Shown here one piece after another: positions 1 through 46,584 of a stretch of DNA of 46,584 nucleotides (the stretch's first letter is position 1; the number at the start of each line of letters is the position of its first letter). A program made the position numbers and the translations under genes. Below the pieces are notes generated by a model that was given only the letters and a program-made list of their open reading frames with translations, made no database searches and had not been told where the DNA came from. This stretch comes from Hyphochytrium catenoides (taxonomy: Eukaryota > Protista > Hyphochytriomycota), in contig FLMG01000245.1 in NCBI GenBank assembly GCA_900088475.1, positions 1-46,584 of the forward strand, read 5' to 3'.

Positions 1-466
1 GAAATCGAGTTCTTATGTATCTGTACCTGCTCACGAGGGTCAACTCGAATGCAAAATGCTAGCAATTGTAGCTCTTATATCTTGTATTAGGGTCGGCTCT
101 AAGGGATATCGAAGCGAAACTTCCCGTCTGTAACGGATGGTAACCTCCAGAATAAATCCCAAATAATAGCGGAATTGGGGAGCGCATATTAGGATTATGA
201 CACTATAGATTCTGGACGTTTGTCCTGGTGGTTTTTCTACTCTGTAACGAGGGTTCAGCACACACGCTCCCGGCTGGGGCACAGGGCAGACGGGAGGAGG
301 GCAAGGTGTAGGTTTACAGCTTGCCGCCAAGCGCTGCTCGTCGTGACGCTCCGCGCGGCAAGCCAAGCCAAGGTAATTTGAGCTGTCAGACGTCGTTTGG
401 CATTGAGAAGGCTCCATCTCCGCTTGCCAAGGCTCCATCTCCGCTCGAGCACGAAGGCAGAGAAAG

Positions 467-1876
467 ATGAGCGATCCTAGCGTGAGTGCTGTTCCAGACG
501 AGCCTTTAAGTTTGGAGGAGGCCAAGCAAAAGAGGCGTCGGCGTATTATTATAGGATGTATCGTGGCTGCTACCTGTATGCTTGCTATCATTATTGGTGT
601 GTCGGTTGGTTCGAGTATGCGAGACCGTGACCCCACCGGAAACTCATTCCAGAATGGTGCTCCAGATCTTCAGCAAGGAGCGTCCACTAGCGTCTCTAGT
701 GGTTACAATAATGGCAATGGAGGCGGAGAGTTGAGTGGAGCGACTGCATCGGGAGGAGGTGAGGGCAATGCTAATGCTAATGGCGCCTTCACAGTCGAGG
801 GTCAGCCCGGGACTGGAGGCATAGGACAGGCACAAATACAAGCTCCTACGCCGGAGCCAACGCCCATGCCTACCCCTGCCCCAACACCTGAGCCCACTCC
901 TGCTCCAACCCCCGCGCCAACCCCAGCACCAACCCCTGCTCCTACTCCCGCGCCAACCCCAGCCCCGACTCCTGCACCCACTCCGGCCCCAACACCTGCA
1001 CCTACGCCAGCAGTGCCGTTGCAATGCGTTAGCTATTCACCTTTCCATAGCTCATACTACCCACAGAATATCCATGCTGCTGTCGCCAACGACCTAGCGC
1101 AGATCAAGACCTATTTCCCATGCGTGAAGACGTACTACTCACAATGGTTTGGAAACGATGTGGCCTCAATGATCAAGACCGCTGGCCTAAAAGTGTACCT
1201 AGGGATTTTCATGGGACAAGGACTGGATGAGACCGAGATCACTTATGCCATCAATGCGGCCAAGGCACTACCTGAGACAGTATTAGGTATCGTCATTGGC
1301 AACGAGAACATTGATGAGCACACCGCAGGAACTGTGCCGGGAACTATTGCAGCTATCTACTACAGGCTGAAGGCAGCTGGGGTGACACAACCGATTGGGA
1401 CTTCTCAGACCTATCCTTCCTACGTTAATCAGTGGGTTGGCAACCTCCCGGCAACGTTAGACTTTTTGGGGGTTAACCTCTATCCTTTCTTCGGTTGGGA
1501 CTATCACAACAACTGGAGCGACCTTATGACCGCTAACAGGGCCTATAAGAAAACGTTGAACACTATGTACGCGGGTCATTCACACAAGTTTGTTATCACG
1601 GAGACGGGCTGGCCAACGGGAGGCTCTGTACGCTATAACAACCCCCCTTCTATGGCTCTCGCTCAGCAGTACTTCAACCAATTCATGGAGCTAGTTTGCC
1701 AGTATTATTTCAATGACTGGGGTTCATGGATGTCCTATTACATCTTCTACGATGAAAAGGAAGGAGTCAATTGGGGCATCGATAACAATGAGTTCTTTGG
1801 TCTTGCCAATAGGGATGGCTTTTTGAAGTTCCCCTTGGATGTGCTGTCGTGCACCCGGCAAAGACTCAACAATTAG
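467..1876 (+). CDS. Type II membrane-anchored glycoside hydrolase family 17 protein (endo-1,3-beta-glucanase/glucanosyltransferase, Bgl2-like) with Gly-rich and Pro/Thr-rich linker
   Basis: Intronless 469-aa ORF. KRRRR is followed by a hydrophobic helix ([22 protein letters not shown]), then PTPA repeats. The C-terminal domain has GH17 motifs CVSYSPF, IVIGNE (acid/base Glu), GVNLYPFF and ITETGWP (nucleophile Glu). Confidence 0.9.
845..1012 (+). repeat. 12-bp coding tandem repeat encoding (PTP[A/E/M])n, about 14 units
   Basis: Translation [24 protein letters not shown]...; third codon positions differ between units. Confidence 0.95.
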
Positions 1877-2859
1877 CTGCATGTCGAAGTGAGTCCACTA
1901 CTAAGGTTCGTAAGTAATCTATAAAAGCTCATCGTAACCACTGTTTACCGCAAGTGAACAAGCAGGGAAGGCTTTGAGAGAGAAAGGCTAGTAGGGTGAA
2001 GACAAGCTCTATTCCTTGAGAATAAAAAAGTGGCACTGCCATAACTCCACTGGGGACCTGCACCATTGAATTTGAGACCTAGGGCCATGATTATGGTCAC
2101 ACTAAGGACGCACTCCCGTTAGAAGGGCTTAGCTTACGTTTAAAGCACCTTCAATCCACAGCGTATTCATTGAGAGAGTACCTCTTGTCCCGCTGCATGT
2201 CCCTGGCGGAATCTAGCTAACAAGAATCTCGTCCGTAAAAATCCACAAAATACTCTTTCTCCTCCCAGAGAGAGATGTCGTGAAAATGAGGGATACAAAG
2301 GTGTTCTATAACCATTGTCTACCGCTAATAGCCAGCCCACCTATGGCGACTGCCAAGAATCTTGACGGTCCGGTGCACGCATTGTAAGCACTGCTACCAT
2401 CGAAGGAGATATGGCCAAACCTTTACCACGCAATATCTGATGGCTTCATTCATGGCTCCCTCTATCTACCTTTTTCGGTGTCTTCCTTACTCAAACAGCT
2501 CTTTGTCCTTGCAATCACTGCTCCTACGCCTCCTTCGCCTCCAGCCAAACACTCTTCCTCTATGGCGTGTTACTCCTCCCTGTCCGTCCAGCATTCCTTT
2601 CCTTCAACGGGTGTCGCCTGCTGTCCTTCATGGTCAAGCTCAGCAAATTGGTCTAGGTTCCCATAGCCCATAGTTCACCACACCTTCCAAAGTCTGCACC
2701 AGCTTGCAATCGGTTTTTGCCAATTCCAAGGTCTTCCACTTCATCACCAGCACTTCACATGGCGTCCATATTAGATAATAGATCACAGATACGGTTATCA
2801 GAGGGGTGTAACTCTATTGATTCTCAACTCTCGGAAACTAGTAATATCTCCGTCACCTA

Positions 2860-3552
2860 AACTTTCGTAGTGCTGTAATCATAGAGATGGGCGGAAGTAA
2901 TAATGTCAAGGGACTCCACTTTTCAGTAATCGCAAGAGGTTCGAAAATCTGTTGATAAAGTGGAGAGAGGAGAATGGAGGAGAGCAAGAAGTCAAAGAAA
3001 TCTCTAGATCTGCTTGTAGAAGAGATCAGTAGGATGATGCAAAGGGTGATGGCTCCTTCGCTCCGACTGTCCCCAGGATCGCTCTAACGTGAACCTGCAC
3101 GGAACCTCACTGCCGATCAGAGCACGGTGACCATCGTGTCTACACACTGCCCTCTGTGTCGGTTCCAGTGCCTAGAAGCGTAGCATCTGCTGTGGTGTGC
3201 TCTCGCTGGCGTCCGATATTACTAGTGGGACCCAGGATCATCCACTCGTTACCTCATCCATCACTTTCGCTTCCTGGCTGGGCAAAAACTGTTTCCTGGC
3301 AGAGCGAAAGAGGGCAGCCGAAGGGGAAAATGGCGACCGAAGATCAAGGTTGGTATCGGCCGTCGCTTTCTTTGACTACTGTTCAAATAATGGTGCTTGT
3401 GGCACCAATTTTCGCAGCCGCACCTTGAAGTTCTTGCCTGTTCTATCCGTCCTTTACGGCTGTCGCGCCTTCTTGCCTTTCTTCTTCTCATTTGACTTCC
3501 TCAGCTCCCTCTCAACAGTGCTTTGGCTCAGTAAATCTGAATCTGACGCCAT
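2860..3552 (-). other. Possible small spliced antisense gene or pseudogene overlapping the 5' end of DNAJC7
   Basis: ATG at 3552 gives MASDSDLLSQSTVERELRKSNEKKKGKKARQP. Candidate GT-AG introns 3457-3296 and 3252-3172 remove the in-frame stops. The 3' end is uncertain. Confidence 0.3.
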
Positions 3553-5870
3553 GGACAACTAATTGGTCATTGTAGATGAAACGATGCATAGTGAAGAGCA
3601 GAAGGCACAGGCAGAATCCTTCAAGGACCAAGGTAAGACATAAACACTGCAGGCCATTGTCACTTCTGACTGTATTACCAGGAAATGAGCAGTATAAGCG
3701 AGGAGACTACAGGTCGGCAATCGAGCTTTACTCCAAGGCCATCGAAGCGTGTCCTATCGCGCCATATTATGGCAACAGAGCGGCCGCCTCCATGATGCTT
3801 GGGCACTACGAGGAGGTCGTGCGGGACTGCAACAAAGCCATAGAACTTGATTCAAAGTTTCTGAAGGCTCATCTTCGTAAGGCCAAAGCCCAGCTTTCCC
3901 TTGTAAGTTGCCTCGTCCCAATGGCCTTCCTGTTGCTTATATTCCTTCTCATCTTCCGCGTTAACTGACAGGGAATGTTGGACGAAGCGTTGGACTCGTA
4001 TCGGAACGCCCTCCTGCACGACCCCAAAAATTCTACAGCACTGAATGAAAAACGGATAGTGGAACTCACTGCCGAGAGAGTAAAGCGTGCGAGGACATAC
4101 CTTGAAAAGGCAAGGACGCAATAGGCCTTCCTGTCCTCAAGCTCTCTCGAACCCTGGTCAACAATTGACGGGCTTCACTCTACCTAATACCTAACTTCCC
4201 TCGTTCGACCATTAGGGTAAATATGCTGAAGCGCTCTCCTGCATCAGCTCTGCCTTGGAGGCTGCTCCTGGATCCTTACCTTTTAAGCTTCTAAAGGCTC
4301 GGGCCCTCACCTATTCTGGCAAAGTGGACGAAGCGTACAGTTTACTCACACAGCTCATGAGAGTTGCTCCCAATAACCCTGAGATAATCTTCCTCAGAGC
4401 CAAATGCTTATATTTTCAGGTACGAAAGCCTGCCATGGTCCGGTAAGGTCGTCGATCACCATTATATAGATTTTCCTGGGACAGTCTTCTTGGGTGACCT
4501 CAAGGAGGTGTTGTCGTCAAAAAGGAGAGAGGCCAGAAGCCCACACCGCTAATTGTGCAGCAACGTACTGACCTGGCTCCCTTTGGTTGCCCCCAACGGC
4601 AGGGCGAGTTCCCAAACGCCATCAAGCATCTGCAACAGGCGTTAAGATCGGATCCTGACAATGCGGAATACTCTAAGGAGATCAGGAAGATCAGAGCGTT
4701 AGAAGCGAAGAAGCAAGAGGGCAACGTTGCCTTCAAGTCAGGGTAAGGATTACGTATTGGGACACCAGTTCAAGGCCTGTGTGAACTTGATTGTCGCTTT
4801 AGTGATTGTCCAGGCGCCGTAAAGGCCTATTCCGAATGTCTCGAAATCGATCCAATTAATAGGAGCTTCAACGCTATCTTGCACTGCAATCGGTAAGTCT
4901 GCCTTGGCATCCCCACTCCAGTAATGCATCTTTATTAGTTCCTGCTCCGCTATGTCAGAGCCGCTGCGTACTCTAAGATGCGCCAGTATAAAGAGGCGGT
5001 CGATGACTGCGACGCAGCTGTGAAGCTGGACCCATCCTATGCGAAGGTGAGAAGTGCTCTCTGCTCGAGGATGGTTCCTCACCCTAACTATTTGGCGGCA
5101 AACCCTAGGCATATCTCAGACGAGCGCAATGCTTGCGGGCCCTCGGGGAAGCCGAACATCTGGAGCAGGCTTTGAGAGACTATGAAGAAGCGGCAAAGCT
5201 GGTCGGTCATGACGGCCAGCGAGAGATTAGTGGAAATATCCGAGAGACAAAATTGGAGCTGAAGAAGGCAAAGAGAAAGGACTACTACAAGATTCTAGGT
5301 AAAGACTTCCTTGGTGTGGAATCTGTGTGGACGTTTCTAATCTGCATTTTCTTGGCGCTCCACTCTATTTTTTTACTCTGCCGATGGTGCCTTGTAACTT
5401 CAGGGATCGCTCAGAACGCTGGAGAGGCAGAGATCAAAAAGGCCTATAGGAAGAAAGCTCTGGAGTGGCATCCGGATAGATGGTCTGGGAAGTCAGAGGA
5501 TGAGCAGCGGACAGCAGAGAAGATGTTCAAGGTACGATATTTAGGTGGCGCTTAGCTGTGCGATTCACACATAATGCTGAACTCATATCTCGGTTGGTAG
5601 GATGTCGGAGAGGGTTATGCAGTATTGTCCGATCCAGTGAAGAAGGAGCGATATGATAGTGGAATGGATCTGGAAGAGGTAGAGAATGGCGGAATGGGCG
5701 GTATGGGTGGTATGGACCCATCAGACCTGTTTTCAATGTTTATGGGAATGCAAGGCGGCCATGGCGGAGCGCGTTTTGGTAGAGGACATCCGTTTGGGCG
5801 CAGTTCTAGCTCGGGCTTTGATGGCCCGTTTGGGTTTGATGGGGGAAATGTGCGGTTCGACTTCGGGTGA
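3330..5870 (+). CDS. DNAJC7: DnaJ homolog subfamily C member 7 (TPR repeats plus C-terminal J domain), multi-exon
   Basis: TPR motifs (AESFKDQGNEQYKRGDYRSAIELYSKAIE, YYGNRAAASMMLG, KQEGNVAFKSG), J domain (RKDYYKILG...IKKAYRKKALEWHPD) and a G/F-rich tail. The first exon MATEDQ (3330-3348) splices in phase to the acceptor at 3575. This start is inferred; the alternative is ATG 3584. Confidence 0.93.
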
Positions 5871-7208
5871 AGTGATGACACACACGACTGTTAATAAATT
5901 CAACCAAGCCAAAAGGATATCGCCGGCTGGTCGTCAGGATCCATAGGCGGTTATGCTATTAGGTAGTACACTGCGTCTTTTGGGGTCAGGAAGTGGGGTT
6001 GTTTCCAATATTATACTTGATGAGAATTTGGGGTGAGGACAACCTATTCGAGCGAAGGTTCTCCCAGCAGCGGTGACAGGCCGCCAGGTCCTCACGCTGG
6101 CTCTTTACAGGCAAAGGGTAGCTGCCCTTTTAGAGTAACTGGCAAAAGGGAAGGACTCTTGGGGGCATGTTGAAGCCTTGCCCACGTTCGAAGTCCTTAA
6201 AGTGACCGACTTCAATTGATAGGTGTGACTAATATGCTGCTACGCAGGCCTAAAAAGCAATGGCGTGCTGCGGGCATCACTCGTGCTTAGCGCCACCCTT
6301 TGTGCTTTTATGCGCCCGTCTTGACTTCAGATGTCCTTCTTCCCTTCCTGCGTGCTGGACGAGCTCAGAACTTCCGAAACCTAACGAAACGAGTGATCTA
6401 GCCTATCCTACCTACACCAGCAGCGCCATTCCCCCTCTTGAGAGAAGTCGTCACCCTATCAGCTTCTCACAAAGTTCCCACCGCCCAACCTAAGGCGCAT
6501 TGCAGATTTATTCTGCCCTTGTTGGCTGCCGCTAGAAGATGACAACGAGCATTATCTATTATTCCTAGTCTTTCCTGGCCGACTCTGCTGATCCTTCGTC
6601 TGCTGCTGATCCTTTTGGCGGGAACACTACTACAAAATATGAATTTCTGCGTCACATCGCTTTCTCTAACACCAAGTGTAAGGTGCGACTATCTAAGGAG
6701 AGCCTACAGACAGTAGGGGTAGATGGTATTAGACATATCTAGAACATAAGGTAACCTGTCCCCCCCTATTGCGAAAGTTTAATGGTTTAGCAGTGGAGGA
6801 ATGGAAACCCATCCATATGGAGCCTAAATACGACAAGATTCTGACCGTGTCTTGTCTGCCGAGCTTCATAATGCAGATCTGATTGATTTTGCAGAAGCCA
6901 AAGAGCGCGGATCAAGGCGGCGCGGCGCCTAAGGAAGAGTAGTCAGACCGTCCTTCGCCCTCATCACCTAGCAGAGCGTAGTAGGTAGTAGGTTCGAACA
7001 GTGCAGGTGTGTGCAGGTGTTTGCATATGCTCGGCTGCTTGCCTATGGATTGAGCTCCTGCAGTAGGTGCCATTGACTGAATCTTTCTGAGGTCCCCATT
7101 CGTCTTTGCCCATTCTAGAATGGCGCATTGCAGAATTAGGACCCGGAGGTTCTGAGCGCATCTAAGCTGAAGATTGCCTGAGCCTGCCGTTCTTATTTAG
7201 CGGCAATA

Positions 7209-8486
7209 ATGGACACCCAGGATATTCTGGGTCAAGTGGAGACCCATGTTCGGATGCTTCGAGAGAGAAAGCTCCAAAGCACATCATCTTCGGAGGTAGG
7301 GACTCTCAGATTAAAAAAACGCCCTCAACTTTGGAATGACAGCTACTTCGTGCAGATCTGTTTAATGAGCTATGAAGATGACAGGTCCAGACTGCTCCGA
7401 GATAGGGAGTCTTTGCTTCGAATGTGAGTTCTCAATCTTCCACGGTTGAATCTCCAGAGTTGTTAACGTGTGTGCCTTGTTAGTATTTCCGCCATGCAGA
7501 AAAAGCTAAAGCAGTTGCAGAGGGACTGCGAGCAATACAAGTATGTGGCATCTTCCTATGCGAATTACTTGGACTCGCTTGACAGGGAGCAGCCACGGAG
7601 ATTATCAATGTCCAGCGCAGATGACCCTTCGCGGTCATGGTCTTCCACCAAACCTCCATCTTCCGCGATACCCCTTATCGCTGCGAGCACTGGATCTGCG
7701 CATGAGTCAGCGGCCTCGGTGCCAAAGAATAACGATGTAGTGCCAGATGAGCCGACCCGCAAAGAATACATGTGTACCCACAACAGCGTAGCGGAGACGA
7801 ATGCAGACCACATTCACATTACGACGGAATTCCTACAAGAAGCGGATCTCCCCAGTAAGTCTGCTCCTGCTGCCGCCCCTCCTAAACAGGCGAGAACGCC
7901 GCCCATGTCAGCCGCGGAGTACGGGTTTATCACAGCGAAGAAGAGAAAAGCTCTCGATAGAGACTGGCTCTTGCAGAAGACGGAGGGATCTGATAAGGAA
8001 AATAAAACACCAGGAACAGGTTTAGCGGCTGAAGGGAGGTCAAAGCCTTATAAATCTCCTTTTCTCAGGCCGGGTTTGACTGATGTTACCAATGAGAGCC
8101 GTGAACTAGGTATCTCAAGGGGTACCTCCCGCCAAGCCACCATGAAAGAGCTTTTCAAGCCTTTAGGGGTTGTAAACTCTTCTCCCAACCGAGCTACTTC
8201 GGAGGCCCATGAACGACCTGTGATTCACGAGGATCCTGCTGAGAGAACAAAGTTCATCGGCCCATCTTATCCCCATGTTGAGGTCGTTCGGAAGAGAGCT
8301 GAGAGACAAACAATGAAGGGCTATGAATGCGACGAGTGCAACAAGTACTGGGAGGCTGTGACGGAACAAGGAGGCAAAGTGATGGAGGCTTCGCTAGGTG
8401 GTTGTTCGCGCCACCGGTCTCACTTTGACCCTTACCTTACGCCACCTCACATATGGGAGGTCGGGTTTAAGGACTCTGATCTGTGA
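7209..8486 (+). CDS. RBBP8: DNA endonuclease activator CtIP/SAE2/COM1-like protein (3 exons)
   Basis: C-terminal SAE2/CtIP motif: EVVRKRAERQTMKGYECDECNKYW (CxxC), CSRHR (RHR motif) and TPPHIWEVGF. N-terminal coiled coil. Short GT-AG introns join the 7209 ORF to the 7470 ORF in frame. Confidence 0.88.
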
Positions 8487-9054
8487 AGAGGCATGATCTA
8501 GGACCTTGGACTCTGAGGACGCTTGGGAAAGAATAGATTTAGGCAAATATATCTTACTCCCAGTCAAAGAAGCAGGGATGATCCTCTCATCCTGAAACGC
8601 TATAACCGATTGCAGCCATGAGCAGGTTCCGAATCATGCCTTGTATCTTTGAGTAAGCTGCAGTGTCCGGCGTGGGCTTTGTCTGGCATTAAACATAAGA
8701 AGCATCCACCTATTTATACCACTACACAGCGCTCTTCAACTATAACATCACCACAAGATGTTGGTCGCACTACGTCAATTTATTTGATGAAAAAGAAGTA
8801 GCTGAGTGGTTGTCAAACAAACGTTTAGTACGTTAACTGAAGGACCAAAGACGCAGAGAGTCCATGGCCACTCTAAATATGGACATTTCCCTCCTGAATC
8901 ACTTTCAATTGGAACTTGGGGCTAAGATATGAACGCCTCTAGACAGCGTCTACAGACCGTCGCGTGGACGCCTGGGTCCGCTGAATAGGAGCGCATCAAG
9001 TTCCATGGGTGGAAAGCGGGCCCTGCGTGTGCTCTATGGCCCATTGCTTTCTTC

Positions 9055-9735
9055 TTAGGCTGAGTCAGCTAGTGCCTCACTATCTATCATCTCTTGGATA
9101 TACTCCTCAAAGTGGCCCTTAAATCTCTCACGTAGGTCCTTAAGCTTCCAATCGTCCTTAGTGACGGCCTTCCTGCAGAGTTTTGAACCACAGCGACACT
9201 CTGGGAAGGCATCATAGTATGTTTCGCTCGTGCCATAGTCATAAGTAATCTCTTCATCCGGCTGAATGTCCCTACGAGCTGTCATGGTATAATTCTTTGA
9301 GAACCAAGTACTCGGGTCACAGCTGTGATTCTGAAACCGCGCCGCATCCTTGCCTGCGTCTTCTAATCTTATGCAGCCCGACATTTCGTTAGATGATACT
9401 TGATAGGCGAAGTGCAGGAAGATGTCGCGCTTTTCTTCTGGCCACGTTTGGATATCAGAGATTTTGTGAACCTCGTCCAAACTGGTCTCCCTGCTGTCTC
9501 TCCACACGACCTCTCCTTTTCTAATCAGCTTTGTTGCAAAGAGACCATAGCCCTCAATGGGGCTGCACCGGAGTTCAACGTACTTGTGAAGGCATCGTAA
9601 AGGGCCATCGCCGCCTCGTATCATATCTGGAATAGTCGTCGGCGACTGCTTGTTAATGGTCTTGCTTAGCAACGCCGGAATCACTTCAGCGAATGCATCT
9701 ATAGTCGCTGGTGCTCTGCGTTCAACAGCGTTCAT
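9055..9735 (-). CDS. SET + post-SET domain protein (putative lysine methyltransferase), intronless
   Basis: Motifs SPIEGYGLFA, RFQNHSCDPS, EEITYDY and post-SET CRCGSKLCR. Confidence 0.9.
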   Translation of the reverse strand: MNAVERRAPATIDAFAEVIPALLSKTINKQSPTTIPDMIRGGDGPLRCLHKYVELRCSPIEGYGLFATKLIRKGEVVWRDSRETSLDEVHKISDIQTWPEEKRDIFLHFAYQVSSNEMSGCIRLEDAGKDAARFQNHSCDPSTWFSKNYTMTARRDIQPDEEITYDYGTSETYYDAFPECRCGSKLCRKAVTKDDWKLKDLRERFKGHFEEYIQEMIDSEALADSA

Positions 9736-11265
9736 TCTTCCAGTAGTATACTTTTATCTCCTAGTAGCTCTAAGATCAGACAATTATAATCCGCCGCTGA
9801 AAAGGCAAAGAGATCAGGAGATTCGTGAGGGACACAGGCTCCAATGCCAGATTAGACAGCGCTGTAAATGGTACCTCATAAATACAGCAGCAATAGAAAA
9901 TCACTCTCGTAAAACTGCTGCACTAATTGGGTTCTGAGGGGTTTTCGGTGCTAACTGAATGGTGACTGTGGACCGTCTTGGTCTTGTCTTCCAGAGCGGT
10001 GATAGCTTGCGCGCAGGTTGCTTTTGGCAGAGAGACACAGGGCTTGCGTCGTTGTGTAAGGCTTTGGAAGTAGCGTTTGACGGACTTGGCCTTCTTCGAT
10101 GTGACTGTCCACGATGGAAAGCGATAAGAGACAGTGCTGCCGGCACGCTGGGCTACCTGGCAGGGAAGAGATCCTCAATCTTTCCTCCACCTTGCGCGGG
10201 CCCAGAGGACAGAGGACAGCGGGCAAGGGCGGGAGTGCCGTCGCTTTGAATCTGCGGTGTAGATGACTTTCTGCAGGAACTTCTACATAGCACGTACTAC
10301 TAATACACAAGAATAGGTAAGCGGCTATTATTGAGAGACCAATGATGTATTACTACAGCCATGCTAACGACTCTTGATTTTGAACACGGCTGTACGGCGC
10401 TTCGTAGCTTACACCTACCGTTAGCGGTTCCTAGCGTTCCTCCTTAACATTTTGGACATAGAAGTTCTTCCTTCTGCTCTTCTGCTTCCCTTGCTGACTC
10501 CGTCTAACCATAATGAATCAGAACGCATTTATTACAGAGATATGGCTAGAGGGCACTACTTATCCTGCACATCACACTTGAGCAGTGTGTGAGGTAAGGT
10601 GTGCGGCTTGGTTCATTTTCATGTTGAATGTTAGACTTTCACCAACCAAAGCAAATGTGGCACGGTGACCAGAAATAAGTAGTAAAGAGGTCTCTTCTAC
10701 TGCACACACCTTTAGTCAGGATGCCCAGCAAAAGAAGGATGCCTGATATATAGAGTTAGATTTGGAAGTGAGGAAGCATGTATTCCGAATGGATACAAGT
10801 GCTGTTTTGTTGGTTACAACTTGAAGGAAGAGCCCGCCTTTAGCTCCAATTGATGGTTGAGGTCTGTAGGAGCTAGCTGATGATGGCACAGGTGGTTCAA
10901 GCCTGTTTGCTGATGGCATTGACGAGTCTGATGAGGAGCTTGCTCGACAGATGAGGGAGACATGGTTAGCAATCTCTCTCTCTGTCTCTCAATCTCTTCG
11001 CACTCCCATTCCCTTCTGTACCTTTTCCTTATCTGTCATGGGCTGGAAGCCTCAGATAATGCTTAACGTCTCTCTGGCTCAAACCAATCAACTTAGTGGT
11101 ATCTTGGAGCTTCATGCATGCTCAACTAGTGCTGAAGCAGGGTGCGAGTAAGAGGACTTAACGGGGTTGAAGGAGAGCTGGGGTCGAGAACTAATCCTCC
11201 TTTCTACCAGCAAGGTTTAAGGTAGTGATGACCTGAGTCTGAGAGACCATATTGGACGCCTAGAG

Positions 11266-12552
11266 ATGCAAGGTAAGCTTCTTTCAACAGCAACCCTCAG
11301 CAGGTCAAGATCTGACATGAGAGGGCTTAATCTGCTGGTCTCCTAGATGCGGATCCGGCCTGGGGCCCGGCATCCCCAAATGATGCTGAAGGGGACCAAG
11401 GGGCGCCGAGGTCGATACCTCGGTATATGCTGCCGAACTTTACTTCCATGTTGCCATCCTATTCCCTTTCTGACCAAGATAAGATTCGCGAAGCATTCCA
11501 GGTATCATGGTGCCTGTCGGTGTCCGTAACCTTTACAAGAACTAATGGTAATACCAACAGCCAGCGAATTGGAGCTCCTTGCAGCAGCTGCCAGCAAAAA
11601 TCAGTGCTGAGGAGATTTTGAAAGCTAGACAGGAGGCAATAGAGTATAATAGGCGTGGAACCGGAGCGGAGCCAAGGCTTGGCGGCAGGTCGACAGCGCT
11701 TTCTATCAATGGACTCTTCAGAGAGTTCGAATATATTCCTTGCAAGTACGGGATGCTGGAAGATCTCAAGCGCCAGGTCTGATGCATAGAGGAAATGTGA
11801 TTAGACGTCAGTAAGGTTCTAATAATGACTCTCTCCAGGAGCGCATTGAGGCTGAAACAAAGCGGTTAGAGATAGCGGGCAAAGAGTTTATCGTCCCCGG
11901 TCCACAAAGGAGAATGAAGTTTGATAGCATGCTAGGCGAAAAGGGCTACAAGTATGATTATGAAGCCGGCAAGGATCCGTATGAGCACCATCACGACGAA
12001 CTTATGCGCCAAAAGTGGCTGGAAGATTCCAAGGTACAGATTCTCGTCTGCTCCAGACCATGGTCATCAAGCCTAATCTTTTTTTTTGTATAGATACTCT
12101 TCGGCCACTTCTCAGCTGCTGGCAAAATCCATAATTCGACGACGACCAAGCTAATGATCCCTGAAATTGTGGACAAACTATACAAGCGCATTATTAGCGA
12201 CTGGTCAGAGTACGCAATGTCTGTCTCCTGCGCCGACGAGGAACTTATAGTGATTAAGTTCGCTCTGGACAAGCTCGATAACGAGAAAGGTCTTGCTGCG
12301 TATATGAATGTTTTCGCAAGCTATAATGAGGTATGCAGAAACCAGACTCACCGTCCTGGCGCATTTTTGCCATGTTCATCTCTCTGAACCTATTCCAACT
12401 TTTGTCTTGAATCTGAGGACCTTCGTCGCACACAGGTTGTAATAGAGCATCATCTTGGCAAGGTGCATCACAAATGGAACTTCAAAAGCAGCGACGGTTT
12501 CTTATACTTTCTCTTCAGATTGCCGTGGGCAAGTGCTATCGCAAGAGATTAA
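11266..12552 (+). CDS. Hypothetical multi-exon protein of unknown function
   Basis: In-phase GT-AG exon chain: MQ|DADPAW...EAFQ|PANWSSL...LKRQ|ERIEAE...EDSK|ILFGHF...SYNE|VVIEH...RLPWASAIARD*. The start is uncertain because exon-like pieces lie upstream at 10.5-11.2 kb. Confidence 0.65.
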
Positions 12553-12661
12553 GAGGATTGGCAATACGACCGAGAGCGATGCAGAACCGTCTCTCCATAT
12601 GTCACTCTGTTTTCAAAAGTGACCATTTATATGAAGGATGTACATAATTTCAGTTATTAAG

Positions 12662-15022
12662 TCAACTGAAGTCACCATCAAACCCTACAAACCCGCATAG
12701 TTGAAAGACGTAGTAATAGCTCTTTTTCTCTATCTTTGAGCACCAGTTCCAGGCACTGGTCAACCTTCCATCAATGCAGGAACCGGCGTCGAAGAAGTTG
12801 TCAGCGCCACTGCCATCGAACCCTACCGGACAAGGAAGTACACACGGTTAGAGGAAAGAATAGAAGTAGGAGCCACACCAGGATTACAAGTGCTTACCAT
12901 GCTTGAAAAAGTCACAGAGGATGGTCTTCTTCAGCTTCTCCTTTCCGCCATAGCATTTGTTTATGTATTGTGAGCAGCTTGGATCGCTCTCTAGCCTGTC
13001 TATTTCTGCTATNNNNNNNNNNNNNNNNNNNNNNNNNNNNNNNNNNNCAAGCTTAGCTTACCTCAGATTGGACGCGTCTTAATAGACCGGAGACCACTTT
13101 TGAGACCATAGGTGCCTGCTGTATCCGATGTAGCCCTTGCCCGGTCTCTCTTAACCTATACGGATTTCCGCTAAGAAGGTCCTGTTCGGCGCTATACCAA
13201 AGTCTAAACATCTCACTGGTAAAGGCTCTCCACAGAAGGAGAGACTGGAGTGCATACTGGTATTGCCGCTGGTGAGAGTGAGAAAGTCGAGCTCCATTTC
13301 TTCCAGCAAGAATTTGCAGCGAAAACTCGCCGTCTGCGATCTCCGGATGAAAATACGTCTTCAGAAGCTGGATCATCTGATCTATAGGTTGTCGATTGGA
13401 GACCATATAGCTGTAGTAGTCACCGATAGAAGAGAGACAGCGCCTGATGTCTTCTCCCGACGCTTGATCTGAACTATACTTCTGGACTATGGCCTCTACT
13501 GCTGCTTGTTTTTCTTCTACAGCTCTTTTGACCTCATCTCTGGGTCGTAATGAGTCTGCTGTGATGACTTGCGTTGCCGCATCTACCAGTTCATCCTCTA
13601 GCAAGCTCAGGAGGTTATTCTGCTCCAAAAAGCGATGAACGGTGGAGAGTGGTGTCACGCAGGAGAAGCCAAACTCCTCCTGAATATCTCTACTCTGTGC
13701 ATCTTGAAGAAGGTGCATCATCTTCCCATAGTTTGCCCGCATTTTGTCTGGATTCATCACCTTGAACCTCCGTCCAACCTCGAACACTTTGGCAAAGAAC
13801 CCTCCGTTGTCCGAGAACTTTCTACCGTCTATAAGACGTTTACCTGACCGATAATTGCCTGAGACCACCAGACCTGATTGATGGAAAGCATTATCAGTCT
13901 ATGACACAAAAGACATAGTCCCATAGCGAGTCCAGAGAAATAGGGTCAAGCCCCTTGACCAAAGAATAACCGTAATGAATTGACAAAAGGGTGGTAAGAT
14001 TGTGGACCTCGATGCAATGAGAAGGCTGCAGAAGGTTAAGCATTGAGAGGAAGTCCCTTCAGAGTTGCAGCAAAAGATGGTCCGTTGAACAAGATGCATG
14101 CGACCCCGAGAGGAATGAGATGGAAGTAAACAACGCTACCTGACATGATGGCGTACATATCCTCCAGTTCCTTCTCTATATAATAGAGCTTGCTTCCATA
14201 CCGAATGACATCTACCTTATCGGTATATTCACTCACTTCCAGCGCAGCCTCCAGTAGCTCAAGATATTCCCTCTCCTCCAGATTGAGGCGTAAAGGGATA
14301 AACTTCGTGGCAGCGACTAGGTGAGCCGCAGGTTTGCTCCCAGGTCTGCTAGGAAGGGACACTGAGCTTTCCGTTGTTCGTCCCTCTTGGAGCAACCCCA
14401 TCTCTTGCTCTCCCTCTAAATCCATTCTGTGGCCCGCATCATTTGGCAAATTGTCCTCGCTGCCGCTCAGCGAGTTTTCCACCGGATTCTGAGAAACGCT
14501 GACAGGGTCTGGTATGGATACTCCTGAGAGCTCCCCCCTTTCCTTCTCCTATTAGACAATTCTTAGCGGTGTAACAGGAACCCTTTACCATCTACTATAG
14601 AATGTGGCAGCAATCAATGGTTTTCTAGAAGCGATAGAAGAGATAGAGGAGCTGCTTCTAGGTAATGGACACAAATGACCAAGAAGATGAAAGCTATGGT
14701 CCGACCGGGGATATTGACGTGACTTGTAAGGGGAGTAGATCAATCATATTCAAGGAGGTGCTGGATCTGAACTCAAGAGAAAGCGTGCAAGGCTGATGAT
14801 AAAGCACTTCATTGGAGAATTGACAGGCACCTTAGGGTTAGGTAGCTTGCTAGTGCCTCCTGAGGAGCACAGCTTCACATTGTCGTGTCGCTTCCTATTT
14901 CCGGTCCTATGCTGGTCTTCATAACAGGGCTCGCAGTAAACGTCGCCGCACTGTCGGCATTGCACGACTGCCGCCTGATCCTCACACTCAATGCACATTG
15001 ATCGTTGCTCTTGTGCCGCCAT
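12662..15022 (-). CDS. UPF0652/DUF2009 family protein with N-terminal B-box-like zinc finger, multi-exon, interrupted by an assembly gap
   Basis: N-terminal CIECEDQAAVVQCRQCGDVYCEPCYEDQH. Family motifs FIPLRLNLEEREYLELLEAALEVSEYTDKVD, FEVGRRFKVMNPDKMRANYGK, GARLSHSHQRQYQY and FDGSGADNFFDAGSCIDGRLTSAWNWC. Confidence 0.88.
13013..13047. other. Assembly gap (35 N)
   Basis: Run of N inside the DUF2009 gene. Confidence 1.
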
Positions 15023-15310
15023 AGCTTCCTGCAAACCTGAGTAGAGTCGCAAGGCACCGAGAAAACAACACATACGGAGCGACTTAGTGCCTATGTATAC
15101 TGCGCAACGCAACTCACCAACGATACTCACCGCTCTCCTGTGCAAGAAGCTCCGTCATGGTAACTTGCGAAGCTAGACGTCGATGTTTTGCTAGTTACAC
15201 ACTTCAGCTGGGAGGAGAGAGTGCAGGACGTGCTGTACCTTAGGCCGCTTGGCAGTCCGAAGAGATAGTAATGGCCTCCAGTCCAAAAACTGGACACAGT
15301 AAGCGGCGAT

Positions 15311-15577
15311 GGTGACGAAGCGTCGCCTCAGTTCCGAGTAGGTAGGCGTTTGGCAGAGTAGATCAGGATGAAGAGGTAACTCGGGCTGTCTCCTTCAGAA
15401 TGCAGACTGCCCTCTGTTATTATAAAACGTTCAGAATGTCAACGGCCTAAGGTGAGGAAGCATCGCCTTAGTTCCAAGTAGGTGGGCGCTTGGCAGAGTA
15501 GGTCAGGATGAAGAGGTAAGCGGGGCTGTCTTCAGAATGCAGACTGCGTTCTGTTATTATAAAACCTTCAGAATGTC
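15311..15577. repeat. Diverged direct tandem duplication (about 130-bp unit, 140-bp period)
   Basis: 15311-15440 (ggtgacgaagcgtcgcctcagttccgagtagg...ttcagaatgtc) versus 15451-15577 (ggtgaggaagcatcgccttagttccaagtagg...ttcagaatgtc). Confidence 0.92.
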
Positions 15578-15930
15578 TTCATCAGCCTCTCTTACCTTCG
15601 CTTCTCCTCCCTCATTGACTCTCGCCTCGGACTCGATAATCTCCGTCCTGGCTAGGTTCCCATCATCTCACATCATGAGATCAGCACTTGAGATGATGAT
15701 GGCTCTCTTGTTCTGTCGGTCATCACCAATCCCAGCGCTCTGCAGATAAGCTGTAAAAAGGTGTCAAGGATTTTAGATACATGTTGGTTAGGTCACTCGC
15801 ATTCTGTATAAAGTCGTGGATATTCCACATTCGGTCCGTTAAGCTGGTTCAGAGCAGCAATTCATCCTCTTCCTGGGGCTTTGTGTGCTTCTCAAGATCT
15901 CTGCCGAGTAGTTCTACGTGCTGTGAGAGA
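15554..15930 (-). pseudogene. Stop-interrupted coding-like remnant, divergent from TFIP11
   Basis: HVELLGRDLEKHTKPQEEDELLL*TSLTDRMWNIHDFIQN and YLQSAGIGDDRQNKRAIIISSADLMM*DDGNLARTEIIESEARVNEGGEAK. Each segment follows a polypyrimidine-CAG acceptor and contains one in-frame TGA (15851 and 15670). Confidence 0.4.
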
Positions 15931-16171
15931 GCGAGAGATGGAGACTTCAGAGCCGCAACAGGCACCAGACATCAAGAGCTCGAAGCTTCCAGCAGAGATA
16001 GATCCCAAGCCCTTCAACCTTCGATAGTCGACAGAGCCTGAGGAGACGAGGAGTAGTTTTGACACGGGTCGTGCCTGGGTCAAAATCAGATCACTGCAGG
16101 CACTTGAGTCCAAATAGATAGGGCTCTACGGTGAGCACGCACGCAGGTCCACTCCGCCTTTGGAAGCTAGC

Positions 16172-18913
16172 ATGTCGCGGTTAGTGGATAGCAGTGAGGA
16201 GGAGAGTGAGGAGGAGCGCATGGCCTTCACAGAGCAAAATGATTTTGAGGATGGGCAGTGGATAGATGGTGAATTCTACGCCCGCAATCAGAAGCGAGGG
16301 CGGCATATGTCAAAGAGGGAAGCTATCTACGGCGTGTTCGCAGACCTGAGCAGTGAGGAAGATGAAGGAGCAAGCAGAAGAAAAGGTAGAAAAAGGGGGA
16401 AGCCAGGGGGCTTGGGGATGGCGGCTGCCAAGCCTCTTTCCTTCATACGTGGGGGTGTCCAGCGATCAGCAGAAGAAGAAATGACGGCGGTACCTCCTGA
16501 GCCCACCCAAGAGCCAGAGAAAGCCAACGAACAGGAAGAGTCTGAAGGGAAAGTAGGAGGTACTAACGTGGAGGAAGATGAAAGCAGGGCTGAGTTTCAG
16601 CGCCTGATGAAGGAAGGCACTGGTGGCGGATTTGCTGCTAAGGGGAAATCTAATCAGGATTTCAAGAGCTTTTTACAAATGAACGATGATGGGTCATCCG
16701 CAACAGACAGAAGTGCAGACAGGAGAACGGAGGCAAAGCAACCTCCGCCCGCTCGTCCTGTCCCAGAGCATGTTAAGCGGAATATGGGTTCGTGGCAGAA
16801 GCACACCAAGGGCTTCGGCATGAAGATGCTCGAGAAGTTTGGCTTCAAAGGGAGGCTAGGAAAAGACGAGGCAGGAATAGCCCAGCCAGTGGAAGTTAAG
16901 GTCCGGCCGAGCACCATGGGGCTTGGTTATGGAGGATTTAAAGAGGCCACTGAGCTCAAGGCTAACCGCGAATTAGAGCGGGAGGTGCGAGGGACAGTGG
17001 ATGAAGAGGAGGATAAGAGGCAGAAGGAACAGGAAGCCAAGAAGAAGGCGGAGGAAGATAGGCGCTGGAAGAAGTCAGCGTTACCAAAGAAGCCCAAGAG
17101 AGTTTATAAAACAGCAGCAGAGCTGGTCAATGACTCCGCTACTGCTGCTCCTAAGCCCTACATACTGGACATGAGAGGACCTCAAACCAAGATGATTGAC
17201 ACTCCGGGCCTCGGAACAGTAGAAGAGTTATCACAGGAAGGCATAGAGAGTGAGCAGGGCCTTGGACAAGAACTGGTCCATAATGTCCGTCTTATCGTAG
17301 ATCTGACCGAGGTCCAGATCTTCACACTGGACAGGAAAATACAAGGCCTCAAGCAGGATCTATCCAACCTTCGCTTGCAACAACAGGGACTTCAACAGAA
17401 GGTAGAGATGGAAAGAGGAGGAGGAGAAAACGTGCATCAAGTTCTTCAAATTATCTCGAAAGTTAGAGCCAAGATGACCAGCAGTCCTGATGAGGTCTCG
17501 CCTGGTGCTGTCATTGACCTCATTAAGCGGCTGAAGGCCCACTATCCTGCGGAATACCGGAGTTTCCACCTCATAGACCTCATGCCGGAAATAGCCCATC
17601 CAGTTATGAGGAACTCCATGAAGGCGTGGAAGCCTCTTGAAGAAGTTCAATCCATGGCTCAACTTCTTTTGAGGTGGGAAGCGGTGCTAACGGACGGAAT
17701 AGACGAAGAGAGGGCGAGAGAGGACCTGGACTTCGAAGGTGTGGAGGCATTTCAGAGCTTAATGCGAGACATAGTCCTTCCCAAAGTCCGCTCTGCCATA
17801 CAGAACGATTGGAATGTGAAGCAGCCGGAGGTCTGCGTCAGCCTTCTTAAGGCTCTTCAATCCTTCTTCTCCCCGACAGAAGGAGAAAAGGAAGATTCTG
17901 GACCATTCCAGACGCTGCTAGTACGAGTGATCTACCCTAAGCTAGCGGTGGAGGTAGAACGCTGGGATCCGAGGACAGACCCGGTTCACATACATACCTG
18001 GATCCACCCCTGGATCCCATTATTGAAAAAGAACCTGGAGCCTCTTTACCCTAATATTCGCTTTACCCTCTCCTCAGTCTTGAAGGAGTGGCATCCAAGC
18101 GATAGCAGCGCTCACACTGTCGTCTCTCCCTGGAAGGACGTATGGGATCCTCAGAGTATGGAGACGTTCCTTGTACGAAGCGTTATCCCGAAGCTTGTCA
18201 TACTTTTACGGGAGTTTGTCGTCGACCCAACCGACGAGAACCATGACCCCCTTCGCTGGGTCCTTCAATGGTCAGATGTTCTACCGTCAATCCATATGGT
18301 GAGTCTGCTTGAAGGTGAGTTCTTCCCTAAGTGGCTGCCAGTTCTTCACGCTTGGCTAGCAGATGAGCCAGACTATGCCGAAGTTTGGGCCTGGTATGCC
18401 AGCTGGAAAGCCGTTTTTCCCTCTGGTCTTGCCGCACATGAGAAGATTAAGTTGCAATTCAACAAAGCTCTGAAGATGATGAATGACGCAGTTAGCGGCG
18501 CCCTTGATCGGTCCAATCCTCCCACCGCTACTTCCTCTATTAGCTACTCGTACGTGCTGGAAAAGTATCAGCGCGAGGTGGCGGTGATGAGAGAGCAGGC
18601 GAAAGCAGAAGCGAAGGCTCGCCTTGAAACCGAAGCACAAGCGGTTCCACCAAGGACCGTGAGACACCCTGTTCGTCAGGATGTTTCTTTCAAGGAGGTT
18701 GTAGAGAAGTTTGCGGAAGAACACAACGTGACTTTCGTCCCCAACACCAAAAAGCAGGGTCTTCATCTGTGGAATAAGGCACTTTACCTCTTCGGACCGA
18801 TTAATGTTTATATCGACCAGGACGTAATCTTCGCAGAGGATGAGAAGGACAAGAAGCGCTTCTCCGCTATTTCGTTAGACCATTTACTTGCCCGGGCACA
18901 GACAAAGAGATGA
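16172..18913 (+). CDS. TFIP11: Tuftelin-interacting protein 11 / Spp382(Ntr1) spliceosome disassembly factor, intronless
   Basis: TIP_N motif (DFEDGQWIDGEFY...EAIYGVFAD), G-patch (WQKHTKGFGMKMLEKFGFKGRLGKDEAGI...GLGY), GCFC region (WDPRTDPVHIHTWIHPWIP, LLEGEFFPKW) and C-terminal SFKEVVEKFAEEH. First true ATG is at 16172. Confidence 0.96.
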   Translation: MSRLVDSSEEESEEERMAFTEQNDFEDGQWIDGEFYARNQKRGRHMSKREAIYGVFADLSSEEDEGASRRKGRKRGKPGGLGMAAAKPLSFIRGGVQRSAEEEMTAVPPEPTQEPEKANEQEESEGKVGGTNVEEDESRAEFQRLMKEGTGGGFAAKGKSNQDFKSFLQMNDDGSSATDRSADRRTEAKQPPPARPVPEHVKRNMGSWQKHTKGFGMKMLEKFGFKGRLGKDEAGIAQPVEVKVRPSTMGLGYGGFKEATELKANRELEREVRGTVDEEEDKRQKEQEAKKKAEEDRRWKKSALPKKPKRVYKTAAELVNDSATAAPKPYILDMRGPQTKMIDTPGLGTVEELSQEGIESEQGLGQELVHNVRLIVDLTEVQIFTLDRKIQGLKQDLSNLRLQQQGLQQKVEMERGGGENVHQVLQIISKVRAKMTSSPDEVSPGAVIDLIKRLKAHYPAEYRSFHLIDLMPEIAHPVMRNSMKAWKPLEEVQSMAQLLLRWEAVLTDGIDEERAREDLDFEGVEAFQSLMRDIVLPKVRSAIQNDWNVKQPEVCVSLLKALQSFFSPTEGEKEDSGPFQTLLVRVIYPKLAVEVERWDPRTDPVHIHTWIHPWIPLLKKNLEPLYPNIRFTLSSVLKEWHPSDSSAHTVVSPWKDVWDPQSMETFLVRSVIPKLVILLREFVVDPTDENHDPLRWVLQWSDVLPSIHMVSLLEGEFFPKWLPVLHAWLADEPDYAEVWAWYASWKAVFPSGLAAHEKIKLQFNKALKMMNDAVSGALDRSNPPTATSSISYSYVLEKYQREVAVMREQAKAEAKARLETEAQAVPPRTVRHPVRQDVSFKEVVEKFAEEHNVTFVPNTKKQGLHLWNKALYLFGPINVYIDQDVIFAEDEKDKKRFSAISLDHLLARAQTKR

Positions 18914-19405
18914 TGAAATCGGTCACTGGGTACTCTAAACTGAGTGTGCTACTTGGCTCTATGAAGAGCTGATGGGCTAGCTCATTAAGGGTCCGAGAAC
19001 AGGGATAACGCTTTCAACTACCTCGGACGGTCCGAAGGATTCTAATTGGGATGCAACGATAGTCACTTGGTCGCGGTTCAAGGGGCAGAAAGACGGTTGC
19101 ATGGATGGACAATCACAGAGCTTACGGACAGAGGAAAGCACAGGCCATGCTTTTCCCAAATTTTATTGCTTCTCTGCTCGCATGCCCTTTCTCTGCTCAT
19201 TCTTCAGGACACTGTCTATCGTTTGGCGTCTTAGGCCGCCAGAATATTGGCGCAGGAAGTAGTTAGCATATATATATGGCCCATTGCTCCTTTGTTCACG
19301 TTCAAGACATATCATAGAATTATTGATGGTGGAGCTATATTAACAGTCACTGGGGCAGTGGAGAATAAATGACCATCTAGCAGAATAGATAAAGACTCTC
19401 TATAT

Positions 19406-22400
19406 TTATAAGAAGAGGCGGTCCATGGCTTCGGCATTCTCGCCACGGAGCTTCCTCCACTCTTTTCTCGCCGCATCCTCCAGATTCCTCTGAGTAATAC
19501 GCCTTTCTGATCCGTCCTTCGGCTTCTTGATGGCAGCCGCGGCTGCCGCTCTGAATATTGCATTGCTGATAGAAGCAGCCGAGAGCTCATACTTGTTGCC
19601 CAGTTCTCTGTAATCCAGCGATTCCACTGGTGCCGTCGCTATGCAACAAGGAGGGGAGAAGAGATGGACCAAAGATAGGTGGGCTTAGAAGATATTGAAG
19701 GGGAGAGCTAATTGAGGACACTATGAGTCCAAGTGAAGCAAAAAACATGGTCCACACTCTCAACGCTCAAGTACGTGGCAATCGGGTTATAAATTGCCAA
19801 ATCTTCGCTTACCAGGGATCATTGCCTTCCACAAACTAGCTCTGAGGTCCGCGCCAGGCATCTTGAACTGGATTGAGAACTGCACAGCACGGGCAAGGTC
19901 GGGATGGATTTGAGCATTCTCCGTAATGCCAGCAACAAGAATGACGATTCCTGCGACGACAGGATTAGAGTTAGGTCCAGGCCTTGTTCCCAAAAGAGGA
20001 GTTATACGACTTTCCGGTATAGACTCTGCCATCTGTGACCAAATTTATCTCACTCGCCCGTGAAAATCGTACTTTCCCACATAGCCATTATCTCTACAGA
20101 CTATCAGGCTTGTGCGTGCAGACCCCACTTTTCCTTTACCTGGAAAGGATGCTAATCTGTCCAGCAGATGCATTAGAAGCATGTTATTCCTCGCGGGTTC
20201 ATATTCTGTCGTGGTGGCAAAGGTCTCTAAACCTTCCAGTACTAGGACGGCATCCATCAATCTTGCATCGTCAAAGACCGCGCGCACTGCTTTGTTCGTC
20301 TGAGCGTCTGAGTCCAGCATAAGCTGGCTGAAATTCACCACCTTCAGTGGCTTCCCCACTTCAAAGCCGACACATTTGGCTGCTGACGATTTGCCAATGC
20401 CGGGAGGGCCATAAAAGACAGCTAGGCAAAAAGCAGGCACCGTCACTTATACAGGAAAGCAAGGTCAAGCATGTGGGACAAGAGCAACTCAGGAAGACTA
20501 AAGCGCCGGGACGAGAGGAGAGCTTTGATGTATGGCCAATTCAAAGTCTTTTTACCTGTGGTGCCCTTCTGTTGCTTTTCATCTCCAAAGGTGAAGCCCC
20601 ACTGACCGTACACTACCCCTCGCGCTTTCTCAAACTGGATCAACTCCAACAACTTTTGCTTAGTTTCCTTCGACAGCACCAGCGAGTCTAAACCCGCCTT
20701 CGGAACGACTCGATGGTCAAACGTTTTCATTTGGAGACTACCTCGCATTTGCATACTAAACAAGTTGAGCACAATGTTAATAAGGGACTTGGGGCTTAAG
20801 GGACGGAAGAAAATTGCCAAGAACATACAATGGGGACTAATCGGAAAGATGAGGCTGTGTGCAAAGGCTTACCTGCAACCGGCAACGATATCTGCTTCGG
20901 TCACCAGAGGGTTTTTGGGATCTCGCCCTATTGCCTTTAAAAGAGCGGCGACGACTGCGTTCTTTATGAATCCTCCACTGAGCTCATACTTCAGGCTCAC
21001 CGCATCCCAATCAATGTCGTCAGAGAGAGGAATCTTCTCCGACGTTAAGACCTATGAATAAAACATGTTAGTAACGCGGGAGCAATGATTGATGGTGTAC
21101 CAGGCAGAGACAACATGATGAAGTGTAGTTAGAAGTAGAAGGCCCGATTCCCGAAGAGTATAGAGAGCGTGATAGAGACTTGAACATATGAGGCGAGGGC
21201 TGGACGAGAGATAAATCGCGGCCACAGTCCCAGTACAACGTCTGCAGAGCGTCGGCTAATCAACAGAGCAAGAAGGAGCAGCAAACCTTCCAAATCTCTT
21301 TTCTCTGGATGTGATCTGGCGGTCTGAACTCGAACACAGAGTTTATCCGACGGTGCATTGCCTCGTCCAAGTCGTAGGGCCGATTCGTCGCTAAAAAGAC
21401 AATGCCCTGAAGGCAGAACAGTTAGTCAGTCATGATCTGGTCTACACGCAATCATCTGATTGACATTAGACCATCTCACTTCTTCCAGCTTCTGCCATTG
21501 GCGGTATCGTTCACATACCTCGTGTCGCTCCATTTCTGTGAGAAGAGCGTTCAAGAGCCTGTCTCCTCCAAATTCTCTTTGCTTGAAGATAGCTTCACAT
21601 TCATCAAAAAATAGAAGTGCGTTGCTCATATCTGCTTCCCGAAACAACCCGCGAAGATCTGCATCTGTGTCCATTCCTTCCTTCTTCTTGCCCTGAGAGG
21701 TAACTTCTTAGACCTGTCGTAACCCTACTCCTCTTTGTGATTACTCCTCTGCTCGCACACTCTGAACCTGTCTCCACCGCTCTGCAGCTACACATGTTGG
21801 TCACGCTTTGCCTCACCTGTAAACTAGGGAAATCAACCATGAGCACTCGTTTTCCTATATGATTTGCTACGGCGTTAACTGTCATCGTTTTTCCGGTTCC
21901 ACTGGCTCCACAGAGGAGAATAACAAGCCCAGAGCCATAGCTGATGACCTGAGCAGGGGTCAAAGAAACCGAAGTCAGATGGACAAGCTTGCCACAAAAA
22001 GGCGACCTTTTAAGTAAACGCATGCGGAAGTTGTTGCCAGCCTTTAGTAAGTAAACTGGCCATGAGCAAATCCATGCACCAATTAGCTCCTCACCTCTTC
22101 CAGCTTGTTCTTCTTCCGATATTCCCGAAACTTTTCAAAATTGGAGACTGATTCTAGAAGCATCTCCTTCTGTTCCGCCGGCAGGACGACCTGATCGATC
22201 GTGACCTTAACGCAGAGATGGTAGTGCAAGTGAGTACATAAGTAGCACGCTGGTTGAGCGCAACGATAAAGAGAAACTAGCGAGTGAAGTGATGCTTGCT
22301 ATATACGGGGCCAAGGGGCAACAATATAGGCTGGCGTCTCCCTTCACCTTCGGCTGGTACAGGTCGGACCCTTCGACCAGTTCGTTGATCTCTGTGTCTA

Positions 22401-25400
22401 GCCCAACAACCCAATCCAGTATCCGCCGGTCAAGCTCCACCCGCTGGTCAACAAGGTCTCCTGAGTCGCTGTGCCATCGGCCTCTATGGATCTTGACGAG
22501 TCCTCGAGTCACCTTGCGTCAGGAAGAACAACGGCGGAAGCAGCGACAGGTAACGGTAAACACGTAGAGCGGATACGCCTGATTGTGCTGGTCTCTACAT
22601 GGCCCTATCCCTGGGTTATCAATCTCTTTCTATTCTGTGAACGTATTCCTCTTCCATAGCATTCTCTAGTAATATGCGATGAGCACTGTTAAAATGGCTC
22701 TATCGCGAAGCTCCGCACCCTATTTTCTGTCTCTTCTGTATCCCTCCTGATGCATATCGCCTTCGTATCCGCCTAATGCTCTATCACTGATTAAACGCAC
22801 CAGTTTGGCAGACTTGTAGAAGTAGACCCGATGCTCAATTTGAGCCTGGAAAGTATCGCAGAATACTGAGATCACCTGGTTGATGGTAATGCTCTCATCC
22901 ATTCTTTGCACGGGCGAGGTGTCTACTCCCTCCAACAGCACCTTCACCACTGGGGAGACGGTCTTCCCGATGAGGAGTACAATTACATTTTGTTCAAAAC
23001 TATTGAGTCCTAATTTCCGGCACATGATCTGCAGGAAAGAGCCAGTTAGCACGATTAACACGACATGGAAAACGATGATGCGAATTCCTTCAAACAGCGG
23101 CCTCAATCACACGGATTGAGACAGGCGCTGAACCAATGCTGGTGAAGCAGGCATAAAGAAAGTAAAGCAGGCCGCAAAGAGGCTGAAATACAGTTCGCAT
23201 CGGACACTAGTACCTCTAATCTGGGGAGAGCCAAGCCTTTGGCTTCGGTTTCCTTCAATCTCTTTTGAACCTTACTTTCCAGCACCTTCTGTTTGGCCTG
23301 GAGCTCTCTTCGGCCCGCTTGGGATCCGCCGGAGTTTGAGTCCCAGGGCTGCTTAGTTCCCTGTAAGAAATGCAGATGAGAATGGAGTATGTTTTGCTGT
23401 GCACTTGCTACCATTCTCTCGCTTTTCCGCTCCCCAAATAAATTGACAGTCGTATATGCCAATTGGGACTTACGTCCTTACTCTGGAGTGTTAAGGAGTT
23501 GATCCGCTATAATCCACCACCCCTTTTTCCCTTATTTCTATTTGGGCCGAGCTCAGTTCCTCCATTGATTGTTCTGTAACACTTACCGCCTCCTTCATCT
23601 GGTCCTTCATCCGCGCACCGGACGCTCTGATCGTGAAGGCCAACACTTGGAAGCGGTCCTCCAGGTAGTCCAGTTGGTTATCGTTCGAGTATGGACCTAA
23701 ACTATCATCCACCCCAGTTGCCGTTGGATGGTCAGATGTGTTCAGCACCTCTCCACCGCTGGTATCATCAGTGTTTTGACCATGCCCGAGGTTTGAAGCG
23801 GTCTACAATGAGGTTGTGGCAAGTGAACGGTCAGTCTATACAGTCCCGAGATGCTGATCGCAAGAGAAAAACAGCAACCATACAAAGCCATAAAATAAAG
23901 GAAGAACGAAAGGGCAAATGACAATATGTGGAGCCACATGCGATGCCTGAGTAGTAAGACCAATTGAGACATTCAGAGGTAAAGAGACGAGAAAAGACAT
24001 CGCGACCCTCATGCGCCTTACTTTTCTCTTCCTCCTGTGCATATTTATTATGGACTTGACTGTCGTCCCCTCCTCGTCATAATCTTGTTCACTGCTGCTG
24101 GTAATCTTTCCTACTTCAGACGAGTCTTTCTCCAACCTTCCTCCAGTTTTCAAGGCGCTTGATTTAGAGCCCTTTTCTATCTCCTCTTTAGCTCCTTTTG
24201 AAGTACCAGCTCTTCCCGTCAGGTGTTTGGGTTCTATGAGTCCTTCCTCTCGCAAAAGGACCTCCATCTGAGTTTGACTGACTTTCAGCTTCTGGTTACT
24301 CGTTAAAGTGCGTCCTTTGAGATCAAAAAGCAGAGTGCCTTCAGTTACGGTGACATGGTGACCGAAAGAAAGGTATAGCAAGTCCCGGGGCGATAATCAG
24401 TCTAAGTTAAGGTAGGAGGGATGATAGCAAGGACTCAAGAGCAAAGAGAGGAGACAGAATGAAGGTAACTTTCCCCTAGCGTAGTCAGGCTTCTAGGATA
24501 GTTCAAGCTCTACCTACCAAGGAGAAATCTAACCGAAATGTTGGTTAGGCGAAGGGAGATGCCGTAGTGATCATCATCTGTCAACACCGTTCCCTAAAAA
24601 TGGACAGGTTAATGGTCTGAATAGAGAGTCAGATAAAGGTAATTAGAAGGAAAACACGAACCTCCTTGACGTGAAGCCGCTCATCGTCATAGAATTCCTC
24701 AACGTCTATTTCTGACATTCCCTGCGAAGCAGAGAGTCAGTATAGGCTCTCCGCCTGCGTCCCGCAGGGATATGGCCTTTAAATGGCATCTCCCTCATGT
24801 TCTCTTTTTCGCCTCTCCCAAGCCGTATCTGCCTCTCCTCCTTTTCCTCCCTCCCTCCACTTTAAGAGCTTACCAACCGGTTAGCTCCTTCAATCCTCCA
24901 TATTTGAACTATATACGTACCACAAGCTTCTGACAAGTTACTGTGCGGCGGGATGGATCATCCTCTAGCAGCTGACTGCGAGCAGCATCACTTTGGGCTC
25001 CCTGAAGAACGACCAAAAAGTGAAGAAGCTCCGTCTCCTTCTCGGTCATTTTGTAGCGCTCCGCTAAGCGGAACACCCGGGGCTTTCTCTGCCAGCGGAC
25101 GGTCGTGGCCTCCAGTCTGCGCGTCCGGACTGTGATCAGATGCTTTACAAGGCCATCCTATTGAAAAAGCGGGAGCCAAAAGATACTAAGACGGCAGGTA
25201 TTGTCTCCTGAACATGAATAGCGAAGGAACAAACCAGAAGGCTGAAGCGATCTGCAAGCTCTTTTCGGTTAACTAGCCTCTCCTTGATGACTTTGGCCTT
25301 TCTCTCCTCCTGTTCTGAGCCCTGAGGAGCTTGGTCCACGACATCTGGCTTTACAGAGTGATTAGTGAGCTCTACTAATGCTCCTTGCCGCAGTGCGCGG

Positions 25401-25735
25401 GCCATAATGTACAGCTCATAAAACCAGAAATAGTTCGCCTCGCTCTCAAACGGCTTTGAAGGATCAACGTGTAGTTCCTGTGAGAACTCGGCTGCATCCA
25501 AGAAGTCGACAGTTAGTCGTGAGGTGAGCACGCACTCAACATATCCAAGCCTACCAAGAACTGTTAGAATGTACTGGTGTCCCTCTAGCTTCGCCAAGAT
25601 GTCGCTAACTCCTGCGTCTGACCGTTGGCCGTTCAATTCTTCTTGAGCTTCTCCAATTTTGATCAGTTTTCTGACCGAACCTTCAAAGTCTTGATCCTCA
25701 CTCCTGGCTCTCTTATCTCTTCCCGATGTCATCAT
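19406..25735 (-). CDS. Large multi-exon protein with winged-helix-like region and two tandem AAA+ ATPase modules (Afp15/Pvc15-like family)
   Basis: AAA1: LLCGASGTGKT, LLFFDECE, IVFLATNRPYDLDEAMHRRI. AAA2: VFYGPPGIGKS, VLVLEGLE, ELSAASISNAIFRAA. The N-terminal region contains LPRLE|IMCRKLGLNSFEQNVIVLLIG. Many GT-AG introns. The 5' exon linkage (24.4-25.7 kb) is less certain. Confidence 0.85.
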
Positions 25736-26312
25736 ACCAATACCGCAGACTTGCGGAGGCCCTTACGGCACGAGCAACCTTTATGAGCACTTCCGCCGGT
25801 TCGGAGAACCTGCAGGTTTAACCTCCAGGTCAGGCTACGACCTGGTCTACTTTGGCGCAAGTCCGGTTCCGCTTCCGTACTGCCGCCCAGAAGTCCTGGA
25901 GATGCTGCTTGAATGGGGCCTCTCAATCTTCGGATAGGCTAAGTATGGAGGTGAGCTAGGCTGCAGCAGAGCTTGAGCCAAATCACGAGGGACCGCGGTC
26001 AGAACCTGCTCCTCTTTCCGAAGGCATGGTCCTTCGCAATCTGCAGTTGTACCAAGAGATCAGAGGGCCAATCAACAGAGCTTCGCATCGGCTGTCCCAT
26101 CAACTATATACGGAATAAATGTGATAGTATCACCAACATTTCAGGGTATACGGTTCAGATCATAAATGTTCGAGTCCTCATTGCAGACAAAGACTGAAAG
26201 ACTATTCTTGTCCAACATCAAGCTCAGACCACCGTCACTGTCACTGTCTGAACGCTCAGAAGAGCAGAGAAAGTGATAGATTAAAAGTAAAGCTCCTTTA
26301 TTTATCCCAGCC

Positions 26313-26470
26313 TATCGGCCAGGTGCTTCTGACCATGAGGTATGGCAGTGCTTGGTGGACGAAGAAGGAGCAGAGATTATTTGAAGAACCTTTCTTGTCC
26401 AGGCCATCGGCAAGGTGCTTCTGACCATGAGGCATGGCAGGGCTTGGTGGACGAAGAAGGAGCAGAGATT
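26313..26470. repeat. Direct repeat (about 66-bp unit, 92-bp period) immediately 3' of the chitin synthase stop codon
   Basis: atcggc(c/a)aggtgcttctgaccatgagg(t/c)atggcag(t/g)gcttggtggacgaagaaggagcagagatt occurs at about 26314-26378 and 26406-26470. Confidence 0.92.
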
Positions 26471-29400
26471 CAAACAACATTAGGCATCTGTGCATTCCGT
26501 TGTGGGGGATAATGCGGAGTCTGATGCTCGGCATACTGGATTGATGATGGGTCATCACGACCTTGTGGCCTTTCTCTAAGGCCATCTGGCAGGTCATAGT
26601 TGAGAGTGCAGCAGATGGTCATGGACTTAGTGGCGTGCTTTGCGATGAACAACGTTGAGAATATCAGCCTCCACAGGTTATAAACTCCCGAGATGCCAAT
26701 AATGATGTTTAGGTAGGTTGGGAACGGTACGTAGCTGCAGATGAGCACCACGTACAGAAGGTTGGATGCTACCCATTTGATCAACATTGATGTGCGAAAG
26801 CGCCCGAATTCTTTCTTGAGGTCGTCCTCCTCCTTGGCCAGAAGCTTCTTCCTCTCCTCCTCTGCCTTCGCCTTCGCTTTTATGTCCTCATAGCTTTGGC
26901 TTCCACTGTCCGCCACGCAAAGCACTTAGAAACTATCATGTGGTGGGACCAGAGCCTTAGAGCCAATCTTACCTGTCCTGGGGAGATGTTCCGTGGTTGG
27001 CACTATCCAGTCCTTTGGTACCCCAAGAGAGATCGTGGAGGTTGCAAAAGGAGTAAACAGAGAAAACGATAGACATCGTCGGGAGCAGGGCAAAGTACTA
27101 GATGATAGAGATAAGTGTCAGTACCACTAGAATAGCATCACGGTGTCTCTAGAGTTTTCTAGAAAGATACCATGCACCGAGACAACGAGGGCTGAAGGGC
27201 AGTTGAGCGGGTTAGAAGAAGTTGTAGCGATAACGCATCCCCTTTAACTGTTGGCTCAGACTGCTATCTGCTGTTGAAGATTATCTTACCTGTACGCATG
27301 AGAGAACTATATGATGGATTTCTCCGTGGATAGCACCAGCTATAAAAAACACGCCAATGACCAACAAAGCCACGATTATTGAGAAAAGGTCTAGTGTTCG
27401 GTATGAGGCCTGAATGAGTGCCACTAGGAAAGCCAGCATAGAGAAAATTGCAAAGAATATGGCAGATGCGAAGTAGTAGTCTGCGACATGTTGCCGCTTG
27501 TTTCCTAGTGCCACCACGAACTGCAGACCAATGAAGAGAGCCCAAAGGAGCTCATACACCCATTCGATCAAGTCGAGAACCCAGTCAGGAGCTCCAGAGG
27601 TGTCCATGAAACCCCATCTATTCGCTCGGATGCCGTCTATGAGGAGCGCATAGATAACCAGATAGAAGTTGGCCACCAGCGTCCAGCTGATAAAGACCTG
27701 AAGTAGCATCGAGCAGTACTGGAACATGAATCCCATCTGCCGCAGGCAAGAATGACGACTTTGATTTCGAATCCTGCCCCAGTTTTTGACAGTGTAGAGC
27801 AGCGCAAAGAAAGAGCCGTTCAACCAGCGCCGCCTCTGTCCCAGTAAGTCAACCAACGAGCGCGGGGTGTCCGTTCTTGCAATTGCGTTCTTGATGTACT
27901 GCAGCTTCCACTCACATTTCTCCCGAGCCACAATCTCGAAGCACAGAATGCGATCTTCCGCTAGGTACATGTTACCATTGAAGGGCCCCAGTTCCTTCTG
28001 AGGGGTAGAGAGTTGTTTGAAGTAAGCCTCTAGTGGAGGACCTTGGATAGCGCTGTACCGATAAGCCGAAAACGCTCCTGGAAGAACACTAATGTACCCG
28101 AAGACGCTTTCCGTGGCCTGTGTTGTTAAGTATGCACGCACAGATAGTCCGTTAAGGCCCAGATAACGCTTAGAGAGTGAGCAGGAAGTAACAATAAATG
28201 CACGGCAATATATCTGAGTGCGGTAGAGTTGATAGTGGACCGAAGGAGCGGAGATGGGATGACAGGCGGGAGGAAGAACAGGGCCATAGAGAACTAACAG
28301 GAATTACCTTGTCAAGTATGTTGGATACTTTATATTCAAAGTGCTGCGCTGCCACAACCCAATTGCAAAGAAGAGGCAATGGGGTGTCGACAGCAATCTC
28401 ACCACAACAACCGCCAATATTATCATCCACCTCCATTGCTGCCAGCAGCTTGTAGATGGCGGACTTGGTTGGAAGGGTTCCGACGTCAAGCAGGATGGTA
28501 AACTCCGGACTAACTTGTTCTGCAAAAGCATCAAAGAACCATTGATGGCTGTTGAGCTTGCCGGCGTTATGCTCCTTGAGTGCAAATACGATTTGCATTG
28601 GTGGATGGGGACTGTCCCCATCCTTTCGCAACAACTGAACCTTGCCTCCACTTCTGACAAGGCGGTGTTTGATCAGTGTTGGAGAGTACTGAAACATGTG
28701 CAGTTGCACATCCAGGCCAGAAGAGGTGATAAGCATAACATCCTCGTCAAAAAGACCTGCAGAAGACATTATCAATCGGGATTGACATGTGGCACTAGGA
28801 TGTAAGGTCACACACAGCAGTCGAAGACATCTTGGGGCTCTCTTCCACTGAAGTAAAAAGGTTACAAGGTGCGACAGACTAAATTAACGCACTCAAAATT
28901 TACAAGGTGCGACAGACTAAATTAACGCACTCACCAATGTTGCGAAGGAAGGAAAGCGTCCCTGGGTTAGCCTGTACTCTCCCGTCCGAAACTATGACCA
29001 CTAAAATCTGCTGCCAGGCTCTGTCACCTTCAAATCCTGGAAGTTTTTTGTTCCGGATGAAGTGAATATTATTCGCGACTTTGCGAAGCGTCATCTCGAG
29101 CTCCTTCTCATCTTCATTATACATGGTGATCACGACCATCAGCTTGGGGCGGCGGCCATACTGAAGACAGCGCAATGCGTAGCCATCACTTATGAAGTCC
29201 TTCGGACTAAGCAGATATGCTTCACAATTAGGTAACTGTATAAGGGGTGAGGAAGGAGGACGGGGTACTAACCGTTGCGTGGTGACTGCCGTATATGTCA
29301 TGCAAGTGAACTCTTCAGACGCAGATGGCGCTACTGGGGAACAGAGATCGGGCCCTAGATGATCTGCGACAAATGCAGCTACCGTCCTGCCCTTCTTCGG

Positions 29401-30023
29401 TGGACATGGCCCCAACATCCCGTTCTCGTACCAGTCTGCCAGTTGATCGCACCAATCCAGGATCTCCAGAGCCTTGGGTTCCAACTGGTCACGAATTGTA
29501 AGGTTCGGCTCGTTTCCCTCGATACGCATCAGCATCTCGCCAGCGGAAAGATAGCTGAGATACACAAAGATTTAGTCTTTAAGTCGCCAACTTTGGCAAC
29601 AAACTAGGTTACCTCTTCATGGCTCCCTTGTAGTGTCCTCCTTTTTCCGCCTCCACTCCGATCTTAACTAGCCGGAATACCTCGTCGAGAGAGTCTGGGG
29701 CAGTTACTTGGGCCATAGTCCGCGTGCTCGAGGGACCTCGTCGTGAAGGTCCGCTGACGGGTTGTGTTGGACGCGCAGTCTGACCTCCATGACGGTTCTG
29801 GGAAGTGCAAGTGTTAGCTGAAGGAGCCAGACGAAGTCTCCCATAAGGAAGCAGGGGCGCGGCTTCCAAGAAAAAAAAGTTATACCTGAGGGTGGGTTGA
29901 AAGCTCATTGTAATGTTGCGGCTGCCAGTGAGGCTCGGGTTGACCAATAGGTCCACTAGGAGCACTGGGCCATGGGCCATGTCCATGACTACCATATGCA
30001 CCATTTCCTCGCCCAGGCTCCAT
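26470..30023 (-). CDS. CHS: Chitin synthase (GT2, oomycete/division-1-like) with N-terminal MIT-like domain, multi-exon
   Basis: Motifs [82 protein letters not shown] and SWGTKG, plus C-terminal TM helices. Inferred start MEPGRGNG at 30023 splices in phase to the exon starting at 29797. Confidence 0.95.
28862..28933. repeat. 34-bp tandem duplication at the 5' end of a chitin synthase intron
   Basis: ttacaaggtgcgacagactaaattaacgcactca occurs twice (28862-28895 and 28900-28933). Confidence 0.92.
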
Positions 30024-30288
30024 GGGTCTTCAAGTAAGAAGCTATCTCGCGGAACACACTTGCCGTCTGTGCTAGTCGTGTAGATCTGAGCACACTCGTC
30101 AAGCACGCACCACAAGAGGCGGCAGTCGTCAAATCAACATAGTAATGATTACTCTGAACACTTTATGATAATTTACGAATCACTATTGACTGGGCTATCA
30201 ATAGGGAGTAAGCAAGCTAAGCCCGTATACCATTGGGAGTCACTACGACATACGAGAGAGGGAGAGGGAGGAGTGGCCAGGCTCCCGC

Positions 30289-31071
30289 ATGCTCAGTCTC
30301 CCATCACAATGCCAGTGTCCGCATCTCCGTACCATCCTCTTACTTGTGCCTGTGATCTCTACTCTTGAACAGCTGCGTCTCTCCTCCGCCGCCGCATGCC
30401 TGTCTTGTTCTTCTTCTTCCTTTCCTTTGGCCGTCGAGTCATGGTCTCCGTCTTTTTCGTCTCTTTTCGAAGAGTTGCCTTGTGTATCAAGCGTACAACG
30501 GATGTTCAGCAGCATTGTGGTGTACGACGACGCACACTACTTATTCTGCAACTGGAAGAGGGAACTAAACCTCAAGTCCTACGCCCGTCTTGAAGAGTCA
30601 GAACTTGCGGTTTGTATGGCGGTATGGACTGCGGACTTGAATATGTGGGTCAGTGAGTCAACGACAGACATTCCTAATATAGTGTATGGATTACCAATGT
30701 GTGTGGCCAACTTTCTGGAATCAAAGCAGATGTGCTTTACTGTACAAACTTGACAGTACTTGTACAAGTTCTACGCAGTTCAGCTTGCTTCCTTACGCCC
30801 GCTGTGTACCGCAACAATCCATCAAACCATCTTCATGATCTGTGAGCTGTCAGGTCTGCCACTTACCCCACCATAATCACGACGTTTGAGCTTCTTAGAG
30901 GCATTGGGAGGTGGCAATCTCTGTTCACATAGGTTTATTGTCAGTCTGGCAGTGTCAGTGCGCTTCCATCTGGCAATAGATAACAAAGAGGGTCGGCGTG
31001 GTGTTCTTGGCCTTATTGGTGGTCGGGCGTCGGGTTGGGAAGAAGTGCGAAGCGATGTGCTGCGACGATGA
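30289..31071 (+). pseudogene. Long single-frame ORF remnant with two internal stops, between the chitin synthase and DHHC starts
   Basis: ORFs 30289-30753 and 30886-31071 share one frame. Across 261 codons the only internal stops are TGA 30751 and TAA 30874. Confidence 0.35.
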
Positions 31072-32117
31072 GGAGTGCTGCTGCGATTTGTGCAAATGCT
31101 GTGCTCCCCTTTTTCGAGTCTGCCCAAATGGCAGCGGAGTCGTTCCTCTCGTTCTGGTCATAGCACTAATTGTTTGGATATACTCTGTTTTTACTATTTA
31201 TGCCTTGTTCCCTATGGCAACGGGAACGTCTCAACTCTACTCAGATGCTGCCATCTTTAACCTATGTGTGGGATTGCTTTGGATCTCTCTCTTACGGTGC
31301 CTCACCGAGCAAAGAATATTCATCAAGCCTGCAAAGGATAGAAAGGAAATGTCTGAAATACCACTTGCTCCCGAGAAGGTAAAAGAGACCAAATGGAACG
31401 GAGATAGACGTTTCTGCCGTAAGTGCAACCAGTACAAGCCCGATCGTGCTCATCATTGCTCAGTATGCAACATGTGTGTCTTGAAGATGGATCATCACTG
31501 CAATTTTATCAACAAGTAAGTCTATACTCTTCACCGTGGTTCCTCACAGTGTACTTAGAAGACGCTTGTCCGCCTACCCTATGTAGATGCATTGGCTTCT
31601 GGAACTATAAGTTCTTTATCCTCTTCCTCTTCTGGGCAGTGGTTAGCTGCGGATATGTTTCAGTCTTTCTGTACAACCATAGCTTCCATGCGGCAATCAC
31701 ACGTATGCTGCTGGACTGGCACGGATTCACGGACCCTGCTTCTCAGATCTGCATGGTCTTTCTGGTGGCTGCTGTCCTCACCTTTGTGCTCGGGGGCTTT
31801 CTTGTTATGCACCTCTACCTCATTGCTCGTAATTATACGACCATAGAACATTGTGAGAAGCGAACTTCGGGAGATTATATTCACATCTGGAGCCTCGGAT
31901 TCTTAGCCAACATGGCGGAGGTGGGTGCATGCTATGAAGTTGGTGCTTCACGTGCTGGGGCCATTTACCACGGTACTTACCATTTAGCATGACCCTACCC
32001 TCACAGGTATTTGGAGGTCTAGGAGAGTGGTATATTTGGTTACTGCCAGTCCTTCCACGAGAAGCCAAGCAGACAAAGGGTAACTATTTTCGTGTGCTTG
32101 ATGCTAAACGGGATTAG
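31055..32117 (+). CDS. DHHC-type protein S-acyltransferase (palmitoyltransferase), 3 exons
   Basis: [35 protein letters not shown]|[20 protein letters not shown] motif, NMAE|VFG...WLLP and four hydrophobic segments. Confidence 0.95.
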
Positions 32118-32975
32118 GAACCGGAACTGCAACAGAAGGAAGGGAAAAAGTGGATAGCGTGGTCTTGTTGCCTTCATACAAGAACCCTGTTTACCACTCA
32201 CTAGATGAGGCGTCACGCAAGACAATGCCTTTCTTTGGGCCTCCTTCGCTCTAGCGTTGCACAACTGGGCCACGTCCGTCGCTATCTGGCAGACTTGGCC
32301 TCACCACTACGAAAGTCAGCGTCCACCACAGGCATACTGCACGTCTACTATGGGAGAGGTGTGTTAGGGTGCCTTGTGCAGCTGGAAAATGTAATGTTTT
32401 TCATTGTCTCCTTCCGATAGTAAACAATGAAAGCATGATATACGTTCACACTGCAGGATTTCCGAAGGAGGTCATTACCTCTTTTTATCATATAGACCAG
32501 GGGTAGATGAAAGTCGAAGGACAGACGACGTGACCTATCATTTAGCAGAAGCGTTTAAGGTAGCACTTCTCAGGGGTTAGGTGTATCACAAGGGGAAAAA
32601 AGAAGGATGATGTCTGCAGACAGATACAGCAGAGGAAGAACGGGCAAGCTTTCTGGGGCTTGGTTTGGCAGCTTTTCTCCTCTCTATCTATGATCTTTCA
32701 AGCGTTGATGATGTTTCACCCTTCTTGAAGGTTACTTATCTAAGTACAACAAGCCTCTTCAAGGTACACATTTAACCTGTTAGGAAGACCTTTATCTACG
32801 GTACTTATATAGATCCTATCCATAAGCCGTTCTGATCGGATGCAAACATCGGTTTTTCAAAGCACAATGATCTTCCTTCTCATCGCAACTGCTACGTTCT
32901 TAGCAAGAAGACAGCAGGGCAGATTCGTGAAGCGTGCACTCCTGATTGCTCATTTAAGCTATTGTCAAGGTCAAG

Positions 32976-34480
32976 ATGGCTGGTTCCCAAGTAAGGAAGC
33001 TCTTGGTAACTCGAAGGATCCCAAGCATCATAGGTAAGCGTTCTCGAAGATAGTTTCAAGATCTGCTTCTTGGTACTTCAGTGGTAGTAACACTCTCACC
33101 ACATCTCCAGAGCGCATAAATAGCCAGTTCCCTGAAGCGCAGACGCTTCATCCCCAAGAGGATGGAAGCAAGGTCATGTCACGGACAGGTAAAGGATTGA
33201 TCCTATCAGCTGGGGAAAGATAGCCCTATTCTGACAAGCAAATTCTCTGCTACAGACTTGCTGACTTCTGTGGAAGGCTGTGATGGTATATTCTGCCTCC
33301 TTACCGACCGGATAGATGAAGTTGTTTTAGCAAGAGCCGGATCTCAACTCAAGATAGTATGCATCATCTGTTTCACCTGGGCCTGACCCTACCCTCTACG
33401 TCCCGCTGACATTGAAGCATTGACATTCAGGTTTCTACGATGTCCGTCGGATACAATCATATTGACGTGGAGGCGTGTTCTAGGCATGGTGTTCGAGTGG
33501 GCTACACACCAGGTAGCGTTACAACTTTATTGACTTCCCGGCGTTAGTATGAAGGCGATGATGAAAATCTTTACCTTCATTCTTGTAGGCGTGCTGGACA
33601 AGACGACAGCAGAGACTGCGGTAGCCCTCGCGTTCACAGTGAGTAGGGCCATTATGCCCTGCATCAATGCAGCGAAGAATGGAGATTGGAATGTCTGGCA
33701 ACCTTTCCAGTAAGGGTCGGGACCTTATCAAGGCAGTCTGGATAGGATTATGTACCATAACTCTGCTAAGGTGGTGACGCCCTTCCCTCTTTGCAGGTTC
33801 TGCGGGACCGACATATCAGAGACAACGGTGGGAGTTGTTGGCCTTGGCAGAATAGGCACAGAATTTGCAAAGATGATGAAGAATGGCTTCGGTTGCCGGA
33901 TAATCTATTCTGGCCCAAGACCCAAGCGAGAGGTAATTGTACTCCCGACCCTCGATGAGTGCCAACGATTTGACGCGTAACATTCCCGTCGAAAGGCTGA
34001 AGCTCTCCTAGACGCTCAGTATCTACCTTTGGAGGAACTATTAAGAACAAGCGATATTGTCAGTGTACATACACCTCTGACTGAGGCCACACGGCGCCTG
34101 GTCAACAAAGACTTTTTGGAGACGATGAAGCGTTCCGCTATCTTGATTAATACTAGTCGAGGAGAAGTGGTAGACCAGGTAAGCACATTACGGACGGGAC
34201 GCACCAGAGAGTTTCAGATAAGTACCTGACATTCACTCCGTAGGAGGCGCTGTATGAGGCGTTAACAACCAGGAAGATCTGCGGCGCCGGTCTCGATGTT
34301 ACTGATCCTGAGCCTCTCCCACCATCCCACAAACTCTTTCAGCTAGAAAATTGCGTGATCCTGCCACACATCGGCTCGGCAACCTTTCGAACACGTCAAA
34401 AAATGGCTGACATCGCTGTACAGAATCTCATAGCAGGGCTGAGGGGCGAACATATACCCCATTGCGTTAACCCCTATTAA
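32976..34480 (+). CDS. GRHPR: Glyoxylate/hydroxypyruvate reductase (D-2-hydroxyacid dehydrogenase), multi-exon
   Basis: Motifs [44 protein letters not shown] (Rossmann), [22 protein letters not shown] and ILPHIGSAT. Confidence 0.94.
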
Positions 34481-34559
34481 GCATTGAGCACATCAACTTC
34501 GCCTCCACTTGGCGCTAAATAGTCTTCAACAGAGCCTACGAAATTGTGTCCAGAGTTCT

Positions 34560-35686
34560 CAAGTCATGCAAGCCACGACATCATGGTGCCAGAATGGCTT
34601 AAAGCAACTTGATCTAGAGCCTACCGCAGCAACTGCAGCAGCCCTAGTACGGATCGGTACCATCCGCCGGTCGCATGAGGATAAGAAAAAATAAGTGGTG
34701 GCTGGTAAGGGACGGTGGTTGAGAGCCTATAATTGACCTTCAGATGTTCTTTGCTGGAGGATGTATGCCCCGACCAGGTATCCTTCGTCTCACTTAACCT
34801 GAAATTCCTTCTTAGGAAGCTTCAGCTCCTCTGTCGAAGCTTCTAACTTATCCTCAAACGAGTCATTGCTGGATGACCTGGTGTGATCGGACTTGCGGGA
34901 CTAGCAAAGGACTCAGAGGGTAAGGTTTTTGGGCCTATCACCCCTCTCTGCATCAAGCGCCTCCCACAGCTCCTGAAGGACGAGTGTCGAGGCTCCAGTC
35001 TCCCAAGATGCCGTGCAGGTGTCTGTTTTGGGGCATCGGGACTATCCAGTGGCGTTGATTCTGCAGCATTATTGGCTCTCTCGCGGAAGAAAAAGCTGTA
35101 GCACGGGAAGTAGCAGTACTGCTGGGCTCTGCACCAGACAGCGAGGAGGGTTAGTCTTGGTGAAGCTGCTGCTGCGTCGTTTTCTGCTATCTGCTAATAA
35201 TGTTGAGCCAATAGATTATCAGAAGAAGAGTCTCTCAAGCATGTCTAATATCGCAGAGGATAGAAGATCTCTTCAGACTCTGCAGGCTGGTGCGTGAAGA
35301 TTGACGTCTGGAGGTCTGGAGCCCCTTCCAGAGATCTCAAGAAGTTGAAGTCTCGTGAGGTCAGAACCAGAACCTCGTAAGACTGCCGTCGTATTGGTCG
35401 TTAGCGGACATCCGCTCCTGATGGGTTGCAGTGTGTTGGTTTGGGCAGACCTTGGTTGGGGGAGGAGGAAAGAGAGATTGGGGTGCAGCTGGTGCTTGTC
35501 TGCTGGTGCTTGTCTTCAAGGCATTGCTGCTGCAGCTGCGATTGGGCCTTCTAGAACTTCATTATCCACCTTCATCAGCTCCTTCATCACTCTTCTCTTC
35601 TCGTCAAACTACGACTTGGATGTCCCATCATCGCTCCGTCAACGATTCGCAGGCAAAGCATGAAACCTGCCAGATAGGTGGCTCAT
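34560..35686 (-). pseudogene. Degraded or orphan coding-like sequence divergent from the ankyrin gene
   Basis: From ATG 35686 the frame reads MSHLSGRFHALPANR*RSDDGTSKS*FDEKRRVMKELMKVDNEVLEGPIAAAAAMP*RQAP... A separate open exon-like segment lies at about 35100-34798, flanked by CAG and GT. Confidence 0.3.
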
Positions 35687-35689
35687 AAT

Positions 35690-36896
35690 ATGGGAAGGAA
35701 GAAGCGTGACAGAGGGAAGAAGCGGCAGTCTCGGAAGACAGGTATAGTCGCTACGCTCTGCCTACGCCAACAAGGGTTCATTGACAGTTTTGTCCGCAGG
35801 TGCCTTCGACTCAGCAAGTATGGCTGCCGGTGAAGAGCTATTCTCTGAGCTTATGATGCCTGAGGCTCAAGGTTGCGAAGACGCGGAGTCGCTCGCCGCT
35901 CAGCAGAAGCTTATTATCGCCATGCGGAATAACTCCATGGATGAGCTCCTGTCTCTTGCTGCGGAGTTCCACTTTGAAGAGATGTCTGTTCGGGACATTG
36001 GCGATGAAGTGGAACCTGCAAGCTCCGTGGCGCTACCTAGAACAAGAAAACTGATTTACGATGACTTAGATCCTGAGCTGGCTAGGGATTTGGTGGCCGA
36101 TGTCATGCGAGCGATGCATCAATGGCAAACTCGTAAGGCATTAGAGGATAAACAGGATAGTGAAGAGGATGTGGAAGACTTCAATCGGCTCAAGACTGGC
36201 TTCCATCGCCTATCTCTGTTGCTTTTGGCTAAAACCCCGAAGGATGGGGTGGATATGAAAGACTACTTGGGCTGGTCGCTATTGATGCAGGCTGTAAACT
36301 GCGACCTGTTAGACATGGTGAGGGACCTTCTCCAGCTTGGCGCAAACCCCAATATAGTCGATCAGAGCGGCAGAACAGCACTAACAATGGCCGTCGAGCT
36401 CTGTCGCCCGAACATAGTGCAAACTCTTCTAACGAGCAGTCCACAAAAGCTTACCACCATTGAGACAAGGATCAAGTCAAGGGCATCGGCGACTACACTT
36501 CAGAATGAGCAAAACAGTGAAGACGGTGAGGGATGTACGCCACTCATGATCGCCTGTCTACAAGGTTACGTGGATATCGCACGTATGCTTATTGAAGTAG
36601 GTCAAGCTGATATCGGCTCCCACCAAGACGGTACTGGAGATTCTTGTCTGCACTTAGCAGCTATGCATGGACATCTGGAGGTTGTCAAGCTACTGGTGAA
36701 TGCTGGGCTAGACGTGAATGTCAAAAATGACTGCGAACAGACGGCGATCTTCGGCTGCAGCAGTTTAGCTATTGTGCAATACCTTGTGCAAGCAGGTCTC
36801 GATGTGGCCGCAACTGATGTGGATGGCGAGACAGCACTGTCAATCGCATTAGCATTAGGAGACAGTGATGTCGCCTGTTATCTACAAATTTGCTAA
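35690..36896 (+). CDS. Ankyrin-repeat protein with basic N-terminal exon
   Basis: Ankyrin motifs GWSLLMQAV, GRTALTMAV, GCTPLMIAC, GDSCLHLAAMHGHLEVVKLLVNAG and GETALSIA. Exon 1 MGRKKRDRGKKRQSRKT splices in phase through a short GT-AG intron ending at 35799. Confidence 0.88.
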
Positions 36897-36954
36897 TAGA
36901 GGCGTGCGGATGCTACCCCTTCATAGCCCTTACTTAATACCACTTTGCCCGTCG

Positions 36955-37947
36955 TTATGTGACAGGATCGACTCCGGGGACTGAAGGTGATCTGTGCATT
37001 TGTGGGGTTAGCGCTATTCTAGCGGCGGTGCTTCTCGGCGGAGTTGCACTAGCGAAACTCTTTCGGCGGCCCTCCCCTTTCTTAGCCTTGACGGCGACCA
37101 CGCTGGTAGTATTGTTCTCTTCTGCAACAGGTGAGCTGACGGGATGGATCTTCTTATCTGCGATGAACGAGTTTCCATCATCTTTTCCCAGAAGTGCGGA
37201 GGTTTCCGAAGCCCTCTCTAACGTACTCTTTGCGGTGACTGCTGCTGCTTTGGCTGATATTCCTGCTATTCTGTTTCTAATTCTGGATGCATTGTGTGAA
37301 CTCTTCGCTCGAATGGTGGCGGGCGGCCACAAATGCCGCTTTGGCCAGGCTGGGAGGTCGGGAGCTTGAGCTGGTTCTTTGGCTCCTTGTGAAGATCGTC
37401 CTTTCCCATCCTCTTCGTCTGAGGATAAAAATATCTCTGTGGCTTCTCTTGTAGGCTCATAGATTGATGATACAAAATCTAATGGATCCTGCAACGCTCC
37501 AGACTGGATCTCTGCAGCTCTTAGGCATTCCCGCCGCCAGAGCTCCAGCTCTAAAACACCGCAACCACATTAGGGAACATCATCAGGCAGCAAAAACCCT
37601 GGACCTCACGTACCTGGTGGATATGCCTGGCATTGATAGTTGGCATACGAGGGATCCCAGACTAGCTTCGAGACCTCCTGCCGCCGTGCATGCTGATTCC
37701 ACAGATCCTGGAGGTCTACACCTAATGCGTCCTCATCACCCTGCGAAAGACCAGGGGGACGGGTAAGTTCACCTGGCCAAAGTTCGCCGGACTGTCTAAA
37801 CCGACTTACAGGGTCACTAGCCTGCCAGCTTGGGCAAAGGAACAGAGTTTTTAGGTAGGGCTGCTCAATCCGCCGCTGACTGAACGGGCCGCGGTAGAGA
37901 TCCGAAGCTCGACGAGGCCGCTTCGATCCGGGCCGATCCTGTGACAT
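36955..37947 (-). CDS. Hypothetical protein (3 exons), low-complexity C-terminus
   Basis: MSQDRPGSKRPRR...ASDP|GDEDALG...AYPP|ELELWRRECLRAAE...GVDPVT*, with canonical donors GTAAGT and GTACGT and in-phase acceptors. Confidence 0.6.
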
Positions 37948-39050
37948 AGCAACTACGCTGGCGACAAGGACAGGTTCAGTTGGCAGCCCTGGCTTCCAAA
38001 GAGAGAGGGACGGACACATGCGAAGGAGGAGAGAGACCGCGGTCCTCACGCCCTCAAGTAACTGGAGAGCTGTGAGGAGGTGGGTGACACGAACTCTTTG
38101 TTTCCAGCATCTCTCCGAGTCTGTCCTTCCCCTATCTGTCTGTGGCGCCTCTCTTCTCTTCGTTGTTTTACTACCTCCACATAACACAAGGGGCTTAAGG
38201 GCCCGCTGGACCTCATGCTTTCATTGCCTAGTGTACCGCTAACGGCTGGTCCAGGAGGAGGTCTGTGCGCCGAAGACATTAAGTGGGAAGAAGAAAATGA
38301 TGATTTTCGATGATGATGATGGGCGCAAAGTGAGCCGACGCACTTTCTGACTTCTACTTTGATAGAAGTGGTACGTTCCAAGCGGCCTTTATCGCTCTAA
38401 TAGACCAGATGAATTGCCGTTGGGCTCTTCAAGACCACCACTTCTTTTCCCTTTACTATTCAGTGAGCTCTGATAAGGGAAATTATGCGACCGCTACGTC
38501 CGATAATGTCATTGCTTTTTGGTTCTTGGTAAGCTGTTTATCCGTGTCGTCGATGGCGTGCGTTTGTGAAATTCATCATACCTTATACTATACCAAGAAG
38601 AAAAAAGCTTCACTCATCTTGGCTCCGTCCACGATGCGTCTGACAACACTAAATCGAAAGCTCAATAAAGGCAGCCATGTTGTCGTCTAGGTCAAATATG
38701 ACCCATGCTGTGAGCGATGTTGACTCATGCTGTGAGCGATGTTGCCACAATAAGAAAGGTTGTTCAAGCCCTTTTCATAACCCCCCTGCCATGGCAATGC
38801 TCCGCCGGACCCCCTGACGGGTGGTTCAGAATTAGCCAGAGCCTAGAGAAAGCATAAAGGAGCAGTGCCCATTACCCCTGACAAGGGAATGTACTTCACG
38901 TCCCGCCATGGGAACGATAGCACAGTCATTGGTATTTATACTCTTAGCCATGAAGTCTAATGAAGCACGGCTATTGTATACAATGTTGATACTTATATAC
39001 TTACACAAAATGCCGTGCTGCCCTAAACGAGGTTCAACTTCCCAGACTAC

Positions 39051-40262
39051 CTATGACACTGTCGATGGACTCTCACTAATATTTGCGACAAGCTGGGCTA
39101 ACCAGCGCTTCGTGGCTGGATCATCCTTTAAGGCGGCATGGAATGTGTTGTCCCGAAGTGCATCAGGCAAGCATTGGCGGAGGGCCTCGCGTGCCCTGTT
39201 CGCAGTAGGTAGTCAGATATAGTCAAAAGCAAACAGACATTCAGCAACGCACCTAAGATTGTCTGACAGCCGAAGATAGCATCTAACTATGTGCTTCAGC
39301 AGTCTTGTTGACGGAAACTCCACCAGCACCGAGACCATATTACTGAGGACTGTACTAACCTGGATAACGACACAACGAATTCGCACAACGATTATAGCAA
39401 TAGGACAGCAATGCTCATCATCTTTTGCTTAACCTACCGCATAGAAGCGCTCAGCGGTGGCGCAAATGTAGTGAAGGCCCATCTCATCTAGCAACATTTT
39501 CTGTACTATGAAGGTTGCCACCTAAGCGCATGCAACGGAATGTATAAACGCAACGGAATGTATAAGCCACGGAAGCACTTGCCGACAGTGTCAATGAAGT
39601 ACCGTCTTTGAGAGTTCACTGCCGGTTTCCATTATCCGCAGGCATAAAGGGATAATCTCCGTTTGTAGCAGAAAGTTTATCACCTCAGAGTCATCCATCT
39701 GAAAGCTTGTTAGTAGCGATTATCGCATCAGTGGCGGTAGGCACATTTACCTTTACAAGGGCCCCAATCACACCCAAAGACGTCAGCCTCAGATACTCGA
39801 AGGGTCTATTCTTGCTAACGGTATTCAGGAACGGATAAAGATATAACGGAATATGCGCTGAATGCGTAACAACGTAAGACGCAGCTTTCGTAGATCAAAA
39901 GACAATCCTACCATTAAGAAAAAGAGTCCTCGTCTCAGGGTGCGAGGCCACACATTGGAGCAAAGCTAGTGCATTGCACACACGGTTGGACGCATGGGCG
40001 GTCAGTGCTGGCGGGGATAGGAGAGGGTATATCGAGACTATCTCCTGTACTCGAGGAAGAAGTGTCACTATACACGCAGATGGATGGCACGCTGTAGGCG
40101 TCTAACCTGAAGAAGAGCAGATACCGTGCCCACAGAGTGCCATAAGATAGGGGCCAAGTCTGGAAAGCCTTCACGCTTCTTACTCAGCTCGAGCAAAGCC
40201 GTTTCTCGGTGGTCGGAGCTTGTCAGCTCCAGAACTAGAGGATATAACTGCTCCACGTCCAT
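39051..40262 (-). CDS. CNOT9: CCR4-NOT complex subunit 9 (Rcd1/Caf40), 7 exons
   Basis: [86 protein letters not shown] and [15 protein letters not shown]. All introns are GT-AG. Confidence 0.97.
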
Positions 40263-41525
40263 TCTATAGAATGCAGTGGCTCCTTTGGGAATTGTAGTGG
40301 ACTGTGGGCTCTGTTCCAGCACCCGCAAAGTCACGGGTTAAAGAGATAGAACCTTATAACTCAGGCCAGCGGTCTCCGGTCCACAGTTCACCGATCTTTG
40401 GGAAAGCAGAGTGGATAGCAATGCCTCTTGGGCCGCAACACAGATGCTTTCGATCTCCTGCCCGGGCCAGCGCAGCAGCACTGAAGGTGACTGCTGAAAG
40501 TTATCTTGAAAGCTCTTGATGAGTGACAAGGAGTTCCAAGTTCCAATCGAGTCAACCTCCATCAGTCTGCCTGTCTTGCTGTGTTGTCTGCAGATGGTGA
40601 GCCCAATCATGATGCAACACGGGGGTCCCTGAGCAGGCGCAAAATGCGACGATATGAAGCGCTCACCTTATCATATAACACCGCTAAAAACGCTACTCAA
40701 TGTTTGACTGATATTGTCACGGCATAGTTGCACCTGGAGTTTCCGTCAAGCTAATCTCAGGACAAAGCACACAGTTATCAGCAATGAAAAACAACCAATT
40801 GAGGCTGATTTTTCTCCCTAGATTGCTATCATCAACACCTGTCTGACATTTAGTTAGTCAGATTTTCGGTGCCTTACGGGGTTCCTTTGACAGACTAGTG
40901 TGACCCATCACATCAATGCGACAACAGCTGGAAGCCAGTGCATCCGTTGTACAGTAACGCGCACAACGCACACCACCTTTTCCCTCACAAAGGAAAGAAC
41001 CTCCGAACCATGTTCCGTCTCTTGTCTCCCTCGCCCGCCTTCTTGTGAAGGTCAGAAATTCTTCTGCACTCACAACCTGCGAACGTTGGTTCTCTGCTGC
41101 TGATGCGCAGCTGTTGGTGGGCACCAATGTCCATTCTTCTGTTCTTGCGGCATATTTTATTGGCAGCCCATCAGAGTCAATGATCGAACTTTCTTACATC
41201 TCTTACTAAGACCACTTCTATCGTCGCTGGCTCGAACAGAGTGCAAAATAGAGTAAGTTCCAAGGCCTACCCCTTATCCTTCGATGAAACTAGCCATCTA
41301 CGTCTTCTAACAAGGACAAGCGAACAAGAAGCCCTGTCCCGTAGGTCGTGACGGCCACTTGAAGTGAATATTAGAGGTTCGTTTTCCAGGTAGTGACTGT
41401 TGCTTGGCATGCTAGATCTAAGTCGTTTTACCCGGTTGCGGCTGTTCGAACGGGCACCCCATGAGGCAACACGACGCTGACATGGATTTTGTTTGCTTTG
41501 ATCTTGTAGTACACTTTAGCTTGAG

Positions 41526-42052
41526 ATGGACAGGGAAAGTCGCTCCAAGACGGAGTCTGAAAGGGCGTCGGGGGCTCCAGCCTCACACTTTTCCGGCCTG
41601 CATAGGCTTGTAAGCACACCATCAGCCAAAGACCTACTGAAGAAGGGGCGGAGCTTTGACAGCCCTTCCTCCGTGAGCAATCGGGGTGTCCAACCTCCCG
41701 ACGGAACTGCAAAGGACAGGATGAGGTTTTGGCGAGAAAGAGGTCGTCAATCCAGCAAGTTCTTTGGCGAAAAGTTAGATAAGCGAGTCTCCAAAGTTCC
41801 TTCCTCTCGGCGGCTTCTGCTTGATCCCAAATCAATGGGCGAGGAAGAGAAAGAAGGACCAATGCCTGAGTCTCTGACCCACGATGAGCATGGACAACCT
41901 CACGGCTTGAGGGCCGGCTTTAGAAGGAAGGTACGTACCATAGGGTTGACATATGCGTGGCTTGCCGATTTCCTCCTCTTACTCAGTGGTTGTTCCGTTT
42001 GATTGGCGTAGGCACTCCCACCCCCGGCTTTGAAAAGAGACAAGAGAGATAA
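41526..42052 (+). CDS. Small basic hypothetical protein (2 exons)
   Basis: ORF MDRESRSKTE...GFRRK, donor GTACGT, acceptor ctcag at 41986, then WLFRLIGVGTPTPGFEKRQER*. No recognisable domain. Confidence 0.5.
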
Positions 42053-43249
42053 TCAGCACCGGGAGCATATTAGTAATGACGCTTTAGCAAAAGGAGCCTA
42101 GCCTGACTGCCTTTCCGTTCCATGTGACACTATAAAGTACAGGCCAGAGAACTCCCTCTTTTGGCTTCAACTATCTGACATCCTAGCATCTGAAGACAAT
42201 AGTCGTATACGGCTTAGTAAAATACATCCATATGATAGAACTATCCGACAGCACCAACTATAATAGATGGGGCAGTTGATTTTTCCAGCTTCAAACTTTG
42301 TGAGAGAAAGGTCGGCCCTGAACAAACAATATGAAATGGCGGTAGTGCCGCTGCTAAAGAGCTGAAGAGCGCACTAACCACTCCTTAAAAAGTTGAGATG
42401 TCCATGATATGGGCGCTGTCGATATTTCCTCCGACACGACCATGATCTCGAGGTATCAGGCTGCGAACTAAGATAGCGGACGTAGGGAGGTGCACCAATG
42501 ATGGGGCATGAGTATTCCATCCTCCACCTGATTGATAAGCGTCGCTCAACCTAAGCCTTCTACCGTCAAACAGAGGTATAAACTTGCCTGTTCACTTGCG
42601 CTCTGCAGAATCCACCAAGCAGTAATTCCTAGTAAGAAGACCAGCTGAGTAAACATCTGCCACCTCTTAATTCCTCGAGTCCCTTCTGCTCCGCAGCAGG
42701 CTGCCAATCCTCCGCTGCCAGATCTTGGACATCAACATCAACTCAACCACCAGATCTATAGAGCACTTTCAAGGTGGATGGGCGCTACAATAACCCTCAC
42801 TTCACTAAGGGGTGGGTGGTGACTGTTCTGTACAGATTCTTATCGGCGTGTCACTTCTGCCGCTGCTTCTCCTCCCTGTTCGTCACCTGGAGACTTCATT
42901 CTCCTTCGTCCTCGGTACATGCCTTCGTGCGCAATGTTAACAGAATGAAAGAGCCATAGCTTGCGCAGCGCTTCGTCTTTGGATTGCGGCTGCACGGGCT
43001 TTGGATTGCTGCGCTTCGTCTTAGCCTCATACACACCGATCCGATCGGCTGTGTAACACCGCTGCTTTACCCTTGTTCCCTTTCGATACGGGATGTCTCG
43101 TCTAGCTCTCATAGTCTAGCTCAGAAGCCCTCCTTCCCTCTGTCTCTCGCTTTCCTGCCCCTTTATCTTCTTTCGCGGTGACAGTGTAAAACAAGCCCAG
43201 CTGACCCGAAGGCCCTAACCACTGCCGGGGAGTCTCATATCTCTTGTCT

Positions 43250-44031
43250 ATGAGAGCCACGCCTAGATTGCTGCAGAGAATGACTCACGCTAGGGGCCAG
43301 ACTACGCTTAGAACGCCGTTGGACTTCATTCATGGTCCGGTAACCATCAGAATATCTCAGGGAGACATTACACGGTGGCAGGGAGATGCCATCGTAAATG
43401 CAGCAAATGAGCGAATGCTCGGCGGTGAGTATTGCGCGTTTTGTCCACATGACCCTAGCTAAGGTAGGTCCCTCTCAGGAGGCGGAGTGGACGGAGCCAT
43501 CCATAGGGCCGCCGGCCCAGACCTGCGTGAAGCATGCGCCCAATATCCCGCGGATGATAAAGGGGCTCGGTGCCCAACAGGACAAGCCCGACTGACGCCG
43601 GGGTTCAGGCTGCCAGCTAGGTACGTCATTCACACTGTCGGACCACGGTACACTAGCCACGAGGTAAGTGACGCAAGTCTTCGGACCATTCATACGACGA
43701 GGAAGCCTCATTAAGCCATCTTTCGCAGAGATCTGCCCCACTTCTTGCATCAGCGTATAGATCTTGCCTTAAGTTGGCGGAAGCTAAAGGTCTGAAGTCC
43801 ATTGCATTTCCTGCGGTTAGCTGCGGTGTATACGGATATCCCTTAGCTGAGGCTTCCGAAGTGGCGTTGAAGGCCATCAAGGACGCAGTCGACGCCAGCC
43901 CGCAAGTCTCACTTAGGCTGATTGACTTTGTACTATTTGGTGAGACGATCGTCGAGGCCTGGTTGAGCAGTGCTAAGAAGCTGGGATTACAGTCCGCCGC
44001 CCAACAGTCGAAGGCGGCCGAAGAAGAGTGA
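43250..44031 (+). CDS. MacroD/YmdB-type macrodomain protein (O-acetyl-ADP-ribose deacetylase / mono-ADP-ribosylhydrolase), 3 exons
   Basis: [38 protein letters not shown] and [15 protein letters not shown]. The N-terminal extension is Arg-rich. Confidence 0.93.
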
Positions 44032-44779
44032 CGCGCCTTCATATAAAGAACTCGAAGGCTAGGGTAGATATCGATTTTGACTAAGGTGAGCATCCTTTAG
44101 GCAGCTCATTTTGATATGCTTGGCCTGCAAACACCTGCACACATTTAGAGGGCCTCTTAGTCGCTACGTGAGCAGTGATAATCTCACTTCCAGATGAAGA
44201 GTAGCCCGTCGCGGGTTGAGTCTATAAATCAACTGCACTTTAAAAGATTATATCTACAATCGTGACATCTACATAACATTGGTCCCTTTGCGTGCTCTCT
44301 CACTCTAGAGAACGCTACACCGCAGGTCGCACTGTAAGTCTCATTCTGCAGTCCTTGCGAGGGACCGATGCAGGCGTCTAGAACCGAGAACAATCCCACC
44401 ACTACCTCCATCTATACATGTCTGGCAGGGGATGAACTATAGCTCGGTTCTTCTACTTTTACGCAGCAATGGTGCTTTCTTCCCTCTCGCTCCCGCCAGT
44501 TGGGCTCCTGGCGACACGAATGTCACGCATACCCTTCTGTCGCCATAGTTGCGCTCCAAAAGGAGCTAAGAGCTCCTTTCCACCCGCACTTGAACCCGAG
44601 AACCGAGGTCTCCTAACCCGATCGTCTGCACCGATAGCAGAAGCTGAAGAGTAGAGAGCAACTATTAGAAATAAACCATTGTCCTAGACGACAATGCCTT
44701 AGAAAAATGGAATATGAACCGTAACAGGTAACCATGCAAAAGAACTCGGGAATGCTATCAAGTCAACCTATAGCGCTGG

Positions 44780-46150
44780 CTAATGTGAAACATAGACTGT
44801 ATAACGTGTAACCTTCCTCTTACCTTCGCTCTCTGAGGCCCTCTCCAAGTGTCGACTAATAAGGCCTTCAAGAGGCAAATCAATCAAGTTGCCTGTCAAA
44901 CCCAGATTCCGTACTGTGAAGTTCATCACTGCCATATCCAGCAGCGCCTCGCCTCCCACGTTGGTAATGCAGTTCTCCCTCAGGATGACCTCTCTAATGA
45001 CGTCATTGACCTTCAAGGCTTTGGCAATACTCACTGCCGTCTTGTCACCTACGCTACAGCCTGTTAGGTCGAGCAGCTGGAGGGTTCGATTTGTCTTCAA
45101 CGCTTCAGCAATAAGCTCTCCCCCTTCATCTCCAAAGGCGTTGTAACCTAGAAAGAGCTTTAGTAGCCCTGTATTTAGCTTCAGACAGTCGGCCATAAGA
45201 GAAGCTCCAAGGACGCCGACTTCATTGCTCCATACATTCAGATGCTTCAGTGTTTGGTTTGTCTTCAGAGCTTCTGAGAGCTGACCAATGCCCTCATCCC
45301 TGAGGGCATTTCCGTACATAAATAAGAGTTCTAAGGTCGAGTTACTTTTCAGAGTTTCTGCTAGTGCAGCTCCGACGTCAGGACCTATGGAGTTGCCATC
45401 CAGATCTAGACACCGCAGCGTAGAGTTAGATTGCAATGCTCTTAACAAAGCAATGGCACCCTCGCTGCCCAGATTGTTCTCCATAAGGTGCAGCTCCTCA
45501 AGCTTCACGTTGACTCGTAGTGCCGTAGCAATCGCCGTTGCCCCATCACTATCAATGCCATTGCTGCCCAAGTCTAGTTGCGTTATCCCGGTGTTGCTTC
45601 CCAGCATTCGCGCTAACGCCTGAGCTCCTGAGTTGCCTATTGAATTGCTATTGAGACCCAGCGTGGTCAGAATATTATTGCCAGCTAAACCCTCTGCCAG
45701 CAGCGCGATATTCTGAGAATTGATGTCCATTCGCTCGAGCCAGATCACTTGCAATGTATGCTGATTTGACAGTGCATTGGCAAGCTCCCACATGCCCTTG
45801 TCGTCTATGCGGTTTTCCGATATGCTCAAGGCTGTGAGATTGCGATTCTTCCGCACTCCTTTTGTTATGGCTTTGATTCCCTTGAGACCAATCCTAGCAT
45901 AAATCTCTATAGACTGAATTCGCTTGTTTGCTGCCAGGTACTCCGCAAAGACCGACGCCGCATCGTCAGAGATCATAATGAACTCATCAAGGACCACAGC
46001 TTCTCCTCCATCTTCTAAGATGTCTATGAGGGCTTTGTATGGTGCCGGCATTGAACGCCTCCCTCTTCGAGGATTTGACTTAAAGGAAGTGGTCGACGGA
46101 GGGAGTACCTTTTCCCTTTCCTTCTTCTTTTTGGAAAGTTTACCTCCCAT
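44780..46150 (-). CDS. RI-like (28-aa) leucine-rich repeat protein, NLRC3-LRR-like, with predicted N-myristoylation; intronless
   Basis: About 12 repeats of the type NxxLxxLxLxxNxIGxxGAxxLAxAL. N-terminus MGGKLSKKKK. Confidence 0.92.
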   Translation of the reverse strand: MGGKLSKKKKEREKVLPPSTTSFKSNPRRGRRSMPAPYKALIDILEDGGEAVVLDEFIMISDDAASVFAEYLAANKRIQSIEIYARIGLKGIKAITKGVRKNRNLTALSISENRIDDKGMWELANALSNQHTLQVIWLERMDINSQNIALLAEGLAGNNILTTLGLNSNSIGNSGAQALARMLGSNTGITQLDLGSNGIDSDGATAIATALRVNVKLEELHLMENNLGSEGAIALLRALQSNSTLRCLDLDGNSIGPDVGAALAETLKSNSTLELLFMYGNALRDEGIGQLSEALKTNQTLKHLNVWSNEVGVLGASLMADCLKLNTGLLKLFLGYNAFGDEGGELIAEALKTNRTLQLLDLTGCSVGDKTAVSIAKALKVNDVIREVILRENCITNVGGEALLDMAVMNFTVRNLGLTGNLIDLPLEGLISRHLERASESEGKRKVTRYTVYVSH

Positions 46151-46584
46151 TGTGTGACCACGCCCCGGCCACTCTACTGGGCTCCGCCTTCACCAGTGAG
46201 CGAGGTCCCCAGGGCTGTCTTCCTCTTACCGCATCGCCCGCTTTCTAGGGACAAACCCAGCCCAGCTTCTTGTGGCTTCTCGCGAAGTGAAAGACCCCAG
46301 TCAGGGAATCTAACTTTCACTGTCGTTGCAGGAGAAGACGCCACCGCAAGAAGCGGGACCAGCCTGCACTTCATCGCAATACATGATGAGCCTCACGTGT
46401 TATCGGCAGGAAGCCAGTTCTATCCTTCAATTGCAGATGATGCAGCTTCGCAACAAGGAAGTAGAACTAGAAGACAAACCAAAACTGCAAGCAAAAAGAG
46501 GAGATGACGCTCTCTCCACTGTTAGAAGAGAGAAGTAACGCTATGGTGGAGCGCCAAAAAGCTCAAGACCAAAGCTTAGGCTCC

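What the first reader, a model, noticed from the sequence alone, without database searches (positions are those of the whole stretch)
19406..25735. Intron-rich eukaryotic double-AAA ATPase resembling bacterial contractile-injection-system ATPases (Afp15/Pvc15)
Seen in sequence: an N-terminal PYSNDNQLDYLEDRF segment, a winged-helix-like LPRLE.MCRKLGLNSFEQNVIVLLIG motif, 'IDQVVLP' and 'LDSLVLS...QWGF' pre-AAA segments, and two AAA modules. From recalled family knowledge: this combination typifies the AAA ATPases encoded in extracellular contractile injection system loci (Afp15/Pvc15, implicated in cargo loading) rather than Cdc48, NSF or Pex1. Inference: a domesticated, fully intronised eukaryotic member serving an uncharacterised substrate-remodelling system. 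No tail or sheath genes are present in this window. This is the best candidate here for an undescribed system.
Basis: partly seen in the sequence, partly recalled or inferred. Interest (0 to 1): 0.72.

Follow-up and report, generated by a model that had tools for sequence, protein, structure and literature searches.

The report
Eukaryotic cousin of injection-system AAA ATPases
This is a real, 18-exon gene for a widely conserved but unstudied eukaryotic double-ring ATPase that shares its whole layout with the cargo-loading ATPases of bacterial contractile injection systems, yet descends from a different bacterial branch and has no injection machinery beside it.

Summary
A minus-strand gene spans 25735-19406, with about 18 GT-AG exons. 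It encodes a winged-helix domain (Pfam PF22977) split over four exons, followed by two AAA modules.

PF22977 is also the N-domain of ATPases in extracellular contractile injection system (eCIS) loci, both an Afp15-like gene in Serratia and a Nostoc gene. A Phytophthora orthologue aligns end to end with the Nostoc ATPase. Cdc48-type proteins score far lower.

The gene is not a domesticated eCIS ATPase:
- The eukaryotic proteins form one clade covering oomycetes, ochrophytes, dinoflagellates, Rhizaria, Amoebozoa and non-flowering streptophytes.
- That clade is nested in a grade of rare prokaryote-type relatives. In these both rings are canonical, and none seen lies beside eCIS genes (most contigs are short).
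- The active ring is swapped. Eukaryotes keep D1 and have lost the catalytic motifs of D2, whereas eCIS ATPases are the reverse.
- Eukaryotes and their two closest prokaryote-type relatives carry a second, duplicated winged-helix module.
- No sheath, tube, baseplate, Pvc16 or eCIS_core homologue was found in the 61-Mb genome, probably Hyphochytrium catenoides.

Function is untested, and every database name for the family is generic. This is a new variant of a known kind, of moderate interest.

The parts
19406..25735 (-). Whole coding span of the gene (ATG 25735, stop 19408-19406), about 18 exons
   Evidence: ORF pieces. Ordered tblastn of orthologues P0001, P0003 and P0011. GT-AG junction search.
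25235..25735 (-). Exon 1. Holds the start codon, the N-terminal basic motif (MMTSGRDKRARSED) and the first long helices of the N-terminal extension. The donor at 25235 (GTTTGT) is the best of several candidates.
   Evidence: tblastn P0001 43-152. Junction candidates. KRxR-type motif shared with oomycete and pelagophyte orthologues.
24921..25157 (-). Exon 2. Core of the duplicated winged-helix module WHD' (PRVFRLAERYKMTEKETELLHFLVVLQG). The donor is at 24924 or 24921.
   Evidence: tblastn 57% identity to P0001 168-232. hhalign of the N-extension against WHD gives 87.8% probability, E 3.3e-06.
24662..24721 (-). Exon 3 (GMSEIDVEEFYDDERLHVKE), part of WHD'
   Evidence: tblastn P0003 233-251. GT-AG junctions.
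24518..24593 (-). Exon 4 (GTVLTDDDHYGISLRLTNISVRFLL), the beta-hairpin part of WHD'
   Evidence: tblastn P0003 252-280. Unique junction 24518|24338.
24061..24338 (-). Exon 5. Holds the end of WHD' and the start of a low-complexity linker. The donor is unresolved (24115 and 24061 are candidates).
   Evidence: tblastn. 49 frame-keeping candidates. The corresponding stretch of the orthologue is disordered in the model.
23521..23802 (-). Exon 6. Holds the end of the linker and the first helix of WHD (PYSNDNQLDYLEDRF), PF22977 positions 6-55. The acceptor is unresolved (23802, 23758, 23750 or 23748).
   Evidence: Pfam. tblastn. Junctions.
23214..23360 (-). Exon 7. WHD, PF22977 positions 55-103, ending in LPRLE.
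   Evidence: Pfam. Junctions 23521|23360 and 23214|23028.
22801..23028 (-). Exon 8. WHD core (IMCRKLGLNSFEQNVIVLLIGKTVSP...FYKSAKL), PF22977 positions 98-175.
   Evidence: Pfam 67.9 bits. 64.1 bits in the genome search. 68% identity to Phytophthora.
22348..22512 (-). Exon 9. End of WHD (LDRRILDWVVGLDTEINELVEGSDLYQPK), PF22977 positions 175-221.
   Evidence: Pfam 44 bits. Junctions.
22095..22205 (-). Exon 10. Pre-D1 segment with IDQVVLP.
   Evidence: tblastn. Junctions 22348|22205 and 22095|21948.
21817..21948 (-). Exon 11. D1 Walker A (LLCGASGTGKTMTV).
   Evidence: Pfam PF00004. Motif table.
21519..21692 (-). Exon 12. D1 Walker B (LLFFDECEAIF). The pore-loop-1 position has no aromatic-hydrophobic-Gly motif.
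   Evidence: Pfam. Motif table.
21287..21406 (-). Exon 13. D1 sensor 1 and arginine fingers (FLATNRPYDLDEAMHRRI).
   Evidence: Motif table. Unique junctions.
20873..21051 (-). Exon 14. D1 lid (KYELSGGFIKNAVVAALL).
   Evidence: Weak AAA_lid_3 match. tblastn.
20556..20755 (-). Exon 15. D1-D2 linker with LDSLVLS and the family-wide QWGF motif.
   Evidence: Motif table. W and G are invariant across eukaryote and prokaryote members.
20140..20421 (-). Exon 16. D2 with Walker A kept (GPPGIGKS), Walker B lost (VLVLEGLE) and pore loop lost. The acceptor is at 20421 or 20445.
   Evidence: Pfam PF00004 40.7 bits. Motif table.
19813..19950 (-). Exon 17. Rest of D2, with the sensor-1 asparagine lost (VILVAGITEN) and one arginine left at the finger position.
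   Evidence: Junctions 20140|19950 and 19813|19638. Motif table.
19406..19638 (-). Exon 18. D2 lid and C-terminus, ending with the stop codon.
   Evidence: tblastn P0003 to residue 1203. ORF table.

Best explanation
The locus encodes the Hyphochytrium-type orthologue of an old, vertically inherited eukaryotic AAA+ family. Its layout is a basic N-terminus, WHD' (a diverged copy of the winged-helix module), a disordered linker, WHD (PF22977), AAA-D1, a WGF linker and AAA-D2.

Shown here:
- The family is homologous over its whole length to the prokaryotic WHD-AAA-AAA ATPases, which include the eCIS ATPases Afp15 and Pvc15.
- Its closest prokaryote-type relatives are a separate, rare subfamily in which both rings are canonical.
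- D1 in eukaryotes keeps Walker A, Walker B, sensor 1 and both arginine fingers.
- D2 in eukaryotes keeps only the P-loop.

Inferred:
- The protein forms a two-tier hexamer in which D1 hydrolyses ATP.
- D2 is a nucleotide-binding assembly ring.
- The tandem winged-helix modules select the client, which could be protein or nucleic acid.
- Neither ring has a canonical aromatic pore loop 1, so it more likely remodels or releases a bound partner than threads it processively.
- The conserved KRxR at the N-terminus of stramenopile members suggests nuclear import.

It is a single gene with no injection apparatus.
For: - Domain calls: exon by exon and on full-length orthologues.
- Orthologues: 47-68% identical over conserved exons. 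They occur in all sampled oomycetes, pelagophytes, a chrysophyte, dinoflagellates, Mataza, Flabellula, Acanthamoeba, conifers, liverworts, mosses, lycophytes and streptophyte algae.
- Homology to eCIS ATPases: colinear alignment with the Nostoc ATPase. PF22977 is present in Afp15-like and Nostoc ATPases that sit inside annotated eCIS loci. 55 of 80 prokaryote loci have sheath, tube or baseplate genes within 10 kb.
- Trees: the eukaryotes are one group (99-100 SH-aLRT), with stramenopiles and streptophytes each monophyletic. They are nested in a grade of prokaryote-type proteins, and the eCIS clade is separate.
- Module tree: eukaryotic D1 groups with D1 and D2 with D2. P0319 and L104 are sister to the eukaryotes in the full-length and D2 trees; in D1 the three-way split between them, the Amoebozoa-type pair and the other eukaryotes is unresolved.
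- Motifs.
- Duplicated WHD': sub-threshold Pfam match, confident helical and winged model for residues 33-305, and hhalign E 3.3e-06. The same extension is present in L104 and P0319.
- Similarity ladder for P0001: 829 bits to Marchantia, 510 to P0319, 277-354 to the short both-rings-canonical relatives, 84-200 to eCIS ATPases, 65 to a Cdc48-like protein.
- Single copy of PF22977 in the genome.
Against: - No expression or splice evidence for this locus. Two junctions in the linker are unresolved.
- Hexamer formation, ATPase activity, client and localisation are all inferred from motifs. The KRxR motif is absent or unseen in several lineages.
- The trees are 'quick' searches with long branches, and the root rests on paralogue rooting with 83-95 support.
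- Eukaryote monophyly is weak in the D1 module tree (66). The two closest prokaryote-type relatives lie on short contigs (4.3 and 5.7 kb) whose bacterial origin is not proven.
- Full-length analyses used orthologue P0001 as a proxy, because the spliced model of the window gene was not joined.
Confidence: 0.72

Rival explanations
1. This is a domesticated eCIS ATPase. The gene was captured from an Afp/PVC-like locus and still works as a cargo-loading chaperone for an unknown eukaryotic delivery structure.
For: It shares PF22977, double-AAA architecture and the WGF linker with ATPases inside eCIS loci. In prokaryotes this architecture is mostly eCIS-linked.
Against: The eCIS ATPases form a separate clade (100 SH-aLRT). 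The eukaryotes branch with relatives that are not seen in eCIS contexts and have both rings canonical. The catalytic ring and pore loop that Pvc15 uses (D2) are the ones lost here. No sheath, tube, Baseplate_J, Pvc16_N or eCIS_core homologue was found in the genome. Three of those five searches had no positive control, so they are weak.
Confidence: 0.05
2. The family is a eukaryotic conflict or immunity ATPase inherited from a bacterial defence-island system. The prokaryote-type relatives act with partners such as a ClpP protease, and the eukaryotic protein kept a surveillance or remodelling role.
For: The prokaryote-type relatives sit beside defence-island-type genes:
- PDDEXK_4, NYN and double-PIN genes next to P0344.
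- A WCX-domain gene downstream of P0341 and a sigma-54 activator upstream of it.
- ClpP directly upstream of the ATPase in L128 and L147, plus a WYL-WCX regulator in L128.
The nearest curated family for every member is the anti-phage ATPase IetA.
Against: The contexts are few and lie on short contigs. IetA scores are far under the cut-off (about 120 against 510). No defence phenotype is known. The eukaryotic gene is single-copy and slowly evolving across oomycetes (85-91% identity within Phytophthora), unlike typical immune genes.
Confidence: 0.15
3. It is a divergent member of a classical eukaryotic type II AAA clade (Cdc48/p97, NVL/Rix7, Afg2, Pex1/6 or NSF).
For: Some records name orthologues 'cell division control protein 48', 'cdc48' or 'FtsH'. 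The best solved-structure matches are Cdc48 and p97 rings.
Against: Those matches are about 65-80 bits and cover AAA cores only. No CDC48_N or other classical N-domain is found, and PF22977 is present instead. The protein aligns full-length with prokaryotic WHD-AAA-AAA proteins at 277-510 bits.
Confidence: 0.03
4. It is a bacterial contaminant, a recent transfer or a pseudogene in the assembly.
For: Relatives are abundant in bacteria.
Against: The gene has seventeen GT-AG introns. All exons are open and their motifs are conserved. The neighbours are eukaryotic (chitin synthase, DHHC, G-patch). Orthologues occur in every sampled oomycete and follow the species relationships.
Confidence: 0.01

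Closest known systems
eCIS ATPases Afp15 / Pvc15 (and Cis15-type ATPases of lineage II loci, such as the Nostoc pn3 locus)
   Same: Both have an N-terminal PF22977 winged-helix variant, two tandem classical-clade AAA modules, a conserved WGF linker before D2 and pre-ring 'hhLP' segments. They align end to end.
   Different: - In eCIS ATPases D1 is degenerate and D2 is catalytic, with a KYIGETEKNL pore loop. Here D1 is catalytic and D2 has lost Walker B, sensor 1 and the pore loop.
- Eukaryotes add a second winged-helix module and a disordered linker, about 400 residues in all.
- There is no eCIS locus.
- The eCIS ATPases form a separate clade.
Prokaryote-type WHD-AAA-AAA ATPases outside eCIS loci (P0341, P0342, P0344, L103; and, with the N-extension, P0319 from a Planctomycetota-labelled MAG and metagenome contig L104)
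   Same: These are the closest relatives by score (277-510 bits) and by tree. D1 motifs match, including FDECE in P0319. P0319 and L104 share the WHD' extension.
   Different: Both rings are canonical, with an SK[FYW]VG pore loop in D2. The genes are intronless and lie beside bacterial genes. No function is known for them either.
IetA (IteA), ATPase of the IetAS anti-phage system
   Same: It is the best-scoring curated family for D1 of the eukaryotic proteins and for D2 of the eCIS ATPases (NCBIfam NF042959 and PADLOC IetA).
   Different: It has a single AAA module. Scores are about 120-180 bits against a 510-bit cut-off. It has no PF22977 domain.
Cdc48/p97, Afg2, NVL/Rix7 (classical eukaryotic type II AAA)
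   Same: They have two stacked AAA rings of the classical clade. They are the best solved-structure matches for the AAA core.
   Different: The N-domain is different (no CDC48_N). Similarity is much lower (about 65-80 bits). They have canonical pore loops.

Membership tests
eCIS ATPase (Afp15/Pvc15 type) | N-terminal winged-helix variant domain (PF22977) | tested here: met
   PF22977 positions 6-221 lie on four exons of the window. The same family is found in the Afp15-like and Nostoc eCIS ATPases.
eCIS ATPase (Afp15/Pvc15 type) | Two tandem AAA modules, colinear with the family | tested here: met
   P0001 456-1154 aligns with Nostoc 59-711. In the module tree D1 groups with D1 and D2 with D2.
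eCIS ATPase (Afp15/Pvc15 type) | D1 degenerate; D2 catalytic with the KYIGETEKNL pore loop and FFDEAD Walker B | tested here: not met
   The window has D1 GASGTGKT / FFDECE / ATNRP..HRRI, and D2 VLVLEGLE with no pore loop. The Pvc15 description is in PMC11495950.
eCIS ATPase (Afp15/Pvc15 type) | Encoded in a locus with sheath, tube, baseplate and Pvc16/DUF4255 genes | tested here: not met
   PF04984, PF06841, PF14065, PF04865 and PF13699 gave no match in the 61-Mb assembly. Controls rang only for PF04984 and PF04865. The neighbours in the window are ordinary eukaryotic genes.
eCIS ATPase (Afp15/Pvc15 type) | Placement inside the clade of eCIS-locus ATPases | tested here: not met
   The eCIS-type rows form their own side of a branch with SH-aLRT 100.
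WHD-AAA-AAA superfamily (PF22977 + two PF00004 modules + WGF linker) | Full architecture and linker motif | tested here: met
Eukaryotic orthogroup (PITG_11625 / SPRG_04948 / H310_07306 / Cryptomeria XP_057858145 type) | WHD' extension, WHD, catalytic D1, D2 with P-loop only; ordered similarity over the whole length | tested here: met
   tblastn of P0001 and P0003 covers 25612-19412 in order. Exon motifs are identical in state to the orthologues. Each exon scores highest against eukaryotic members. This was tested exon by exon, because the joined protein was not built.
Cdc48/p97-type AAA | CDC48_N double-psi barrel N-domain; score over the TIGR01243 cut-off | tested here: not met
   No PF02359 or PF02933 in the exons or orthologues. 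TIGR01243 scores 65 bits against a cut-off of 803.
IetA anti-phage ATPase | Score over the NF042959 cut-off; single AAA module; IetS protease partner | tested here: not met
   123 bits against 510. The protein has two modules and a PF22977 domain.

The most novel reading that the evidence does not exclude
The family is an ancient bacterial conflict-system ATPase. Its prokaryote-type relatives sit beside ClpP, WYL-WCX regulators and nucleases. It entered eukaryotes before the split of Amoebozoa, SAR and streptophytes, and it survives as an unrecognised immune or surveillance remodeller. That would make it a sister line to the ATPase that contractile injection systems recruited for cargo loading.
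Probability: 0.15. Interest if true: 0.7.

Novelty: new variant of a known kind. Interest (0 to 1): 0.45.

Why it matters
Afp15 and Pvc15-type ATPases are studied as the loading motors of programmable protein-injection devices. This work shows that the same architecture exists as a conserved single-copy gene in oomycete pathogens, dinoflagellate symbionts, amoebae and non-flowering plants.

Three forms of the ATPase occur:
- both rings canonical in rare prokaryote-type proteins;
- D1 degenerate in eCIS ATPases;
- D2 degenerate in eukaryotes.

This gives a natural experiment on which ring does what and on what the winged-helix domain recognises. It also corrects misleading database names ('Cdc48', 'FtsH', 'SpoVK/Vps4') for an orthogroup with no assigned function. 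The gene offers a tractable target in Phytophthora, Marchantia or Acanthamoeba.

Tried and rejected
- tblastn of the WHD exon against plasmids found nothing.
- The protein-atlas look-up of the same exon gave no usable hit.
- A PDB sequence search with the exon gave only a chance match.
- A paper search for PF22977 found nothing. A search combining contractile injection, AAA, eukaryotic homolog and winged helix found nothing relevant. A search on gene identifiers was swamped by the unrelated term 'protein sav'.
- No RNA run was listed for the locus.
- The mixed eukaryote and prokaryote alignment was too diverse for the search for related loci.
- The genomes behind L091 and L096 are not held, so the prokaryote-type relatives could not be surveyed by phylum.
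- Foldseek of the N-terminal model against the PDB gave only weak MarR/PadR-type winged-helix rows, with E about 1.
- Rejected readings: contamination, pseudogene, Cdc48/Pex-type gene, and recent transfer.
- The spliced protein of the window was deliberately not joined or searched. Every search of the window gene was done exon by exon by reference. Full-length steps (structure, trees, pairwise alignment) used database orthologues as proxies.
Full report
**What is in the sequence**

The region 25735-19406 holds a chain of open pieces on the minus strand.

Pfam assigns four consecutive pieces to successive parts of one model, PF22977 ('Winged helix domain, variant'):
- 23494-23748 matches positions 6-55.
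- 23106-23462 matches positions 55-103.
- 22723-23106 matches positions 98-175, at 67.9 bits.
- 22210-22512 matches positions 175-221.

Pfam assigns PF00004 (AAA) to the pieces that carry GASGTGKT, FFDECE and GPPGIGKS.

tblastn of three full-length relatives found later (P0001, P0003, P0011) covers the locus in order from 25612 to 19412. A search for frame-keeping GT-AG introns gives a solution at every junction. At most junctions there is a single solution, and its junction peptide matches the orthologues. One example is LPRLE|IMCRKLGL against LPRLEELAAKFKL.

The model has 18 exons. Only the two junctions that flank a low-complexity linker (exons 5 and 6) stay ambiguous. No RNA run was listed for the locus, so splicing rests on homology.

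The window gene was searched exon by exon by reference. Database orthologues served as proxies for the full-length steps.

**Whose genome**

- The assembly has 61.0 Mb in 4759 records, and PF22977 occurs once in it.
- Neighbouring genes are eukaryotic: chitin synthase, a DHHC palmitoyltransferase, a G-patch protein and LRR proteins.
- The best protein matches are oomycete proteins, at 60-68% identity rather than near-identity.

I infer that the window comes from that species or a very close one. This is an inference from statistics, not an identification.

**The eukaryotic family**

A scan of 1.84 billion representatives with the WHD exon found only 81 proteins at E <= 0.001. Many are 1000-1200 residues long with the domain at position 300-500.

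Named members come from these groups:
- oomycetes: Phytophthora, Peronospora, Plasmopara, Hyaloperonospora, Pythium, Globisporangium, Lagenidium, Albugo, Achlya, Aphanomyces, Saprolegnia;
- other stramenopiles: Pelagophyceae and Chlorochromonas;
- dinoflagellates: Cladocopium, Durusdinium, Symbiodinium;
- Rhizaria: Mataza;
- Amoebozoa: Flabellula and Acanthamoeba;
- streptophytes: Cryptomeria, Taxus, Marchantia, Riccia, Calypogeia, Sphagnum, Diphasiastrum, Selaginella, Mesotaenium, Spirogloea.

No animal, fungal or angiosperm member appeared in these lists. The lists are capped, so this is 'not seen', not 'absent'.

All names are generic or wrong: 'AAA+ ATPase domain-containing protein', 'hypothetical', 'cdc48', 'FtsH', 'SpoVK/Ycf46/Vps4'. 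Every full-length member shows the same layout of about 300-400 unassigned N-terminal residues, PF22977 and two AAA modules.

**Link to injection-system ATPases**

tblastn of the WHD+D1 part of P0001 against plasmids hit two genes that lie in annotated eCIS loci:
- An 'AAA family ATPase' in Serratia proteamaculans plasmids. It lies between the tape-measure gene and a DUF4255 gene, downstream of sheath, tube, VgrG and gp25 genes. That is the position of Afp15.
- An 'ATP-binding protein' on a Nostoc plasmid. It lies at the end of a full locus with DUF4255, two sheath genes, tube genes, LysM, VgrG, gp25, baseplate genes and a DUF4157 giant protein.

Both carry PF22977, at 62 and 211 bits. P0001 aligns with the Nostoc protein in a single colinear BLAST alignment. 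It covers residues 456-1154 against 59-711, with 25% identity and 185 bits, and runs through WHD, D1, the WGF linker, D2 and the C-terminal lid.

In 80 bacterial and archaeal loci fetched with a profile of such ATPases, 55 have sheath, tube, baseplate or DUF4255 homologues within 10 kb. Among the 52 loci of at least 18 kb, 42 do.

Classical clades are much further away:
- TIGR01243 (CDC48) scores 65 bits, and the best PDB chains (Cdc48/p97) about 70-80 bits on the AAA core only.
- The best curated family for the active ring of both the eukaryotic and the eCIS proteins is the anti-phage ATPase IetA. It scores about 120-180 bits, far below its 510-bit cut-off.

**The gene is not an eCIS ATPase**

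1. *Tree with eCIS-type rows.* In a tree of 17 eukaryotic and 61 prokaryotic WHD-to-C-terminus sequences, the eukaryotes form one group (SH-aLRT 100) on a long stem. The internal order broadly follows taxonomy.

2. *Closer prokaryote-type relatives.* A search from the conifer protein uncovered closer relatives:
   - proteins of 729-740 residues with the WHD at the N-terminus (P0341, P0342, P0344);
   - P0319, an 888-residue partial protein from a MAG labelled Planctomycetota;
   - metagenome contigs L103, L104, L128 and L147.

   In trees with these rows the eCIS ATPases are one side of a branch (SH-aLRT 100). On the other side the eukaryotic clade (99) is nested in a grade of the new relatives. 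L104 and P0319 are its successive sisters, at 99 and 95.

3. *Module tree, in which each ring roots the other.*
   - All D2 modules group together (99), which confirms that D1 corresponds to D1 and D2 to D2.
   - Eukaryotic D2 groups with the D2 of L104 and P0319 (95). In D1 the three form one group (99), but the order within it is unresolved.
   - In the D2 half the eCIS clade itself arises from within the grade whose rings are both canonical, with support of 83-89.

4. *Motif states* (Pvc15 data in PMC11495950).

   | Group | D1 | D2 |
   |---|---|---|
   | eCIS ATPases | Walker A decayed; Walker B, sensor 1 and arginine fingers lost | Canonical: GPPGTGKTM, KYIGETEKNL, FFDEAD, ATN, RR |
   | Most new prokaryote-type relatives | Canonical | Canonical |
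   | L128 and L147 | Canonical | Degenerate |
   | Eukaryotes, including this window | Canonical: GASGTGKT, FFDECE, ATNRP, HRRI | P-loop kept; Walker B (VLVLEGLE), sensor 1 and pore loop lost |

5. *Similarity ladder.* phmmer bits of P0001 are 829 to Marchantia, 510 to P0319, 439 to L104, 277-354 to the short both-rings-canonical relatives, 84-200 to eCIS ATPases and 65 to a Cdc48-like protein. The individual window exons give the same order.

6. *No eCIS parts in the genome.* The genome gave no match to Phage_sheath_1, Phage_T4_gp19, Pvc16_N, Baseplate_J or eCIS_core. For three of these families the control genomes did not ring either, so those three blanks are weak.

**The N-terminal extension**

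- Pfam gives a sub-threshold second PF22977 match in the first 230 residues of some orthologues: 25.4 bits in P0001, 15 and 11.5 in two others.
- An AlphaFold2 model of P0001 1-640 (27-row alignment, mean pLDDT 72) shows two confident modules, residues 33-305 and 415-625. Both have the same order of elements: long helical hairpin, helical bundle, beta-hairpin, helices. A disordered stretch at 310-412 joins them.
- Profile-profile comparison of the two modules gives 87.8% probability and E 3.3e-06 over 118 columns.
- Foldseek against the PDB found only weak MarR/PadR/ArsR-type winged-helix regulators. No solved structure of this domain seems to exist.
- A profile of the eukaryotic extension also matches L104 (residues 43-257, E 2.5e-10) and the truncated start of P0319. 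The duplication therefore predates the eukaryotic clade.

In the window this module is encoded by exons 1-5.

**How it probably works**

Shown:
- The architecture and the motif states.
- Single copy in this genome.
- Conservation: 85-91% identity among Phytophthora and downy mildews, and 38-49% between eukaryotic supergroups.

Inferred from general knowledge of type II AAA+ proteins:
- The protein forms a two-tier hexamer.
- D1 is the motor.
- D2 is an ATP-binding but non-hydrolysing assembly ring, by analogy with NSF D2 or p97 D1. The P-loop is conserved while the catalytic glutamate, sensor and pore loop are gone.
- The tandem winged-helix modules are the client or adaptor binding part. In Pvc15 the N domain is required for payload loading.
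- Neither ring has the aromatic pore-loop-1 motif that the prokaryotic D2 rings keep. I therefore expect remodelling or release of a bound partner rather than processive unfolding.
- A basic K-R-x-R cluster within the first 10-30 residues is shared by the window, most oomycetes, P0003, a pelagophyte transcript and P0079. It suggests nuclear import, but this is weak, untested and not universal.

**Contexts of the prokaryote-type relatives**

These contexts are few and short.
- P0344 lies among PDDEXK_4, NYN and HTH_upst_double_PIN genes and a 2070-residue AAA_16 protein.
- P0341 lies between a sigma-54 activator and a WCX-domain gene.
- L128 and L147 have a ClpP gene directly upstream. L128 also has a divergent HTH-WYL-WCX regulator.

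These hint at conflict or defence islands and, for one branch, at a protease partner. I treat this as the basis of the 'novel case', not as a finding.

**Novelty and verdict**

- The gene is an orthologue of many deposited, uncharacterised proteins. Pfam's precomputed annotation already marks them with PF22977. The bare membership is therefore implicit in databases.
- I found no paper describing the eukaryotic family or its relation to Afp15 and Pvc15. This holds within the limits of the held library.
- New in this analysis are the three-state pattern of ring decay, the duplicated winged-helix module, the nesting of eukaryotes in a lineage not seen beside eCIS genes, and the wide but patchy eukaryotic distribution.
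- I rate it a new variant of a known kind with moderate interest. The function is open and the eCIS 'domestication' reading is not supported.

Noticed in passing
L128:1896-4833 and L147:570-3360 (metagenome contigs): In both contigs a ClpP protease gene (PF00574, E 4e-30 and 3e-36) lies directly upstream of a WHD-AAA-AAA ATPase whose D1 is canonical and D2 degenerate. L128 also has a divergent HTH-WYL-WCX regulator. This may be an unnamed ATPase-protease pair of a defence-island type. No PADLOC model fits beyond weak IetA matches.
   Followed up: partly
L091:1-2668 (P0319, MAG labelled Planctomycetota) and L104:2047-5178: These are intronless ORFs on prokaryote-like contigs. They are the closest relatives of the eukaryotic family and already carry its duplicated winged-helix extension, but both AAA rings are canonical. 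Whether these contigs are truly bacterial is unverified.
   Followed up: partly
L009:8947-11421 (P0144): A PF22977 ATPase of the D1-degenerate type lies in a bacterial contig with no eCIS structural gene within about 9 kb. Its neighbours are XdhC, a PBP and a 1240-residue unknown protein. Ten of the 52 long prokaryote loci likewise lacked eCIS hits nearby.
   Followed up: no
window 27281-29565 (-): Several ORF pieces of a chitin synthase-like gene, split by introns. This fits a chitin-walled stramenopile.
   Followed up: no
window 16160-18913 (+): An intronless 917-residue ORF that looks like a G-patch / tuftelin-interacting protein 11 (Spp382-type) splicing factor. It lies next to the 18-exon ATPase gene, a sharp local contrast in intron density.
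   Followed up: no
window 467-1876 (+): An ORF with a long (TPAP)n Pro/Thr repeat followed by a glycoside-hydrolase-like domain, probably a secreted or wall glucanase.
   Followed up: no
window 9055-9735 (-), 3576-5555 (+), 30998-31992 (+), 35781-36896 (+), 44780-46150 (-): By eye, these are a SET-domain-like ORF, a TPR plus J-domain (DNAJC7-like) gene in pieces, a DHHC palmitoyltransferase in two pieces, an ankyrin-repeat ORF and a ribonuclease-inhibitor-type LRR ORF. All are ordinary eukaryotic genes, and none was tested.
   Followed up: no
P0337, P0316 (Acanthamoeba castellanii and an unnamed EukProt transcriptome protein): The Acanthamoeba member and one unnamed EukProt member carry SAM domains (PF00536, PF07647) in front of the winged-helix modules. 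This is a lineage-specific N-terminal addition.
   Followed up: no
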